From an uncultured Bacilli bacterium (GTDB lineage Bacteria > Bacillota_I > Bacilli_A > RF39 > UBA660), in assembly GCA_934090735.1 (NCBI GenBank), contig CAKOJR010000002.1:138788-202787 (forward strand): a stretch of 64,000 nucleotides of DNA, read 5' to 3'. The notes beneath the pieces were generated by a model. That model saw only the letters and a program-made list of their open reading frames with translations, ran no database searches and was not told where the DNA came from. A program made the position numbers and the translations under genes. The first letter of the stretch is position 1; every line of letters begins with the position of its first letter. This document shows positions 1 to 64,000 of the stretch, piece by piece.

Positions 1-905
1 CTTGTTTATTAATCTTAGCATTATAAATTGCATCTATTACAGCCTCTTTAACAATCTCAATACCATATAGTTTATCTTTCTTAAGCGGTATTCCTAAAGT
101 ACCAACACCACAATAAAGATCTGCAACCACCCCATAACTATTTTCTCTTAAAATATCTATAACCTTACCTAATATATCTAAATTAACTTGAAAGAAAGAA
201 TTAACATTAACTTTATAAAAATAATTATGAACTCTTTCAATAAAGAAATCTTCTCCATAAATAACTTTATTATTTAGGATAATACCAACTAACTTAACAC
301 TCTCTTTTATTTTAAGAATATCTATCTTAGCTTCATCACTAGTATCTATCTTAATAATAACTTCACCATTAAAATTAGAACGAATTAAAATATTACCTTC
401 TCTAAATCTCAAACAATCTTTTAACTTAAAAACACTTCTAATCGCATCACTAGCAAGTAAACAATCATCTATCTTTACAAACTCATGTGTCTCTTCCCTA
501 TAAAAACCAAACTCATAATCCTTGACTTTCAAACTTAACTTATTTCTATAACAAACATCCTTATCAGACATTACTTTTTTTACTTCTACTTTTAATCCTG
601 CTTTTCTCTTTAGAATATCCTCTAAAGCACTAGCCTTCATCTCACTCTCATCACTGTGACTCACATGCATATAAGCGCATCCCCCACAAATATTAAAATA
701 AGGACAAGCACTTTCTATTCTTTTATCATTTTTAGTTATTACATCTACAAGCTCACATTCATAAAAACTTTTCTTGTCATTAATTATTTTGACACTAACT
801 TCTTCACCTGGTAAGGCACCACAAACAAAGGCTACTTTACCATCAATGTAGCCTATACCTTTACCATCATAACTTAATCTATCTATCTTAATATTTGTAA
901 TCATA
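1..905 (-). CDS. 23S rRNA (uracil-5-)-methyltransferase, RumA/TrmA family; N-terminal ~300 codons, gene continues past window start
   Basis: Own minus-strand translation (absent from ORF track because it runs off the edge): MITNIKIDRLSYDGKGIGYIDGK (TRAM domain), CPYFNICGGCAYMH (Fe-S Cys cluster), VVADLYCGVGTLGIP (SAM-binding motif). ATG at 903-905 overlaps the rluB stop. Confidence 0.8.
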
Positions 906-1601
906 TAATTTCTTCACTTCTTTAATAGATAACTCTCTATAATCCCCACTCTTCATCTTAGAAACATCTAAAAATCCATAAGAAACTCTAGATAACTTAT
1001 CAACTAAATATCCCAACTCTTTAAATACCCTTTTAACAATATGATTACGTCCTTCAGTTATTGTAATTTCAACAATAGAATAGTCTTTGTCAGTATCATT
1101 CTTTTTAATTTTAATTCTAGTTGGTTTGCATAATACACCGTCAACCATAACACCTTTTTCTAAAGTTTTTAAATCATTAATAGCTAAGCATTTATTTAAT
1201 TTAGCTACATACTTTTTAGGTACTCCATTACTTGGGTGCATTAAAATGTTAGCAAGTTCTCCATCATTAGTTAAAATAATTAGACCTGTTGTATCATAGT
1301 CTAGTCTACCTACTGGGTAGATTCTTTTATTAGTGCTTATTAAGTCAGTTACAGTTACCCTATTATGCTCATCACTAACTGAGCAAATAACACTTCTAGG
1401 TTTATTAAGCAAAAAGTAAACATACTCCTCTTTTTCTAAATGCACTCCGTTAACAACAATATCATCATTACCACTAACTTTAGTACCAAGTTCTGTAACA
1501 ATCTTACCATTAACATAAACCTTTCCAGCTTTAATTAACTCTTCAGCCTTTCTTCTTGAAGTATAACCAGAAGCAGCAATAACTTTTTGTAAACGTTCCA
1601 T
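888..1601 (-). CDS. rluB: pseudouridine synthase, RsuA/RluB family
   Basis: S4 domain (RLQKVIAASGYTSRRKAEELI) plus catalytic core VGRLDYDTTGLIILTNDG. Start set at MERLQK (AGGTGA 5 nt upstream) rather than track start 1610. Confidence 0.85.
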   Translation of the reverse strand: MERLQKVIAASGYTSRRKAEELIKAGKVYVNGKIVTELGTKVSGNDDIVVNGVHLEKEEYVYFLLNKPRSVICSVSDEHNRVTVTDLISTNKRIYPVGRLDYDTTGLIILTNDGELANILMHPSNGVPKKYVAKLNKCLAINDLKTLEKGVMVDGVLCKPTRIKIKKNDTDKDYSIVEITITEGRNHIVKRVFKELGYLVDKLSRVSYGFLDVSKMKSGDYRELSIKEVKKLYDYKY

Positions 1602-1624
1602 ATACATCACCTATAGTTATTTTA

Positions 1625-2149
1625 TCATAAACCAAAGAATAAATATACTAAAATAAATGATGCGATAATACCAATTAGATCAGCAAATAGACCAGCTTTT
1701 AGAGCATATCTACTTTTAGTAATGCCAACACTTCCAAAGTATAGAGCGATAACGTATAGGGTTGTATCACTGGAGCCTTGAATAATACTAGCTAGATAAC
1801 CCATTATACTGTCTGGACCATATTTTTCAAATATGTTTGCCATTATTCCCAAGGTAGATGTGCCACTGATGCTTCTTAAAAAACACATAGGAAGAATTTC
1901 ACTAGTTAGTCCCATTTTAGTTAGAACTGGGCTTAAAAAAGATATGGCGTCACTTATGAAGCCGCTTTTAATAAAGATATTAACAGCAAAGATCATTGCA
2001 AAAATATTAGGAGCTATTTTAAAAGTCATGATAAGGCCTTCTTTAGCACCATCAATAAATTTATCATAGATATTAACATGTTTTATAAATGCTGTGATTA
2101 TTATTGATAAGACGATAAGTGGTATAATGATAAGACTAATGGTTTCCAT
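1625..2149 (-). CDS. spmB: spore maturation protein B (nucleoside-recognition type membrane protein)
   Basis: 174 aa, multi-TM. Overlaps spmA by 14 nt. Order dacB-spmA-spmB as in Bacillus. Confidence 0.7.
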   Translation of the reverse strand: METISLIIIPLIVLSIIITAFIKHVNIYDKFIDGAKEGLIMTFKIAPNIFAMIFAVNIFIKSGFISDAISFLSPVLTKMGLTSEILPMCFLRSISGTSTLGIMANIFEKYGPDSIMGYLASIIQGSSDTTLYVIALYFGSVGITKSRYALKAGLFADLIGIIASFILVYLFFGL

Positions 2150-2720
2150 GTTTTCTCCTTATGATGTAGTCTAGAGTAAGCCCGCCAATTGTAGAGCATG
2201 TAGTAGCAATGATGCAGTATGGTAATACTACTGATGGATTAATACTTCCATAGAAGAGTCTTAATGATATTATGGTTGTTGGCACAATAGTTACTCCACT
2301 AGTGTTTAATACTAAAAAGGTTATCATGGCTTCACTGGCAGTTTTTTTATCTTTATTTAATTTTTGAAGGCTTTCCATAGCTTTTAGACCAAATGGAGTT
2401 GCAGCGCTACCTAAGCCAGCCATATTTGCAGCTATGTTACTTGCAATAAAACCAAGTGATTCATCACCATCTGGAACGCTAGGAAATATTTTTTTTAAAA
2501 TTGGCGTCATTATTTTGGATATCCAGGAAATAATACCTGCTTCTTCAGCTATTTTCATAAGTCCCATCCAAATTACTAGAAGTGGTAACATAGAGATAAT
2601 TAAATCTAAAGCACTTTTACCACTTAATAAAACCTCATTATTGATGGTGCTAAAGTCTTTATTAATAAAACTATAGATTATACCAACAATTATAAATATT
2701 CCCCAAATAATGTTTACCAT
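2136..2720 (-). CDS. spmA: spore maturation protein A
   Basis: 194 aa, multi-TM. Start overlaps dacB stop. Operon context with dacB and spmB. Confidence 0.7.
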   Translation of the reverse strand: MVNIIWGIFIIVGIIYSFINKDFSTINNEVLLSGKSALDLIISMLPLLVIWMGLMKIAEEAGIISWISKIMTPILKKIFPSVPDGDESLGFIASNIAANMAGLGSAATPFGLKAMESLQKLNKDKKTASEAMITFLVLNTSGVTIVPTTIISLRLFYGSINPSVVLPYCIIATTCSTIGGLTLDYIIRRKHGNH

Positions 2721-3772
2721 AACTCTTTTAACCTTTTAATAAGTCTTTGCCAGAAGTTAAGTTTAACTACTTCTTTTTGAGGTTTATCTTTAATATAAAT
2801 GTCTTCACTAAAATACTCTTTACCATCTAAACTAACACTAATTTTACCAATTACTTTAGAAGCACTGTTATCATAATAACTTATTTCTTTTTTGATACGT
2901 TTATATTCATCTTTAGTTAAACTCATTTTAAATGATTTATCTACATAACTATTATCGTATTTGGTTTCAAGATAACCTTCACTTACTAAATCATACTCAT
3001 TTAACACGTTAAAATATTTTTCGTATAAATCTTTATGATCTCCAAAGTCATTTCCATCATTAAATGTTACTACTGTTAGATTAACTCCCTCTTTACTTGC
3101 ATTAGTAACCAGGGTTCTTCTGGCTCTTTCGGTAAAACCGGTTTTACCACCAATACAATATTTATAACTAGATAATAATTTATTTTTATTATGCCACACA
3201 TAGGTTTTTAAATCGGTTTTAACAGTGATGTCTTTTGTACCAACTATTTTTTTATATAATGAGTTATTAATTGCATAACTAGAAAGTAATGCCATATCAT
3301 AGACTGTACTTGTATTTGCATTATCTCCATCTTCTAGTCCTGAACTATTTACAAAATTAGTATTATTCATGCCTAAATCTTTTGCTTTATTATTCATTAG
3401 AAAAGCAAAGCCTTCCATTGATCCAGCAACATGATAAGCAAGAGCTATTGCTGCGTCATTACCACTTCTAAGCATAAGACCATATAGTAAGTCTTGGACA
3501 CTTATCTTTTCACCAACACTAACATAAATACCACTACCAAAACTCTTAAGTACCTCTTCACCTATCGTAATATTCTTATTAACATTAGAAGTTTCAATAA
3601 CAACCGTACTAGTCATTATTTTAGTAATAGAAGCTATTAAACTTTTTTTATTAATATTACTACCTTCTAGAACCCTATTATTATCACTATCCATAACAAT
3701 ATAAGAACTAGCACTAATTGCTTTAACATTTAATGGAATAACTACAATTAAAAGTAATATTATCTTTTTCAT
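2714..3772 (-). CDS. dacB: D-alanyl-D-alanine carboxypeptidase (S11, PBP5*-like)
   Basis: SxxK (SITK), SxN (SGND) and KTG (KTGFT) motifs. Canonical signal peptide MKKIILLLIVVIPLNVKA if start is ATG 3770-3772 (track start 3814 adds 14 aa). Confidence 0.85.
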   Translation of the reverse strand: MKKIILLLIVVIPLNVKAISASSYIVMDSDNNRVLEGSNINKKSLIASITKIMTSTVVIETSNVNKNITIGEEVLKSFGSGIYVSVGEKISVQDLLYGLMLRSGNDAAIALAYHVAGSMEGFAFLMNNKAKDLGMNNTNFVNSSGLEDGDNANTSTVYDMALLSSYAINNSLYKKIVGTKDITVKTDLKTYVWHNKNKLLSSYKYCIGGKTGFTERARRTLVTNASKEGVNLTVVTFNDGNDFGDHKDLYEKYFNVLNEYDLVSEGYLETKYDNSYVDKSFKMSLTKDEYKRIKKEISYYDNSASKVIGKISVSLDGKEYFSEDIYIKDKPQKEVVKLNFWQRLIKRLKELW

Positions 3773-3818
3773 AATAAAAATATATTCCATAAAAAAAGAT
3801 GTATGACTAAACATACAC

Positions 3819-5741
3819 CTATTTTACAACGTATGGATCTTCTGAGGTGCCAGAACCACCAGAAATTGTGGTTTCTGAAGTAAGAGCTATAGCAGGTCTT
3901 AATTTGGAACCACTTAAAACATGGGTTTCGCCCGCACTACTAGCAAATACACAATACATTTGCGGGTTTCCAGTAGTGCTATCAATTGGATAATAATTAT
4001 ATGGTGATAACAACCACCAGTAGTCAGAGCCCAATATAGTATTTTCTGTTATGTATGATGAAGAGCTAGGGAATCCTGCAAATATAACCTCATCTGCAGT
4101 TAATAGCCCGATTTTATAAGTTAAACTACCATTTCCATTTAATGTATCACTTACTGTAAACTTGGATAATTTACCTCCATTATTATCATTAGGACATATT
4201 AAACTTGGATTAGCATTTGAGTTATACACGCCATTGAGTCTATTCCAGGTTCCATATCCAGTTTCATTTGTTCCATAACCCAATCCAGTACCAAAAGATG
4301 AACCATCAGTTAACGTGCTAAATGTACTTTTATCATTGCACCATATTACATCTGCAATTTTATCATTATAAGACAATAAGTGTTTTTTATACCAAGTTTC
4401 TAACATTGTTAAGGCATTGCTTTTATTGATATTTGCATGTGTATCTGAATAATTACTAGAGCCAGCAGTTCCATACATAAAACCTATATAAGCATTATCA
4501 TTACTTAAATTATTAGCTGCAAACGATACTATACCATACTCAGAAAAAGCCTGATCACTACTATTATCTGTGTTTTGGCAGGGGTTAGCCAAACTTTTCA
4601 TATTATTATTATATAATATTAATTTTATCGAACCATCTCCGGTTATTCTTACTATACGCCAGCATTTATTAGCAAATTCTACATAATTATTTTTTACTGT
4701 TCCTCTAAAATAGTAAGATGTACCATAATCATCCTCTGTACTTGCCAATACTGCTTCACTGATATTTTTATTTGAAGCTAATTCTTTATACATTAGATTA
4801 TCGGAAGTTGCATCTACTACGTAATAAATGCTTTTTTTATTATTTGTATTTAATATGGTACCGGCAGTAGTAGAACCAATAGTACTACTATATATACCAA
4901 CCAAATATTTTCCAATTAATGATGAATAAGAGTTTGCATAAGTATCGTTTGTTACTTTAACTCCAGTAAGATTAAATAATGTGCCGTTTGCTTCCCAGCC
5001 GTCCCCATAAGTAACATAATAATTTTTTGAAGATGACATATCTACGCTTTGCACTTGTAAATCCTCTAATGTATGATAATTACCTTCTTTTCCCGGTATT
5101 GTAAGAGGTTCAACTACTTCATTATCAGCTAGTATTGCTTCGTTTAGTGTAATTCCATCAGAAGCTTCTCCAATAACTACTATCTTACCTTCCCATGATT
5201 TACCTAATCCTTGTTCTAATGTAACATTTTCATCCATCCATAATCTTAAATCATAACTTTTTTCTTCATTTGCTTGTAAGCCTGTATTGATAATAATATA
5301 ACCTTTTCTGTTGTTGTCTAGTTCTGTTAGTTTTTTACTACCTAGAATAATAGACTGTCCACTAGTGGTTCCTTTAGGAGAGATATTAACTTTGATATAG
5401 TTATCGTCCAAATAAGTTGTTCCTAGATTACCTCTGTGTTCACTATCTATTGTAATATAGATTCTTATGTAGCTACTACAGTTATTTTTTAGTTTGAATG
5501 TAAATGGTGTTCCTTTTAAGCCTTCACTATCTACTATTGGATAAGCATTTTCTAAAACTACTCTTTCTGTTTCTTCGGTTAGAGTAGTGTTAAAGCATGT
5601 TCTGGATGCGACTGTATTGTTGTCTGTTTGTCTTAATACGAGTGTGAAGAAGGCATAACTTACGCCAATTATACATAATACAGTAACTAGAAGTGAATAA
5701 TATATTTTAATTTTCTTTTTATTTTTATCGTTATCATTCAT
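3819..5741 (-). CDS. large secreted protein: SipW/TasA-type signal + TasA-like N-domain + ~440-aa Asn/Gly/Ser/Thr-rich C-terminal module
   Basis: N-terminus KKKIKIYYSLLVTVLCIIGVSYAFFT matches the xxFAYFxA signal of the tasA-like genes at 54.6-55.9 kb. N-domain ends GKSWEGKIVVIGEA (TasA-like terminal strand). C-terminus GSGTSEDPYVVK resembles that of ORF 51751-52872. Confidence 0.55.
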   Translation of the reverse strand: MNDNDKNKKKIKIYYSLLVTVLCIIGVSYAFFTLVLRQTDNNTVASRTCFNTTLTEETERVVLENAYPIVDSEGLKGTPFTFKLKNNCSSYIRIYITIDSEHRGNLGTTYLDDNYIKVNISPKGTTSGQSIILGSKKLTELDNNRKGYIIINTGLQANEEKSYDLRLWMDENVTLEQGLGKSWEGKIVVIGEASDGITLNEAILADNEVVEPLTIPGKEGNYHTLEDLQVQSVDMSSSKNYYVTYGDGWEANGTLFNLTGVKVTNDTYANSYSSLIGKYLVGIYSSTIGSTTAGTILNTNNKKSIYYVVDATSDNLMYKELASNKNISEAVLASTEDDYGTSYYFRGTVKNNYVEFANKCWRIVRITGDGSIKLILYNNNMKSLANPCQNTDNSSDQAFSEYGIVSFAANNLSNDNAYIGFMYGTAGSSNYSDTHANINKSNALTMLETWYKKHLLSYNDKIADVIWCNDKSTFSTLTDGSSFGTGLGYGTNETGYGTWNRLNGVYNSNANPSLICPNDNNGGKLSKFTVSDTLNGNGSLTYKIGLLTADEVIFAGFPSSSSYITENTILGSDYWWLLSPYNYYPIDSTTGNPQMYCVFASSAGETHVLSGSKLRPAIALTSETTISGGSGTSEDPYVVK

Positions 5742-5832
5742 CTTATTACCCTACTTTCATAAAATTATTGTATCAAATTTTTGATAGTTTGTCTTTATTT
5801 TGATGATAATTCATAAATTTTTTTGTTAATTT

Positions 5833-5859
5833 AAAAAAGATAACTTTGATTGTTATCTT
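5833..5859 (-). terminator. rho-independent terminator after murE
   Basis: Minus strand AAGATAAC-AATCAAA-GTTATCTT (8-bp stem) followed by TTTT. Overlaps the murE stop. Confidence 0.6.
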
Positions 5860-7240
5860 ATAAAGTAGCTTGTTTAGTTTGATTTAGTTTTTGAATGTAA
5901 GCATCTACTTCTTCTTTGTCACTAAAGTGATGTTTTTCTCTACCAATTATTTGGTAGTCTTCATGACCTTTTCCTAGTATTAATAAAGTATCACCTGGTT
6001 TAATCATATTTAGTCCAGATATGATAGCTTTTCTTCTATCTGGCTCTACTATGAAGTTATCTTCGTTTACTCCTTTAAGGATATCTTTTAGGATATCTAG
6101 TTCATTTTCTTCTCTTGGGTTATCGTCTGTGAAGATGACAAAGTCTGATAAGTTAGATGCTATGTTACCCATGATTGGTCTTTTTAGTGGGTCTCTATTA
6201 CCACCACAACCTACTATAGTAATTATTCTTCCAGTAGTTACTTCTCTATTTGATGAGATAATTTTTTCAACTGCATCCGGTGTATGGGCATAGTCTATGA
6301 TAGCTCTTGCACCATTAATACCAATTACTTCATTTCTTCCTTTTGGTGGTTTTAATTTTGATGCACAGTTTATTACTTCTTTTGGATCAAAACCTAGTGA
6401 TGTTACAAGTCCTAGAGAAGTTAGATAATTGTAAATATTAAATTCACATAAGAGGTTTATTCTTGTACCAAACTGTCTATTAAAGTATTTAAACCATAGT
6501 TTTGTTCCGGTTGCATCCGGTTCATAATCTAGGAATGATATATCACCTGTTTTACCTATTTTGATAGTACTATTTGTTTCAAAATCTTGGGCGTGAGGAT
6601 CATCATTATTTACAATCATTTTAGCATTAGGTTTTAAATGGGTTAGAATTTTTTGTTTTGCTTTTAAGTATTCTTCCATTGTTTTATGGTAGTCTAAATG
6701 ATCTTCAGTTAGGTTTGTAAATGCAGCTGCATCAAAGTTTATACCTTCAATTCTGCCAAGAGATAAGGCATGACTGCTTACTTCCATGACTATGTATTTT
6801 ACGCCTTGTTCTTTAGCTTCATATATCAAATTATATAAAGATAGTACGTCTGGTGTTGTATTTGGTAATTCTTTTACTAGTTTACCATTTATATAGAAAC
6901 CGACTGTACCAATGTAGGCTGATGACTCTCCTAGTTCATTTAGAGTTTCACTTGTGAGTAGTGCTGTTGTTGTTTTACCATTAGTTCCAGTTATACCAAT
7001 AAATTTAAGATCATTAAAGTCTTTGGCATATTCTTCTTTTAAGTGTTCTTTTAAATATTCTGTTGTATCTGGAACTATTAATGTTGGAACTCTATATTCT
7101 CCATGCTCTGCAATAATGAATCTAGCTCCTTTTTTTATTGCTTCTTCAATATATTTATGGCCATCTACTGTATTTCCTTTTATAGCAACAAATGTGTCAC
7201 CCGGCTCTACTAGTTTTGAATTTGTTTTAATTTTTAACAT
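5858..7240 (-). CDS. murE: UDP-N-acetylmuramoyl-L-alanyl-D-glutamate--2,6-diaminopimelate ligase
   Basis: GITGTNGKTTT P-loop, Mur ligase architecture, DNPR motif (FTDDNPREE) typical of meso-DAP-adding MurE. AGGAGG 8 nt upstream of ATG. Confidence 0.9.
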   Translation of the reverse strand: MLKIKTNSKLVEPGDTFVAIKGNTVDGHKYIEEAIKKGARFIIAEHGEYRVPTLIVPDTTEYLKEHLKEEYAKDFNDLKFIGITGTNGKTTTALLTSETLNELGESSAYIGTVGFYINGKLVKELPNTTPDVLSLYNLIYEAKEQGVKYIVMEVSSHALSLGRIEGINFDAAAFTNLTEDHLDYHKTMEEYLKAKQKILTHLKPNAKMIVNNDDPHAQDFETNSTIKIGKTGDISFLDYEPDATGTKLWFKYFNRQFGTRINLLCEFNIYNYLTSLGLVTSLGFDPKEVINCASKLKPPKGRNEVIGINGARAIIDYAHTPDAVEKIISSNREVTTGRIITIVGCGGNRDPLKRPIMGNIASNLSDFVIFTDDNPREENELDILKDILKGVNEDNFIVEPDRRKAIISGLNMIKPGDTLLILGKGHEDYQIIGREKHHFSDKEEVDAYIQKLNQTKQATL

Positions 7241-7317
7241 AATTTTTGCCTCCTAGATAATTATACGTCTTTTAAGGTTTTATGTGTTTTTGATTATTCC
7301 ACACGTGGAAAAAAGAG

Positions 7318-7533
7318 TTAGTCGGTAACTCTTGTAACGTTGTATCCATATGCTTCTAGGATAGCAGTAACTCTTTTACTTTTTACTCCTTTGGCACAGT
7401 ATATGTAGTATTTTTTCTTTTTATCAAAGTATTTTTGATGATTTAGTATTAAGTTTTCGTATGCGCCTTGATATTTTTCTAAATTAATTAATGTGCCACC
7501 TTTAGGAATATCTTTTATATTAATAGTTTTCAT
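7318..7533 (-). CDS. small single-domain rhodanese-like protein
   Basis: 71 aa. Active-site loop YCAKGVKSKR (Cys loop) near the C-terminus. Shorter than typical rhodanese domains. Confidence 0.55.
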   Translation of the reverse strand: MKTINIKDIPKGGTLINLEKYQGAYENLILNHQKYFDKKKKYYIYCAKGVKSKRVTAILEAYGYNVTRVTD

Positions 7534-7566
7534 ATTTTATTGTATGATTATTATTTTTAAGTGTAT

Positions 7567-7591
7567 AAAAAAAGAGCCTAGGTTATAGGCT
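7567..7591 (-). terminator. rho-independent terminator after paralogue A
   Basis: Minus strand AGCCTA-TAACC-TAGGCT followed by CTTTTTTT. Stem overlaps the stop codon. Nearly the same hairpin recurs at 9264-9286. Confidence 0.5.
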
Positions 7592-8336
7592 ACCATGGTG
7601 TATTACAAAGTGGATAGTATAAATTATCACTTTTTACTTGTTCGATTTTACCATCTTTAAATGTATATTTGTTTTCTGTAACAATCTCTGATTTATTTAT
7701 GTCTTTTGGTAATACTAGTTCTGATACATAATCATCAACAACATCAATGGTTTTTCTATCTAAACATTGCATATTTTCAGTTTGTTTTTGATAAGTTTCA
7801 TAAGTTACTACACCATAATCAAGATTAAATCCTAAATCTTTAAGATTTTTAAATTCTTTAGTTGTTTTATTTTCACTAACTGCAAGATTGTTTAAATATG
7901 GTACATTGAATAAGTAATAATTATAGTTGTTATCGGAAGTTATCTTTTTTATATTAAATACATTTTGATCATTATTTTCTGCAATGTCATTTAAATAAAC
8001 TTCACATTCTTGTCCAGTATTTATTAGGAATACTTCGTTTCCTCCAACTCTGTCTCTGTACAAATCTAGATTATATGTATATATTGATTTATTATTTACG
8101 AGATAATCAATTTTATTATTTTTTTCTCCATTTTCTATTTTATAGATTGCTATTCTATATTCATTATTATCAAAAGTTTTTGATGTTGTGCATAGCTTAG
8201 TTTCTTTCACTTCTTTTTGCGTATTGTTATTTGTATCATTTTTATTAAAACTAATTACGTCTGTTACGCATAAAATACCAAATATACATGCACATATTAT
8301 AAGTGTAACAATTGCTCCAAATATATTTTTTTTCAT
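7590..8336 (-). CDS. N-terminally anchored protein, tandem paralogue A (C-terminus CNTPW)
   Basis: 248 aa. Signal-anchor MKKNIFGAIVTLIICACIFGILCV. Same length as, and colinear with, ORF 8422-9168. Confidence 0.6.
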   Translation of the reverse strand: MKKNIFGAIVTLIICACIFGILCVTDVISFNKNDTNNNTQKEVKETKLCTTSKTFDNNEYRIAIYKIENGEKNNKIDYLVNNKSIYTYNLDLYRDRVGGNEVFLINTGQECEVYLNDIAENNDQNVFNIKKITSDNNYNYYLFNVPYLNNLAVSENKTTKEFKNLKDLGFNLDYGVVTYETYQKQTENMQCLDRKTIDVVDDYVSELVLPKDINKSEIVTENKYTFKDGKIEQVKSDNLYYPLCNTPW

Positions 8337-8356
8337 TAATTCTCTTCCTTCTTTCT
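8221..8356. repeat. 136-nt near-identical tract (5' leader + first 39 codons), copy A
   Basis: Hand alignment with 9053-9188 gives 2 mismatches in 136 nt. The rest of the two genes is much more diverged. Spacing 832 nt. Confidence 0.9.
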
Positions 8357-8421
8357 CAAAATTACTTTTCTATTCGCTTAAAAAAATTTTATAAAAATGA
8401 AATGATTAAAAAATATGTCTA

Positions 8422-9168
8422 TTACCATGGCGTGTTACATACTACAACATATTTTTGATTGCTTTTTACTTTTTCAATATTACCATCTTTAAATGTATAT
8501 TTTTCTTCATTAGTAGTCCATGCTTCTTTTTCACCCTCTGTAGTAGTGATTTTACTTGAATTAGTATTTATTACTAATTCTGATATATAATTATCTACTA
8601 CGTCAATAATATTTCTGTCTAAACATTCATTTACGTTCGGATTAGATTGAAATGTTTCGTATTTTACTACACCATATAAGTATTCATATTTTCCAAGGTC
8701 TTTTAAAGATTTGAATTCTTTTGTTTTCAAGTTTTCACTGACTGCTAAATTTGTAATAGAATTTACTGAATATAAATAATAATTATAATTATCATCAGCG
8801 GTTACTTTTTTTATATTAATTAAATCTGAACTATTTGAAAAGTATTTTTCACATTCATCTTTAGAATTCATAAGTGCTTCGTCGCTAATATAATAATCTA
8901 AAATTGTATTATAAATTGATTTACCATTAACTAACAAATCAATTTTATTATTTTTTTCTCCATTTACTAGTTTGTAAAAAGTTAGTTTATATTCTTTACC
9001 ATCTATTGTTTTAGCCTTTTCACATAATTTTGTTTCTTTAACTTCATTTTGTGTATTGTTATTTGTATCATTTTTATTAAAACTAATTACGTCTGTTACG
9101 CATAAAATACCAAATATACATGCACATACTACAAGTGTAACAATTGCTCCAAATATATTTTTTTTCAT
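8422..9168 (-). CDS. N-terminally anchored protein, tandem paralogue B (C-terminus CNTPW)
   Basis: 248 aa. The N-terminal 40 aa differ from paralogue A at only 2 positions. Shared blocks KNNKID, NLAVSEN, CLDR..IDVVD.Y.SELV, EKYTFKDG.IE.VKS. Confidence 0.6.
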   Translation of the reverse strand: MKKNIFGAIVTLVVCACIFGILCVTDVISFNKNDTNNNTQNEVKETKLCEKAKTIDGKEYKLTFYKLVNGEKNNKIDLLVNGKSIYNTILDYYISDEALMNSKDECEKYFSNSSDLINIKKVTADDNYNYYLYSVNSITNLAVSENLKTKEFKSLKDLGKYEYLYGVVKYETFQSNPNVNECLDRNIIDVVDNYISELVINTNSSKITTTEGEKEAWTTNEEKYTFKDGNIEKVKSNQKYVVVCNTPW

Positions 9169-9188
9169 TAATTCTCTTCCTTCTTTCT
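9053..9188. repeat. 136-nt near-identical tract, copy B
   Basis: See 8221-8356. Confidence 0.9.
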
Positions 9189-9263
9189 GCGCTTATTTTA
9201 ACATGAAATTATTTTATTTGTAGTTTATTTTATTAAATCTAGAAAACTATACATTAACTTTAC

Positions 9264-9286
9264 AAAAAAGAGCCTAGATTTAGGCT
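9264..9286 (-). terminator. rho-independent terminator after the T4CP gene (end of T4SS core operon)
   Basis: Minus strand AGCCTA-AATC-TAGGCT followed by CTTTTTTG, 2 nt after the stop at 9288. Confidence 0.55.
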
Positions 9287-9287
9287 T

Positions 9288-11573
9288 TTATTCGTTAAAG
9301 AAGTCATCATAGTATTGGTCGTCTGTTGTTTCATCACTTACAACTATGCTATCATTGTCAATATTAATAACTGGTTCTTCTTTATCTTTATTATCATATG
9401 TAGTACCTAAGTCAAAGCGTTCTATCTCGGGTTCTTCTTTTCTTTCTGGCTCGGTATTTTTAATTTCATTTTGCTTAGCTTTTTCTAGTTCTTCTTCTTT
9501 TTCTAATTCAGCTATTTTAGCATCTATTCTTTTTACTAAATCGTCAACGTCAAATTTAGGTGATGCTGGTTTTTCTTCTTGAACAGGCACTTTTTCTTCA
9601 AACGTAGGATATTTATCAAAATTAAATGCACTGTTGTTTTCTTCCTGTTTTGGAGGCTGAGTATTACTTTCCATAAATGATTTTTCAAATTTAGAATTAG
9701 AAGTTTTAATATCTTTAGGTGTTTCAGCGACTTTATTAAATGGATTAAATCCAGTACTTATATTATTAGTTTCTTTTGTTTCTTCTTTTTCTTGTTCAAT
9801 ATTTGGAACTGGTGTTGGAGTTACTGGTGGCTTTTTATCTAAAGCATCAAATAGTTTGTTACGTTTTTTTACTTTAACAAATTCTTTGATATCGAATAAA
9901 TCGATTGGTCTTTTTTCTCTTTCAACTAGTACTCCGTTTCCATAGTTTGAATTTCCCCAGTCTATTTCAAAACTTGGAGCTAATTTTGTTCTAAATGGAT
10001 TTAGTCTTGATCTTAAAATAATTACTTCAAATAGTTTTAATTTTTGAAGGTCACTAACTGTAATAAGTGGTGTTGATGCAGTTTTCTCTTTGTCTTTAGA
10101 TTTGACTTCACCACATAGTTTACTAATTTCTTCTAAAGCAGCTAGCTCTGTTGTTATTAAGTAAATTATGTTGCCACAGTTACTTCTGATAGTTTCTGCT
10201 TGTTCTTTACCATAAACGTCGTTTAACTGAGCAAAATTTTGGATGATGAATGTGAAACGGATTGCTCTACTACGGGCTGCAGTGACCATTGTTGTAACAT
10301 CTTTAAGTGGTGGCATGTTTGCAAATTCATCTAAAATAAAGTTTGTACGATAAGGTAATCTACCTTTTGGACTGTTTTGTGCTACGTCAATTAGTGTTTC
10401 ATATGCTTGCTTTAGGAAGATTGTTGCAAGTGCATGGTATGTTGTTTTTTCATCATGAATAATCATAAATACTGCCGTTTTTTGTCTACCTATATCTTCC
10501 ATGTTGAAGTCACTATATGATAACATTTCACTTAATTGTTCACGAGAAGCAAATAGTCTTATTTTTTGTCTAAATACAGATAATATACTTCCTTTAGTTT
10601 CATTTGGAGCGTTAATTGTGTTAGATGCAAATACATAAGCACTTGAGTCTTCTCCTTTTAACATGAAGTATTCTTTTGTGTAGTTGCTTGTTGCAAAGTT
10701 TTCTTCACCTACTGTTGACATGTAGTTGATAGAGTTTAAGTTTATTTGTGATTCTTTGGCATCTTCAAACAAACCTAGTGCAAGACCTGAAAAGAAGTCT
10801 GCTGCACTTTTTTCCCAGAATGGGTCATTTTTATTTTCTGGGTCATACAAAATATTTAAAGCTACGTCATCTAGTAACTCGGTTGCTTTATCTGTATTTC
10901 CTTCTTGATAAAGTTTATATGGAAGTGTTAGAGGGTTCCAAGCATTTCCCATATTTGGATTACGGAAGTTTAGAACGATTATTTTATATCCTCTTTTTCT
11001 AAGCATTTCTGAGTGATCACGGTAAAGCTCACCTTTTGGGTCAGTTAGAATCATACTTTCGCCTTTACGAGCTAAACTTTGTACTTGTGGGTCAACTAGA
11101 CATTTAGTTTTACCTGAACCGGTTGCTCCAATTACTAGGGTGTGATAGTCTCCATTATCTACCCACATATTTTTTCCATCATTTATTAAAGGAATACCAG
11201 CGGCTTTTGCTTCTTGCTCTTTGATAATAACTTTTTCAACACCAGTATCTTTTTTTACTTCGCTGGCTTTAGCCCATCTACTATATCCCTTTTCATCTTT
11301 TTCACCGATTTTTAAGCCTATACCTTTACCTTTTTCTCTTTCAAATATATATGATGATACACTACCAAAAATAGTTATAAGTACAACTATAAATACTATT
11401 AGTGTTGCTGCTATATAGTCTTTGGTAAATCCCATAAAAAAATTAAGTCCATAAAGTTCGGCTGTGCCAAGTAAACTAGTTATATTAAGCACTGCTAAAG
11501 ATGATAGAATTAGTAATGCTATACAAAATATTATAAATATTGTTAAATCTTTTGCAGTTACTCTAAATTTCAT
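9288..11573 (-). CDS. type IV coupling protein (VirD4/TraG/PcfC-like) with long acidic low-complexity C-terminal tail
   Basis: 761 aa. N-terminal TM helices, Walker A VIGATGSGKTK, Walker B-like NFILDEFANM. GAGGAGTG SD upstream. Last ~190 aa E/K/P/N-rich, ending DDQYYDDFFNE. Confidence 0.8.
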   Translation of the reverse strand: MKFRVTAKDLTIFIIFCIALLILSSLAVLNITSLLGTAELYGLNFFMGFTKDYIAATLIVFIVVLITIFGSVSSYIFEREKGKGIGLKIGEKDEKGYSRWAKASEVKKDTGVEKVIIKEQEAKAAGIPLINDGKNMWVDNGDYHTLVIGATGSGKTKCLVDPQVQSLARKGESMILTDPKGELYRDHSEMLRKRGYKIIVLNFRNPNMGNAWNPLTLPYKLYQEGNTDKATELLDDVALNILYDPENKNDPFWEKSAADFFSGLALGLFEDAKESQINLNSINYMSTVGEENFATSNYTKEYFMLKGEDSSAYVFASNTINAPNETKGSILSVFRQKIRLFASREQLSEMLSYSDFNMEDIGRQKTAVFMIIHDEKTTYHALATIFLKQAYETLIDVAQNSPKGRLPYRTNFILDEFANMPPLKDVTTMVTAARSRAIRFTFIIQNFAQLNDVYGKEQAETIRSNCGNIIYLITTELAALEEISKLCGEVKSKDKEKTASTPLITVSDLQKLKLFEVIILRSRLNPFRTKLAPSFEIDWGNSNYGNGVLVEREKRPIDLFDIKEFVKVKKRNKLFDALDKKPPVTPTPVPNIEQEKEETKETNNISTGFNPFNKVAETPKDIKTSNSKFEKSFMESNTQPPKQEENNSAFNFDKYPTFEEKVPVQEEKPASPKFDVDDLVKRIDAKIAELEKEEELEKAKQNEIKNTEPERKEEPEIERFDLGTTYDNKDKEEPVINIDNDSIVVSDETTDDQYYDDFFNE

Positions 11574-11624
11574 TTAAGTCACTCCTCATTTTTATTATAT
11601 CTTAATTTCAAATTATTTTCTAGA

Positions 11625-12314
11625 TTATTTGCCAGTATTTTTTGCCTTTATTAAAATATATGTAATTATCCCTAATAAAAGTACACCAATAACGATAAAT
11701 ATTAAATTAAAGTTTATTTCTGGTTTATTTATAGTTTCTTCGGTTTGTTCTATTTTATTATAATTGACATATACTTCTTTGGTCTTGTAGTTATCTTTGT
11801 TTAAATGCCAAGTATATGTATTACCATTTACTCCATCGGCATTATGTTTACTTACTTTTTTATTGATTGTTACGTTTATTGTTAATTTTTCTAAATCAGG
11901 GTAGTTTTCAAAGATGCTTCTTTTGTTTCCTAAATTTAAACTGATTATGTTGCCTACTTCAGTAATTTTAAAGCTAGGTAAATGTTCTTTAACAATGGTT
12001 GATGAAGGATATTCTTCTTTGGTTAGTTCGGTTTGATAGCGTACACCTATTTCATTATTAGTATCTATTTTAGTGATTTTATAATATTTTAGATTGTTTT
12101 GTTTAAAGTTAACTTCTGGTTTGTAGTAATTATCGTCAACTGGAATATTTGATTTTAATGCTATATTAATCGTTTTCTGCATTTTATTACTTTTATCGTT
12201 TGTTGTTAGAATTAGTTCTTCATTAAATGTATCGTTATCTATGTTTAGGTTATATACTGCTTCACATCCAGTTAGGGATATCGTTAGTATTAGAAGTATT
12301 ATTATTTTTTTCAT
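11625..12314 (-). CDS. lipoprotein with additional C-terminal TM helix, T4SS cluster
   Basis: Lipobox LTISLTGC after MKKIIILLI (start at ATG 12312-12314, GGAGG 5 nt upstream). C-terminal hydrophobic stretch LIFIVIGVLLLGIITYILI. Confidence 0.6.
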   Translation of the reverse strand: MKKIIILLILTISLTGCEAVYNLNIDNDTFNEELILTTNDKSNKMQKTINIALKSNIPVDDNYYKPEVNFKQNNLKYYKITKIDTNNEIGVRYQTELTKEEYPSSTIVKEHLPSFKITEVGNIISLNLGNKRSIFENYPDLEKLTINVTINKKVSKHNADGVNGNTYTWHLNKDNYKTKEVYVNYNKIEQTEETINKPEINFNLIFIVIGVLLLGIITYILIKAKNTGK

Positions 12315-12315
12315 T

Positions 12316-14115
12316 CTATCCTCCACAGTGATTAGAGTAATATGCACTCATGGAAACACCTGTATAGTATGCAGCTTGGTCATAGCCGTATGTACGGTAT
12401 TGGACACCGCCACCTGTTGATTCTGCTGCTTTGATTTCGCTTCCGGTGTTTTCTAAAACTAGAATTACGTGACCTGAGTTAGCCATTACGTCTCCTGGTG
12501 AGAGTTTGCTAAATGGGATATGTTCTCCCAAAGATAGGAAGCCAGATGCTCCGGTTGCACCAGTTACGTTAGCTGCATGCATTGCCCAAGTAACAAATCC
12601 TGAACAGTCTAAGCCTTTGTAATAGTCATAACTGCCGTTTGGTTTTTGCATACCTGGTCCAACGTTAGCTCCCCACTGTCTATCAACGATTGGGTTTTTA
12701 GCTACGTGGCCACCACCATAGTAGTATGGTAAGTGAAAGCCTTTAGCGTGCAGACCATCTATAAGAGCTATTGCTGCTCTTGCTACTGATTGACCAGAGC
12801 AACCTGTGCCTACTGCTGAACGAATTTTATTTTCTAGTTCTACTACACCTGATTCGCCTATTGCATCTACAAGACTTTGACCTTTTAGTTCGTTACTTTC
12901 GGAAATTGATGGATAATCAAAATCAGATGAAGCTCCAGCTATAGTATTTTTACTTAGTATATAATTAATGACTATATCATGAATTTTTTGATATGTGGTT
13001 GGTGTGTAGTGCAAGCCGTCTTCGGTTTCAAAATTATCTTTTATTTGAGAGTAAACGTCAATGTAGTTTTCTCCAAAGCCATTTTGCATTACTGAGTTAA
13101 ATTCTTCAATACTTGAGTTTGTTACTGAGTATCCGTTTTCGGCTTCTTTTGTTTCGTCTACTGGGTTTACACTCATTACATAAAAAGTAACTCCGTCATA
13201 TTTAGTTTTTAGTTCTTCATATTTTGATAGATAGCTTGAGCTATTTGATAAGTCATTTACTCCGAAAGCTAGGACAACAAATTTTTTGCTTTCAATTTTG
13301 TTCTCTAGTTCTGGTATGGCACTATTTGTAAACCATGCGTATCCTGCCCCTACCTGAGCAATACTCGTAATACTTTTATTAGTGATACTGCTCATCATAC
13401 CTACAATACGTGAGTCTCCCATATAAATCATTAAGTTTTCAGCTTCGGCTTTAGTGTATGCAGAAGAGTTATAATTTGTATCAGAGCTATAGCCTACATC
13501 TCCGCCACTACTTGTTAGATCAAGCATTGCACCTGTATTTGGGCCCATAATAATTAGTAGTAATGGCATGAAGAAAAAGAAAATGAGTGATGCACCTATA
13601 CCAATAAAGATTATTTTATTTTTTAGAGACATTTTTTTAAAAAAGGGAATGTTTAGGTTACCTTTATTTTGGTTACTAGCGTTATTATCAGTATCGGAAG
13701 AGTTATTTTCGGCAGAATTATTACCAGCCATTTTTTGGGCAGCAGATGAAGCTTTTTGGGCTTGCTCTGTTTTATCTACGGCGGCTGCTGCTCCAGCTGC
13801 ATCACTAATTCCACTTTCACTTAATTTGTTTGAAGCTTCTTGGATTTTATTTCCCATTGGCATTCTTTTAGTAATTTTATTTATTGCACTACCTACAATC
13901 TGGCTAGATCTTCCTCCTGTTAGTTTGTCGGCACCTTTGACGATTGCTCCTGCTATGACTGCATGCGGTATTTTAGTTTTCATTGCAACATTTGCAGCAT
14001 TACGAAGATTATTAGCATTATTTTCGGTGTTTCTTGCGTCTTGGCTTTTTTGTTCGTCGGCATTTGCATCTGGTGTTAAGTTGTTTGACTGAGCATGATA
14101 AGTTTCTTCGTCCAT
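12316..14115 (-). CDS. membrane-anchored wall hydrolase: SGNH/GDSL esterase domain + C-terminal NlpC/P60 endopeptidase
   Basis: 599 aa. Disordered N-terminus, TM (IIFIGIGASLIFFFFMPLLLIIM). SGNH blocks GDSR / VGAGYAW / FGVNDL / DGLHYT. NlpC/P60 Cys GLDCSGFVTW and His GHVILVLE. Confidence 0.75.
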   Translation of the reverse strand: MDEETYHAQSNNLTPDANADEQKSQDARNTENNANNLRNAANVAMKTKIPHAVIAGAIVKGADKLTGGRSSQIVGSAINKITKRMPMGNKIQEASNKLSESGISDAAGAAAAVDKTEQAQKASSAAQKMAGNNSAENNSSDTDNNASNQNKGNLNIPFFKKMSLKNKIIFIGIGASLIFFFFMPLLLIIMGPNTGAMLDLTSSGGDVGYSSDTNYNSSAYTKAEAENLMIYMGDSRIVGMMSSITNKSITSIAQVGAGYAWFTNSAIPELENKIESKKFVVLAFGVNDLSNSSSYLSKYEELKTKYDGVTFYVMSVNPVDETKEAENGYSVTNSSIEEFNSVMQNGFGENYIDVYSQIKDNFETEDGLHYTPTTYQKIHDIVINYILSKNTIAGASSDFDYPSISESNELKGQSLVDAIGESGVVELENKIRSAVGTGCSGQSVARAAIALIDGLHAKGFHLPYYYGGGHVAKNPIVDRQWGANVGPGMQKPNGSYDYYKGLDCSGFVTWAMHAANVTGATGASGFLSLGEHIPFSKLSPGDVMANSGHVILVLENTGSEIKAAESTGGGVQYRTYGYDQAAYYTGVSMSAYYSNHCGG

Positions 14116-14133
14116 AAGGCACCTTCCTTTCTT

Positions 14134-14622
14134 TTATTTTTCGATTGTGTAACTATCTAGATAGACTGTGTAGTCCATGATGCTTTTTTCTTTAAAAATA
14201 AATGTGTTATTGTCACTATCTATTATATAAAATAGCTTGTATTTAGTTTTGTCTACTACTGTGTATGATACAACTTTGGCACTTAAAAATTTAGTTGAGT
14301 ATATGTTTTTTAAGGCTTTTTCAAAGTCGTTGTATGTTTGAAGCTTTTGGGCTTTGTAGTAATCATCTACTTTTGCGTATGCTTCTTCTTTATTATATAT
14401 TGTTAGGTTAACAAAATCTGCTAAATATTTTTTAGCCATATCTTCTTCAGTAACATAGTTGTATGTAACTTCGTTTACTTCATAGTTATGCAGATATTGA
14501 TAGTTATTTTTTGCTTCAGCTTCTTGTTCTTTTTTATTATATATTATAGAGAAGATAATAGCTCCAAGGACTGCTATAATGCAGATTATTATTGATATTT
14601 TGTCTGAATCAAATTTTTTCAT
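14134..14622 (-). CDS. N-terminally anchored small protein (possible VirB8/TcpC-like component)
   Basis: 162 aa. Single N-terminal TM, then a ~130-aa alpha/beta-looking domain. ATGA overlap with the upstream ORF. Function inferred only from position and topology. Confidence 0.3.
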   Translation of the reverse strand: MKKFDSDKISIIICIIAVLGAIIFSIIYNKKEQEAEAKNNYQYLHNYEVNEVTYNYVTEEDMAKKYLADFVNLTIYNKEEAYAKVDDYYKAQKLQTYNDFEKALKNIYSTKFLSAKVVSYTVVDKTKYKLFYIIDSDNNTFIFKEKSIMDYTVYLDSYTIEK

Positions 14623-15122
14623 TGTTCCTCCTTAAATATTTTTCCATCATAAGGAGTTATATCAAATAGTTTTTGATTATTGTCAATCGTTACAATTAGG
14701 TAATAATCGCCTACTTTTGAGCTACCGTCTATAGAGTCTTCGTAAAGGACTCCTTTAAGATAGTATTTATTAACTTTTTTTGATATTTTTTCTTCGTACA
14801 TTTTGCTTGCACTGAATGTAAGACTTCTTCCTGCAAAATTGTCTAACTTTGTTAAAACGTTTTCGCTAGTTATTTTGTTTTTGTCTATATATGATTCATT
14901 AAGAACCTTTATAAGAGCATCTTTATTTTCACTTGTAAGATAATTAATGTATTTTGTAGCACATCCGTTAGCTGTGAAGAAGTCTGAATAGTTTTCAACT
15001 AGTTTAATGTTAGTTTTTGTGCTTTCATTAGTTGTATTATCATTTTTTATTTTATTTATGATTATTGTTCCTAGAACTGTAAGAACCCCTATAGCAATTA
15101 TAATATATGTTTTTTTATCCAT
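14619..15122 (-). CDS. N-terminally anchored small protein (possible VirB8/TcpC-like component)
   Basis: 167 aa. Single N-terminal TM. AGGAG SD upstream. Position between the two hydrolases in the T4SS operon. Confidence 0.3.
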   Translation of the reverse strand: MDKKTYIIIAIGVLTVLGTIIINKIKNDNTTNESTKTNIKLVENYSDFFTANGCATKYINYLTSENKDALIKVLNESYIDKNKITSENVLTKLDNFAGRSLTFSASKMYEEKISKKVNKYYLKGVLYEDSIDGSSKVGDYYLIVTIDNNQKLFDITPYDGKIFKEEQ

Positions 15123-15136
15123 AAATTATCTCCTTA

Positions 15137-17218
15137 CTAATATCCGTGTACGAATATCTTACATTCTTTTTGACGCCTGCTTCTTAGTCCGGCTTCAAAT
15201 TGTGAACCAGCTCTTATAGCGATTGTGTGCCACCAGTTTGTACACAGTGCGTCTGTTGAACCATATGAGTTATATGCTTCAAAGAAACCACCTATTGTAC
15301 CTCGGTTATATTTCATGGATGTTAATGCGTCTAATTGGTTATCTTTTAAGGTTAAACCGTTACTTACGCAAAGTGCTTTTATTGATTCGCGGTCTTCGTT
15401 AAGCCGGTCAGCAAAGATTTGATCAACTACAGACTTGCTCATTGTTGTTCCACAGTAATTATAATATTCGTTTGTAGAGGTTAATTTTATACCATATCTA
15501 GCAAATAAATTTAAGTTATTTGCTAGAGTGATACCATAACCTACTGTAGGTATATCTCCATCATTACAATATACTGTGTATGTATCACCAGAACCGATGC
15601 TTCCTTCTAGCATTTTGATAAGTTCAACTAAATTAGATGAAGTCGATGGTGCTGGTCTTGGATTATCTTTGTCAACGTAGTTTAGGGGGTCTACTCTAGT
15701 TGATACGTCTGTTCTAACTTCAAAGTGTAAGTGAGTACCAGTAGAACGTCCAGATGAACCTACTTTAGCAATTACTTGACCTTGGCGAACTGAATCATTT
15801 ACTTTTACATTGATAGTTCCTTGATGAAGATGGGCATAAAGTGTATACATTCCATCTGAGTGACTAATCATAATGTAGTTTCCATATCCGCCACCACATG
15901 ATTTGTCGCCAAAAGATACACAGTTATTAATTACTTTTGTTACAATTCCATCTTTAGATGCAATAACGTTGACAATTCCTGGGTCACCGCCTGGAGCAAT
16001 ATCTATTCCAGAGTGACCACTATTAGCAGCTCCTGTTATTGGGTCAATTCTTAGACCAAACATACTTGTTATTTCTGTTGGTACAGGAGTTCCGGATGCA
16101 AATGTTACGCCACCTTCTTCTGTTGTTTCTGATGAACCAATTGGCCACCAGAAAGCATTGGGATTTCCAGCACTAGTATAGTTTACAATGTTATCTTCCT
16201 GACCGTAATTTTTGAGTAAATCTTTAATCATTTCTACTATTTTAGTTCTTGCTTCAGTTATGTCATCAATATATTCTTCTTTTTCAGATTCTGTTAATTC
16301 GGTATTTTTAGTTTTTCCGGTTTTTTCTAAAATTTTTGTATAGTAATTACTTAGGTGAGGCTTTTTATCGAAATAGTTACCTTTTACAAGGAATTCCCAA
16401 TATTTACTTTCAGCAACTTCTTGGGCATTGTTAACGGTGTAGGTGTAGTTTTCATAACCACTATTTGCGGCTTCGGTTTTACACTGATTTTCAGCGTCAG
16501 ATTTGATACCAAAAAATGATAGTACACCACTATTTGCTAGTACTTTTTCCCAGAAACCTACATAATCTTGTTTAATAAGGTCTTTACATGTGTTACCTTC
16601 TAGAATGGCCATGCTGCCAACGCATTCTGTTGTGGTTGTTCCATCTGTATTTTCTACAATTGTTGGTGCATAGGTTCCATAACATTGTGAGCGGTAGCCT
16701 AGCATCGATTTAATTAAAAGTTTTATTGTGTCTGATTCATTTTCCCAGTATGATGCATCGTATTCTTTATCGATATCATAATCGGTGTCTGTTTCATCTC
16801 CTGTGTATGGATTTGAGGATGAACTAGTTATTTCTTTATAGTAGTCGCCTGAGTCTGCAAATAAGTCCGGGTCTAATTCAAAGAAAGCTGTCATAATAAT
16901 TATTTTATCATCGATGAATAAACCTCTTGACTGATATTTTGCAAGTAATTTATATAGTCTTGTATAAAATACTTTTTGGCTAGCGATAATTTTTTCTTTA
17001 CATTTATCTATTTCTGGCTGGTTATCATAGTCCTCACTACAAAGGTATGTCCAATATCCTAAATTTTCTTCGGCAAATTTATCAAAATCAAATTCTGAAT
17101 ATTTGAAACTTGCTGCTTTTGTTATGTTTGGACTAAGAAAAAAAACTATTAAAAAGAAAGGTATTAAGGAAATACCTATTTTTAATAGTTTATTAGTTAA
17201 ATGTTTAAAGTTAAACAT
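15137..17218 (-). CDS. peptidoglycan hydrolase: M23 (LytM-type) endopeptidase + C-terminal GH24-type lysozyme
   Basis: 693 aa. N-terminal signal/anchor. M23 motifs HSGIDIAPGG and GTHLHFEVR. C-terminal LEGSIGSGDTYTVYCNDGDIPTVGYGI resembles the T4-lysozyme E..D..T(x)GYG catalytic region. Confidence 0.75.
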   Translation of the reverse strand: MFNFKHLTNKLLKIGISLIPFFLIVFFLSPNITKAASFKYSEFDFDKFAEENLGYWTYLCSEDYDNQPEIDKCKEKIIASQKVFYTRLYKLLAKYQSRGLFIDDKIIIMTAFFELDPDLFADSGDYYKEITSSSSNPYTGDETDTDYDIDKEYDASYWENESDTIKLLIKSMLGYRSQCYGTYAPTIVENTDGTTTTECVGSMAILEGNTCKDLIKQDYVGFWEKVLANSGVLSFFGIKSDAENQCKTEAANSGYENYTYTVNNAQEVAESKYWEFLVKGNYFDKKPHLSNYYTKILEKTGKTKNTELTESEKEEYIDDITEARTKIVEMIKDLLKNYGQEDNIVNYTSAGNPNAFWWPIGSSETTEEGGVTFASGTPVPTEITSMFGLRIDPITGAANSGHSGIDIAPGGDPGIVNVIASKDGIVTKVINNCVSFGDKSCGGGYGNYIMISHSDGMYTLYAHLHQGTINVKVNDSVRQGQVIAKVGSSGRSTGTHLHFEVRTDVSTRVDPLNYVDKDNPRPAPSTSSNLVELIKMLEGSIGSGDTYTVYCNDGDIPTVGYGITLANNLNLFARYGIKLTSTNEYYNYCGTTMSKSVVDQIFADRLNEDRESIKALCVSNGLTLKDNQLDALTSMKYNRGTIGGFFEAYNSYGSTDALCTNWWHTIAIRAGSQFEAGLRSRRQKECKIFVHGY

Positions 17219-17236
17219 ATTATCACCGCCTAATTA

Positions 17237-19027
17237 TTATAGTCCTCCACCTGAACCAAAGGAATCTAGTTCATCTTGAGTAAGAACTACATTTATTCTC
17301 ATACGTCTATTACCGCATACAAATAGTGCTTCACCTTGACTGTATGTTTTAATACTTTCTTTTTCATTGTCGTTTAGATCAATTAATCTTGATAAGTCTT
17401 CAACTGCTTGCTTTTTAAGTCCCATTACTAGGTAGTATGCTGCGTTGTCAAAGATTGCTTTTCCATGAACAAAGATATTTTCAGCAGCAAAGTCTGTAGG
17501 TTGCTGAGTGATAATGATTGTTCCTGTGTTGTATTTACGGCTACGTCTTTGAATTTGTGCTAGGAATTCGGCACCAAGTTCATTTTTACTTGATAGAAGA
17601 ACATGTGCTTCATCTACAAACATAATTGTATTTTTAGATTTATCTAAACATAATCCCCAAGCATATTTTAGAATGTTAAAGAATAATGCATTACGAATGT
17701 TTTCATCACTATTCATTAGTTCTTTAATATTAAATACTATAAAGTCACTCTTTGTTTCGATTGTTGTGTGTCCATTAAAGTAGAATCTTAGTTCTTTTAC
17801 AAAAGGTCTAACTCTTAGTTCTAGACGTTCCATAACGTCTTTTTCTCTTGTTGCTTCTGGCATTGATAAAAGTTTTCCTTTAATGGTTGCATATACGTCA
17901 TCAAAGATTGGAAAGTCTTTTGAGGTAAACTGACTAAAGTCTGTATTAAAATCAATACCGAATCTTTTATAAGTGTCTTGAACAACTTCACTAAACATTG
18001 CTAGAACGTCTTCTTCGATTGATGGATAGTAATATTTCATGAAGGCTTTTAATGATTGAAGAGTTCTTGTTAGAACTGTGTATCCTAAACCTTCTTTGAT
18101 TTCTTCTTCATCCGCATCGAAAATTACTTCTAGTGGGTTTACCATACCAAATGAACCACCACGACCTAAATCAATGAAATCGCCACCAAAGTTATGAGTC
18201 ATTTCACTTAATTCGCCTTCAGGGTCAATAGCAATAATTTTACAACCGTTTCTTATATGTGTTCTAAGCATTAGTTTAGCAGCAGTTGATTTACCACTAC
18301 CAGAAGTACCTAAAATAATCATGTTAGCATTGTTTCTATTAAACTCTTTTTTAGTTTGATATAAGAACTGATTAAATAAGACTACACCACCAGAGAAATC
18401 AACACCTAATAATGTGCTTGATCCTGGATCTTTAATACTATCAAAAACAAATGGGTACATTGCTGCTATTGTTGGACTAGGAATAGGAATACCTACTCTT
18501 TGCTCTACGTCTTGTTTAGGGAATATAGGAATCATTGATTTTAGAACTTTTTCTTGCTCAAACATCATTGGGATTCCCCTCATTCCCATTGCATCAAGAT
18601 AGTTTCTAATTTGCATTTTTTTATTTTCTAATTCTTCTTTTGTATCAGCTGTTAGCATGATATGCATTTGAAAGTCAAATATTTTTGATTGAGTTGCTGC
18701 AAGCATTTGGGCAAATGATTCTAAAGATTCGTAATCTTGACGAATTATTTCTTGCCTTGTTCTTTCATTTTCTCTTTGATAACTTTCTTTTAAATCAGCT
18801 ATTTGTTTATTGATCATACGACTCATTGTAGAAAAGTCGATAGGAATATGTTTAATTACCACTTTTACACCTGGTAAGTTAGTAATATTTGCTAAAAATC
18901 CAGGGCCTATAATTTTGGGGTAACTTATGATAGTTAATATTGTTGCATATTTATCACTAATCATAAATTCATTTACATCGAATTTCATTCCTTTAGGAGC
19001 TATTTCACTTTTAAATGTATTAGACAT
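17237..19027 (-). CDS. VirB4-family T4SS ATPase, C-terminal (ATPase) portion
   Basis: 596 aa. Walker A ILGTSGSGKST, Walker B IMFVDEAH. N-terminal segment DKYATILTIISYPKIIGPGFL is typical of Gram-positive VirB4/TraE/PrgJ proteins. Confidence 0.85.
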   Translation of the reverse strand: MSNTFKSEIAPKGMKFDVNEFMISDKYATILTIISYPKIIGPGFLANITNLPGVKVVIKHIPIDFSTMSRMINKQIADLKESYQRENERTRQEIIRQDYESLESFAQMLAATQSKIFDFQMHIMLTADTKEELENKKMQIRNYLDAMGMRGIPMMFEQEKVLKSMIPIFPKQDVEQRVGIPIPSPTIAAMYPFVFDSIKDPGSSTLLGVDFSGGVVLFNQFLYQTKKEFNRNNANMIILGTSGSGKSTAAKLMLRTHIRNGCKIIAIDPEGELSEMTHNFGGDFIDLGRGGSFGMVNPLEVIFDADEEEIKEGLGYTVLTRTLQSLKAFMKYYYPSIEEDVLAMFSEVVQDTYKRFGIDFNTDFSQFTSKDFPIFDDVYATIKGKLLSMPEATREKDVMERLELRVRPFVKELRFYFNGHTTIETKSDFIVFNIKELMNSDENIRNALFFNILKYAWGLCLDKSKNTIMFVDEAHVLLSSKNELGAEFLAQIQRRSRKYNTGTIIITQQPTDFAAENIFVHGKAIFDNAAYYLVMGLKKQAVEDLSRLIDLNDNEKESIKTYSQGEALFVCGNRRMRINVVLTQDELDSFGSGGGL

Positions 19028-19577
19028 TACTCATCACCGTCCCATACTCATTTTTCTTTCCTCCATTAAGGAAGTTTTGTAGCAAAAATTTTAAGTCATC
19101 ATCACTTGCTTGTCTTGAATTTAAGCCGCAACCGGCTAAGTTTGCAATCATGGTTTGAACTCTTTTTTGAACTACGTCTAGTCTTTTATCTCTAAATAAG
19201 AAAAAGTATTCTGTATCGACAGCGCTAATACTGCTTCCACTAAACATTTCGGCTTTTTGAATGTCTTGATTAATTAGTTTTCTTACAGCCTGATTTTGTG
19301 CATTATCGTATTGTAATTGTAGTTGGGATAGATACAATTTGATATCTACTGGTCTATCTGCTACTACTAGCCAGAATTCATAGTCTAGTGTGTTATAAAA
19401 ATTTCTTAAATTAAAGATTATGGTATTTTGAGTTTGATAATCAAGGATAAAGATATTTTTTGGTTCTACCTTTATACCTGTAACATAATAATTGTTATTT
19501 AGGATTATCATTCCATTTTGAATGGCTTTAACTGGTACCCAATCTTCAGAATACTTACTTGTCATCTGTTTTGCCAT
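19020..19577 (-). CDS. VirB4-family N-terminal domain encoded as a separate, translationally coupled ORF
   Basis: Start set at MAKQMTSKY (AAGGTTGGTG SD 8 nt upstream). Sequence WVPVKAIQNGMIILNNNYYVTGIKVEPKNIFILD resembles the N-terminus of full-length Gram-positive VirB4. Stop overlaps the next ATG (ATGTCTAA). 185+596 aa approximates a normal VirB4 length. Confidence 0.6.
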   Translation of the reverse strand: MAKQMTSKYSEDWVPVKAIQNGMIILNNNYYVTGIKVEPKNIFILDYQTQNTIIFNLRNFYNTLDYEFWLVVADRPVDIKLYLSQLQLQYDNAQNQAVRKLINQDIQKAEMFSGSSISAVDTEYFFLFRDKRLDVVQKRVQTMIANLAGCGLNSRQASDDDLKFLLQNFLNGGKKNEYGTVMSNV

Positions 19578-19878
19578 AACTATTACACCAACCTTTCCAA
19601 TAATAAACTCGATTATTTGTATAATATGTAAATACGTTTTTAATAAATGTTCGTACGTTATGCTGATTTGGTAAAGGTACAATTAAGAACGTACAAATTA
19701 GTGCCGGGCAAAGTATTATAAGTGCTGTTTTTAAGTTATTTGTAGGTATTGATAGCATAAGTACGAAGCTTATTACAACACCACTTATAAATATGATTAA
19801 ATCCGTTGTATTAAATAACCCAAGTATTAACATTGATTTTTTTGAGTTTGCCGGTATCAAGTAATTATTATTATCCAC
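19555..19878 (-). CDS. VirB3/PrgI-like small membrane protein
   Basis: 107 aa. GTG start with AGGAGG 8 nt upstream. Two hydrophobic helices. Lies immediately upstream of VirB4, as VirB3/PrgI does. Confidence 0.45.
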   Translation of the reverse strand: MDNNNYLIPANSKKSMLILGLFNTTDLIIFISGVVISFVLMLSIPTNNLKTALIILCPALICTFLIVPLPNQHNVRTFIKNVFTYYTNNRVYYWKGWCNSYGKTDDK

Positions 19879-19895
19879 TTTTTATTCCTCCTTTA

Positions 19896-20342
19896 TTAAA
19901 TTGATTTCCCTAGATGAAATTCTAATATCTTTTTATTTTCTTGCGCTACTATGTAGTTAGCTAGATATTCTTTAACTTTTAAGTGGTTACCATAGTCTGG
20001 TACAATTAAACCATTCCTTTTTGCTTGGATAGTCTTTCCTCTAAGATATTTATCAATTTCTCTTTGAATCCTTTCAGCTAATTCCTTTGGAATTGCTTCA
20101 TATAAACGTAATTTTTTCACTAAAAAGTAATTTCTTATTTCAGTTTGACTTTTACCTTTAAATTGACCTTCAAGTTTACCACCTTGATAATCAACTAATG
20201 TTGATTTAAGAGCTTCTTCAATTGAATTCAGTACGTCTTCATCAGCAAGTTGCCAATAGTAATCACTTAATTCAATATATTTTTTACAAAATACTAAATC
20301 ATTTTCCCTTTGAGGCCCATTTATAAAACTATCTATACTCAT
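19896..20342 (-). CDS. hypothetical cytoplasmic protein, T4SS cluster
   Basis: 148 aa, no TM. Start shares one nt with the stop of the upstream VirB6-like gene (TAATG coupling). No motif recognised. Confidence 0.4.
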   Translation of the reverse strand: MSIDSFINGPQRENDLVFCKKYIELSDYYWQLADEDVLNSIEEALKSTLVDYQGGKLEGQFKGKSQTEIRNYFLVKKLRLYEAIPKELAERIQREIDKYLRGKTIQAKRNGLIVPDYGNHLKVKEYLANYIVAQENKKILEFHLGKSI

Positions 20343-22426
20343 TATTTTTTATCCTTCTGTTTTTCTACTGTGCTTGCAAATGTATTTGCTTTAACTTGTT
20401 TATTAATTGCTTTAGAAACATCTCTAAGTTTTGCTATATCATCAGGTGTTGCCAGTTGCTCACTTGCTCTAGTGAAAATTTCACCCAACTCATCTATACT
20501 GGTTATACCATTTGCAGCAAGAACTGCTTTTCTCGCTTCATCTCCTAATGTGTTAAGTGTTTTTTCCATTTGTGAGCATATTATCTTGCCTTCGTCCTTT
20601 AGTGCACTTCCAAATGCTGCATCGTTAAACTTTTGTTCTAATGTTTCTCTTTGTAGTTCCTCAAAATGAGCATTAATTATACCATCATCTAAATTAGTTA
20701 CTGGCACGGCTGTTCCTGCAGCATATAATGTTCCATCTTTTCCTTTAATTTCTTTTCTAAACCTAACACTTTTACCATTTTGATAATCTTTTAATGCACC
20801 TTTTCTTGCGCTTTCAGTTTCTGGATCTGTAAATGCATCAAATAGTGTTGTGAATTTTGATTTCATCGCTTGAGCTGCTGCTAGTTTTTCATTTGAAACT
20901 CCCCTATTATTAAGGAAATTATCAAGATTGTTAATTTTTCCTGAAACCCATGTCTTAGGGTCTTGAGTAGCTGCTTGTGCTTCTGAAACTACTGTATCTT
21001 TTAGATGAACTGCTTTGCCAGGAATTGCTCTTACATCATTTTTAATTGCATTGATATCTGCAATTTCTTGAGTTCTTGCATTTCTGATAGCACCTTTTAC
21101 TTCGCTCCAGTCACTAACATTACCATTTTGCCATCCTCTACGTCCTGCGTTAAGTGCTGTAGGAACAACTCCTGCTAAACCAAGTGCACCTCTGGCTAGT
21201 CCACGGGCAATGTGTCTTTGACCTTTTTGATCTTTTTTAAATCCTTCAACAAATGCTTTTCCACTGTTAAATAGTGATTGAGGCACTCTTGCTGCTACTG
21301 CACCGCCAAGTGTTGCTGCTCTTTTTGCATATTCATTATCATTAAGTTTTTTCTTGATTGACATTTCTGGTATTTTAATACTAAATATTTCTTCGATAAG
21401 TTTTGGGGCATCTTTAGCAAATTTTAAGATTCCTAAGATTACAACTACGGTTGCTACTATGTTTACTAAGGCACTACCACCACTAGCAAATACGTTAATA
21501 TCAGATACAAACCCGATTAAGAGCATTGCAAAGTTTATAATAATTATTCTTTCAAATATTTGTAGATATGTTTTAGAGAACTCACCAAACCATTTGTCGA
21601 ATACGCCACCTTTTGGTTTTGTTATTCTTAATAGTATTGGAACAGGTGCGATTAATTTTAGTGCCCCTAGTTTAGCTGCTCTTACTCCTAAATCTAATGA
21701 GAATGATAAGAATAGATATGCTGCTACTACACCTGCAATGGTACTTAATGGGAATAGGTATTCCATTTTTTCATCACTGATGCCTTGTCTTAAATCTGGA
21801 TCTTTAAAGAAACGATAAAGACCAGTCATACTATTTTTTCCTTCTTCTGCAAGTTCTCTATAATGTTCGCACATTTCTATTGATGAGTCTTCACATTCAA
21901 CTAAAGTAACTGCTTCTTTATTTTCATTAAGTGGATGATAAAAAGCAGTAAAAATTGTTACAGAAACATTTAATGCTCCTTTAGTCGTTCCATTTTCTCC
22001 TGAGTCACTGGCAGTTGATCCCATTATAAGATTACCTAATGTGTTGTTTTCAACAATATGGTCTTGGAATATCTGCATATACTCGCAAATTAATGGGAAT
22101 AATGTAACTAAAACTATTGATATAATGGTATTTTGAATAATATTCTTAATTGATTTATCACCTTTATTTAATTGATCCGGGTCAATTATGGAAAGAATGA
22201 TATTGTATGCGAAAACAAAAAGCATTACGATACCAATTATCGTATATATTCTTCTTGATATAACGCCTACGTTTTCTGTTGTAAATACTTCTACTTTACT
22301 AACTACTTCAAATAGCTGGTAACATACATTTATAATCATGTATATAACATAATCTATTGATAGAAGAATCCCATAAAAAATATTGGCTGCCCAGGTTCCG
22401 AATCCAGCTCCTGTTAGTATTCCCAT
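20342..22426 (-). CDS. VirB6/TrbL/PrgH-like polytopic membrane protein with large hydrophilic C-terminal domain
   Basis: Start at MGILTGAG (AGGAGG 7 nt upstream). About 6-7 TM helices in the first ~370 aa, then a Lys/Ala-rich soluble half. Assignment from topology, size and position only. Confidence 0.45.
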   Translation of the reverse strand: MGILTGAGFGTWAANIFYGILLSIDYVIYMIINVCYQLFEVVSKVEVFTTENVGVISRRIYTIIGIVMLFVFAYNIILSIIDPDQLNKGDKSIKNIIQNTIISIVLVTLFPLICEYMQIFQDHIVENNTLGNLIMGSTASDSGENGTTKGALNVSVTIFTAFYHPLNENKEAVTLVECEDSSIEMCEHYRELAEEGKNSMTGLYRFFKDPDLRQGISDEKMEYLFPLSTIAGVVAAYLFLSFSLDLGVRAAKLGALKLIAPVPILLRITKPKGGVFDKWFGEFSKTYLQIFERIIIINFAMLLIGFVSDINVFASGGSALVNIVATVVVILGILKFAKDAPKLIEEIFSIKIPEMSIKKKLNDNEYAKRAATLGGAVAARVPQSLFNSGKAFVEGFKKDQKGQRHIARGLARGALGLAGVVPTALNAGRRGWQNGNVSDWSEVKGAIRNARTQEIADINAIKNDVRAIPGKAVHLKDTVVSEAQAATQDPKTWVSGKINNLDNFLNNRGVSNEKLAAAQAMKSKFTTLFDAFTDPETESARKGALKDYQNGKSVRFRKEIKGKDGTLYAAGTAVPVTNLDDGIINAHFEELQRETLEQKFNDAAFGSALKDEGKIICSQMEKTLNTLGDEARKAVLAANGITSIDELGEIFTRASEQLATPDDIAKLRDVSKAINKQVKANTFASTVEKQKDKK

Positions 22427-22437
22427 AGTTGTTCCTC

Positions 22438-22785
22438 CTACTCTATACAAGTTGTGTATCTATCATTGATGAAGCTTAATAAAAGATTTAATAATATTGG
22501 TAAAAAGAATAATACTGCTACTAGGATAAGTCTTGTCGTAAGTTTTTTATTGACTTTTTTATATTCTTCTGGGTCTTTATTTACTAATGCAACTATGTAG
22601 TCATAAGTTGAATAAGCAATTACTAATATTGGGCCTATTATTTTCATGTATTTAAAAATATTTGTTAAGTCTTCCATTGTTGATTCGCCTAATAAACCAG
22701 AACATGTTTCTTCTGATAAAGCATATACATTATTATTTATTGTTAAAATTAAACCTAGTATTATAAGCCAAGCCTTTTTTTTCAT
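22438..22785 (-). CDS. VirB2/TrbC-like two-helix hairpin protein, paralogue 3
   Basis: Signal peptide MKKKAWLIILGLILTINNNVYA. Motifs YMKIIGPILVIA and KKLTTRLILVAVLFFLPI ... FIND ... C, shared with ORFs 23866-24192 and 26122-26535. Confidence 0.4.
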   Translation of the reverse strand: MKKKAWLIILGLILTINNNVYALSEETCSGLLGESTMEDLTNIFKYMKIIGPILVIAYSTYDYIVALVNKDPEEYKKVNKKLTTRLILVAVLFFLPILLNLLLSFINDRYTTCIE

Positions 22786-22812
22786 ATTAATCAAACCTCT
22801 ATATACACTATA

Positions 22813-22841
22813 ATTTTAATATAAATTCAATTATATTGCAA
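22813..22841 (-). promoter_or_regulatory. putative sigma-A promoter of the T4SS core operon
   Basis: Minus strand TTGCAA-N17-TAAAAT, about 25 nt upstream of the 22785 start. AT-rich genome, so chance matches are common. Confidence 0.35.
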
Positions 22842-22863
22842 GAAAAAATGCTGTAATTAGTTT

Positions 22864-23763
22864 TTATTCGGGTGCTATCTCATTTTTGTATTTTAGCTTA
22901 TAAATATTTGTGGTTTCAATGTATAATGCTTGTCTTCCCATTGAGTCATAACTTTTATTAAATTTTTCTCTTGAAACTTTAATATTTTTTTCGTCTTTTA
23001 AAGGGTCATTGATAAAATAATAGTCTTTATCCATACCTACAATTACTACTACATGAGCATTTTTAGGATATGTATAGGTTTTTGATTTATCATAACTAAA
23101 CCATTCATAAACTTCTTTGACTTCGCTGTAATCGGTTGTTGTCCATACTAAGACTGGATTACCACTTTGAACATACTCTTCTAAAGGTCTTTTATCATCT
23201 GAAGTATAAACATGACCTACTGTATCTTCTGGAAGCATTTTTTTAAAAATTGTATATATAGAATTTTTTATTACGGGTAAAAAAGTTCCCCATCCGCCTT
23301 TTTCACTGCTTGGGTCTCCTGCATAAAACTCGCTTGGATCTGGGCCAAAACGGACTCCATTATTTTCATAAACTTCTGCTTTTGGTAAAAAAGAATCAAC
23401 GTATTCTTCCATTGCAATGTCAATGCCTGCATATTTTAATAGCATGGTAGCACTTGCTACTTCACAACCGTTAGGATAGTCAGGATTTTGTTTTACTAAT
23501 GGAAAATTGTTAGTGATGTAACTATATTGTAATTTGCTGTAATAGCTATCTAAAATGTCTTCATAGTCGTAAATACTATAATTGCTTCCTTTCTTTGATA
23601 ATATTAACCTGTTAGTGTAATAATCATCTTTTAATGATGGAATTATTGCATGTTTTAATTTATCTTTTTCTCTTGTATATAGTTTATACCATACGAAATT
23701 ATTAGATATTATTATAATTATTAAGATACTAATTATTATTGTTTTATATTCTTTCTTCTTCAT
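22864..23763 (-). CDS. membrane-anchored C39-like (YvpB-type) cysteine peptidase
   Basis: 299 aa. N-terminal TM. QNPDYPNGCEVASATMLLKYAGI (catalytic Cys context) and NAHVVVIVGMD ... NDP (His/Asp region) fit the Peptidase_C39_2 pattern. Confidence 0.55.
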   Translation of the reverse strand: MKKKEYKTIIISILIIIIISNNFVWYKLYTREKDKLKHAIIPSLKDDYYTNRLILSKKGSNYSIYDYEDILDSYYSKLQYSYITNNFPLVKQNPDYPNGCEVASATMLLKYAGIDIAMEEYVDSFLPKAEVYENNGVRFGPDPSEFYAGDPSSEKGGWGTFLPVIKNSIYTIFKKMLPEDTVGHVYTSDDKRPLEEYVQSGNPVLVWTTTDYSEVKEVYEWFSYDKSKTYTYPKNAHVVVIVGMDKDYYFINDPLKDEKNIKVSREKFNKSYDSMGRQALYIETTNIYKLKYKNEIAPE

Positions 23764-23769
23764 ATTTAG

Positions 23770-23778
23770 ATTATAACA
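23770..23778 (-). promoter_or_regulatory. extended -10 element (TGTTATAAT) 6 nt upstream of the C39-like ATG; possible leaderless transcript
   Basis: Minus strand ...GCTTATGTTATAATCTAAATATG. No Shine-Dalgarno between the -10 and the ATG. Confidence 0.3.
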
Positions 23779-23834
23779 TAAGCTATATTATTTGTATTTG
23801 CAAATATAAATATTTTACATTACTATACTTATAA

Positions 23835-23862
23835 CTAAAAAAAATCTCAATAATTTGAGATT
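23835..23862 (-). terminator. rho-independent terminator after the 108-aa VirB2-like gene
   Basis: Minus strand AATCTCAA-ATTA-TTGAGATT (8-bp stem) followed by T8. Confidence 0.7.
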
Positions 23863-23865
23863 TTC

Positions 23866-24192
23866 TTAGTCGCAATTCCAAGGACTTAAAATACAATCTT
23901 GGCATTTTTTGAAATTATCTATTGGCATATCTTTATATCCATTGATAGTACCAAATAACCACATTACTACAGTTGGTACGAAGAAAATTAGTACACCAGC
24001 AATAGCACGATACATTAAACGCTTACTAGCTACTTTAATATCATCATCTTTGCTTCCAACAACTGCTTTTCCTAAATCAAACATACCATATCCAATAATT
24101 AATAGTGGAATAGCTATTTTAAATATTGTTAAGATCCAACCAAGAAATCCTAATACGTCTGCTGCTTGATCACAAAATCCGGTAACGTTCAT
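23866..24192 (-). CDS. VirB2/TrbC-like two-helix hairpin protein, paralogue 2 (no signal peptide)
   Basis: 108 aa. FCDQ...IFKIAIPLLIIGYG...SKRLMYRAIAGVLIFFVPT...TINGY...KKCQDCILSPWNCD. AGGGAG SD upstream. Confidence 0.4.
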   Translation of the reverse strand: MNVTGFCDQAADVLGFLGWILTIFKIAIPLLIIGYGMFDLGKAVVGSKDDDIKVASKRLMYRAIAGVLIFFVPTVVMWLFGTINGYKDMPIDNFKKCQDCILSPWNCD

Positions 24193-24251
24193 AATTCACA
24201 TCTCCCTTACATAATTAAATTTTATCTAAATTTTTCGTTATTGTCAACAAA

Positions 24252-25322
24252 TTATTTAAAAAGGCCGAAAAAACTTGTACTTCCTTGTTTTCCAAAACCT
24301 AATTTAAGTAGTAATTTATCAACAACAAGTAATCTTTCTGCTCGGTCGTTAATTGCCGGCATATTGTAGTATACTTTGAATTTTGTTTCGTATTCAAAGT
24401 TTGATAATTCATCATCCTTTATTGCACTTTGATTAAGTATTATTTTTCCACCTGCTATTTTTTCTCTAATGTTAATGTCTTTTTTTAGTGCTTTATTTAA
24501 AGTTATTATTCCAGGTTTTACTAAATATAAAATGTCATGACAAAGATTTTTCTCTTCTAATCCATTTAAGTCTATTAAGATTATTTCGGTATCTCTAGCA
24601 ATATTTATTTTATATTTAAGATCCTCTATTGATGTACAGAATGTAATATCTCCATCTTTAAAATAAATTGAGTCTTGTTTAAACATTTCAAATGCTTTGA
24701 CTTTATAATTTATTCTTAATTGTTTTAACATCATGTACATTAGAGTTGTAGATCCTGCATGGTCGGTTACATTTTGGATTCCAATAATTCTAGCGCTTGT
24801 TTTTATTGATTCTGCTTCTTTGACGTATCCTGGATTGTAGTCATTATTTGGATAGTAGTTATTTTGGTATGATTGGTTACCAAACGTATTTGGACCCATC
24901 TGATTTACTGCTATGCTTTGACTTTGACTTTGATTTAAACTATCTAAATATTTACTAACGTCATTTAGTGTGTTTGGGTGTGACAGAAGATAGTTTATAC
25001 CAGCCGCATTTCTAGTAAAGTTGTAGTAGCCATTTTGCACTAGAAGTGTTAGGTAGCTACTACTATTTACTAATTCACTGTTGTTAAGCAGAAGAACTGT
25101 CTTATTTGGGCCAAAGAAACTTAAGAACCTTAAAACTTCTTTGATATCAAAGTAGTTTTTTATAGCGGTTATATCGATTACGGCATTATTATAAAATAGG
25201 TTACCTAGCTGTTCTTCGATGGACTCTCTAGTAAACTCTCCTGTAACAGTTTTAATTGAGTTGATATCGACACTATCAATTATTTTACTATTTTGATTTT
25301 TAATTATTATGTTTATATTCAT
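24252..25322 (-). CDS. TadZ/CpaE-like protein: receiver-like N-domain + MinD/ParA-fold domain with degenerate P-loop
   Basis: 356 aa. N-terminal beta-alpha pattern (INIIIKN, AVIDITA, KTVLLLN), Q/N-rich linker. RIIGIQNVTDHAGSTTLMYMMLKQL sits in place of KGGxGK(T/S)T, followed by EIILIDLNG and KIILNQS strands. Confidence 0.4.
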   Translation of the reverse strand: MNINIIIKNQNSKIIDSVDINSIKTVTGEFTRESIEEQLGNLFYNNAVIDITAIKNYFDIKEVLRFLSFFGPNKTVLLLNNSELVNSSSYLTLLVQNGYYNFTRNAAGINYLLSHPNTLNDVSKYLDSLNQSQSQSIAVNQMGPNTFGNQSYQNNYYPNNDYNPGYVKEAESIKTSARIIGIQNVTDHAGSTTLMYMMLKQLRINYKVKAFEMFKQDSIYFKDGDITFCTSIEDLKYKINIARDTEIILIDLNGLEEKNLCHDILYLVKPGIITLNKALKKDINIREKIAGGKIILNQSAIKDDELSNFEYETKFKVYYNMPAINDRAERLLVVDKLLLKLGFGKQGSTSFFGLFK

Positions 25323-25334
25323 GTTAAATCTCCA

Positions 25335-25811
25335 TTAATCTGGGCTATCATAGCCATTATCATTTGCAAAATATATTGGCTTAGTTTCACCTGTTATTGG
25401 AAATGTAAATATTTCTCCAAAAATAGGTAAATCCACTCTAAAAAAGACAGTTACTTTATAATAATTTTTTTGAATATTACCATTATTATCAATAATCCTC
25501 GCAATACAGTATTTGTATCTATTTAAATTTACTGAGCTTCTTTCAAATCCTCTTGCACTATCAAGGTTAGATACATCTGCATAAGTTGGACAAGTACTGT
25601 AAACTACGTATCCTACCGAACTTAAATAGTCTTTGATTTCATCTTTGGTAGTTACGCTTACTCCTTCATTTTTTTCAACAATATTAACAATGCCATTTTT
25701 TACTTTAAAAGCTTTAGAATAATTAATGGATAATGCTAGAAAACTAGTAAAAAGTACTATAAAGACAATAACGATAGTGAAAAGCCAGGTTCCACCTATC
25801 GATTCTCTCAT
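25335..25811 (-). CDS. membrane-anchored protein with prepilin-like leader (pseudopilin/TadE-like topology)
   Basis: 158 aa. MRESIGG then hydrophobic TWLFTIVIVFIVLFTSF. Shares M[KR]ExxG and FTSF with the 79-aa ORF upstream. Confidence 0.25.
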   Translation of the reverse strand: MRESIGGTWLFTIVIVFIVLFTSFLALSINYSKAFKVKNGIVNIVEKNEGVSVTTKDEIKDYLSSVGYVVYSTCPTYADVSNLDSARGFERSSVNLNRYKYCIARIIDNNGNIQKNYYKVTVFFRVDLPIFGEIFTFPITGETKPIYFANDNGYDSPD

Positions 25812-25821
25812 ATGTTATATC

Positions 25822-26061
25822 CTATTCTTCTTTATTTGGACATTGTACTGGTTGTATAGCGTTGTTTTCATCTAAATATGAACAATCACATAACTCTGCA
25901 CCTTCGGTACACTCACAGTTGAATGCTTGAGAACAGTTGGCACTTCTTGTAATGTTTGCTCTAATTGAAGGCCAAATAAATGAAGTAAATACTACTCCTA
26001 TTGCAGCAATTGCAACTACTGCTACCGCAGTCATACTTAATTCACCTGATGCTTCTTTCAT
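25822..26061 (-). CDS. small pilin-like protein: short charged leader, hydrophobic helix, six-Cys C-terminal region
   Basis: 79 aa. MKEASGELSMTAVAVVAIAAIGVVFTSF, then NCSQAFNCECTEGAELCDC...QC. Strong AAGGAGG SD. Confidence 0.3.
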   Translation of the reverse strand: MKEASGELSMTAVAVVAIAAIGVVFTSFIWPSIRANITRSANCSQAFNCECTEGAELCDCSYLDENNAIQPVQCPNKEE

Positions 26062-26086
26062 TATTATTCCTCCTTATCTTAAAATA

Positions 26087-26115
26087 ATTATATAATAAAA
26101 AGAATTGTAAATCAA
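26087..26115 (-). promoter_or_regulatory. putative sigma-A promoter for the 79-aa/158-aa/TadZ-like/108-aa unit
   Basis: Minus strand TTGATT-N17-TATAAT, overlapping the terminator hairpin at 26097-26120. SD and ATG follow within ~25 nt. Confidence 0.4.
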
Positions 26116-26120
26116 TTCTT
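26097..26120 (-). terminator. rho-independent terminator after the 137-aa VirB2-like gene
   Basis: Minus strand AAGAATTG-ATTTA-CAATTCTT (8-bp stem) followed by TTTAT. Confidence 0.55.
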
Positions 26121-26121
26121 T

Positions 26122-26535
26122 TTAACAATTATTTGGGTGAAATAGACACTCCGTACATGTTTCATATTCACCTTGATAATTTGTCCAGTCATTGATGGTT
26201 GATAGAGCAATATCAAGGATAGTTGGAAGTAAAATTATAATAACACCTGTGAGAATTCTTTTACCTAATGTTTGGGTACATTTTTTAAGTTCATCTTCTT
26301 TTCCTTCTTTAACGCCATTATAGAAGATAAATGCACCTTGACCAATTATTATTAGGGGTACAAATAATTTTATAAACATAATTATGTAACCAACAAATCG
26401 CATTACATTTTGAACTTCTTCTTTAGCGCACATGTTTTCTGCTACTGCTTCGGCATTTACAGATAGTGGCATGATTAATAATATTAAAAGAAGAAATTTT
26501 AAGTATCTTTTTTTATTCGTAGTCATAATTATCAT
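26122..26535 (-). CDS. VirB2/TrbC-like two-helix hairpin protein, paralogue 1
   Basis: 137 aa. Signal peptide ...LLIMPLSVNA. MCAKEE...FIKLFVPLIIIGQG...GKRILTGVIIILLPT...TINDW...TCTECLFHPNNC. Start overlaps the end of the upstream adhesin gene. Confidence 0.4.
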   Translation of the reverse strand: MIIMTTNKKRYLKFLLLILLIMPLSVNAEAVAENMCAKEEVQNVMRFVGYIIMFIKLFVPLIIIGQGAFIFYNGVKEGKEDELKKCTQTLGKRILTGVIIILLPTILDIALSTINDWTNYQGEYETCTECLFHPNNC

Positions 26536-27664
26536 CTTCTTTCTGTTCTGGCATTTTAGTTATAAGTTTGTAAATTACGTAGCCGCATACTCCAAGTAAA
26601 ATAATAATTAGAAATATTAGTCCAAAATTGCTGGATTTTTTAATTGTAATTGTGTAATCTCTGGAGTTACCATTTTCAGCTACTACGGTGATAACTATTT
26701 TACTTTTGTTTTTTAAGTTACTATTATTTTTAACTTCATATGTTGCATTATCACTTTGAGTTTCAACTGTTATATTTAAAGTTTTATCACTTTTGTTTAT
26801 TTTTAATGTGTAATCATTTTTTTCGGGATTAAAATCAATATTATATCCTTCTATTTCAATTCTTGATAGGAAGGAATTGTCATCTAGTTCATCAAGATAT
26901 GATAGATTTATTTGATAAATTCTTATAGAACCATCTTCAGCAGTTACAGTAACAGTTATTGGTTTTTCGATATCAATGTTTTCGTTGTTTTCAATTTTTA
27001 CTGTTGCTTTATCGCTTTCAGCTTTAGCAGTTACTTCAATACTGCTAGTTTCTCTTGATATTTTTAAGTAATATGTTTCTACTTCTTTGCTAAAGATAAA
27101 GTCAGTGTCTTTTAAAGTAAGTTCTTTTAAGTAATTATTACCATCTTTTAGATTTTCAGTGGTTGTAGTTGTGGTTGTAGTGCTTGTAGTTGTTTGAGAG
27201 GTAGTTTTACTTGTTGTACGTGAAGTTGTTTTTGTAGTTTTGGTAGTCTTTTTTGTTGTTGTAGTTGTGGTTGTAGGTTTTGTTGTACTTTTGTATTCTA
27301 GGCCATTACTTGTTCTACCGCAGTCATATGATGCAAGAATTCCACAGTAACTTGGATAAGATGTTGTACGGCATGAACCACTATAGGCAGTGCAACTACT
27401 TTTAGCTACGTAATATAGTGGGTCTGTATTGCCATTTGAGCATCTTACTAATCCAACTGTATAGAACTGAGTTTGCCATGTTCCACTATAACAAGTTGCT
27501 TTTACACAGTGACCATAGTATCCTTGATTAAAACTTCCTTGAGCGTAACTTGCTTGAAAATCCAAGCATGTTTCTAGGTCTTTTACGTAGCTAACATCTA
27601 AGTCAGCGTTTACTTTGATCGGAATTAAAGCAGCAAGAAGTATGGTTAATAAATACTTTTTCAT
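26513..27664 (-). CDS. surface protein: signal peptide, Cys-rich head, Thr/Lys-rich stalk, two cadherin-like beta-sandwich repeats, C-terminal TM anchor
   Basis: Start at MKKYLLTILLAALIPIKVNA (ATG 27662-27664); the track extension runs through a terminator hairpin. TTTTTTTKKTTKTTKTT tract. Repeats LKELTLKD...YQINL and LSRIEIEG...YTITIKK match the PF12733-type pattern. Confidence 0.6.
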   Translation of the reverse strand: MKKYLLTILLAALIPIKVNADLDVSYVKDLETCLDFQASYAQGSFNQGYYGHCVKATCYSGTWQTQFYTVGLVRCSNGNTDPLYYVAKSSCTAYSGSCRTTSYPSYCGILASYDCGRTSNGLEYKSTTKPTTTTTTTKKTTKTTKTTSRTTSKTTSQTTTSTTTTTTTTENLKDGNNYLKELTLKDTDFIFSKEVETYYLKISRETSSIEVTAKAESDKATVKIENNENIDIEKPITVTVTAEDGSIRIYQINLSYLDELDDNSFLSRIEIEGYNIDFNPEKNDYTLKINKSDKTLNITVETQSDNATYEVKNNSNLKNKSKIVITVVAENGNSRDYTITIKKSSNFGLIFLIIILLGVCGYVIYKLITKMPEQKEDDNYDYE

Positions 27665-27673
27665 ATTACCTCC

Positions 27674-27713
27674 AAAAAAAGATACCGACTTGTTAACCAA
27701 AATCAGGTATCTT
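27674..27713 (-). terminator. hairpin terminator/attenuator between the 200-aa and 383-aa adhesin genes
   Basis: Minus strand AAGATACC-(19 nt)-GGTATCTT followed by T6, which runs directly into the GGAGG of the next gene. Confidence 0.45.
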
Positions 27714-27750
27714 CAAATCTATATTAATAATATCATAAAATTATTAATAT

Positions 27751-28353
27751 TTAAATCTTTTTAAATACATTTTTCTTATTTAAAATAAATAGTCCACCAA
27801 TTAATACAGCAGCAGTTGTTCCTAATAATAGATAATAGTCTTCTACACCAGTGTCTGGATTTGTTCCGTCATCTTTAGTTGTATCGCTTGAACCATCGCC
27901 ATCTTTATCTGCTGTTTTTGTAGTAGTAGTTGTTGTTTTATAATCATCACCACTTGTATTTTTTGCACAGTTATAAAATATTTTTTGAGTGAAGTAAACA
28001 TATGGACCACTATCTGTACAAGATGAGCCTGCTTTCATTTCACTAGTTATTGCTCCAGCGTCAATTATAGCATTTGGTTTAGTGTTGCCATTAGCACAAC
28101 TTACTGAGTATGTATTAAGTTTTGTATGAACATTTTTACTATTTGTACAAGATACTTTAATACATTCTAAATAGTAACCTGCGGTGGCATTTGAAATGCT
28201 TGTGCCACCGTTTTGATTAACTGCTTCTTTACATTTGGTTTCAGCGTCTTGTTCATCTTTTAAATTCCAAATTGTTGTTGTTGTATTTTGATCTACTTTA
28301 GCAAATACACCTATAGGCATTATGAGTAATAAACTAATTAATAATTTTTTCAT
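27751..28353 (-). CDS. surface protein: signal peptide, Cys-rich head homologous to 26513-27664, Thr-rich stalk, NPDTG sortase-type sorting signal
   Basis: GYYLECIKVSCT...SVSCANGNTKP aligns with GYYGHCVKATCY...LVRCSNGNTDP. C-terminus NPDTG + hydrophobic + KKNVFKKI. Confidence 0.6.
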   Translation of the reverse strand: MKKLLISLLLIMPIGVFAKVDQNTTTTIWNLKDEQDAETKCKEAVNQNGGTSISNATAGYYLECIKVSCTNSKNVHTKLNTYSVSCANGNTKPNAIIDAGAITSEMKAGSSCTDSGPYVYFTQKIFYNCAKNTSGDDYKTTTTTTKTADKDGDGSSDTTKDDGTNPDTGVEDYYLLLGTTAAVLIGGLFILNKKNVFKKI

Positions 28354-28360
28354 ATTATCC

Positions 28361-31300
28361 CTACTTTCCTAAATATTCTTTCATTTTTTTATGTTTCTTA
28401 CGAACTACTATTATTATACCCGCTCCTAGAATAATTACACTACCAATTAATACGGCGGTAATTTCTAGTGTTTTGTTGTAACTATCTTTTTGAATATCTA
28501 TTGAGTAGATATTTGTAGCTCCGTTTTCAGCAACTACTTTGATTCTTACTGTACTAAATCCAGTTAATGAGTTATTACCATACATGTATACTTCAGATCT
28601 ATTACTTGTAGGTGTTGCTGTTATGATTAAGCTCTTTTCTCTTTTGATTTTGACTGTGTAGTCTAGTTTTTCTGGAGAGAAGTCAATTCCATAATTTTTA
28701 ACTGTTAATGATGAAAGAGTAACGTCGTTAGATATTTCTAAACCAGCTTCTTTTCTGATTACTGTTACAGTATATGTTTTTGTTAATTTACCATTTTTGA
28801 CAGTTATTTTTAGGTTATTAGCACCAACTTTAAGGCCTCTATCACCTTCAACTTCAGCAAAGGCATTATCGCTTTCTGGGAAGGCGTATACGTTTACTGA
28901 TGAGTATTCATATGGAACGGTTACTGCGTATTCATAAATTTCTTTATTAAAGTCAATTGCTGTTCCTTCGATTGTTAGTGTGTCTAAGTAAGCACTTGTA
29001 CTAGTTTCTTCTTCAGCACCTTTTTTAATGAATGTTAGAACGTAACTTCTTGTGATACCAGATTCACTGATTACTTCAAGTACTGATGTGGTAATGTCTT
29101 CGGTTAGTTCTACTTCACGAGGTTCATTTCCTTCAACGAATGATGAAGTATCACTAGCAAGTGTACCATTAATACTTACCTTTTTAGTGTTCTTTGGTAC
29201 TTCAATGTTGTAGTCTGTTACATATGGGTCAAATTCAATTTTTCCTTTACTTACTGTTAAGTCTGTTAGTAAGTTGTTTGAAACTCTGTCATCTGTTCTT
29301 GTTGCGATGATTGTATAAGTTCTTACTTTGCCAGATTTGTTTTTAATTTTGATTAAGATTTTATTTTCGCCATATTCTAGATTTACTGTTCTTGGTTCAT
29401 AGCCTTCAACGTATGAAGCGTCGTCGCTAGTAAGAGTTGCAAATACACTTATTTTATCACTGTTAACTTCGATTTTGTAACCCATTGATAATGAGTCGAA
29501 ACCAGCTAAAGCTTTGTCATTTTTAAGTCTATTTGATAGGAGTGAGTAACCACTTGGCATTACGTCTAAATAAGCATTTTCACCTTCAATACTATTTAAG
29601 GTTACTGCTACATCATTAGCATCTTTAACACTTAGTGATTCAAGAGTGTTTGTAATATCAGCGTCATGAACGATTGCAAACATTGGTCTACTTAAGATAC
29701 CTTGGTCATCTCTAACCCATGCATAGTATAGACCAGCAGGTTTTTGTTCATATGCTATTGTGTTAGCATCAGCAAAGTCTTTCCAAACGCTATCCACTGT
29801 TGGATTTGATGAATCATCTAGATAGTAACTTTTAACATCATTAGAAATTTTTCTTCCTTTTACAGTGATTGTTCCTAATCCTTGATTTAGTAGTGATGCG
29901 GAAATTTCAACAGCAGGTCTTGTACCATTTGAGCAAGATACTAGGTATGTTTTATGACATGTTCCGTTTTTAACTTTATTACATGTATTTTCAGTTTGTT
30001 CTACTGGATTTTGTGTATAATCTTTTGCACATGTGAACATGTCCATTACGTCGATATTTTCAACAATTTTATTATCTTTCTTTTCATAACAGATATTTAT
30101 TTTTTTACTTACATCTGTTACATCAGTTTGTTTTTCACTTGACTTACAGTCTTTTTCACCGTCACCATTAAGAGCGTTACATTCATCTTCATTTTGTGCT
30201 GATTCATCAATTTCGTATTTATCTGATAGGTCTTCTTCTGACCAAATATATTCGTCTTTATCTTCATTATAGTAGCATCTAGCTTCTACTGGTTTTTCGT
30301 CTTCTGGTGCACATGATGATTTATCAATTTGTCTAGCTGTTAAATCGTTACGATATACGTAGCCTTCGGTGCCATCATAAGTTACTTTACAATATTGACC
30401 ATTTGAATAAGCACAAGCTTCTGTCATGTTTCCAGAAATTTTTACTGATTCTGCACACGGAATATTATTGTCAGATGAACCACCAATGTCTCCTGTGTTT
30501 GTATATAAAGGGGTAGATCTTAAAGTATATCTTGTTTGTTCTTTACAACTTGCAGGTATAGCATCAAAGCTTACTACTAACTGATTACGATAAACTTTAG
30601 TAGTTGTGTTTACTGATACACCATTTACTTTAGTAATCGTACATGTTGGGTTAGCACTTGAAGATGCTGTTTCACATGTAGTTACATAAACTTCATCACC
30701 ACATGAAACTTTATATCCACCAGCTGAAGCATTTTCTTTAGCATATCTTATTGCATTAACAGGTTCAGTATTTGGTGTTGGTGTTGGCACAGGAGTTACT
30801 GGAGAAGGTGATGGAGTGGTTGAAGTAGACTTCCACTGTGCATAATATGCTGTATCAGAGTTGTGTACTACGCCTCTTCCTGGCTGTACATATGATGAAC
30901 AAGCTTTTGCATTTTTACAATATCCTAAAAATTTATAATTTGATCTTGTTGGTGTTGGCATATCGATTGCACATGAGGTGCTATTGCATGTTTTTGTTTG
31001 AATGGATTCACCTGTATTATAAAATGTTCCACCGTTTCCATTAAATACTACTTCGAAAGAATTTGTTGATTGCCATTGTGCATAGTATGTGGCAGCTGCA
31101 CTATGTACTACGCCTCTTCCTGGTTGTACATATTTTGAACATGTTTTTGCATTTTTACAATATCCTAAAAACTTATAATTTTTTCTTGTTGGTGTTGGCA
31201 TATCGATTGCACATGAGGTGCTATTACAGGTTTTTGTTTGAGTGGATTCGCCTGTATTATAAAATGTTCCACCATTTCCATTAAATACTACTTTGAAAGA

Positions 31301-32353
31301 ATTTGCTGAGCTACATTCTGATGGCTTTGTTGTATTATAATATTTTGAATTTAATCCTGAATATGTTTTTCCATTATATGTAAATGAACATATTGCTCCT
31401 TGAGAGTTTCCATTACATGTTGTTACTTTTATTTCTGAACATTTTTTGATTGTTTCATTACTTCCAGAACTGTTTTTTACTGTTGTATCTGATGTTATCC
31501 ATGCAGTTTTATTTACTACATTGCCGTCACCAGTTACTGTAATATTAACAGTCACTTCGGTTTTTTGAAATGCATAATAAAGTTTAATCTTTGCGGTTCC
31601 GGGGCTTATACCTTTGACATTATTATACAAGCCAGAAGTGTTTGCAAAATGCTCTACTGAAATAAAATTGTTGCCTTGTAAAATATCATAAGTTCCAGAA
31701 GTTGCGCTAGAACCAGTTCCATAACCACATGCTAATGCCACTTTACTTCTTATTTCTAATGAATCACCTGCTTTAATGCTATAATTAAACGTCTCACCGC
31801 CCTTACAATAATTACTGCACTTGGATAAGACCGTTCTGCAGGAATAACTAGCAGAGGCTTCACAAATGCTTGCGGGAATATCTGAACAGCTTTGTGCTGT
31901 TTTTGTTTGACAGGTACTATCTATTTTAGTTGCTGAATATTCATCCGTTTTAGTTTTGCATGTTTTGGATTTTACTTTGTATACTGTTGCTTTATACTGG
32001 TTATTACTTTTTTCTATTACATAGCATGCATCAGTATTATTTATTGACATACTGTTAGATTCACATTTCAAGTATTTGTTAACCATGGTTTCTAATTTGT
32101 CTTTTCTTGAATGAAATTTTGTTTCAACAACTTTTGTTTTATCTGGTGTTGCATACCAAAGTTTACAAGTTTTGCATTGATAATAAGTATATGGTCCTAA
32201 TGCTGCTAATGCGTTTGAATCATTATCAATTGTTTCAAATTGACCATTTGAATTTTCCGCTTTATTATCACTTAAACTTATCTTACTTATACTAAAAAAT
32301 AATATAGGTAAAATTAGTAGTAATAATAAATATAGATATTTTTTCTTTTTCAT
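28361..32353 (-). CDS. giant adhesin (1330 aa): Cys-rich N-region, Ig-like and SH3b-like segments, two Listeria-Bacteroides (Flg_new) repeats, Pro/Thr linker, at least four cadherin-like beta-sandwich repeats, C-terminal TM anchor
   Basis: Signal peptide. 80-aa duplicated unit VVFNGNGGTFYNTGES...KFLGYCKN...YYAQW. SPSPVTPVPTPTP linker. Four LxxLxV...Y.v.v repeats near the C-terminus. Anchor ITAVLIGSVIILGAGIIIVVRKKHKK. AGGAGAG SD. Confidence 0.7.
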   Translation of the reverse strand: MKKKKYLYLLLLLILPILFFSISKISLSDNKAENSNGQFETIDNDSNALAALGPYTYYQCKTCKLWYATPDKTKVVETKFHSRKDKLETMVNKYLKCESNSMSINNTDACYVIEKSNNQYKATVYKVKSKTCKTKTDEYSATKIDSTCQTKTAQSCSDIPASICEASASYSCRTVLSKCSNYCKGGETFNYSIKAGDSLEIRSKVALACGYGTGSSATSGTYDILQGNNFISVEHFANTSGLYNNVKGISPGTAKIKLYYAFQKTEVTVNITVTGDGNVVNKTAWITSDTTVKNSSGSNETIKKCSEIKVTTCNGNSQGAICSFTYNGKTYSGLNSKYYNTTKPSECSSANSFKVVFNGNGGTFYNTGESTQTKTCNSTSCAIDMPTPTRKNYKFLGYCKNAKTCSKYVQPGRGVVHSAAATYYAQWQSTNSFEVVFNGNGGTFYNTGESIQTKTCNSTSCAIDMPTPTRSNYKFLGYCKNAKACSSYVQPGRGVVHNSDTAYYAQWKSTSTTPSPSPVTPVPTPTPNTEPVNAIRYAKENASAGGYKVSCGDEVYVTTCETASSSANPTCTITKVNGVSVNTTTKVYRNQLVVSFDAIPASCKEQTRYTLRSTPLYTNTGDIGGSSDNNIPCAESVKISGNMTEACAYSNGQYCKVTYDGTEGYVYRNDLTARQIDKSSCAPEDEKPVEARCYYNEDKDEYIWSEEDLSDKYEIDESAQNEDECNALNGDGEKDCKSSEKQTDVTDVSKKINICYEKKDNKIVENIDVMDMFTCAKDYTQNPVEQTENTCNKVKNGTCHKTYLVSCSNGTRPAVEISASLLNQGLGTITVKGRKISNDVKSYYLDDSSNPTVDSVWKDFADANTIAYEQKPAGLYYAWVRDDQGILSRPMFAIVHDADITNTLESLSVKDANDVAVTLNSIEGENAYLDVMPSGYSLLSNRLKNDKALAGFDSLSMGYKIEVNSDKISVFATLTSDDASYVEGYEPRTVNLEYGENKILIKIKNKSGKVRTYTIIATRTDDRVSNNLLTDLTVSKGKIEFDPYVTDYNIEVPKNTKKVSINGTLASDTSSFVEGNEPREVELTEDITTSVLEVISESGITRSYVLTFIKKGAEEETSTSAYLDTLTIEGTAIDFNKEIYEYAVTVPYEYSSVNVYAFPESDNAFAEVEGDRGLKVGANNLKITVKNGKLTKTYTVTVIRKEAGLEISNDVTLSSLTVKNYGIDFSPEKLDYTVKIKREKSLIITATPTSNRSEVYMYGNNSLTGFSTVRIKVVAENGATNIYSIDIQKDSYNKTLEITAVLIGSVIILGAGIIIVVRKKHKKMKEYLGK
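30824..31303. repeat. 2 x 240-bp in-frame tandem repeat inside the adhesin gene
   Basis: Units 30824-31063 and 31064-31303. My hand alignment gives 29 mismatches in 240 nt. Each unit encodes one 80-aa Flg_new-type repeat. Confidence 0.9.
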
Positions 32354-32380
32354 TTTACTCTCTCCTACTTTCTATATATT

Positions 32381-32409
32381 ATTGTAAAGCATACGTTAAA
32401 AAAAAGCAA
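32381..32409 (-). promoter_or_regulatory. putative sigma-A promoter of the adhesin operon
   Basis: Minus strand TTGCTT-N17-TACAAT, ~25 nt upstream of the 1330-aa ORF start. Confidence 0.35.
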
Positions 32410-32494
32410 TAAAAAAGAAAGATGTCAGCTTAAATTTATGTTTTTGCACTTAAACATTAATAAAAAAAGCATTAATTATTTATTTTTGTAATAT

Positions 32495-32551
32495 AAAAAG
32501 ATACATGTTTACCTTAACTTATAATGTATTATAGGTAATTAATGTATCTCT
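32495..32551 (-). terminator. long hairpin terminator ending the dnaB-dnaI unit
   Basis: Minus strand AGATACAT...TTACCT...AGGTAA...ATGTATCT followed by TTTTTAT, 15 nt after the stop at 32566. Confidence 0.45.
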
Positions 32552-32565
32552 TTTACTTACTTAAG

Positions 32566-32850
32566 TTAATTTTGAGTTAATAAAATATATTGAGCAAGTA
32601 GATTTTTAAAATTTTCTATGTATACTAGTAAAGCTTCTAAAAAGTCATCTTCACCTTCTAAACCGTTTTTCATATCTAGTATTTCCCTACTTTTCAGATA
32701 ACCTAAATCAATTTTTGATTCTTCTGCTAAATTGTCGATTATAGCATTAATTTCTTTTACTGAATTTATTATTTCCATTCTTTTGTTGGGAATATCTAGT
32801 GCTTTAAAAGCTTCCATGTACTCATTAAATGCATTATTAAATTCAGTCAT
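32566..32850 (-). CDS. hypothetical small helical protein
   Basis: 94 aa, no TM. Start shares a nt with the upstream stop (coupled). No motif recognised. Confidence 0.4.
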   Translation of the reverse strand: MTEFNNAFNEYMEAFKALDIPNKRMEIINSVKEINAIIDNLAEESKIDLGYLKSREILDMKNGLEGEDDFLEALLVYIENFKNLLAQYILLTQN

Positions 32851-33377
32851 TATTTGCTTTTTCCTCCATATAAAGCATCAATTTCACTTGACTTCATATT
32901 TTCAATATTTAGTTTATCTGGTTTTTTTGCGAATAATTTGGTTACTGGAGATAAATTTTGATATCTTGCTTTAGCCCTTTTGAAAGCTAGCATTTTAGCA
33001 CCTTGTTCTTTTGATTCTTCTGCTTGCCTTTGTTCTTCTGCTTGTCTAGCTTCTAATAGTTCGTTATCTCTTTCGTAAGCAGCAGATCTTTTATCAGGGT
33101 CCATTCCACGATAATAATCTTCTCTTTCTTTAATCTCGTCATGTTGTTTACGTTCTTCTGGTGTCATATTTTTTAGTGCTTCAGCAAGTTCTTCTTTTCT
33201 TTTTGCACTTTTTTTATAAAAATCTTCTAAGTCATCTTTTCTTCTTGCTTCTGCTAATTCTTTGTCCCATTCAGCTTCGGTCATGCCAAAATATGGATTA
33301 TCGATTGGGCTTACTCCTTCTTGATAGGCATTATCATAAAATTCTCTATCTCTTTTTAAATCTTCTTCTCTACTCAT
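32850..33377 (-). CDS. hypothetical highly charged (E/K/R-rich) protein
   Basis: Start at MSREEDL (AGAGGTG SD 6 nt upstream). Predicted long charged helices. No motif recognised. Confidence 0.4.
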   Translation of the reverse strand: MSREEDLKRDREFYDNAYQEGVSPIDNPYFGMTEAEWDKELAEARRKDDLEDFYKKSAKRKEELAEALKNMTPEERKQHDEIKEREDYYRGMDPDKRSAAYERDNELLEARQAEEQRQAEESKEQGAKMLAFKRAKARYQNLSPVTKLFAKKPDKLNIENMKSSEIDALYGGKSK

Positions 33378-33453
33378 AACAAGCACCTCTTTCTTATTTT
33401 GATATTATCATTAAATAATTTATTTTTCAACATTTGCAGTTATTTGTTTACAC

Positions 33454-34359
33454 TTACTTTCTTCTGTTATCGCTTATTAATTCAAGATTGTCTGTTAGTT
33501 GTTTGATTCTTTCCATTATTCTTCCGGATTTTATTTGTTCTTCTGCTGTTTTGGAAGTTGCAAAGTGAGATGCTAATTCTTCTAAGTTTAGGTTTGATGT
33601 GAAAAATGTAGCTTTTTTTTCTTCCATTCGGTACTGAAGGATTGTGCCTAGAACTTCATCTCTATTCCATCCTGTTACGGTTTCAGCTCCTATATCATCA
33701 ATTAGGAGTAAGTCTGCTTCTTTTAATGATTTAATTCTTGTGTAATAGTCATCATTTGTAAAGGATTCTTTAAGGCTTCTTAATAACTCTGGGTAGTAGA
33801 TTATAAGGGCAGTATAGCCTTCTTTTGATAGTTCGTTTAAAAGGGCACTTATTAGATATGTTTTACCACTACCGAATGAACCATGTAAGTATAAACCTTT
33901 TTCGAATTTACCTTCTTTAAAGTTATCATAGAATTTTTTTAGCCATTTAATTATTTTAACCCTTTTAGCATCTGTGATATCGATATTAGACATTTTAGCT
34001 GTTTTAATTTCATATGGCATTTCAAAGAACTCTGATTTTATTTCGGCTTTTTCTTTAAGGATTGCTTTTTTATATTTGCATGCTACATAGTTAAATGTGA
34101 CATTATCTTCTTCAACGGCCGGATAGTATACTGCACCTTCTACTTTATTTTTACACATGTGAATGCTTTTACAGTTTTTGCAGTTTTCAAGTTCTTGCAT
34201 AGTTCTTTCAATTTTAGATGTGTATTTATAAGCAATACTATCTTTTATTTTTAATTTTTTGACTGTTTTTTTAAATTCTTCGTTTGTAAGGGCGTGGGCA
34301 TAATCTCTTTTTAGAGCATCATCTAAGTTTGGTTTTTGATATTTTTTTAGTTCTTCCAT
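33454..34359 (-). CDS. dnaI: primosomal helicase loader DnaI (DnaC-type AAA+)
   Basis: N-terminal Cys cluster CKNCKSIHMCKN...C, Walker A LHGSFGSGKTYL, Walker B LLLIDDIG. Directly downstream of dnaB, as in Bacillus. Confidence 0.8.
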   Translation of the reverse strand: MEELKKYQKPNLDDALKRDYAHALTNEEFKKTVKKLKIKDSIAYKYTSKIERTMQELENCKNCKSIHMCKNKVEGAVYYPAVEEDNVTFNYVACKYKKAILKEKAEIKSEFFEMPYEIKTAKMSNIDITDAKRVKIIKWLKKFYDNFKEGKFEKGLYLHGSFGSGKTYLISALLNELSKEGYTALIIYYPELLRSLKESFTNDDYYTRIKSLKEADLLLIDDIGAETVTGWNRDEVLGTILQYRMEEKKATFFTSNLNLEELASHFATSKTAEEQIKSGRIMERIKQLTDNLELISDNRRK

Positions 34360-34360
34360 T

Positions 34361-35635
34361 TTATCTAAACTCCTTTAGTAGATTTTCCATTTCTTTTTGT
34401 TCTTCTTCACTTATTTCTTCTTTTGTTTGGTCTTTGCCAAACCATACTGGAAGTTTACTTACGTTTTTGACTTCTTTTTTAGGTTTCTTTTTATATTCTT
34501 TTTCAGCTTCTTTCATGGCTTCTCTTGCTGTTTTGATTCCAAGACGGGCCCACTGACCAGCAATTGTTTCGATAAATGCTTTGGTTATTTTATTATTGTT
34601 TATCTTTAGAACATAGTCGATAAGAACATTGATAACTGCTGGAGTCATATTTAGTTCAACTGCTAGGTATTCTAGAATTTTAAGATCTGATGCAGTTGGC
34701 GTACCTATTTTGTATTTACTTCTTAAAAAGTCATATGGTGTTGTGTTTTCAAAAATATAAATCATTTTACCTCTACTTGATGTGTCACCATCTGGTGTTT
34801 TTAAGTGTTCTGGCTGGGTTCTATAAATTAGTGTTGGTAGTGCTCCAGTGTTATTATATTCATAATATTTTCTTACTTCTTTTTGAAGAATATCTCTATT
34901 AAGCATACCACCTTCATCAAGGCATATGCGCATAATTTCGCTCATTTTTAAAGTATCTAAGTTATAAACAAAAGCTAGGGAGTTTATTAGTTCTTTATTT
35001 TTTTTATTTAGAGTTTTTTCGTTTAGTATGTTGTTAGGAATACTGGAAGCTAAAAGGTCAAAGTCAATTAAATTAGCAACTTCTGGTTTATTTATTTCTT
35101 TATCTTTGATGTCAATTCCCGATAACATAGATGATGGAACTGAGGAAAAAGTTGTATTTATTTTCTCAGTTATTTCTTCGAAGTCAGAGTAATTAAATGT
35201 TTTCTTTTTATAGTTTTTTATTAATTCTTCATATTCGTCTTTGCCTATATTGTTGTATAAAACAATGTTTAAGATTGGATGGTTAAAGAATTCTGATGCT
35301 GATAGTGGTGCATATAATTCGTAAATATAGTTGTTTAATTCATCTCCGTTTTTGTAGTAAGTTCTAATTAAGCCAGTTGCTTCTAGGGCTTTTCTCGCAT
35401 TTTTGATGTCTTCTAGTTTTGTTTTTAGAATAGTCATTAGATGATGATGGGTATGAGTTATGCTTGATGTTTCACTTTTATCTAGGTCACTCCATAAAGA
35501 TAAGTAAAGGCTTACTGGAAGGGCGCCAATTATGGGTTCGTACAGATTTATTAGATTTTTTTTATCATATTCAGTTAATAAAGTTTTGTTTATTACTGTG
35601 TAAAGATCTGCTGGTAGTAAGCTAATATATTTCAT
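34361..35635 (-). CDS. dnaB: replication initiation and membrane attachment protein DnaB (DnaD-like domains)
   Basis: 424 aa. C-terminal DnaD-type segment FIETIAGQWARLGIKTAREAMKEAE. Adjacent to dnaI. Confidence 0.7.
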   Translation of the reverse strand: MKYISLLPADLYTVINKTLLTEYDKKNLINLYEPIIGALPVSLYLSLWSDLDKSETSSITHTHHHLMTILKTKLEDIKNARKALEATGLIRTYYKNGDELNNYIYELYAPLSASEFFNHPILNIVLYNNIGKDEYEELIKNYKKKTFNYSDFEEITEKINTTFSSVPSSMLSGIDIKDKEINKPEVANLIDFDLLASSIPNNILNEKTLNKKNKELINSLAFVYNLDTLKMSEIMRICLDEGGMLNRDILQKEVRKYYEYNNTGALPTLIYRTQPEHLKTPDGDTSSRGKMIYIFENTTPYDFLRSKYKIGTPTASDLKILEYLAVELNMTPAVINVLIDYVLKINNNKITKAFIETIAGQWARLGIKTAREAMKEAEKEYKKKPKKEVKNVSKLPVWFGKDQTKEEISEEEQKEMENLLKEFR

Positions 35636-35658
35636 GGAATCACCCTCTTCTTTTTTAT

Positions 35659-35687
35659 ATTCTACATATTTTTTAATTCATTTACAA
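35659..35687 (-). promoter_or_regulatory. putative sigma-A promoter of dnaB-dnaI
   Basis: Minus strand TTGTAA-N17-TAGAAT, ~20 nt upstream of GGGTGA SD + ATG. Confidence 0.4.
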
Positions 35688-35690
35688 GTT

Positions 35691-35716
35691 AAAAAAAGAA
35701 AGTTTTTGGCTTTCTT
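35691..35716 (-). terminator. rho-independent terminator after the C1 peptidase gene
   Basis: Minus strand AAGAAAG-CCAAAAA-CTTTCTT followed by T5. Overlaps the stop at 35715. Confidence 0.55.
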
Positions 35717-37961
35717 AGATTTTTTTAAATACGTTATGTTTTTTGCTTATGATAAATAGTGTTGTTGATATAAATAAGCATGATAGAAGGACTGCGGTTA
35801 GGTTACTGATTCCGGTTTTAGGATTTTCAGCTTCAGTTGTGCTTTGATTTGGTTCATTTGCTGGTGGGTTTACTATGGTTTCTCCATTTCCTTCTTCTTT
35901 ATTAATATCAATTATTTTAATAGTTTTTGTTGCTTTAATATTGCCTCCATCTTTTGCTGATGCAGTTACGATAACCTCTCCTTCTTTTAGGCCAGTTAAG
36001 ATTCCGCTTTGGTTGATTGAAGCTAAACGAGTGTTACTAACACTCCAGTATACTTCTTTATTAGTGGCATTTGTTGGAGTTACTTCGGCAGTAAGATTTA
36101 AAGTTCCAGCAACACTAATTTCATCATTACCGGTTATTTTAATATTTGTTACAAGAATATTTTTATTAGCACTAACAGTAAATGAAGTTTTAACGCTAGC
36201 ATTACTTGATGATATTGTTACATCGAATGTGCCAGCTGTTGTTTTATCAGTTAGGGTTATTTTAAAATTATCAGTTCCTTTTGTTACATTAAATAAATCG
36301 GTAACGTCTTTACCATTATTAGTTATTTTTAGTGTTAAGTCATCCATTGTAATATTAGATAGGTTTAAGTAAATAGACACACTTCCACCGTCTTCTACAT
36401 TAAGATCTTCTGAAGTTTTTTCAGTACTTTTTATTGCCAAACCTTCAGATTGATTACTTGTAAAAATGTTTATAATAGGATAAAACTGAAGGTCACTATT
36501 TGAAGTGGTGTCTACCCAAGAAGTTGTATCTGCACTATAATAGCTTACTCCTGATGGTATGTTAGAAACATAATACCATTTGTCTTCATCAGCCTGAGAT
36601 GCCGCGAATATTTCTTGCGGAAAAAAATAACTTATTTTGCCATTAACTGTTTCTTTATATGCTGTTGTATATTTTAAATAAATGTAGAATTTTTGTTTTG
36701 TTATATTGATATCTTTATTTACATTGATTGTTGTGTAGCCAAATTTTGTTGCGGTTCCTTCGGCTATTTTTGTTGCTTTATTAAAGTCGTCATCTTCACT
36801 GTAGTATAGTTCATATTTATCTCCTACGAAACCAGTGAAAATATTTATTTTTGTAAGTTTTTCAGATTTACTATTTTCTCTAGTATAGATATTTTTAAAA
36901 TATACTGATGGTACATTTACTACAATATCACCACTAAAATTATGAATGTTATTTGTATAGTGATTATCATATGATGGTGTTTCAATTTTATAAGCACTCA
37001 TTAGGGTTGAACAGATATTGGTATCATAGTAACTTACATAGTGATATCCCGCTGGAACTTCAGTTGTGCCTCCAAAGAGATTTGGATAAGTATCTTTAGT
37101 TAACCATGCACCATTTCCTTTTGGTGTTTTTTTGAAGTTAGATGCGCTGTAGTCATCGTCCCAACCAACTACTGTTATAGCATGATTTATAGGATTAGTT
37201 CCGTCATAATAGTATGCTAGCTTATCATTTGATACATATGTTGGAGTTTCTGCGTAAATAACTGCACCCATTGCTCCATATTCGGTTAGATTTTTTTTGA
37301 TGGCTAAAATAGTATTAGCGTCACATGATTCACTTGCGATATAATCTATTTCATTTATATAATAGTCATTTGCTTGGTTTAGAGTATTAGATTTGCTACT
37401 TGTTGTTGTACTCCAAGGAAGTTTTGTTTCTATAACCGGACCACGGCCAGATGCAAGATAAGCACCTACTTGATAAAAGTTTCCACCTGTATCTTTAGTT
37501 TTACTATAGTAACCAAAAGGGTTTTTAGTGCCATCATCGAGCGTACTTATTGAATTAAAATCGATATGTCTTTCTGATAAGTTTATTTGTTTGTTTTGTT
37601 CGATGAGCATTGATGATTCAATTACGGAAGTTGTTGCAAAAGTCCAGCACATGTTAGAGTATCCTTGATCATTTACTGGGCTAACTTTATTATAATTTAG
37701 TAAGGAAAACTTTCTTTGAGTTTTGTAATCGACATTAAAGGAATTACCAGCTGTTTCATTTACTTTAATATTTGATGTATAAAATTCTTTACATTTTACT
37801 GGCATTATTGTATTTTGTCTTTCTTTTTCTGAAAGTGATTTCCATTTTTTATAACTTTCAGTTTCGGTACAAAGGTTATCTTCTTCTTTAACGTATGATA
37901 AGGCATTTACATTTAGAATTGTACAAAGAAGAGCTATTATTAATACTATTTTCTTTTTCAT
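35715..37961 (-). CDS. cell-wall-anchored papain-like (C1 family) cysteine peptidase with Big_2 domain and NPKTG sorting signal
   Basis: Signal peptide. QGYSNMCWTFATTSVIES (catalytic Cys), NHAITVVGWDD (His). Big_2-like ISVAGTLNLTAEVTPTNATNKEVYWSVSN. C-terminus NPKTG + hydrophobic + KKHNVFKKI. Confidence 0.75.
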   Translation of the reverse strand: MKKKIVLIIALLCTILNVNALSYVKEEDNLCTETESYKKWKSLSEKERQNTIMPVKCKEFYTSNIKVNETAGNSFNVDYKTQRKFSLLNYNKVSPVNDQGYSNMCWTFATTSVIESSMLIEQNKQINLSERHIDFNSISTLDDGTKNPFGYYSKTKDTGGNFYQVGAYLASGRGPVIETKLPWSTTTSSKSNTLNQANDYYINEIDYIASESCDANTILAIKKNLTEYGAMGAVIYAETPTYVSNDKLAYYYDGTNPINHAITVVGWDDDYSASNFKKTPKGNGAWLTKDTYPNLFGGTTEVPAGYHYVSYYDTNICSTLMSAYKIETPSYDNHYTNNIHNFSGDIVVNVPSVYFKNIYTRENSKSEKLTKINIFTGFVGDKYELYYSEDDDFNKATKIAEGTATKFGYTTINVNKDINITKQKFYIYLKYTTAYKETVNGKISYFFPQEIFAASQADEDKWYYVSNIPSGVSYYSADTTSWVDTTSNSDLQFYPIINIFTSNQSEGLAIKSTEKTSEDLNVEDGGSVSIYLNLSNITMDDLTLKITNNGKDVTDLFNVTKGTDNFKITLTDKTTAGTFDVTISSSNASVKTSFTVSANKNILVTNIKITGNDEISVAGTLNLTAEVTPTNATNKEVYWSVSNTRLASINQSGILTGLKEGEVIVTASAKDGGNIKATKTIKIIDINKEEGNGETIVNPPANEPNQSTTEAENPKTGISNLTAVLLSCLFISTTLFIISKKHNVFKKI

Positions 37962-38016
37962 TCTCTACTCCTATTATCTATTAAAATTATAAATTAATAA
38001 TGGTGGGTTGTCAATT

Positions 38017-38041
38017 AAAAAAAGTCTATGGTAGATAGACT
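38017..38041 (-). terminator. second rho-independent terminator ~95 nt downstream of the cotZ-like terminator
   Basis: Minus strand AGTCTAT-CTACC-ATAGACT followed by T7. Confidence 0.55.
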
Positions 38042-38138
38042 TAATTGGAATTATTTTGAATCAAATTTTCCAAAAGCTATATTGTAGTGGTAAGCTTAAA
38101 GTAGACAACTGAGATGGGGATATTTTGAGATTTATTTC

Positions 38139-38163
38139 AAAAAAAAATGCCGACATGGCATTT
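38139..38163 (-). terminator. rho-independent terminator after the cotZ/exsY-like gene
   Basis: Minus strand AATGCC-ATGTC-GGCATT followed by T9. Confidence 0.65.
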
Positions 38164-38610
38164 TTAGCTATTACATATGTTATCTACGAAGCAATCATTT
38201 AAGCATCTAATAGCACAGCAGCAGTTTAGATTCATTGTGAAGAAGCTATTTGTAGCTAGGTAAGGCTCAGTGGTGCTGTCTGCGTTTGCTACTAATACTC
38301 TAAATGTTGCACAGTTGTTATCTACCTTTTCTACTCTAAATACTGTACTACAGTTTTCTGCACCAGTAGCAGTACAATCAGTAGTGGCATCTTTTGTTGT
38401 TGGCATACTAAATGGTGTTCCATTACCTGCACATGTATAAAGCATTATTGGTCTAGTGTTACATACTATGCAATTTGGAGAGCCACCTAACATTGGTCTA
38501 TCACATGAATCTAGTCCACTTTCAGGACAAACATTTTGCTGAAGTATTTGAATTACTTTAAGTGTTTCAGCAATGCAGTTACCAGAGTTTGTTTCTGTAT
38601 TATTACACAT
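38164..38610 (-). CDS. CotZ/CotY/ExsY-family Cys-rich spore coat (crust/exosporium) protein
   Basis: 148 aa. NCIAETLKVIQILQ..C...C.RPMLG, NTRPIMLYT..G.PF, FRVEKVDNNCATFRVL and NLNCCCAIRCLND follow the order of conserved blocks I recall from Bacillus ExsY/CotY. Confidence 0.8.
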   Translation of the reverse strand: MCNNTETNSGNCIAETLKVIQILQQNVCPESGLDSCDRPMLGGSPNCIVCNTRPIMLYTCAGNGTPFSMPTTKDATTDCTATGAENCSTVFRVEKVDNNCATFRVLVANADSTTEPYLATNSFFTMNLNCCCAIRCLNDCFVDNICNS

Positions 38611-38638
38611 ATTAATTCACCCTTTCATTTTCTCAATA

Positions 38639-38666
38639 TATTTTATGTAAATGGTTATTATTTAGT
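38639..38666 (-). promoter_or_regulatory. putative sigma-K-type promoter of the cotZ-like gene
   Basis: Minus strand AC-N17-CATAAAATA fits the Bacillus SigK consensus AC-N16/17-CATAnnnTA, ~30 nt upstream of the ATG. Confidence 0.3.
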
Positions 38667-38716
38667 GATTTTATTTTTTACTTTAATATAGTATAATATC
38701 TTTAGGTGATGAATAT

Positions 38717-39028
38717 ATGTGGTGGCAATATTTAATTATATTTTTTGTACTATTAATTATTTCATTTGTAGTTGTTAAACTTAATAAAAAGAATTTTACT
38801 TATGAGATAAATAAGTTAGTACAATATTTAGGTGGTAAAGAAAATATTATTGATAGTGAAGTTACAATGTCGAGATTAAAGGTTACCTTAAAAGATGTTA
38901 CATTAGCTGATAAAGATGCTATTCAAAGATTAGGTGCTAAAGGAATTGTAGAGATTGATAATCAGCTTAAGATAATATTCGGACCAAATGCTAAAACATT
39001 AAAAAAGTACATTAGTGAAATGAAATAA
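38717..39028 (+). CDS. membrane-anchored PTS EIIB-like domain protein lacking the phospho-Cys
   Basis: 103 aa. N-terminal TM. LVQYLGGKENIIDSEVTMSRLKVTLKD follows the EIIB(Glc) pattern GG.eNI....C.TRLR..v.D, but Cys is replaced (TMSRLK). AGGTGA SD. Confidence 0.5.
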   Translation: MWWQYLIIFFVLLIISFVVVKLNKKNFTYEINKLVQYLGGKENIIDSEVTMSRLKVTLKDVTLADKDAIQRLGAKGIVEIDNQLKIIFGPNAKTLKKYISEMK

Positions 39029-39051
39029 TGTACTTTTTTTATTAGAATTAA

Positions 39052-39528
39052 TTATAGGCATGGATCTGTTGCTGTGGTTAAGTCTAGAGATGCAGTTGCT
39101 GTTTTGTATGTTGCATCTAAGGTTATATTTATTTCTATGCAATCCATGCATTTGTTTTTTTCTAACGGATTATTGATACCGCATGAGTTTCCTTCAGAGC
39201 CAGCTTCATCTTTATTTTCTCTTTTTAGGTCGCCTGAAGCGATAAGGTCTTTGATTTTTAATGTAAAAACATACTTACATTTACTGCCTTCGCATTTACA
39301 GTGTTCAGAGTCAGTTTCGCATGAACCATATATACTTTTATATTTATTTGAGTTATTTTGGACATGTATTACGGCTGCATTTTCAATACTTTCAACTTTG
39401 GCATTTAGGGCTTTTTCATTCATTCTGTCGCGCATTTTAAATATTCCTGGTACAGCGATTGCCATTACTAGAGATATTAAAACGAGTACTGCTAGAAGTT
39501 CTACTAAAGTAAATCCATTTTTTTTCAT
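39052..39528 (-). CDS. type IV pilin / pseudopilin (prepilin N-terminal cleavage-methylation motif)
   Basis: MKKNG|FTLVELLAVLVLISLVMAIAVPG. Several Cys in the C-terminal head. Confidence 0.85.
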   Translation of the reverse strand: MKKNGFTLVELLAVLVLISLVMAIAVPGIFKMRDRMNEKALNAKVESIENAAVIHVQNNSNKYKSIYGSCETDSEHCKCEGSKCKYVFTLKIKDLIASGDLKRENKDEAGSEGNSCGINNPLEKNKCMDCIEINITLDATYKTATASLDLTTATDPCL

Positions 39529-39536
39529 ATTTCCTC

Positions 39537-40292
39537 CTATATATTTAATAGAGCATTTATAAATGCTGTAGCTAAGTTTGAATTAAAGTATAATAGTAGC
39601 ATACTTGTTGCAAGGAATGGCCCAAATGGAAGCATGCCTTCATCTCCTTTTACGCTTATATACATGGCGTATGGAAAAGCTAGAAATGATGCAAGAACTA
39701 TATAGAATATTCCTAGTGCTGGGCCTAAAGATAAGCCAGCTACAAATGATAGTTTAATGTCTCCTCCACCAAGGGATTCTTTTTTAAAGAGGAAGTTTCC
39801 TAGAAGCATTAGAAGATAGACGATAATAAATATTAGTAGCCCTGATGAGATACTATATAAAGCTTCTTTTAAGCCGTTGTTTATTATTTTAATAATTGTA
39901 ATTAGAAGGCTTGATATTATAAGGGGACTATCATTTATTATCATGTATTTAGAATCACTTACAAAAATTATAGATACTAAGCTTGATAAGATAACTCCAA
40001 TAAGACATTCATATGTTAAGCCAAAGATTACATAATTTGCGGTAAATAGAATTGCGGTTAGGATTTCAATAGCTGGATAAATGAATGATATTTTCTGTTT
40101 ACAATTTTTGCATTTTCCTTTGAGGAATATATATGATAGAACTGGAATGTTTTCATACCATGATAATTTGTGATTACATTTTGGGCAGTGACTTCCTGGC
40201 TTGATAATAGATTCACCATTTGGAAGTCTAAGACCTACTACATTGTAGAATGAGCCAAATATTAGACCAGTGATAAAAAATAATATTTCCAT
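39537..40292 (-). CDS. pilD: prepilin peptidase (A24 family)
   Basis: 251 aa polytopic. CPKC...CKNC zinc-ribbon loop and GGGDIKL active-site Asp motif. Confidence 0.85.
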   Translation of the reverse strand: MEILFFITGLIFGSFYNVVGLRLPNGESIIKPGSHCPKCNHKLSWYENIPVLSYIFLKGKCKNCKQKISFIYPAIEILTAILFTANYVIFGLTYECLIGVILSSLVSIIFVSDSKYMIINDSPLIISSLLITIIKIINNGLKEALYSISSGLLIFIIVYLLMLLGNFLFKKESLGGGDIKLSFVAGLSLGPALGIFYIVLASFLAFPYAMYISVKGDEGMLPFGPFLATSMLLLYFNSNLATAFINALLNI

Positions 40293-40300
40293 TCTTGCAC

Positions 40301-41968
40301 CTACTTTATTTGACTATATAAACTGAACATTGGTAGGATTACTGCTAGAACAATGCCACCTACAATTACTGCTAAAAAGATAATCATTGCTGGTTCAATA
40401 AAGTTTTTCATGTTATTAATAATTGTTTTATGTTCTGTTTGATAGTAGTCAGCAACTTTACTCATCATTGCAGCTAATTCTCCAGTAGATTCTCCAGTTA
40501 CAATCATGTAGTATGCAACTTCCGGAACTGCCCATTGATCTTTAAATGAGGTACTTATCTTTTCTCCTCTTGCAATATTATTTATTGTTCTAAACATAAT
40601 TTCTTTATATACTTCATTAGTAGTTATTTCACTTAATAGGTTCATACTATCGGTGATAAAGACATTGTTTTTTAGTAGTGAAGCAAATGTTTTAGCAAAG
40701 ATATTCATTTCTTTGTAGATTATGATATTACCAAATAGTGGTAATTTCATTGCAAATATTTGAAAATTCTTTCTAAATGATTTTACTTTTTTGTATAGAG
40801 CTACGATAACTGCAATAATAAGAACTAGCCCACCCATAATAAAGGCAAAGTTCTTGTCAAAAAATTTACTTAAGTTTAATATCCATAATGTGTATCCATT
40901 TAGGGTTGCACCAGTTGATGCGTATACTCCTTCAAATTGTGGTATTACGTATAGTAAGATAAATACAACTACGGCAATTGAGAAAACAGAAATTATAGCT
41001 GGGTAACTCATAGCGTTAATCATAGCTTTTCTGGTGTTTTCTAATTCTGTGTAGTAGTCTGCTAAATCGTCTAAAGTTTCCTCTAATTCACCTGTTGCTT
41101 CAGCAGCTTTAACCATGCTTATTAGTAAGGCTGGAAATGAGTTTCTTTGTTTTTCTAGGGCACTAGAGAATGACTCACCTAAAGTTAAATTATAAATTAT
41201 TGAGTCAAATACTTTTTTCTTTCTAGGACTTTTGCTCATTTGCTTACCTAAGATACGCATAGAATCAGTTAAAGTTATACCGGCTTTTAGATATGTTGAT
41301 AACTGGGTTAGCCAGAATATTAAGTCTTTGTTTTTAAAGTGAAAATTATTAAATTCTGATGGACCGTAAAAAAGTTCTATATATTTACTGGTTTCGATTG
41401 ATAGAACAGTGTATCCTTCACCAGTTAAGTAAGTATATACTTCCATTTTTGAATAGGCATAGAATGTATTTGTTACTTTTTTGCCAGAGTTATCTAAAGC
41501 AACGTATTTATATGTAACTGGTTTTTCGCTTCTTTCAGTGTCTGTTTGTAGTATTTCAAAAAGGCTTCTATTTTGAGCAAGATCTTTTTCTTTTTGCTTT
41601 TTAACAAATGATAAGTTGTTGTAGAATTTATTCCATTTATCTTCTAAGGTTTCCGTGTATTCTAGCTTGTATTGGTCTTCTTTTTTTGTTTCCTTTTTTG
41701 AATCTTTTTTCTCTACTTGTTTTTCTTCATCTTTAAATGCAGATATACCACTATCTAGATTAACTTCTTCTTCAACCATTTCTTTGATATCAGAGTTTTT
41801 CTTTGATGATTTTTCGTAGTTTTTAAAGATGATATCTCCTATTTTATTAAATATAAAAATAAATGGGTAAAGTAAGGCATAACATGTATAATAAATACCT
41901 AAAGCTTCATATTTTAGGAGATTTATGGGAAATAACAAGATTTTAATTATTGGACTTTGTTTTTTCAT
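40301..41968 (-). CDS. pilC: type IV pilus / T2SS platform protein (GspF/PilC family) with ~150-aa N-terminal extension
   Basis: 555 aa. Canonical PilC start YKYVALDNSGKKVTNTFYAYS occurs only at ~residue 150. Two T2SSF repeats. The extension has a hydrophobic hairpin plus a K/E-rich linker. Confidence 0.8.
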   Translation of the reverse strand: MKKQSPIIKILLFPINLLKYEALGIYYTCYALLYPFIFIFNKIGDIIFKNYEKSSKKNSDIKEMVEEEVNLDSGISAFKDEEKQVEKKDSKKETKKEDQYKLEYTETLEDKWNKFYNNLSFVKKQKEKDLAQNRSLFEILQTDTERSEKPVTYKYVALDNSGKKVTNTFYAYSKMEVYTYLTGEGYTVLSIETSKYIELFYGPSEFNNFHFKNKDLIFWLTQLSTYLKAGITLTDSMRILGKQMSKSPRKKKVFDSIIYNLTLGESFSSALEKQRNSFPALLISMVKAAEATGELEETLDDLADYYTELENTRKAMINAMSYPAIISVFSIAVVVFILLYVIPQFEGVYASTGATLNGYTLWILNLSKFFDKNFAFIMGGLVLIIAVIVALYKKVKSFRKNFQIFAMKLPLFGNIIIYKEMNIFAKTFASLLKNNVFITDSMNLLSEITTNEVYKEIMFRTINNIARGEKISTSFKDQWAVPEVAYYMIVTGESTGELAAMMSKVADYYQTEHKTIINNMKNFIEPAMIIFLAVIVGGIVLAVILPMFSLYSQIK

Positions 41969-42064
41969 TTTACCTCCTAGTTTATTCTAAATGTATTATA
42001 GCATAGTTTTTTAAGTTGTTAAAGTAAAATGATTTTCTCGCATAAAATATGTTAGGTGATATAT

Positions 42065-42337
42065 GTGAATGGTGCAGGCTTTATAAGATTTCTTCCATGG
42101 ATTAGTAAGGGGCTTAATGTTGCAAGGAATGTTATTCCACTATATGAGGGAGCTAAACCAGTTATTAGTGGAGCTAAGAAGTTTTTAAATAGGTTTAATA
42201 GTCCGGGGGTTAGTGAAAATAATAATACTGGTAAAGAGAGGATAATTATTGATTATCCAAGAGATAAAAAGAGAGTTAATATAGTTAAAAGTGAACCAAT
42301 AAAAAAAACTTCGGGCGGGCCAAAGTTCTTTATTTAA
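42065..42337 (+). CDS. hypothetical small basic protein (doubtful)
   Basis: GTG start 5 nt after AGGTGA. No recognisable motif. 3' end overlaps the convergent phosphohexomutase gene by 8 nt. Confidence 0.25.
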   Translation: MNGAGFIRFLPWISKGLNVARNVIPLYEGAKPVISGAKKFLNRFNSPGVSENNNTGKERIIIDYPRDKKRVNIVKSEPIKKTSGGPKFFI

Positions 42338-43679
42338 GGTCTTTTTCTATTATATCCATGTATTCTTTTTGTCTAGCTTCTAGGGTTTCCTTGTCTTTTG
42401 CTTCGAATCTTAGTGTTATCATTGGGCCGGTATTAGAGCATCTTACTAAGGCAAAGCCATCTTTGTAGTTTACGCGAACTCCGTCAGAAGTATTGCAGTT
42501 GTAATTTTTGTCCATGGCATATTTTTTTACTTTTTCGACAATTTCACGTTTTTTATCATCTGGGGCATTTAGTCTTATTTCTGGTGTGCTTTCATATTTT
42601 GTGAAGCCATCAAGAAGGTTCTCTGCTTTTACTCCTTTATTCATTAGAAGTTCTGCTGTTCTTAAGCCTGCATATAAGCCATCATCATAGCCATAGTATT
42701 TATCTCTAAAGAATATGTGACCTGAGAACTCCCCACCAACTAGTGCATCTTCATCATGAGTTACTGATTCGATGTATGCTGAACCGTTTTTTACCATTAG
42801 AGGTATTGCTCCTATTTTGTTTAAGTCTTCTTCTAGAGCACATGAACATTTAACGTCTAGAATAACCTTTTTCTTATCAGAGTTTGGGATTATTTCTCTA
42901 GCAAAAATGCCGATAAGTAAATCTGTTCCGATAGTGGTTCCCGTGTTAGTTACAATACCTACTCTATCTGCATCTCCATCGATACCAATTCCTAGATTAT
43001 AGTTACGCGCGCGAACTACTGATTTTAGCCATTTTAAATTATTTTCATCGTTTGGGTCGGGATTATGAATAGGAAATGAACCATCACTATCACAGTTTAG
43101 GAATGTTACTTCTTTAAATATTTTTGAGTAGAGTTCTTTAACAATAATTGAAGCAGTACCGTTTCCGCAGTCTACAACTACCTTTTGGTTTATTTTAGGA
43201 AATTTTTCTAAAAGCATATTTAAATATTCTTTTTTTATGTCATCTTCTTTTAAGGTGCCAAAGCCAGAAGTGAATTTTTCAGTTCTAATTAGCCTATATA
43301 TTTCTTCTAGGCGCTCTCTTCTTAAATGAAGATAGTCTTTACCAAATATTTTAAAACCGTTGTCCTCTTTTTGATTATGGCTTGCGGTAATCATGATACC
43401 ATTTTCTTGCTTTCTAGTAATGCAAGCATAGTTAAGCATTGGAGTTGTTACTAGACCAATGTCAGTAATATTTATGCCTGTATCTAGTAAACCTTCAATT
43501 AATCCTTCATTTAGTTCTTCACTACTAAGGCGGTTATCATGACCTACTATGCATGAGTCATTGCCATTATTTATTAGATATGTTCCGTATGCTCTACCTA
43601 CTCTTTTAGCAATTTCTTTGTTAATATCTTGTGGATAAGTTCCTCTTATATCATTTTCTCTTAATATATTGTAATTCAT
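42330..43679 (-). CDS. phosphohexomutase (phosphomannomutase/phosphoglucomutase/GlmM superfamily)
   Basis: 449 aa. Phosphoserine loop TASHNQKEDNGFK, Mg site GIDGDADRVG, sugar loop GGEFSGH. N-terminus ENDIRGTYP is closer to PMM/PGM than to GlmM (GTDGVRG). Confidence 0.75.
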   Translation of the reverse strand: MNYNILRENDIRGTYPQDINKEIAKRVGRAYGTYLINNGNDSCIVGHDNRLSSEELNEGLIEGLLDTGINITDIGLVTTPMLNYACITRKQENGIMITASHNQKEDNGFKIFGKDYLHLRRERLEEIYRLIRTEKFTSGFGTLKEDDIKKEYLNMLLEKFPKINQKVVVDCGNGTASIIVKELYSKIFKEVTFLNCDSDGSFPIHNPDPNDENNLKWLKSVVRARNYNLGIGIDGDADRVGIVTNTGTTIGTDLLIGIFAREIIPNSDKKKVILDVKCSCALEEDLNKIGAIPLMVKNGSAYIESVTHDEDALVGGEFSGHIFFRDKYYGYDDGLYAGLRTAELLMNKGVKAENLLDGFTKYESTPEIRLNAPDDKKREIVEKVKKYAMDKNYNCNTSDGVRVNYKDGFALVRCSNTGPMITLRFEAKDKETLEARQKEYMDIIEKDLK

Positions 43680-43703
43680 AGTCTCACCTATTTTAATTAT
43701 ATA

Positions 43704-43739
43704 ATAAAAAAAGAGTAATTTTTAGTTTTTGTTACTCTT
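43704..43739 (-). terminator. rho-independent terminator after gpmI
   Basis: Minus strand AAGAGTAA-(13 nt)-TTACTCTT followed by T7. Confidence 0.55.
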
Positions 43740-43750
43740 TTCTTTCAAGT

Positions 43751-45268
43751 TTACATATCTTCTAGGATAAGATCTTTACTTTCTTTCATCTCTTTTGGTA
43801 TAGCAATATCCATGTATTTTAAAATTGTTGGAGCTATGTTGGTTAAGTCGCCTTTTTCTTTTAAGGTGATTTTTTTATCTAAAAGAATGAATGGTACAGG
43901 ACTTGTAGTGTGAGTTGTTACTATTTCTCCATTATCATCTATCATGATATCGCAGTTCCCATGGTCGGCGGTTATCATAACTGTATAGAAGTTATCTTGG
44001 GCTGATTCAACAACTGTTTGGAGAATCTTATCTAAAGCACTAAGACTTGTTACTGTAGCATCCATATTGCCAGTGTGACCTAGCATATCTGGGTTTGCAT
44101 AGTTTACTAGAATAAAGTCAAAGTCGTTTTCTAAGCATTTTTTTACTTGTTTAGTTACGTCGATTGCACTCATTAGAGGTGTTTCATCATATGTTGCAAC
44201 GTTTGGACTTGGGATAAGATAGTTTGTACACATTGGGAATTTCTTACTCTTTTCAGCGTTGAAAAAGTATGTAACATGATTATATTTTTCGGTTTCTGCT
44301 ACTCTTGCTTGTGATAGTTTTAAATCTGAGAAATACTGCCCAATTGGGTATAGATTATCTGGATTTGCTAAAATGAAGAAGTGTTTAACATTTACGACGT
44401 CATCTTGTTTAAACATCATGTATGATTTAAAGTTAGATAAGTTTTTAGTTCTAAATTCTTTAAAGTCAGGATTATTAATAGCGTTTAAAATTTGTCTTGC
44501 TCTATCTGGTCTAAAATTTAGCCATAAAAGAGCATCATTATCACTTATTGGATTTTTACCATTTACTAGCATTGGTGGTAAGAATTCATCAGTGATATTT
44601 TTTCTGTATAGATTGTTTATGGCGGTTTCATAGTTTAAAATATTGAAGCCTACTGCGTTCATTACAAGGTCGTAGTACTTTTGTGTCCTATCCCATTTGT
44701 TGTCTCTATCCATAGCATAGTATCTACCACAGATTGAGCCGATGATGCCATTATTTTCTTTTAGAACTTCTTCCATTTGTTTTAGGTATTTAACACTTGT
44801 TTTTCTTCCAGTGTCTCTACCGTCTGTTATGGCGTGGAATACCATCTTATTAACGCCTTTTTCTTTTAGCAGTGGTATAAGTTTTAACATATAGGAAATA
44901 CTACTATGGACACCTCCATCAGATAGTAATCCCATTAAGTGAAGCGTTCCACCAGTTGTTTCTAAGTGAGATATCATGTCATTAAAGTTTTCGTTATTTA
45001 GAATTTCTCTATTTTCAATATTTTCGTTTATGATAGTAATTTTTTGTTTTATTTTTTTACCTAGGCCAATTACTTCATGACAAACTTCGGAGTTACCGAA
45101 TTGGCCTTTTGGAAGACCTACTGCTTCTCCTGATGATTCTAGAGTGCTGTGAGGATATTCCTCCCATAGTTTATTAAAGTATGTCATGTTTGCTTTTTTA
45201 ATTGCATTACCATGTTCGTCTTCTCTTAAGCCAAATCCATCAAATATAATTAAAAGTATTTTTTTCAT
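43751..45268 (-). CDS. gpmI: 2,3-bisphosphoglycerate-independent phosphoglycerate mutase
   Basis: 505 aa. IIFDGFG, GLPKGQFGNSEVCH (catalytic Ser), ITDGRD and ADHGN metal-site motifs. Confidence 0.9.
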   Translation of the reverse strand: MKKILLIIFDGFGLREDEHGNAIKKANMTYFNKLWEEYPHSTLESSGEAVGLPKGQFGNSEVCHEVIGLGKKIKQKITIINENIENREILNNENFNDMISHLETTGGTLHLMGLLSDGGVHSSISYMLKLIPLLKEKGVNKMVFHAITDGRDTGRKTSVKYLKQMEEVLKENNGIIGSICGRYYAMDRDNKWDRTQKYYDLVMNAVGFNILNYETAINNLYRKNITDEFLPPMLVNGKNPISDNDALLWLNFRPDRARQILNAINNPDFKEFRTKNLSNFKSYMMFKQDDVVNVKHFFILANPDNLYPIGQYFSDLKLSQARVAETEKYNHVTYFFNAEKSKKFPMCTNYLIPSPNVATYDETPLMSAIDVTKQVKKCLENDFDFILVNYANPDMLGHTGNMDATVTSLSALDKILQTVVESAQDNFYTVMITADHGNCDIMIDDNGEIVTTHTTSPVPFILLDKKITLKEKGDLTNIAPTILKYMDIAIPKEMKESKDLILEDM

Positions 45269-45324
45269 ATTGTCACCTTCGTTATTATTTTATCACAATA
45301 TTTTTTAAAAAAACATATATTTTT

Positions 45325-45351
45325 TTAGCACTCTCTATTGACAAGTGCTAA
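45325..45351 (+). promoter_or_regulatory. CIRCE (HrcA operator) upstream of clpB
   Basis: TTAGCACTC-tctattgac-AAGTGCTAA versus consensus TTAGCACTC-N9-GAGTGCTAA (one mismatch). Confidence 0.8.
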
Positions 45352-45365
45352 CTATGGAGTATAAT
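45338..45365 (+). promoter_or_regulatory. sigma-A promoter of clpB embedded in CIRCE
   Basis: TTGACA-N16-TATAAT. The -35 lies in the CIRCE spacer. GGAGGGG SD and ATG follow at 45397. Confidence 0.65.
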
Positions 45366-45396
45366 ATTATGTGTAAACTTGATTGGAGGGGTGAAT

Positions 45397-47514
45397 ATGA
45401 ATAACAATGAGTTTGAAGAAGGACTTAAGAATCCTTTAGAAAAATATGGACGTGATATATGCGCTCTTGCTAAAGACGGAAAAATAGATCCCGTTATTGG
45501 CAGAGATGATGAGGTCCGTTCTATTACAAGAATATTATCAAGAAAAACTAAGAACAACCCTGTTCTTATTGGTGAGCCAGGTGTTGGTAAGACCGCTATT
45601 GTTGAGGGGCTTGCACAAAGAATTATTAAGGGTGATGTTCCTAGTAGTTTAAAAAATAAGCGTATTTGGGAGCTTGATATGTCTGCTCTTATAGCTGGTG
45701 CTAAGTATCGTGGTGAGTTTGAGGAAAGACTTAAAGCTGTATTAAAAGCTGTTAAGGATTCTGATGGCGAGATTATTATGTTTATTGATGAGATACATAT
45801 GATAGTTGGTACTGGGGCTTTGGAAGGCGCAATGGATGCTGGTAATATTTTAAAGCCAATGCTTGCCAGAGGTGAATTACACTGCATAGGAGCTACTACT
45901 TTAAATGAGTATCGTAAGTATATTGAGAAAGATGCTGCTTTAGAAAGACGTTTTCAAAAGGTACTTGTTAGTGAGCCATCTGTAATTGATACAATTACAA
46001 TACTTCGTGGTTTAAAGAATAGATTTGAAGTTTATCATGGAGTTACTATTAAGGATAAAGCTTTGGTTGCAGCTGCGACGATGAGCGATAGATATATTAC
46101 AGATAGATTCTTACCAGATAAAGCTATAGATTTAGTTGATGAAGCTTGTGCAACAATTAAGGTTCAATTAGAGTCTGTACCTACTTCACTTGATAATTTA
46201 ACAAGAAGTATTTTAAGACTTCAAGTTGAAAAGGAAGCATTAAAGAAAGAAAAGGATAAGTTTTCTAAGGAAAGAATTAATGAGATTGATGAGAAGTTAA
46301 AAGATATGCAAGCTAAAGAAGCTAAGCTTAGAAGTGACTGGGAAGATGAAAAACGTGTTAATAATCTAATAAATAAGAAGAAGGAAGAAATTGAGAATGC
46401 TAGACGTGAGCTTGAGTATGCTGAAGCTAGATATGATTTAGATACAGTTGCTAGATTACAACATGGTACTATTCCTAAACTTGAGAAGGAACTTGCTGAT
46501 TTGAAATTAGAAGATAAAAATGCAATATTAAGTGATGTTGTTGATGATGAGTCTATTGCAAGAATTGTTTCTAAGTGGACTAATATTCCCGTAAGTAAAC
46601 TTGCTAGTAGTGAAAAAGATAAGTTACTACATTTAGAAGATAACTTAAAGATGCGTGTTAAGGGACAAGATGAGGCATTACATTTAGTTAGTGAAGCGAT
46701 TATAAGAGCTAGGGCTGGCATTAAAGATCCTAATAGACCAATTGGCTCATTTATCTTTCTAGGTCCTACTGGTGTTGGTAAGACTGAGGTTGCTAAAGCA
46801 CTTGCTTATGAGTTATTTGATGATGAAAGACATATGGTTCGTATTGATATGAGTGAGTATATGGAAGCACATTCTGTTTCTAGATTAGTTGGTGCGCCTC
46901 CAGGATATGTAGGTTATGATGAAGGTGGTCAGCTTACTGAGGAAGTTAGACGCAATCCATATAGTATTATCTTGTTTGATGAGATTGAAAAAGCTCATAA
47001 GGATGTGTTTAATATCTTACTTCAAATATTAGATGATGGCAGAATTACTGATTCACAAGGTAGAACTGTTGATTTTAAGAATACGATTATTATTATGACT
47101 TCTAATTTAGGTAGTGAATATATTTTAGATAATAGTACTAATAAAAATGAACTTGTTATGGGAGAACTTAGAAAAACATTTAAGCCTGAGTTTATCAATC
47201 GTATAGATGAAGTCATTATATTTAATTCATTATCTAAAAGTGTTGTTTATGATATTTTAGATAAAATTGTTAGAGAGACTGAAGCTAGATTAAGTGATAA
47301 GAAAATTAAATTAGTTCTTACTGATAAAGCTAAAGATTATATTATAGATAATTCTTATGATGAGAATTATGGTGCTAGACCTATTAAGAGATATGTTAGT
47401 CGTAATTTAGAGTCTATGCTTGCTAAAGCAATTATTCTTGATGAAATTAAGTATGATAGTGAGGTTATTATTGATGTTAAAGATAATGAACTCATAATAA
47501 AAGAGGACAAGTAA
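45397..47514 (+). CDS. clpB: ClpB disaggregase lacking the N-terminal domain
   Basis: Start at MNNNEFEE (GGAGGGG 5 nt upstream). [10 protein letters not shown], two P-loops ([18 protein letters not shown]) and a long coiled-coil M-domain between them. Sequence begins ~15 aa before NBD1. Confidence 0.9.
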
Positions 47515-47524
47515 GTCCCCTTTT

Positions 47525-48037
47525 TTAGATCTTGGTACCAGTATAGGCATTAATGTAGAATAAATAGCAGTTGTAGCAGAATAATGGTTTTCTATATTCA
47601 TAGAACTCGATAGCATCTGGGTCATATGGCTTTTTGGTAAAATCTTGAAAGTTTAATCTAATATAATCTTTAAGATTATCCATATTACTGAATTTTTTTA
47701 TTCCTTTTTGTCCTTCCCAAGAAGCTTCAAACCAATACATTTGGTCATCTATTTTAATTGTAGTAAATGTGTGGCATGGTGAGCCACCTTTTTTATTTTT
47801 AATGACAGCCATTATTGTGTGGTTTTCAATATTATTTTTATCAAAGAAATGCCTTTCAAGTTCACATAGTTCCCAGCAAATGGCGTATCCACTTTCTTCT
47901 ATTTTATTATAGGCTTGCATTTTATATTCTTTCGCAAATATTTTTGGTTCTAGTTTTGGGTGAAGACATCCTTTTTTATCATGCCAGCCATATTTTATTT
48001 TAAGTAGTTTATTATAAAATTCTTCAGTTTCTTTCAT
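47525..48037 (-). CDS. hypothetical protein, possible transglutaminase-like Cys-His fold
   Basis: 170 aa. SGYAICWELCELERHFF ... SPCHTFTTI ... YWFEAS resembles the C/H/D(E) spacing of transglutaminase-like peptidases. Weak. Confidence 0.3.
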   Translation of the reverse strand: MKETEEFYNKLLKIKYGWHDKKGCLHPKLEPKIFAKEYKMQAYNKIEESGYAICWELCELERHFFDKNNIENHTIMAVIKNKKGGSPCHTFTTIKIDDQMYWFEASWEGQKGIKKFSNMDNLKDYIRLNFQDFTKKPYDPDAIEFYEYRKPLFCYNCYLFYINAYTGTKI

Positions 48038-48049
48038 GGGTCTCCTTAT

Positions 48050-48074
48050 AAAAAGAACATCAAAAAGATGTTCT
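48050..48074 (-). terminator. hairpin terminator after cdaR
   Basis: Minus strand AGAACATC-TTTTT-GATGTTCT followed by TTTT, then the AAGGAGA SD of the next gene. Confidence 0.5.
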
Positions 48075-49446
48075 AGCTATATATTTTAACTTTTACAGTT
48101 GCTCTTTTTGGTACAAGGGTAATTCTTACGTCGTCTGAGCTAACTTTTACAGGTACGTCATATGTTCCTGGACCGTAGCCACTTAAGTCAATATATGCTT
48201 TGATTTTTGATGTGTCAATAGTGTCTAATACACTTGATACACCTTTAGCAATTACTTCAATTGTTCTATCTTCTTCGCTAATAGCGTTAACTGAATATCC
48301 TGTTCCTAGGTTAATAGATTCAATAATGATTCCACTAAATTCTTTACTTGATTCAGTGTCTAGTTTTACTTCAACAGTTGTATTTGTTTCACTTAGATAT
48401 CTTACGCCAGCTGGTTTAGTTAGGTTAACATTAAATTTCTTATCTGAATTTAATTTATTAATATCAATTTTTGCTTCAATGTAAGATAATTTTTTAATTT
48501 CAGTTTCGTCACCATATACACCTACTTTGGTTACTGAACTTGTAACACTTGATAGGGCATAACCACTATTGATAGTTCCGGTAGTTACTACTTTAACTGG
48601 TAGTTCAACGTAATATGAGTCTACAGTTACTGATGCACTAATCTTAGCTGGAACGATTTCGACATTATCAATCTTTTTACCATCTGAGCCATAAGCTACT
48701 AACATGATTGAGTCGACAGTAAATGTTCCTTTTTCAGTAAGTTTAGCTGCTTCTAAATCAATTAGAGCTTTTACTTTAGCAACCTTATCTAATGTTTCTT
48801 TACTACCTTTAACGATGACTTCGTTTCTATCTAGTTCAACTGATTTAATGCTTAATTTCTTATCAAGTTTGTCTTCATTTAATAAATCGTAGTCAAGGGT
48901 TTTAACGTCACTTACTTTTTCACTTATTTTTACTGTGATTGTTCCTGGGTCTAATTTGTAATCTACTGATTCAACACTATGGTTGTATTTTAGTTTTACT
49001 TTATAAGTACCTACTCCATAACCACTTAAGTCCATTACTACTTCGTGTTCACCAAGTTGTTTAGCAAGATATAGTGAACTTTTTCTGCCAATAAGTGTGA
49101 TGTCTACAGTTTCTGGTACTCCATCAACTACATATGCTTCTTCATTATAGATAACGTTTACTGGTTGGTCTGATAAAATTTCAGCTTCATCTGTTACTAG
49201 GTTAATTGCTTTAGTATCAATAAGAACGAATAAAGCAATTGCACTAAATAAAGATATGTATAATAAAACGTTTGGTCTATTAAGAAGACGCTCGATTTTA
49301 CCGCTATTGTTTTTTGATAGTTCACTTATCCTATAAATTAATCTACTTATTGGAGTAACTATAAATTTATCAATTAATCTATAAATGGCTTTAAAGAAGA
49401 GTATAATTGGTTTAAATATTTTATTCATCTTCTTCACCTTCTTCAT
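48073..49446 (-). CDS. cdaR: CdaR (YbbR-domain) regulator of diadenylate cyclase
   Basis: 457 aa. N-terminal TM followed by four YbbR-like beta repeats. Overlaps the 3' end of cdaA, as in other Firmicutes. Confidence 0.75.
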   Translation of the reverse strand: MKKVKKMNKIFKPIILFFKAIYRLIDKFIVTPISRLIYRISELSKNNSGKIERLLNRPNVLLYISLFSAIALFVLIDTKAINLVTDEAEILSDQPVNVIYNEEAYVVDGVPETVDITLIGRKSSLYLAKQLGEHEVVMDLSGYGVGTYKVKLKYNHSVESVDYKLDPGTITVKISEKVSDVKTLDYDLLNEDKLDKKLSIKSVELDRNEVIVKGSKETLDKVAKVKALIDLEAAKLTEKGTFTVDSIMLVAYGSDGKKIDNVEIVPAKISASVTVDSYYVELPVKVVTTGTINSGYALSSVTSSVTKVGVYGDETEIKKLSYIEAKIDINKLNSDKKFNVNLTKPAGVRYLSETNTTVEVKLDTESSKEFSGIIIESINLGTGYSVNAISEEDRTIEVIAKGVSSVLDTIDTSKIKAYIDLSGYGPGTYDVPVKVSSDDVRITLVPKRATVKVKIYS

Positions 49447-50248
49447 TTACGTCTGCATCATAGAAAACTTCCATTTTTGGTTTAAGTTCTTCTAGGAGCA
49501 TTATTTTGAATTCTTCTAGGGTTAGGTTGTAGTTGATATTACCGTCAACAGCTATTGATATTGCTCCAGTTTCTTCTGATACAATTAATGCAATAGCGTC
49601 GGTTTCTTCAGCTACACCTAAAGCTGCACGGTGTCTTGTTCCTAATTTTTTGCTTACATTAGGGTTCATACTTGTTTTAAATACTGCTCCAGCACATGTG
49701 ATGCGGTCTCCTTGAATAATTACGCCACCATCATGTAATGGATTTGGTGGGAAGAAGATTGCTTCAAGTAAAGGTGCAGTTATGTCTGAATAAATTTTAT
49801 TTGCTGGTTGGATATATTCTTGAAGAGATACATTTCTTTCAATAACAATAAGAGCGCCTATACGATTTCTTTTTAAGTATTCTACAGCAGTAGTAATTTC
49901 AAATACTGCTCTTTCTCTTTGATCGGCAGTTAATACTTTATGTCTTCCTAGAAGCTGGCTTCTACCAATTGTTTCAAGAACTGTTCTAATTTCTGGTTGA
50001 AAGATTATAATTAATGCAAGAGGTCCCCAAGAGATTACGTACTCTAAAAGTAATCCAATTGTATATAAATTTAACCAATCGCTTAGTAGTTTAATAGCAA
50101 TTATGATTATAATTCCTTTAAATATAAGAACTAGTTTAACATTATTTTTTAAATTTTTTAATAAGTAATAAAACATTAACCATACTAGGCTTATGTCAAT
50201 TATTTTTGTTATGATTTCCCATATTGACGTGAAAGTCATTTTCATCAC
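49421..50248 (-). CDS. cdaA: diadenylate cyclase CdaA
   Basis: Three N-terminal TMs. DAC domain with LHDGGVII and GTRHRAALG motifs. Confidence 0.9.
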   Translation of the reverse strand: MMKMTFTSIWEIITKIIDISLVWLMFYYLLKNLKNNVKLVLIFKGIIIIIAIKLLSDWLNLYTIGLLLEYVISWGPLALIIIFQPEIRTVLETIGRSQLLGRHKVLTADQRERAVFEITTAVEYLKRNRIGALIVIERNVSLQEYIQPANKIYSDITAPLLEAIFFPPNPLHDGGVIIQGDRITCAGAVFKTSMNPNVSKKLGTRHRAALGVAEETDAIALIVSEETGAISIAVDGNINYNLTLEEFKIMLLEELKPKMEVFYDADVNEEGEEDE

Positions 50249-50324
50249 TCCTTAGCATTTTTATTATAACAAATAATTAATCAAATATCTACGTTTAATT
50301 ATGTGCTAGTAAAAAAGGAAGACG

Positions 50325-50567
50325 TTAATTTTGGCCTTCCTTTGGTTCTTCTTCATCTTTTATTTCTTCTATTTCCGGTATAAAACTTTCATTTGCTGGC
50401 TCTTGCTCTGTTGTTTCATCATTGACAAATTCTTGGCGGTCTGTTGACTTATTGTTTTCACCTTTTTTACGTTTCTTGTCATTGTCAACTAAATAGCCAA
50501 TTAGAGCAAATAATAAGAAAGCTGCAATAATAATTATTAGAAAATAGTTTTTTGCGATAAACTCCAT
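50325..50567 (-). CDS. small membrane protein with acidic tail
   Basis: 80 aa. One TM (FLIIIIAAFLLFALIGYLV), E/D-rich C-terminus. AAGGAGGAAT SD. Confidence 0.45.
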   Translation of the reverse strand: MEFIAKNYFLIIIIAAFLLFALIGYLVDNDKKRKKGENNKSTDRQEFVNDETTEQEPANESFIPEIEEIKDEEEPKEGQN

Positions 50568-50594
50568 TTTATTCCTCCTTATATATTATACTCT

Positions 50595-51650
50595 TTATTC
50601 GATTGATAATGTCTGTCCTTTTGGTTGGATTTGAATAAATGTGTTTCCGTCGTTTACAACTAGTTCTTCACCATTTTGATATTTGTAGATTGTTTGTGCT
50701 GCTCTGCTTTTCTTTTCCCATGTTATTGGTACTGCTATGCCTTCTGAAATATAATATCCAGTTCCAGAGCCAACATTTTCTAGACCTTGTCTTCCTTTGT
50801 TTTCTGCATCATCAAGGGTATAATTTTTTACTTGATATGTGATAATATTTTTAAATGTGTATTGCTTTTTTGTAACATAATCTATATGGGCTTTACCATT
50901 TACGCTTCTTAAGTATACTTTTTCTTCTGGGTCATATTGATATGATGAAGTAACTGAATTTGAATATTTAATTGAAACATTGTTTGCAGTAGTTTGACCT
51001 TCATACTTAGTTAAATCTAGAGAATCTACACTGTAGTTAAGTAACAGGTCACTGTTACGTTCAGTTCTTTTTGAGCCAAGACCTTTGTTTAATTTTTCAA
51101 TGCTTGTAAATAAAGTGTGTTCTGATGATACTTTTAGGGTTTTATCTCTCCATCCGGTTTTTGTGTTGTCAACTTCTATTCTATCTACTCCTAAAGTACT
51201 AAAATCTGAATTTGCTTGAGGGCTTTTTCCATGGTGAACATATATTGCATCATTTTCTAGTGCATAGTCTAAATAATAATGTCTTGCACTTCTAATTGAG
51301 CCAATTCTTTCAGTAGATTGATCAAGGAATAATGCCATGTATCTTGTTAGGCCACCTTCAACAATCATTTCGTATATTATATAAGCATCTTGAAGTCCGC
51401 TTTGAAGAGGCCTTGCTGTACCTATGTTATTAATCATGACCGCATATGGTCTTGATTTAGAGTCAGGATTTACTATTTTTAGTTTTTTTACTGGAGTTGT
51501 TGCTGTGGTTGCTGGCTCATTAGGATTCTTTGATGGCTCCTTCTTATCTTTCTTTAAAACACTTACTAATACTATAGCAATTATTAAAACGATTATTGCT
51601 AATATTAAGTATCCGTACTTTTTATTCTTTAAATTTAATTTTATTTTCAT
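50595..51650 (-). CDS. DUF3048 (YerB-like) secreted/anchored protein
   Basis: RPYAVMINNIGTARPLQSGLQDAYIIYEMIVEGGLTRYMALF is the characteristic DUF3048 N-domain pattern. Confidence 0.7.
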   Translation of the reverse strand: MKIKLNLKNKKYGYLILAIIVLIIAIVLVSVLKKDKKEPSKNPNEPATTATTPVKKLKIVNPDSKSRPYAVMINNIGTARPLQSGLQDAYIIYEMIVEGGLTRYMALFLDQSTERIGSIRSARHYYLDYALENDAIYVHHGKSPQANSDFSTLGVDRIEVDNTKTGWRDKTLKVSSEHTLFTSIEKLNKGLGSKRTERNSDLLLNYSVDSLDLTKYEGQTTANNVSIKYSNSVTSSYQYDPEEKVYLRSVNGKAHIDYVTKKQYTFKNIITYQVKNYTLDDAENKGRQGLENVGSGTGYYISEGIAVPITWEKKSRAAQTIYKYQNGEELVVNDGNTFIQIQPKGQTLSIE

Positions 51651-51750
51651 TTTACCACCTAATTTAATAATAGCATAAACTACTCTTTTTTTAAATATTT
51701 AATTTGTATAAAATAAATGTTTTTGATATACTTATATTGAGGTGAAATAC

Positions 51751-52872
51751 ATGGATAATATTAAAAAGATGTTTGAAAATCCAATAGCAAGGAATGCAAT
51801 GATGGGTCTTGGTATATTTATGCTTGTTGTTATAATAATTGTTTTGATTGCATCGTGCTCTGGTGGCAGAAAATATACTTATGAAGAATTAGAGGCAAAA
51901 ATGGTATCTAGTGCTAAAAAGTATTATGAAGCTAATGGTTCTAATTTACCAAGTAATGATAAAGATAAGGTTGAGCTTTCTTTACAGACTTTAATTGATG
52001 GTGGTTATGTTAAGGAAACTAGTAAGATTACTAAAGATAAAGTGAGCTGTACTGGTAAAGTTATTGTAGTAAATAATAATGGAAATTATTTATATTCTCC
52101 TTATTTAGATTGTGGTAGTAATTATAAGACAAAATATTTGATTGATATTTTAGAAGATGAAAGTAATATTGTTACCACAGGTAATGGACTATATAAAAAT
52201 GGTTCAGAATATATTTATAAAGGCGATAATGTAAATAATGTTTTAATTTTAAATGAATTAAAGTATATGATTATGAGTATTGATGATAATGGTGTAAGAG
52301 TTGTTGATACTACTAAAAGAGATTCTGTTGCTTGGGATAACAGATATAATGTTGAGAAGCAAGGCTCTATGGGTATTAATGATTATGTTACTAATAATAT
52401 TAATAGTAGAATTAAAGATACTCTTGAAGAGATTTATAATAAAGATGATGTTTATCCAAAAGAAATAAAAGGTTATTTTGCTACTAGCAGTGTATGTATT
52501 GATAAAGTATCTATTGGTGATATTAAAACCAATGATGGTTGTGATAAAAAGTTAGATAAACAAGTATTTAGTTTACTTACTGCAAATGATTTCTTTAAAC
52601 CAAGTTTAGATGAAAATTGTGCTACAAATAGTAAAGCTTGTATAAATTATAATTATTTATCTTCTATTGGAAATAGCTGGACAATTACTGCTGATAAAGA
52701 TACTAGTTATAAAGTTTATAAAATAACTAGTGGTGAGTTAGAACTTAAAAATGCTTCAGGTATGGCTACTTATAAAATTGTTACTTATTTAGATAAGAAT
52801 GTATTATATTCTTCTGGTGATGGCAGTGAAGCTAATCCATATGTTGTTAAAACTTATATTGAAAAAAAATAG
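51751..52872 (+). CDS. TM-anchored surface protein with pilin-head-like segment and C-terminal module related to ORF 3819-5741
   Basis: Start ATG 51751 (GAGGTGA 5 nt upstream). TM then ELSLQTLIDGGYVKE...SCTGKVIV. YIYKGDNVNNVLIL...NGVRVVD parallels YYFRGTVKNNYVEF...WRIVRITGDGSIKL. Ends GDGSEANPYVVK. Confidence 0.5.
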   Translation: MDNIKKMFENPIARNAMMGLGIFMLVVIIIVLIASCSGGRKYTYEELEAKMVSSAKKYYEANGSNLPSNDKDKVELSLQTLIDGGYVKETSKITKDKVSCTGKVIVVNNNGNYLYSPYLDCGSNYKTKYLIDILEDESNIVTTGNGLYKNGSEYIYKGDNVNNVLILNELKYMIMSIDDNGVRVVDTTKRDSVAWDNRYNVEKQGSMGINDYVTNNINSRIKDTLEEIYNKDDVYPKEIKGYFATSSVCIDKVSIGDIKTNDGCDKKLDKQVFSLLTANDFFKPSLDENCATNSKACINYNYLSSIGNSWTITADKDTSYKVYKITSGELELKNASGMATYKIVTYLDKNVLYSSGDGSEANPYVVKTYIEKK

Positions 52873-52887
52873 AACCTTAACGGTTCT
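52871..52887. terminator. bidirectional hairpin terminator between convergent genes
   Basis: AGAACC-TTAAC-GGTTCT flanked by A8 upstream and TTTTAATTTT downstream. Confidence 0.6.
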
Positions 52888-52888
52888 T

Positions 52889-53635
52889 TTAATTTTGTTT
52901 CCATTTTGCTGTAAGAATTATATTTGATGTTACTGGAGTATTAAAATCATATTCTTTATTATTGTAATACCAACCTAGGAATGTATATCCCTCTTTTTTA
53001 GGTTCTTGTGGTTTTGTTGCTTTTTCACCTTGTTTTAATGTTTGAGTTGGAATGCTTGATGCTTTATCAGTATCAAATACTACATAATATTTTCTTTCTT
53101 TAGTAACTACTTTAGTTATATATTCTTGCTTTTTTGTAGTTGCTGGTTTTTGATTATTTGTATTATTACTATTTGCTTTTTTAGTAGTTGTCTTTTTAGT
53201 GGTTGTTGTAGTTGGTTCATCACATTTTGTTTCTTCACATAGAGTTTTGTATGCATAAATTGTTTCTTCTTCACTTCCACACTTTAGATATATTTCAATT
53301 TCATATTCGCTTCCTGATTTGGTTGCTTCAGCATAACTATTTTCTTCGTCACAATCTTTTCCTTTTGAATCTTGTAATTTACTGATTTTACCGGATACAA
53401 TTAGGTCATTTAATGTTACTACTTTGGTATCATTTTCTTTCTCGGGTAAGTTTTTGTTTTGGAAGTAATTAATACTAACGTCCTTTAACTTGGTGATATT
53501 ACTTGTAAAGCTTTCACTTTTATTTTTGCTTTTGATAGGCATTAGTTTAATTACTAGAATTACTACTAAGATGATAATAGCAAATTTTAATAAAAATCCT
53601 TTCCAATCAAATTTAAATTTGTTTTCTTCGTACAT
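52889..53635 (-). CDS. TM-anchored surface protein: pilin-head-like segment, Thr/Lys-rich stalk, C-terminal Flg_new (Listeria-Bacteroides) repeat
   Basis: VVTLNDLIVSGKISKLQDSKGKDCD...IEIYLKCG. PTTTTTKKTTTKK tract. C-terminal YYVVFDTD...GYTFLGWYYNNKEYDF...ILTAKW. Confidence 0.5.
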   Translation of the reverse strand: MYEENKFKFDWKGFLLKFAIIILVVILVIKLMPIKSKNKSESFTSNITKLKDVSINYFQNKNLPEKENDTKVVTLNDLIVSGKISKLQDSKGKDCDEENSYAEATKSGSEYEIEIYLKCGSEEETIYAYKTLCEETKCDEPTTTTTKKTTTKKANSNNTNNQKPATTKKQEYITKVVTKERKYYVVFDTDKASSIPTQTLKQGEKATKPQEPKKEGYTFLGWYYNNKEYDFNTPVTSNIILTAKWKQN

Positions 53636-53696
53636 ATTATTCCCCTGCTTTCTATAAGACCTTTCATATAAGATTTATGATAGCAGAATTGCATTT

Positions 53697-53721
53697 AAAA
53701 AGCAAGAAATTTATTCTTGCT
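53697..53721 (-). terminator. rho-independent terminator after sipW
   Basis: Minus strand AGCAAGAA-TAAAT-TTCTTGCT followed by TTTT. The stop codon lies in the loop. Confidence 0.6.
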
Positions 53722-54448
53722 CGTTGAATTTTTTTAATTTATTTAGTTCAGCCAAGTAGTCACTTTTTCTTAAATGTTCTAAAGTTACATCTATCTGTTT
53801 ATTTGCTTTTATTTCACCGGCTTTAGCTGAATTTCTGTCTGTTATTAAGTTTGCTGTTTTTTTGTTATAAACAAGTTTAACAATTTTCATTAAGTCATAA
53901 ATGATAACACCAAGTGCTGGTAATAGTACTACAATAAACCATCCCATTTTTGTTGCAATAAAGCCTTGGATTTTACCTACTGCTGGAAGTTTTATTACTA
54001 CTTTGCCAATTATATCATTATATTTAGCTGTTGCACTATCTGCAGATGGGTTAAAGTCACCTTTCGTAACGTATTCGTAGGTACCATCATCATTTTTAAT
54101 AATGTTAATAACTCTATGGGTTACAGTTAAACCTTTACTGATTGAGCTTGTTGAGTTAAATGTAATAACGTCGCCTACTTTAATTGATTCAGGAGATTTA
54201 ACTCTGACATTTACAATTACGTCATCAACTTTAATATTAGGCTCCATCGAACCAGTTGCTATATTGTAAAGTGAAAATAATGGTTTATATTCAGGATTTT
54301 TAACAACTACTCTAGCGGCAATTACATAATAAATTAAGAACATACCAATAATAATTAACAATATTAATACAGCTGAAGAAAGAAGTTTACCAACGTAAGT
54401 TAGGGCATTTTTAATTTTTATATAATTTGACTTTGATAAAGAATCCAT
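53711..54448 (-). CDS. sipW: SipW-type (ER/archaeal-type) signal peptidase I with ~60-aa C-terminal extension
   Basis: ATGSMEPNIKVDDVI (catalytic Ser) and VTHRVINII (His). N- and C-terminal TMs. Immediately downstream of two genes with SipW-type signal peptides. Confidence 0.8.
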   Translation of the reverse strand: MDSLSKSNYIKIKNALTYVGKLLSSAVLILLIIIGMFLIYYVIAARVVVKNPEYKPLFSLYNIATGSMEPNIKVDDVIVNVRVKSPESIKVGDVITFNSTSSISKGLTVTHRVINIIKNDDGTYEYVTKGDFNPSADSATAKYNDIIGKVVIKLPAVGKIQGFIATKMGWFIVVLLPALGVIIYDLMKIVKLVYNKKTANLITDRNSAKAGEIKANKQIDVTLEHLRKSDYLAELNKLKKFNEQE

Positions 54449-54553
54449 AACTCACCTTCTTACTCTATTACTATATTTATTATATAAAATCTTTTATTAA
54501 AGTTCAAGACGTTTATATCTTTTTTTTGTAAAGAACTATTTTTGTGTACAAAA

Positions 54554-54572
54554 TAAAAAAAGCCCGAAGGCT
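54554..54572 (-). terminator. short UUCG-tetraloop hairpin + T7 between tasA-like gene and sipW (attenuator/terminator)
   Basis: Minus strand AGCC-TTCG-GGCT followed by TTTTTTATTTT. Confidence 0.45.
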
Positions 54573-54578
54573 AATTTA

Positions 54579-55259
54579 TTATGCTTGTTGTTCAATTTTT
54601 TCAGTTCCGATTTCAACCTTAGCACCGAATGCTTTATATTTATCGGCATCTTGGATGATATGGTTGTCTGGGAAATAAATATTTAATTCATAACTATGAA
54701 CGATTCCATCACCTGGTAAGAAATATCCAGTTCCAAGTTTGATTGCATCTTGTGCACCACCTTTTACATCAACCCATTGTGGGATTTGAACTAGTTCACC
54801 ATCAGCAGCATTTCCACCAGCTGTTTTTGTACCAACTAATGAATATTTAATTGCTCCGTCAGTAAATCCATTCTTTGTTACAACTAAATTAATTGTATAA
54901 GGCATTTTCATATTATCATCAGGATTAGTAGTATTACTACCAGTTAATGTAAATTTCTTAACGCCTACTGGGTCATATTGTGCTTGATCACAGTAATATC
55001 CAGTACCATCAGAAGGTTTTTTATCGTCACATTCTACTTTTGCAGCAGTTGGTAAGAATCCATCAACAAGTTCAACTTCAGTACCATTAGCAAAATTAAT
55101 TTTTAATGTTCCTGCGTTCATCTTAACTGTTGGAGTTGTTTCACCACCAGATATTTGTGCAGTGAAGTATGCGAATGTTGCTCCGATAACAGCTACTAAT
55201 AGTGTTGCTACGCCGATTACAGTTAAAAGTAATGTATTAGTTTTAGAATTATCTTTCAT
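54579..55259 (-). CDS. TasA/camelysin-like secreted fibre protein, copy 2
   Basis: 226 aa. Signal TLLLTVIGVATLLVAVIGATFAYFTAQ, then NAGTLKINF (cf. TasA ASGTLDL). C-terminal FGAKVEIGTE strand. Confidence 0.65.
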   Translation of the reverse strand: MKDNSKTNTLLLTVIGVATLLVAVIGATFAYFTAQISGGETTPTVKMNAGTLKINFANGTEVELVDGFLPTAAKVECDDKKPSDGTGYYCDQAQYDPVGVKKFTLTGSNTTNPDDNMKMPYTINLVVTKNGFTDGAIKYSLVGTKTAGGNAADGELVQIPQWVDVKGGAQDAIKLGTGYFLPGDGIVHSYELNIYFPDNHIIQDADKYKAFGAKVEIGTEKIEQQA

Positions 55260-55280
55260 ATTGTCCTCCTTCTATTTATA

Positions 55281-55892
55281 TTATTTAACTTCTGCAAGTA
55301 CAATGTGTGCTTTAAATTGAGCACCTTGGTTTTCGTTTTGGTTAGTTTCGCTATCTTTGAAGTAGAATTTTAATGTATAAGTTTGAGTAACTTCAACATC
55401 TGATCCGTTACCAATAATTGTTGCGGTTCCAAAATCAATATTTGCAGATGGGTCAGCAATTTTAGTTTCTGTTTTTGCAGGAAGCAATGTTCCAGCAGCA
55501 TCAGCTCCAGCGTTAGCTTCAACACCTTCTAAAGTATAAGATAAGGCATTAGGTTGGAATCTTTTGATAGGTGTAGTACCATCAGTGTCGTTATCATCGA
55601 TAACTAGTGTAACATTAATTTTAATAGCTACTCCTTTATCAGCCTTGTTTGAAAGAACAAATTTTTTTGTTCCCCAAGCTTCTTCTTTTGGATAAATTCC
55701 AGAAGCGGTTATTTCAGTACCACCATCAAACTTGGTACCTATTGTTGCTGATCTTACTGTATATTCTTTTTCAGTATCAGTACCTGTTAATTGTGCACTG
55801 AAGTACGCAAATGTTGCTCCAACAACGGCAATTAATAGCGTAGCAATACCGATAATTGTTAGCATTACAGTATTATTTTTCCCTTCGCTCAT
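55281..55892 (-). CDS. TasA/camelysin-like secreted fibre protein, copy 1
   Basis: 203 aa. Signal VMLTIIGIATLLIAVVGATFAYFSAQ. C-terminal NENQGAQFKAHIVLAE resembles TasA ..YQGNSIKLQFSFEATQ. Confidence 0.65.
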   Translation of the reverse strand: MSEGKNNTVMLTIIGIATLLIAVVGATFAYFSAQLTGTDTEKEYTVRSATIGTKFDGGTEITASGIYPKEEAWGTKKFVLSNKADKGVAIKINVTLVIDDNDTDGTTPIKRFQPNALSYTLEGVEANAGADAAGTLLPAKTETKIADPSANIDFGTATIIGNGSDVEVTQTYTLKFYFKDSETNQNENQGAQFKAHIVLAEVK

Positions 55893-56035
55893 TTTTGTAT
55901 CCTCCTTTACTATATACAGAATATCATTTTTAAAAAATTAAATCAATAAGTTTTGATAGAATTTTTATTTTTTTGTCAAAATTTTTTATTTTAAGTTTTT
56001 ATTTTGAAAGAAAAAAATGAACAATTTTTGTTTGC

Positions 56036-57424
56036 TCATTTCTTAAATTCTTTTGATTTTGCAATGTAAAAATAGAATTTTGTACCTTTATTTTTCACAC
56101 TTTCAACGCCATATTTAAAGTCATGCTTAACTAAAATATTTTGAACTATCGATAGGCCTAATCCTGTTCCGACGACATTTCGTTTATGATTCTTTTCGTT
56201 TTTATAATATTTTGTCCAAATTTGTTCTAAATCTTTTTTATCTATGCCCTTACCCGTATCAATAACTTCAACTAAATAATTATTTTTATTTTCAGTAATA
56301 TTAATATTTACAGTTAGGTCTTCACCAGTATAATTTATTGCATTATTTATTAGATTGTATAGTACCTGGTTTATTTTATTTTTATCAGCATGAACTACTG
56401 CTATATCTGGTGCATTTAATATTAATTTGTAGTTTTCCGTTTCTTTAATTATTTGATATCTATTTAAAATTGATTTTACTTCTTCGACTAAATCATAATC
56501 TTCCATGATAAGTTCGTCTTTATTGTTTTCTAGTTTAGATAGATTAAGGATATCATTTACTAAAATATTTAGTCTGTCTGCTTCTTGGATTATGATACTT
56601 AGATTTTCATTTCTTTTAGCTTTGTTATTGTAGTTAATGTCTCTTGCCATTTCAGCATAGGCTTTAATCATGGTTAGTGGTGTTTTTAAGTCATGTGATA
56701 CGTTAGCCATTAAATCTTTTCTAAGTTCGTCTGTATTTTTTATCTCACTTTTAGCATAATTTAATGTTGTTGTTAATTCATCTAATTCTTTTATATTATA
56801 CACTTCTTCATCTGGTTCATAATTGCCTTTGGCCATTTCTTTTGCTTTATTTGTGATTTTTAAAATTGGCTTGTTTAACATGTTAGATACAAGAATTGAC
56901 ATTACTCCAGCAAGAATTATTACGATAAATGTTATGTATATTAACTGACCGCTTAAGACATTAGTGGTACTATTAACATCTTCTAATTTAGTGTTTAGAA
57001 TTATATATAAATTATCATTTAGTTTAACACCATACATTATGCTTTTTGAATCATATCTTGGATCAATTATTTTTATTAAACTTTTTTTAGAGGTTCCTGT
57101 TATAATTTTATTTTTGGCGTTTATAATTTTAGCATTATTTGAATTTAAAATACAATCTTTGTTTTGCGTGTTATATCCATATATTTTGTCGCCATAATAT
57201 ACTTCGGCACACATATCATTATCATAAATTTCTTTTTCTAAATTTTCTAGGTTGCTTTCAGAAATTTCAGATGCAACTTTGACTATTTTGTTGTACTGAT
57301 ATCTTTCAAAAAAGATTTTTAAAAAGACAATTTGGAATAACCAAAGTAAAAGGAGGATGATTGCTGAATAGGATAAAAGATAAATAAATGTTTTTTTTCT
57401 TATACTATTACTCTCTGTATTCAA
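56036..57424 (-). CDS. sensor histidine kinase
   Basis: Two TMs flanking a ~130-aa extracytoplasmic loop. H-box SHDLKTPLT, N-box LINNAINYT, G-boxes DTGKGI / GTGLGLSIV. Confidence 0.85.
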   Translation of the reverse strand: MNTESNSIRKKTFIYLLSYSAIILLLLWLFQIVFLKIFFERYQYNKIVKVASEISESNLENLEKEIYDNDMCAEVYYGDKIYGYNTQNKDCILNSNNAKIINAKNKIITGTSKKSLIKIIDPRYDSKSIMYGVKLNDNLYIILNTKLEDVNSTTNVLSGQLIYITFIVIILAGVMSILVSNMLNKPILKITNKAKEMAKGNYEPDEEVYNIKELDELTTTLNYAKSEIKNTDELRKDLMANVSHDLKTPLTMIKAYAEMARDINYNNKAKRNENLSIIIQEADRLNILVNDILNLSKLENNKDELIMEDYDLVEEVKSILNRYQIIKETENYKLILNAPDIAVVHADKNKINQVLYNLINNAINYTGEDLTVNINITENKNNYLVEVIDTGKGIDKKDLEQIWTKYYKNEKNHKRNVVGTGLGLSIVQNILVKHDFKYGVESVKNKGTKFYFYIAKSKEFKK

Positions 57425-58076
57425 ATTTATACCCTACCTTTCTGATTGTTTTTATGTTATCACGATAGTTTTTAAGTTTACTTCTAAGTAATTTGATATG
57501 GGCATCAATTGTGCGGTCATCTGCTTCATAATCATATCCCCAAATTTTATTTATGATGACTTCTCTAGATAGAGCTATGTTTAAGTTTGTAAGAAATAAT
57601 TTTAAAAGTTCGAACTGAGTATGAGTTAATTCAATAATTTCATCATTTATAGATACTTCTCGTGTTAGGTTATTTAGTTTTATTGTGCCAACTGTAATAA
57701 TATCGTCTTCCTTTTTTCTTTTGGTAACTGCCTTGATTCTTGCGATTAGTTCTTTAGGGCTAAATGGTTTAATTACATAATCATCGATACCTAGGTCAAA
57801 GCCATTTAATTTATCTTCTTCCATAGTACGAGCAGATAAAATAATTACTGGGATATCCTTTACTTTTTTAATTTCTCTTATTGCACTAAATCCATCTCTT
57901 TTGGGCATCATTATATCCATTACGATTACATCATAATCGTTTGCTAGTGCTTTATCAATGGCAATGTCACCGTCTTCTGCTTCGTCAACCTGATAATTTT
58001 CTAATTTAGCATACTCTTTAATGACGTTCCTTATTAGTTCTTCGTCATCAACAATTAACAATCTCACTTCTATCAC
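57408..58076 (-). CDS. OmpR-family response regulator
   Basis: Receiver domain (LIVDDEE, VIVMDIMMP, KPF) + winged-helix output (RKVGYKF). Confidence 0.85.
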   Translation of the reverse strand: MIEVRLLIVDDEELIRNVIKEYAKLENYQVDEAEDGDIAIDKALANDYDVIVMDIMMPKRDGFSAIREIKKVKDIPVIILSARTMEEDKLNGFDLGIDDYVIKPFSPKELIARIKAVTKRKKEDDIITVGTIKLNNLTREVSINDEIIELTHTQFELLKLFLTNLNIALSREVIINKIWGYDYEADDRTIDAHIKLLRSKLKNYRDNIKTIRKVGYKFEYRE

Positions 58077-58114
58077 CTTGAGTTATATTATATCAAATTT
58101 ATGAAGATTATATG

Positions 58115-58136
58115 AAAAAAACTGGAATTAATCCAG
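58115..58136 (-). terminator. rho-independent terminator after the YebC-family gene
   Basis: Minus strand CTGGA-TTAAT-TCCAG followed by T7. Overlaps the stop codon. Confidence 0.5.
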
Positions 58137-58847
58137 ATTAACGTTTGTATATATAGCACTTACGTCGTCGATTGCATCTAGTAAGTTATATAGTTTATCA
58201 TATGTTTCTTTATCTTCGCCTGTTAGAGTTACTTCTTCTTTTGCAAACATACCAACTTCATCATAAGTGTATTCGATTCCTGGAATGATTTTTTCTAACT
58301 CTTCTTTTACCTTATTAATATCTTTAGGGTTTGCTGTGATAGTTATTTCACCATCGTTTGATTCTAAGTCAATGATTTCAATTCCAGCGTTAAGAAGTTC
58401 TTCAAATATCTTTTCTTCATCATTACTTTTAAATGAGATAATTGCTAGATAATCATAATTGTATGATACTGAGTTAGTAACGCCTAAACTCTTATGAACT
58501 TTATTAAAAGCTGCTCTTATTTCTCCTACTGTACGATTAACATTATCGGTTAGAGTCTTTATAATAAAAGTGCTTGCACCTGGACCAAAGCCTTCATAAA
58601 TGACTTCTGTATAATCTTCGCCACCTGATCCTTTTGCTTTATCTATTGCCCTTTTAATTATGTCCATTGGTACTTGTTCTTTTTTAGCTTTTTCTACTAA
58701 ATGTTTAAGGTTTACATTTGATTCTAATTCTGGCACTCCTTTTTTAGCAGCTAAATATATTTCTTTAGCATAATTACTATATAGTTTTGCTTTTACTGCT
58801 CCATTTTTTTGAATGCTTGCTTTTCTTACTTCGTATGCTCTTCCCAT
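58128..58847 (-). CDS. YebC/PmpR (TACO1) family DNA-binding regulator/translation factor
   Basis: Start MGRAYEVRKASIQKNGAVKAKLYS (GGAAGGTGA SD). Family-typical N-terminus and length. Confidence 0.8.
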   Translation of the reverse strand: MGRAYEVRKASIQKNGAVKAKLYSNYAKEIYLAAKKGVPELESNVNLKHLVEKAKKEQVPMDIIKRAIDKAKGSGGEDYTEVIYEGFGPGASTFIIKTLTDNVNRTVGEIRAAFNKVHKSLGVTNSVSYNYDYLAIISFKSNDEEKIFEELLNAGIEIIDLESNDGEITITANPKDINKVKEELEKIIPGIEYTYDEVGMFAKEEVTLTGEDKETYDKLYNLLDAIDDVSAIYTNVNLD

Positions 58848-58884
58848 ACTTCTCACCTTCCGTTCTTATGTATTATAATAAAAT

Positions 58885-59931
58885 TTATATTATTTTACAA
58901 TCTTTTATAAATGTTTTTAGACTTTTATCTTTAATTTCTGTGCGTTTTAGTTTAAATATTAAATAAGTTGGATTATATATTTTAAATCGCTCTAAATTTT
59001 CTTTTTTTAGGATATCTTCTAAAATTTTTATAACTAAATCTTTTGTACCTAGAGTACGATATTTGAATTTTAATTTTATGATTAGATCTTCGTTTATATT
59101 TCTAGTTATTTTCTCATAATATTTTTCTCTTTTATTTTTGAAATAGTATTTGTATCCGTCTAAGTTTTCTAATACTTTTAGAGTGTCATAATAACCTAAT
59201 TTCATATTATGAATATTACTTTCTTTATCAAAGATGATTATGGATCCTAGATTTTCACTTGGCTTTATTTCGATGACTTTAGTTTCTTTTTTTAGTTTAT
59301 TATGACTTATACCAATTCCTTTTATTCTTATTGAGTAAATAGTGTCACATCCATAATTTTCTACTAGTGATAAGGGAACGTTGTTATAAAAACCACCATC
59401 TAAATAATAGTTGTTATCGATTATTGGTTTGTAGTTAAATAATGGTAGGTAACAAGATGCTAGAATGTACTCTGGTAGTTTTCCTTTAGGAATGTCATCT
59501 ATTGTTAGCTCTAATGGTTTTAAGCCATCAAACTTTACCGTAATTAAACCTAATTTAATTTTACTTTTACGAATTTTATCTTCATCTATAGATTTTCTTA
59601 AAAGATTTAAAAATTTTGTAACATCTATTCCTTTATTTTTAAGAATTTTTTTTAAGTCTGTCATGCCTGTTTCAATATCTGTGATTTTAAGATTTTTATT
59701 TTTGATTTTTTCGGCGAGTTCATTACTTATGCCAAAAATATCTGTGGTTGTAGTAAGCCAGAGATTAACTAATTTTTTTATGTCGCCTTGCACCATTAAT
59801 GCAGCGTTTACTGAACCAATACTTGTGCCAGCAATAATTGATGGTTTGATGTGTTTTTTCTTTAGTGCTATGTAAGCTCCCGCTTGATATGCACCTTTTG
59901 CTCCTCCACCTTCTAAAGCGATACCTAACAT
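58885..59931 (-). CDS. patatin-like phospholipase
   Basis: GGGAKGAYQAG oxyanion loop, GTSIGS (GxSxG), LDGG (catalytic Asp). Confidence 0.75.
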   Translation of the reverse strand: MLGIALEGGGAKGAYQAGAYIALKKKHIKPSIIAGTSIGSVNAALMVQGDIKKLVNLWLTTTTDIFGISNELAEKIKNKNLKITDIETGMTDLKKILKNKGIDVTKFLNLLRKSIDEDKIRKSKIKLGLITVKFDGLKPLELTIDDIPKGKLPEYILASCYLPLFNYKPIIDNNYYLDGGFYNNVPLSLVENYGCDTIYSIRIKGIGISHNKLKKETKVIEIKPSENLGSIIIFDKESNIHNMKLGYYDTLKVLENLDGYKYYFKNKREKYYEKITRNINEDLIIKLKFKYRTLGTKDLVIKILEDILKKENLERFKIYNPTYLIFKLKRTEIKDKSLKTFIKDCKII

Positions 59932-60653
59932 ATTAAACCTCCTATAATAATTATTAGTATACCAGTAATTATTCCAAAGATAGTTTCTTTATTCCAGTTT
60001 TCTTTGATTTCAGTTATAAGTTCTGCTAATAATAGATATAGAATCATACCTATTGTTATACTTAATAATATACCTAATACAAAATCAGTTAAAATTTCTT
60101 TAAATATCATTGTAAGTAAGCCACCAATAAATGTGCTTAAAGTTAATATAATGATGTAAATATTTTTATGTTTGTTATGTGCTTTATTTAGCATTGTGGT
60201 TATTTCAAGACCAAAAGGAATGTTGTGCATGCCAACTGCTATAGCGTAAATTATTCCTGACTTTATTGAACTATTAGCCACACCATATATGCCAATGCCT
60301 TCAACAATATTGTGAATTATCAATGCTAATGATGTCATTATACCAATATGCTCTAAATGATTTTCATGGTGGTGCTTTTTACTTTCTTCAAAATGATCAT
60401 GATGGGGTACTAATTTTTCTAATGATAGTAATAATCCTATACCAATAAGAATTCCTGCTAAAATGTATATTTTATTTTCTAATAATTCGAATGTTTCAGG
60501 AACGATATCAGTAATAAGTAAAAGTATTAATGATGAAAAAGCCATTCCAATTGAAAAGCTTATTACTTTTTTGTTTCCTTTATTTATTTTGTTAATTACA
60601 ACACCTATTAAGAAAAAAAGTCCAGCTATAAGTGTCAAAATCAGTTCTTTCAT
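59925..60653 (-). CDS. ZIP-family metal (zinc) transporter
   Basis: 8-TM profile, His-rich loop HHDHFEESKKHHHENHLEH, HNIVEG / HNIPFG motifs. Confidence 0.75.
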   Translation of the reverse strand: MKELILTLIAGLFFLIGVVINKINKGNKKVISFSIGMAFSSLILLLITDIVPETFELLENKIYILAGILIGIGLLLSLEKLVPHHDHFEESKKHHHENHLEHIGIMTSLALIIHNIVEGIGIYGVANSSIKSGIIYAIAVGMHNIPFGLEITTMLNKAHNKHKNIYIIILTLSTFIGGLLTMIFKEILTDFVLGILLSITIGMILYLLLAELITEIKENWNKETIFGIITGILIIIIGGLIC

Positions 60654-60666
60654 GGGTTCTCCTTTT

Positions 60667-60687
60667 AAAAAAAGACTTAATAGTCTT
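60667..60687 (-). terminator. rho-independent terminator after the 195-aa TasA-like gene
   Basis: Minus strand AAGACT-ATTA-AGTCTT followed by T7. Confidence 0.55.
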
Positions 60688-61274
60688 TATTCTGTAGCTT
60701 CATTAATCATTTCAGCATCTAAAGTTACTTTGGCTGATAATGTACCATCTAATAAGTCAATTTGATTAGAATTTGTTTCTAATACATATATCCTTATTTC
60801 ATAGTTGTTTGTTTTATTTTTATTTATTATAAAGTTGTCTTTTAATAGTAAAGGCGCTGTTGCATCTTTAAATGAACCATTGGCGATTTTTATTTTGGTG
60901 TCGGTGTCCCATAGCTCCCATTTTAAATCTTCAGATGCTTTTAAATTGTCAGATATTTCGATATTTGTTAGAGATAAACTATAGTTTATTTTATAATCAT
61001 TATCTCCTGTTTTAACTGAAAAGATGCCTTTTGCAGCTTTACTTGAAGACTCATCTTCACTAATGGGTAGAAGGTCAGAGGCATTTATGTAGCCATCATC
61101 TGTTGTAATTAGGTCTATTTCAAATTTATTTGTTGCATTTCCGTCTATTACAGTGTTGTCTCCACTTACAGTTGCTAGAAAGTATGCGTATGAAATGCTT
61201 AAGACGATTGGTACGATGACTGCTATCATTATTAATAATTTATAATTTAGTTTGCTTTCCTTTTTATCTTTCAT
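60687..61274 (-). CDS. TasA/camelysin-like secreted protein, solitary copy
   Basis: 195 aa. Signal LLIMIAVIVPIVLSISYAYFLATVSG. Beta-rich body. C-terminal GTLSAKVTLDAE strand. Confidence 0.5.
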   Translation of the reverse strand: MKDKKESKLNYKLLIMIAVIVPIVLSISYAYFLATVSGDNTVIDGNATNKFEIDLITTDDGYINASDLLPISEDESSSKAAKGIFSVKTGDNDYKINYSLSLTNIEISDNLKASEDLKWELWDTDTKIKIANGSFKDATAPLLLKDNFIINKNKTNNYEIRIYVLETNSNQIDLLDGTLSAKVTLDAEMINEATE

Positions 61275-61334
61275 ATTTAAACCCTATCTTTTCTAATATA
61301 ATATTACTATATGAGAGTTCTTTTTGCAAGTTAT

Positions 61335-62342
61335 TTAGTTTAAGTTCATTGTGCTTTGAGCATTTAAAGTATAGTCTGTAAAATCATTTTTTAAATATAG
61401 AGGATATGCTGCACAGCCGATCATTGCTGCATTGTCAGTGCAGTATTTAATTGGTGGCACAGTTAGGTTAACGTTGTATTTATTTGCTAGTTTTTCCATT
61501 TCACTGCGTAAGTATTTGTTTGCTGTTACACCACCAGCTACTATTAATCTTTTTATGTTGTATTTATTTATAGCAAGTTCAGTTTTTCTTAATAGTTCAT
61601 CAATTGCGACTTTTTGAAATGATGCAGCAAGGTCATATTTTCTAATTTCGTTTCCTCTTTGTTTTTCATTATGAACTAGATTTATAACTGCACTTTTTAA
61701 ACCACTATATGAAAAGTTTAATTCATCATTATTCATTGGAATTGGTAAATTGTATGTTGCTTCACCTTGTTCAGCGTATTTTTCGATGTTGGGACCACCA
61801 GGATATGGTAAATCTAGCACTCTGGCAACTTTGTCGTATACTTCTCCGATAGCATCGTCTAAAGTTTCACCTAATACTTTAAATTGATAGTCACCTTCCA
61901 TAAGAACTAGTTCAGTATGACCACCGCTAATTACAAGTGCTAAAAGTGGGAATTCCATTTTTTGAACTAGATTGTTTGCGTAAATATGTCCTGCTAAGTG
62001 ATTAACTTTTATTAAAGGTTTATTATATACTAATGCTAAAGTTTTAGCTGCTTCTATACCTACAAGTAAACTACCTAGAAGCCCTGGAGCGTATGTTACG
62101 GCAATTGCGTCCATGTCTTCAACTTTCATGTTTGCTTTATTTAAAACATCTTCCAAGACCATAGTAATGTTTTCGCTGTGCATACGGCTTGCGATTTCAG
62201 GTACTACACCACCAAAGGCAGCATGAGTATCCATTTGAGTTAGAATAGTAGTTGCTATGTTGGCTGTGCCATTTTTAATAATTGCCATGCTGGTTTCGTC
62301 GCATGAAGATTCGATTGCTAAAATGTATATATCTTTTTTCAT
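61335..62342 (-). CDS. tsaD: tRNA N6-adenosine threonylcarbamoyltransferase
   Basis: ILAIESSCDETSMAI, GGHTEL. 335 aa. Operon with tsaE/tsaB/rimI. Confidence 0.9.
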   Translation of the reverse strand: MKKDIYILAIESSCDETSMAIIKNGTANIATTILTQMDTHAAFGGVVPEIASRMHSENITMVLEDVLNKANMKVEDMDAIAVTYAPGLLGSLLVGIEAAKTLALVYNKPLIKVNHLAGHIYANNLVQKMEFPLLALVISGGHTELVLMEGDYQFKVLGETLDDAIGEVYDKVARVLDLPYPGGPNIEKYAEQGEATYNLPIPMNNDELNFSYSGLKSAVINLVHNEKQRGNEIRKYDLAASFQKVAIDELLRKTELAINKYNIKRLIVAGGVTANKYLRSEMEKLANKYNVNLTVPPIKYCTDNAAMIGCAAYPLYLKNDFTDYTLNAQSTMNLN

Positions 62343-62755
62343 AATTCTCTCTCCATTATTATTGCGTCGTCCGTTTTATAATATTTATTACGGCGACTAA
62401 TTTCTTTAAATTTGTGTTTTTGATAAAATTTTATTGCTTCAATATTATTTTCATTAACTTCTAAAATAATTCTTTGAGTTGTTTTAATATTTTTTGATAT
62501 AAGAATATTTATTAGAGCGGAAGCATATCCTTTATTTCTATATGATTCATCTACTATAATGTTTTGAATTTCTATACATTCAAAAATCTTGGAATAATGG
62601 ATAAAACCGATTATCTTATTATTTTCTTTGATTGTTAGTATGTTTTCGGTTTCTGGAAGATTTTCTATGTGAAATAGTTTTTTAAAGTTAGGGTTTAGTT
62701 CAGTTCCTAATTCATTAATTTGATTAATATCTTCTTTACAAAAATTATTTACCAT
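62339..62755 (-). CDS. rimI: ribosomal-protein-alanine N-acetyltransferase (GNAT)
   Basis: GNAT motif A (VDESYRNKGYASALI). Position between tsaB and tsaD. Confidence 0.75.
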   Translation of the reverse strand: MVNNFCKEDINQINELGTELNPNFKKLFHIENLPETENILTIKENNKIIGFIHYSKIFECIEIQNIIVDESYRNKGYASALINILISKNIKTTQRIILEVNENNIEAIKFYQKHKFKEISRRNKYYKTDDAIIMEREL

Positions 62756-63326
62756 TTAAAGCTTCAATTCCTTTAATATATCTCGCCTTTACGTTATGAG
62801 GGTTTTGATTTTGGATGCTTTGTGAATAATTGTAGATGGCTTCAATATCAAGTTTTTCATCTGTGATATCTTTATAATCTTGATAATTTGTTTTTATAAA
62901 TTTTTCGTATTCTGCGCTAGATAGATATGATAACTCAGAAATTAATTTTCCACTATTAAACACGCCAAAATATTTTCCTTTTGGATCTGCTATTGTTATA
63001 ATCATTTTTTGTTCCGTTTTGCCTGCAGCTAATGCTTCGATACTTGATATTGATTTTATTTTGATATTTAATGTGTATGCTAGCATTTTTGCAACTGTTA
63101 TTCCTAGGCGAACTCCAGTAAAGCTTCCTGGACCATCAATAACGATTATTTCATTTAAATCTTTAGTTGTAAGATTATTTTCTTTTAGAATTTCTTCAAT
63201 AAGAGGAACTGTATAAATACTATGATTTCTATTTGAAATTTGTTCTTTTTTTGAAATCATTTTTTCATCTTTTAATAGAGCTATTTCGATAAGTTCACGG
63301 AATGTACTAATGAATAATGTATACAT
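62745..63326 (-). CDS. tsaB: tRNA threonylcarbamoyladenosine biosynthesis protein TsaB
   Basis: Start MYTLFISTF (GGAAGTGA SD). VIDGPGSFTGVRLGITVAKMLAY. Confidence 0.85.
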   Translation of the reverse strand: MYTLFISTFRELIEIALLKDEKMISKKEQISNRNHSIYTVPLIEEILKENNLTTKDLNEIIVIDGPGSFTGVRLGITVAKMLAYTLNIKIKSISSIEALAAGKTEQKMIITIADPKGKYFGVFNSGKLISELSYLSSAEYEKFIKTNYQDYKDITDEKLDIEAIYNYSQSIQNQNPHNVKARYIKGIEALNGK

Positions 63327-63395
63327 ATAAATCACTTCCAAACTGTTTATTATTATACATCTTTTAGGGTAAAATTGCAAAAAAGAAAAGTAAAT

Positions 63396-63848
63396 TCACA
63401 ATACGGAATTTACTAAATCTTCATATTTTCTACCATATGGTTGTAGAATTAAAATTCTTGTGTTTTCATCAATTATTTTAAATTTAATTTGAAGTCTTTC
63501 TTCTGGCAAACAGTCACAAATCATATCAGACCATTCAATTATACAAACGGCATCTTTGTTAAAGTAATCATTGAAGCCGACAGTTTCACAATTATTTTCT
63601 AGACGATATACGTCCATGTGATATAATGGCATTTCTCCACTGTTGTATTCTTTAATTAAATTAAAGGTAGGACTTGTAATAGTTTCAGTTATACCCAAAG
63701 ATTTTGCAAACCCTTTTACAAAAACTGTTTTTCCACTTCCAAGTTCGCCGTCTAGACAAATAACCATTCCTGGAAATTTTTCTGATTCGATATTTTCTGC
63801 TAGTTCCATTGTATCAGTTATACTTCTTGATGTATATTTGTATTCCAT
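63396..63848 (-). CDS. tsaE: tRNA threonylcarbamoyladenosine biosynthesis ATPase TsaE
   Basis: LDGELGSGKTVFVKGFAKSLGI ... SPTFNL ... HMDVYRL. Confidence 0.9.
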   Translation of the reverse strand: MEYKYTSRSITDTMELAENIESEKFPGMVICLDGELGSGKTVFVKGFAKSLGITETITSPTFNLIKEYNSGEMPLYHMDVYRLENNCETVGFNDYFNKDAVCIIEWSDMICDCLPEERLQIKFKIIDENTRILILQPYGRKYEDLVNSVL

Positions 63849-63901
63849 TTTCTCACCCTATTTTCATTATATATAAATCTTTAATGCTTGTAAATAGCTA
63901 T

Positions 63902-64000
63902 TTACATAATTTCGTTAGAATAAAAGTTTGGTTCACTTGTTATGTTTATTTTTAACGATTTTAAGGCTTTTAAATCTCCGTTGGTAACAATATATGTTGC
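63902..64000 (-). CDS. 3' end (32 codons) of an unidentified gene running off the right edge
   Basis: Own translation ATYIVTNGDLKALKSLKINITSEPNFYSNEIM*. Open to the window end. Function unknown. Confidence 0.3.
   Translation of the reverse strand, partial: ATYIVTNGDLKALKSLKINITSEPNFYSNEIM

Follow-up and report, generated by a model that had tools for sequence, protein, structure and literature searches.

Genes at the locus

The initial annotation had placed four genes, with products of 79, 158, 356 and 108 residues, inside a T4SS island of the window (the whole 64-kb stretch of DNA that was analysed), and all four open reading frames were found on the minus strand with exactly matching coordinates. 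The first is the F79 gene (25822..26061; 79 aa), which encodes a small pilin-like membrane protein and has an AAGGAGG ribosome-binding site. It is followed by the E158 gene (25335..25811; 158 aa), for a larger pilin- or pseudopilin-like membrane protein with 198 homologues, by the Z356 gene (24252..25322; 356 aa), for a TadZ-like two-domain pseudo-ATPase identified from its alignment, its model and Foldseek, and by pil108 (23866..24192; 108 aa), for a VirB2-like (T4SS_pilin-like) membrane protein that has two helices and, at its C-terminus, a Cys motif. Given that public gene calls on three other contigs yield identical products of 79, 158, 356 and 108 residues, and that homologues run into the hundreds, the four reading frames are taken as genuine genes. 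F79, E158 and Z356 are referred to below as the trio.

Two further VirB2-like paralogues, also on the minus strand, lie close by. The gene pil137 (26122..26535) adjoins the trio upstream, and its product clusters with the 108- and 118-residue proteins (cluster C4), while pil118 (22438..22794) adjoins the VirB6-like gene. The product of pil118 matches PF18895 (E 1.3e-4, 22.4 bits) and the NCBIfam models Mbov_0395 pilin-like (E 0.0036) and MMCAP2_0566 (6.2e-5), and that of pil137 has no Pfam pilin match of its own. The product of pil108 is called VirB2-like because of a match to PF18895 that falls below threshold (E 6.8e-4; 20.1 bits versus a cut-off of 26.6). Between two of the VirB2-like genes stands a Peptidase_C39_2 gene (22864..23763, minus strand; Pfam E 2.9e-19), which is specific to the sub-clade and was seen in two of 80 related loci.

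The T4SS core lies downstream of the trio on the same strand (17237..22450) and comprises a VirB6-like protein of 702 residues (20342-22450), small proteins and a split VirB4, with an N-terminal piece at 19020-19682 and the ATPase at 17237-19027; matches are to Mbov_0396 and to Mbov_0397/VirB4_plasma, and the gene order recurs in related loci. The VirD4-type coupling protein of the island is encoded at 9288..11573 (minus strand; Pfam T4SS-DNA_transf, E 5.9e-55). Outside the island, chromosomal type IV pilus genes were recognized with Pfam at 39052..41968 (minus strand), where housekeeping genes of the glmM, gpmI and cdaA type border them. Besides an N_methyl pilin, they encode PilD (39537-40292), an A24 prepilin peptidase, and a platform protein of the T2SSF family (40301-41968). 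The last two had been noted as the only genes of their kind in the window, 13 kb from the trio, and both assignments hold; together with the pilin gene they are the sole candidates in the 64 kb for processing or assembly in trans.

Transcription signals

The terminator that had been described after the 108-aa gene was recovered with RNAfold as a hairpin followed by a U-run at 23835..23866 on the minus strand (dG -14.6 kcal/mol, z -4.6). With fewer than three G-C pairs, it escaped the consensus scan. Most relatives carry a hairpin and T-run at the equivalent place, with differing sequences. The promoter assigned to the four genes (26115-26087) does exist as a site, with 10 of 12 consensus matches, but such sites occur at chance level, the 6-kb region holding 47 against 37.8 +/- 6.1 in shuffled sequences, with no enrichment. 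Its -35 hexamer falls inside a terminator-like hairpin and T-run after pil137 (26087..26125, minus strand; dG -10.7, z -4.6 by RNAfold), and this hairpin is also present in related loci L001 and L002. The best promoter-like site of the region, TTGACA-17-TAAAAT with 11 of 12 matches (24219..24247, minus strand), lies in the 59-nt gap just upstream of the 108-aa gene. For this reason the four genes are not clearly one unit, and the transcription unit of their own that had been claimed for them is not established.

The small pilin-like proteins

The features read from the two small proteins are present in their sequences: the 79-residue protein begins with MKEASGEL and continues with a hydrophobic helix and a C-terminal tail holding six Cys, and the 158-residue protein begins with MRESIGGTW, also followed by a hydrophobic helix. 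F79 was found in 73 of the 80 related loci, frequently duplicated, and its N-terminus, MKEA[TS]GEL[NS]xT, is near-invariant among the paralogue sequences listed in the alignment. That of the E158 family, MRE[AS]IGGTW, is almost invariant across the 80 loci, so that M[KR]E[AS]xG is common to both N-termini. In the alignment of the E158 family, residues M1, E3, I5, G6, W9, C74 and C102 are invariant. The AlphaFold2 model of E158 (pLDDT 81) has helices at 5-48 and 53-66 and then four beta strands, a predicted long N-terminal helix plus four-stranded sheet to be set against the pilin fold, in which such a helix packs on an antiparallel beta-sheet; Foldseek gave the model no significant neighbour in the PDB (best E 0.25). 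Neither protein has a genuine Pfam or NCBIfam match; a hit of E158 to ATG9 is sub-threshold and evidently spurious (E 7e-4, 19.1 bits versus a cut-off of 27). The FTSF motif that the two proteins were said to share lies within the transmembrane helices and is conserved in neither family.

The proposed likeness to Flp/TadE-type prepilins survives in part. A near-invariant short motif ahead of a hydrophobic helix is as expected of co-processed prepilins, but no match to the Flp or TadE families was found. The canonical G/xxxxEY motif is absent from both families, as had been stated, and the Glu stands at +1, not +5, after the putative cleavage Gly, whereas the genuine Flp of related locus L031 reads ...RGQ/ALVEY. 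E158 has no match to PF07811 (TadE), and hhalign against the TadE and TadG-like proteins of L031 was negative. None of the 80 loci has an A24 peptidase gene within 10 kb of the trio. DUF5411 proteins begin with a motif related to that of the small proteins, M[KR]ES.WGYW, and in four loci E158-type N-termini are fused to C-terminal extensions of about 370-520 residues.

The TadZ-like protein

The receiver-like N-domain, Q/N-rich linker and MinD/ParA fold that had been read from the sequence of Z356 are borne out by AlphaFold2 and Foldseek. The model (pLDDT 83) starts with a domain of alternating beta and alpha elements (residues 1-135, pLDDT above 90), continues through a disordered segment (132-170) and closes with a domain like that of P-loop NTPases (175-345). 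Its Foldseek matches are to the SIMIBI proteins HypB, MinD, FlhG, FleN, ParA and NifH (E 5e-6 to 1e-3), those to MinD, HypB, FlhG and ParA lying between 5e-6 and 1e-4. The sole length-matched two-domain match in the PDB is 3fkq, which we take to be the Eubacterium rectale TadZ of Xu et al. 2012; the alignment covers both domains (E 1.9e-4), with a TM-score of just 0.32, and other two-domain proteins (IcmF) score higher.

The degenerate P-loop VTDHAGSTT is present at residues 185-193. Across the family the motif NxT[ED]H[AS]G[AS]TT replaces KGGxGK[ST]T and both Walker-A lysines are absent; G190 and T192 are invariant, and H188, which is near-invariant, is found where the lysines would stand. 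The C-terminal tail LFG[IL]FK is conserved across the family as well, and it resembles the membrane-targeting tail of MinD, ...FLKRLFGG.

The identification of Z356 as TadZ/CpaE therefore stands for the architecture, at the level of the fold, and not for membership at the level of sequence, where profile searches were negative. The window protein has no Pfam or NCBIfam match (none to TadZ_N, CbiA, AAA_31 or ParA), and two of 39 family members touch the Pfam CbiA model (E 0.006). A profile search of PDB sequences with the family gave no hit, 3fkq included, and no similarity to TadZ was detected by Pfam, HMMER or hhalign. The likeness of the N-domain to a receiver is one of model fold, without residue-level equivalence, hhalign against CheY being negative. 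Homologues of Z356 form 320 clusters at 90% identity and 553 clusters at 50% identity, and relatives are encoded in at least 568 species genomes.

Gene order in related loci

The order F79-E158-Z356 is kept in essentially all of the 80 loci, and Z356 immediately follows E158 in every one of them, chromosomal loci included. In about 35 loci the trio ends an operon that encodes, in this order, a large protein, DUF5411, a CpaB-like protein, a T2SSE ATPase and two polytopic membrane proteins. Gram-positive tad loci have a parallel order, with the ATPase, two membrane proteins, and a small and then a larger pilin-like gene. A T2SSE ATPase gene lies within 10 kb of the trio in 21 of the 34 relatives with full flanks. 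Downstream of the trio, VirB2-like, VirB6 and VirB4 or VirD4 genes are often found: cluster C4, the VirB2-like cluster that includes pil108, follows Z356 in 48-50 of the 80 loci and is the most frequent neighbour on that side, and synteny with VirB6-like and VirB4 genes is seen in 33 and 23 loci, respectively.

The RcpC/CpaB-like protein of these operons matches PF16976 and TIGR03177 (1.3e-11). The T2SSE ATPase is recognized by Pfam (1.4e-27) and by hhalign, at 100%, as related to a Tad-locus ATPase; VirB11 models score as well on it as TadA models, and for that reason the label "Tad" for the full operon owes most to the CpaB-like gene and to the order of the genes. The two polytopic membrane proteins are paralogues of each other, and their comparison with TadB/C gave one faint T2SSF match (E 0.35) and negative hhalign results.

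The absence of a TadA/PilB-type ATPase or TadB/C near the trio extends to the whole 64-kb window, in which tblastn with the ATPases of relatives found no T2SSE ATPase gene and from which DUF5411 is missing as well. The genes for the ATPase, the CpaB-like protein and both polytopic membrane proteins have apparently been lost from the clade of the window. More than 25 loci, from different species bins, have the trio with no ATPase in cis, at identities of 50-86% among relatives, and the ATPase has apparently been lost independently at least twice, in the clade of the window and in L003/L004. The conservation of the trio in so many loci of this kind argues that it can do its work with no ATPase gene linked to it.

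Discussion

The hybrid of T4SS and Tad-like genes noted in the initial annotation is genuine and widespread among relatives, not peculiar to the window. A strict tie between the four genes and the T4SS did not hold, since the module also occurs without T4SS genes, beside Obg, SpoIVA/HU or tRNA synthetase genes, which makes it an autonomous module and not a T4SS-specific accessory. In three T4SS-less genomes a complete canonical Tad locus is found 3 kb away. The Tad-like reading of the trio is partly supported. Given that the module elsewhere usually adjoins a Tad-type pilus ATPase, it appears that a conjugation system has kept part of a pilus machine. The island is best regarded as a variant among known hybrids of T4SS and type IV filament, for which we infer the following mechanism.

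There is, in our judgement, an even chance that the trio is a three-family module from a divergent Tad-like system that has been kept in a monoderm conjugative T4SS and aids its surface structure. F79 and E158 would be bitopic pilin-like proteins, each with the short motif M[KR]E[AS]xG, a hydrophobic helix and a disulfide-bearing ectodomain. Z356 would be a TadZ-like organiser, made of a pseudo-receiver and a MinD-fold domain devoid of both Walker-A lysines, and its LFGIFK tail probably anchors it at the cytoplasmic face of the membrane, where it could act as a docking and positioning hub. The module would have been retained beside VirB2-like subunits while its companions in most relatives, namely the genes for the T2SSE ATPase, a CpaB-like protein and two polytopic membrane proteins, were lost. 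F79 and E158 may then serve as minor or priming subunits of a surface filament or contact structure built with the VirB2-like proteins, which would help mating-pair formation. Should the N-terminal motif be a leader, an unlinked peptidase would have to cut it, and chromosomal PilD (39537-40292) is the sole candidate in the window. Energy might come from the T4SS ATPases or, in trans, from host pilus ATPases. Filament formation, leader cleavage and contact between the module and the T4SS are predictions of this proposal.

A bolder form of this proposal, which we consider improbable, is that the island encodes an undescribed monoderm conjugation apparatus, in which a T4SS with VirB2-like arrays has merged with a TadZ-like pseudo-ATPase and with pilin-like proteins of Tad origin. 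M[KR]E[AS]xG would define a new leader class common to three protein families, DUF5411 among them. If true, this would be a conjugative pilus of Gram-positive bacteria that descends from both T4SS and type IV filament, whose trio primes or organises a surface filament with no dedicated type IV pilus ATPase, using VirB4/VirD4 or none.

The alternative that fares best, although still unlikely, is a stand-alone adhesive pilus made in trans, which would do no more than bring cells together, in the manner of the R64 thin pilus and with no T4SS contact. F79 and E158 would then be true pilins, relying on host PilD and on the ATPase and platform of a host Tad, type IV pilus or Com system. The occurrence of the module without T4SS genes, with a complete Tad locus nearby in three genomes, is in line with it, as are the chromosomal pilin, PilD and T2SSF genes of the window and the established role of type IV pili as conjugation accessories (PMC12857230, PMC12102498). 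Nonetheless, an element that hops between hosts would need a compatible host machine, no T2SSE ATPase gene is present in the 64 kb, and the leader of F79 and E158 is unlike both the host N_methyl pilin and genuine Flp motifs. The linkage to VirB2-like genes in 48-50 of the 80 loci would also be left unexplained.

It is quite unlikely that there is no filament at all, and that F79 and E158 stay uncleaved with their conserved cytoplasmic N-termini bound by Z356, in a MinD/ParA-like complex that positions or gates the adjoining T4SS or Tad-like ATPase. A classical prepilin leader would be longer and less acidic than the N-terminal motif, a linked peptidase was found in none of the 80 loci (10-kb range), and the module persists alongside differing partner machines. 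The MinD-like fold and tail of Z356 agree with such a role, and TadZ has been described as a localisation hub (PMC6668835). However, the motif is common to three families with unrelated ectodomains (F79, E158 and DUF5411), some members being fused to large C-terminal domains, a pattern more typical of filament subunits, and the Cys-rich ectodomains suggest a structural role at the surface.

That the trio is the functionless remnant of a decaying Tad-like operon would agree with the genes missing here (ATPase, CpaB-like and membrane genes), but is very improbable, given that every reading frame is intact and that identities of 50-86% are kept across more than 25 ATPase-less loci, with the N-terminal motifs and the catalytic-site substitutes invariant. 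An ordinary ParA-type partition ATPase of a mobile element, with the small proteins unrelated to it, is hardly credible despite the ParA/MinD fold, and is contradicted by the family-wide absence of KGGxGK[ST]T with both its lysines, by the lack of Pfam CbiA, AAA_31 or ParA matches in the window protein, by strict synteny with two membrane proteins in 80 loci, chromosomal ones included, and by the lack of an adjacent ParB-like gene.

A Tad-derived module that assists the T4SS would be of interest because Gram-positive conjugative T4SSs are held to lack pili and to rely on adhesins (PMC12102498). In the island, and in hundreds of related loci from uncultured gut Bacilli, VirB2-like arrays and a Tad-like module stand together, which suggests filament-assisted conjugation in monoderms. 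Neither Pfam nor NCBIfam has a model for the F79, E158 and Z356 families, whose members are labelled hypothetical everywhere, and DUF5411 gains a first functional context from the common N-terminal motif. The ATPase-less variant of the window is a natural experiment on which parts of a type IV filament work without their own motor. These loci bear on gene flow, that of resistance genes included, in a part of the gut microbiota of humans and animals that is both large and little known.

Comparison with known systems

Z356 resembles TadZ/CpaE, and especially E. rectale TadZ (3fkq), in length, in domain order, with an atypical receiver-like domain before a MinD/ParA fold, and in that relatives encode it together with a T2SSE ATPase and a CpaB-like protein in one operon. 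The loss of both P-loop lysines is another common trait, E. rectale TadZ having lost them and retained activity according to the statement in PMC10482377 that cites Xu 2012. Z356 differs in the place of its gene, which stands last (3') in the operon, behind the pilin-like genes, instead of preceding the ATPase, in its MinD-like C-terminal tail and in having no ATPase or platform partner in the window. With MinD it shares the fold and a short conserved hydrophobic and basic tail, but it has no deviant Walker A, carries an extra receiver-like domain and lacks a MinC/MinE context.

F79 and E158 are similar to Flp, TadE and TadF in having a short N-segment, about 20 hydrophobic residues and a small ectodomain, in coming in two size classes in tandem after ATPase and membrane genes, and in their common N-terminal motif. 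They differ in lacking G/xxxxEY or GxxxxEF, which the Flp and TadE of L031 do carry, with matches to PF07811, and in having no linked TadV. The E158-type fusions with long C-terminal extensions are reminiscent of modular pilins.

Among whole systems, the CpaF-PilC-DUF5411-internalin-like operons predicted in Roseburia, Ruminococcus and Eubacterium (Miller et al. 2022, PMC9523054) correspond to the upstream half of the relatives' operon in having DUF5411, a CpaF-type ATPase and a very large protein. As described, they contain none of the F79, E158 and Z356 families and have no T4SS linkage, while the window has neither DUF5411 nor the ATPase. Tad genes or a TadZ-like domain also occur at T7SS loci (PMC11217815).

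The T4SS of mycoplasma ICEs is like that of the island, the VirB4, VirB6-like and pilin-like proteins of which match the Mbov_0397, Mbov_0396 and Mbov_0395 models below threshold, and the VirB2-like arrays of Patescibacteria (PMC12102498) are mirrored by several PF18895-like paralogues. The literature found on these two T4SSs makes no mention of a Tad-like module or a TadZ-like protein. The known T4SS and type IV pilus hybrids include R64 and PAPI-1, in which the pilus aids or is required for transfer (PMC12857230). The IncI R64 thin pilus and PAPI-1 (VirB4/T4CP plus type IV pilus) are like the island in uniting conjugation and type IV filament genes on one element. They are type IVb pili of diderms with complete machines, whereas the island belongs to a monoderm Bacillota-like host, and its Tad-like module has shrunk to an organiser and two pilin-like genes.

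Gene content and transcription signals

The four open reading frames were found where the initial annotation had placed them, all on the minus strand: F79 (79 aa, 25822-26061), E158 (158 aa, 25335-25811) and Z356 (356 aa, 24252-25322), which form the module, and the VirB2-like pil108 (108 aa, 23866-24192). The same products are obtained by public gene callers on other contigs. The sequence details reported for these genes hold as well, with the exception of an FTSF motif common to F79 and E158 and of the claim that the genes constitute their own transcription unit. The shared motif is a coincidence, located inside two transmembrane helices and not conserved, and was dropped as a meaningful feature. 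For the transcription unit, the terminator after the 108-aa gene (hairpin at 23835-23866) is convincing (z -4.6), and in relatives it keeps its position while its own sequence differs. The promoter is less so: the promoter-like site at 26115-26087 exists, but such sites are no commoner than in shuffles (47 versus 37.8 +/- 6.1 in shuffled sequence), which makes the claim weaker than stated. This site also overlaps a hairpin with a T-run (about 26087-26125) resembling a terminator of the preceding 137-aa gene, and the best promoter-like site of the region lies directly upstream of the 108-aa gene (24247-24219). Terminators of the hairpin and T-run type follow two of the three VirB2-like paralogues of the window.

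Distribution and gene order of the module

An exhaustive profile search of 1.84 billion representatives gave 553 members of the Z356 family, of which the best 150 were examined. The family comprises 320 clusters at 90% identity and 553 at 50% identity, and relatives are present in at least 568 species genomes, mostly gut MAGs of uncultured Bacilli, 'Tenericutes', Mollicutes-like bacteria and Erysipelotrichaceae, where they are uniformly annotated as 'hypothetical'. Among the carriers reported is [Clostridium] spiroforme, which can be cultivated.

Loci around Z356 relatives (80, designated L001-L080) were retrieved together with flanks of at most 10 kb, and their ORFs were called and then clustered. 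Practically all of them preserve the order F79-E158-Z356, and duplications of the small genes are frequent. A conserved operon has the trio at its 3' end in about 35 loci; it encodes, in order, a protein of about 1100 aa, a DUF5411 protein (PF17424), one or two RcpC/CpaB-like proteins (PF16976; TIGR03177 at 1.3e-11), a T2SSE ATPase (Pfam 1.4e-27; best NCBIfam matches VirB11, TadA-family and TrbB, all under the cut-off), two paralogous polytopic membrane proteins and then the trio. These two membrane proteins could not be linked to TadB/TadC by hhalign, and their one Pfam match, to T2SSF, was faint (E 0.35); they are referred to as a putative platform, by position and topology only.

Downstream of the trio are found VirB2-like genes followed by VirB6-like and VirB4 genes, a C39-like hydrolase with VirD4, or plain chromosomal genes (SpoIVA/HU, Obg or a tRNA synthetase). 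When features within 10 kb were counted in the 34 loci having at least 8 kb on both sides, the T2SSE ATPase was present in 21 and VirB6 or VirB4 in 17, with VirD4 only in five, a VirB2-like gene only in six, and no T4SS gene in the remaining six. The association with T4SS genes implied by the initial annotation is therefore not obligatory. In three genomes a complete canonical Tad locus lies 3 kb downstream of the module. The module is autonomous, since it is found accompanied by a Tad-like motor, a T4SS or both, and also without either.

In seven loci (L034, L037, L042, L059, L060, L064 and L076) the genes directly after the complete Tad-like operon, including the trio, encode a hydrolase-like protein and a coupling protein of the VirD4 type, with no VirB4 or VirB6 within the available 10 kb; here the coupling protein may work with a type-IV-filament machine rather than with a T4SS channel. 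An Rce1-like CAAX/CPBP intramembrane protease and a metallophosphatase precede the module, in divergent orientation, in a T4SS-less chromosomal context (L029, L031, L051, L065-L067, L069 and L070; about 10 loci).

In the clade of the window (L001-L027 and L043; 42-86% identity), the trio is embedded in a T4SS and the ATPase, CpaB-like, membrane and DUF5411 genes are missing, except that L003 and L004 keep DUF5411. None of these genes was found anywhere in the window by tblastn, in agreement with the earlier observation that no Tad ATPase or platform lies near the trio. L003 and L004 (64% identity) retain DUF5411 and the large protein and have also lost the ATPase block, so that this loss seems to have occurred more than once. 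In the window, the trio has been retained without a motor, under evident constraint.

The TadZ-like protein Z356

Z356, F79, E158 and pil108 of the window gave nothing above threshold in Pfam or NCBIfam scans, and a Pfam scan of 39 aligned Z356 relatives with E up to 10 gave only two faint CbiA matches. The Z356 profile found no relative among PDB sequences, and hhalign of the family was not significant against E. coli MinD and CheY or against a genuine Tad-locus ParA-like protein.

The AlphaFold2 model of Z356, built with 39 relatives (pLDDT 83), has an N-terminal alternating beta/alpha domain (1-135), a disordered Q/N-rich linker and a C-terminal P-loop-NTPase-like domain, for which Foldseek retrieved the SIMIBI NTPases HypB, MinD, FlhG, FleN, ParA and NifH (E 5e-6 to 1e-3). 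The sole entry among these matches with the length and domain order of Z356 is 3fkq, the E. rectale 'NtrC-like two-domain protein', which we take to be the TadZ structure of Xu et al. 2012. It aligns across both domains (E 1.9e-4) with a TM of only 0.32, a low value that is expected with an arbitrary inter-domain orientation. Members of the family share a C-terminal tail, ...LFG[IL]FK, similar to the membrane-targeting tail of MinD, from which we infer that Z356 probably binds the membrane peripherally. At the P-loop position the family reads NxT[ED]H[AS]G[AS]TT, so that both lysines of KGGxGK[ST]T are gone throughout, confirming the degenerate P-loop first described for the 356-aa protein alone. 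E. rectale TadZ is stated to lack both P-loop lysines too (PMC10482377). The TadZ/CpaE reading of Z356 is thus sustained at the level of architecture, but not by the sequence tests for TadZ membership.

The small membrane proteins F79 and E158

F79 and E158 match no pilin family in Pfam or NCBIfam. The aligned F79 relatives start with MKEA[TS]GEL[NS]xT, followed by a hydrophobic helix, a conserved W-P and a Cys-rich tail, and those of E158 with MRE[AS]IGGTW, followed by a hydrophobic helix and a domain with two invariant Cys. The M[KR]E[AS]xG start common to these otherwise unrelated families is as would be expected for substrates of one leader peptidase or assembly machine. DUF5411 proteins of the same operons start with a related M[KR]ES.WGYW, and the similarity of this N-terminus to the MRE[AS]IGGTW of E158 suggests that they may be another subunit or substrate of the same machine. 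In about 30 loci (L030, L032, L057 and others) the DUF5411 gene is upstream of the CpaB-like genes and its product starts with M[KR]ES[FVY]WGYWII. E158-type N-termini are also found fused to C-terminal extensions of about 370-520 aa in four loci, at the position of the second E158 gene (L073 228-1745, L077 7967-9523, L080 908-2464 and L066 7016-8128; starts MRESISIT... and MRQTIGGTW...), which recalls modular minor pilins with adhesin domains.

The predicted structure of E158 appears pilin-like in outline, a four-stranded sheet being preceded by two helices of which the N-terminal one is 44 residues long; Foldseek against the PDB gave no supporting neighbour. Identification of E158 as a VirB8-like NTF2 protein was rejected, with no VirB8, TcpC or PrgL among the top Foldseek matches. 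As had been noted from the start, the canonical Flp/TadE motif is absent from both proteins, in contrast to a related genome where the genuine Flp reads …RGQ/ALVEY and TadE matches PF07811. The resemblance to Flp/TadE-type prepilins consequently does not amount to family membership, for which sequence and motif tests failed. No A24 prepilin peptidase lies within 10 kb of the module in any of the 80 loci.

What makes the module Tad-like is the architecture of Z356 and the genes that accompany it in most genomes. It is a family of its own that did not pass as TadZ, Flp or TadE by sequence or by motif.

The conjugation island and its surroundings

The window has 30% G+C and nearly every gene on the minus strand. 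Pfam and NCBIfam scans delimit a monoderm-type conjugation island at about 7.3-38 kb, with a VirD4 coupling protein (9288-11573), cell-wall hydrolases (12316-14115 and 15137-17218), VirB4 in two pieces (19020-19682 and 17237-19027), a VirB6-like protein of 702 aa (20342-22450), a C39_2 peptidase (22864-23763), large cadherin-like surface proteins and a DnaB_2/IstB-like pair. Three VirB2/T4SS_pilin-like paralogues of 118, 108 and 137 aa (22438-22794, 23866-24192 and 26122-26535) carry C-terminal Cys motifs in this Gram-positive-type T4SS island. Its T4SS proteins are weak matches to the Mycoplasma ICE models Mbov_0395, Mbov_0396 and Mbov_0397. Pfam scans of ORFs from the island (7300-38000) revealed neither a relaxase nor an integrase/recombinase domain, and the ORFs at 7590-8336, 8422-9168, 11625-12347, 14134-15122 and 32566-33386 are without any annotation. 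The VirB4 ORFs, an ATPase and an N-terminal piece that matches VirB4_plasma residues 71-281, overlap by 8 nt; this split (clusters C13 and C16) is kept in all related loci extending that far and is therefore not a sequencing error.

The island is bordered by murE on one side and by a CotZ-like gene, a pilin-PilD-T2SSF cluster and housekeeping genes on the other. This chromosomal type IV pilus cluster (39052-41968), immediately beside glmM, contains only a pilin, PilD and a T2SSF protein of 555 aa that is extended by 200 aa at its N-terminus, and no assembly ATPase was detected within the window.

Predicted surface proteins of the island (26513-28353 and 25822-26061) have a Cys content unusually high for a gut anaerobe, as seen in F79, E158, the tails of the VirB2-like proteins and the N-domains of two proteins of 395 and 200 aa. 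This composition points to possible disulfide-stabilised extracellular structures.

The C39_2 peptidase is membrane-anchored, encoded between two VirB2-like genes, and could process pilin-like proteins or act on the cell wall. At that position it is found only in the window, L001 and L002 among the 80 loci; in five other loci the module is followed by a 718-aa protein with a C39_2-like C-terminus. Its role as a general leader peptidase, considered because E158 has Gly-Gly at 6-7, was rejected, given its presence in 2/80 loci against an invariant motif and the single Gly of F79.

Possible role of the module

The reading we favour, at about even odds, is that Z356 serves as organiser and F79 and E158 as pilin-like minor subunits that aid the surface contact structure of the T4SS and its VirB2-like proteins. 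Z356 would be membrane-associated and non-catalytic or weakly catalytic, and the trio would help the island T4SS and VirB2-like proteins to build or position this structure, with leader cleavage of F79 and E158 presumably performed by an unlinked peptidase and the energy source likewise presumed. Of the two main rivals, a pilus assembled wholly in trans by host machinery seems unlikely, and about equally unlikely is a positioning complex without a filament, where Z356 would bind F79 and E158 through their conserved N-terminal peptides. A dead remnant is effectively excluded by the conservation of the trio, and so is a ParA partition role of Z356, by its P-loop and synteny.

Comparison with known systems

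The literature search found no description of the Z356, F79 and E158 families, and no Tad/T4SS hybrid in Gram-positives or Tad-like module inside a monoderm T4SS, which agrees with the initial impression of an unrecognised hybrid. The interest lies mainly in the module being widespread and in its bearing on whether Gram-positive conjugation can use filaments, the mechanism being a proposal. Hybrids of conjugation and type IV pilus systems are known in the Gram-negative elements R64 and PAPI-1 (PMC12857230). Variants of the Gram-positive T7SS have been reported with Tad genes or a TadZ-like domain next to them (PMC11217815), and an uncharacterised CpaF/PilC/DUF5411 operon has been predicted in Clostridia (PMC9523054). 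VirB2-like arrays have been described for the T4SS of Patescibacteria in a paper which remarks that VirB2 is missing from Gram-positive T4SSs (PMC12102498). The three paralogues of the window, together with the VirB2-like gene arrays of up to five copies found repeatedly in the related loci, resemble those of Patescibacteria.
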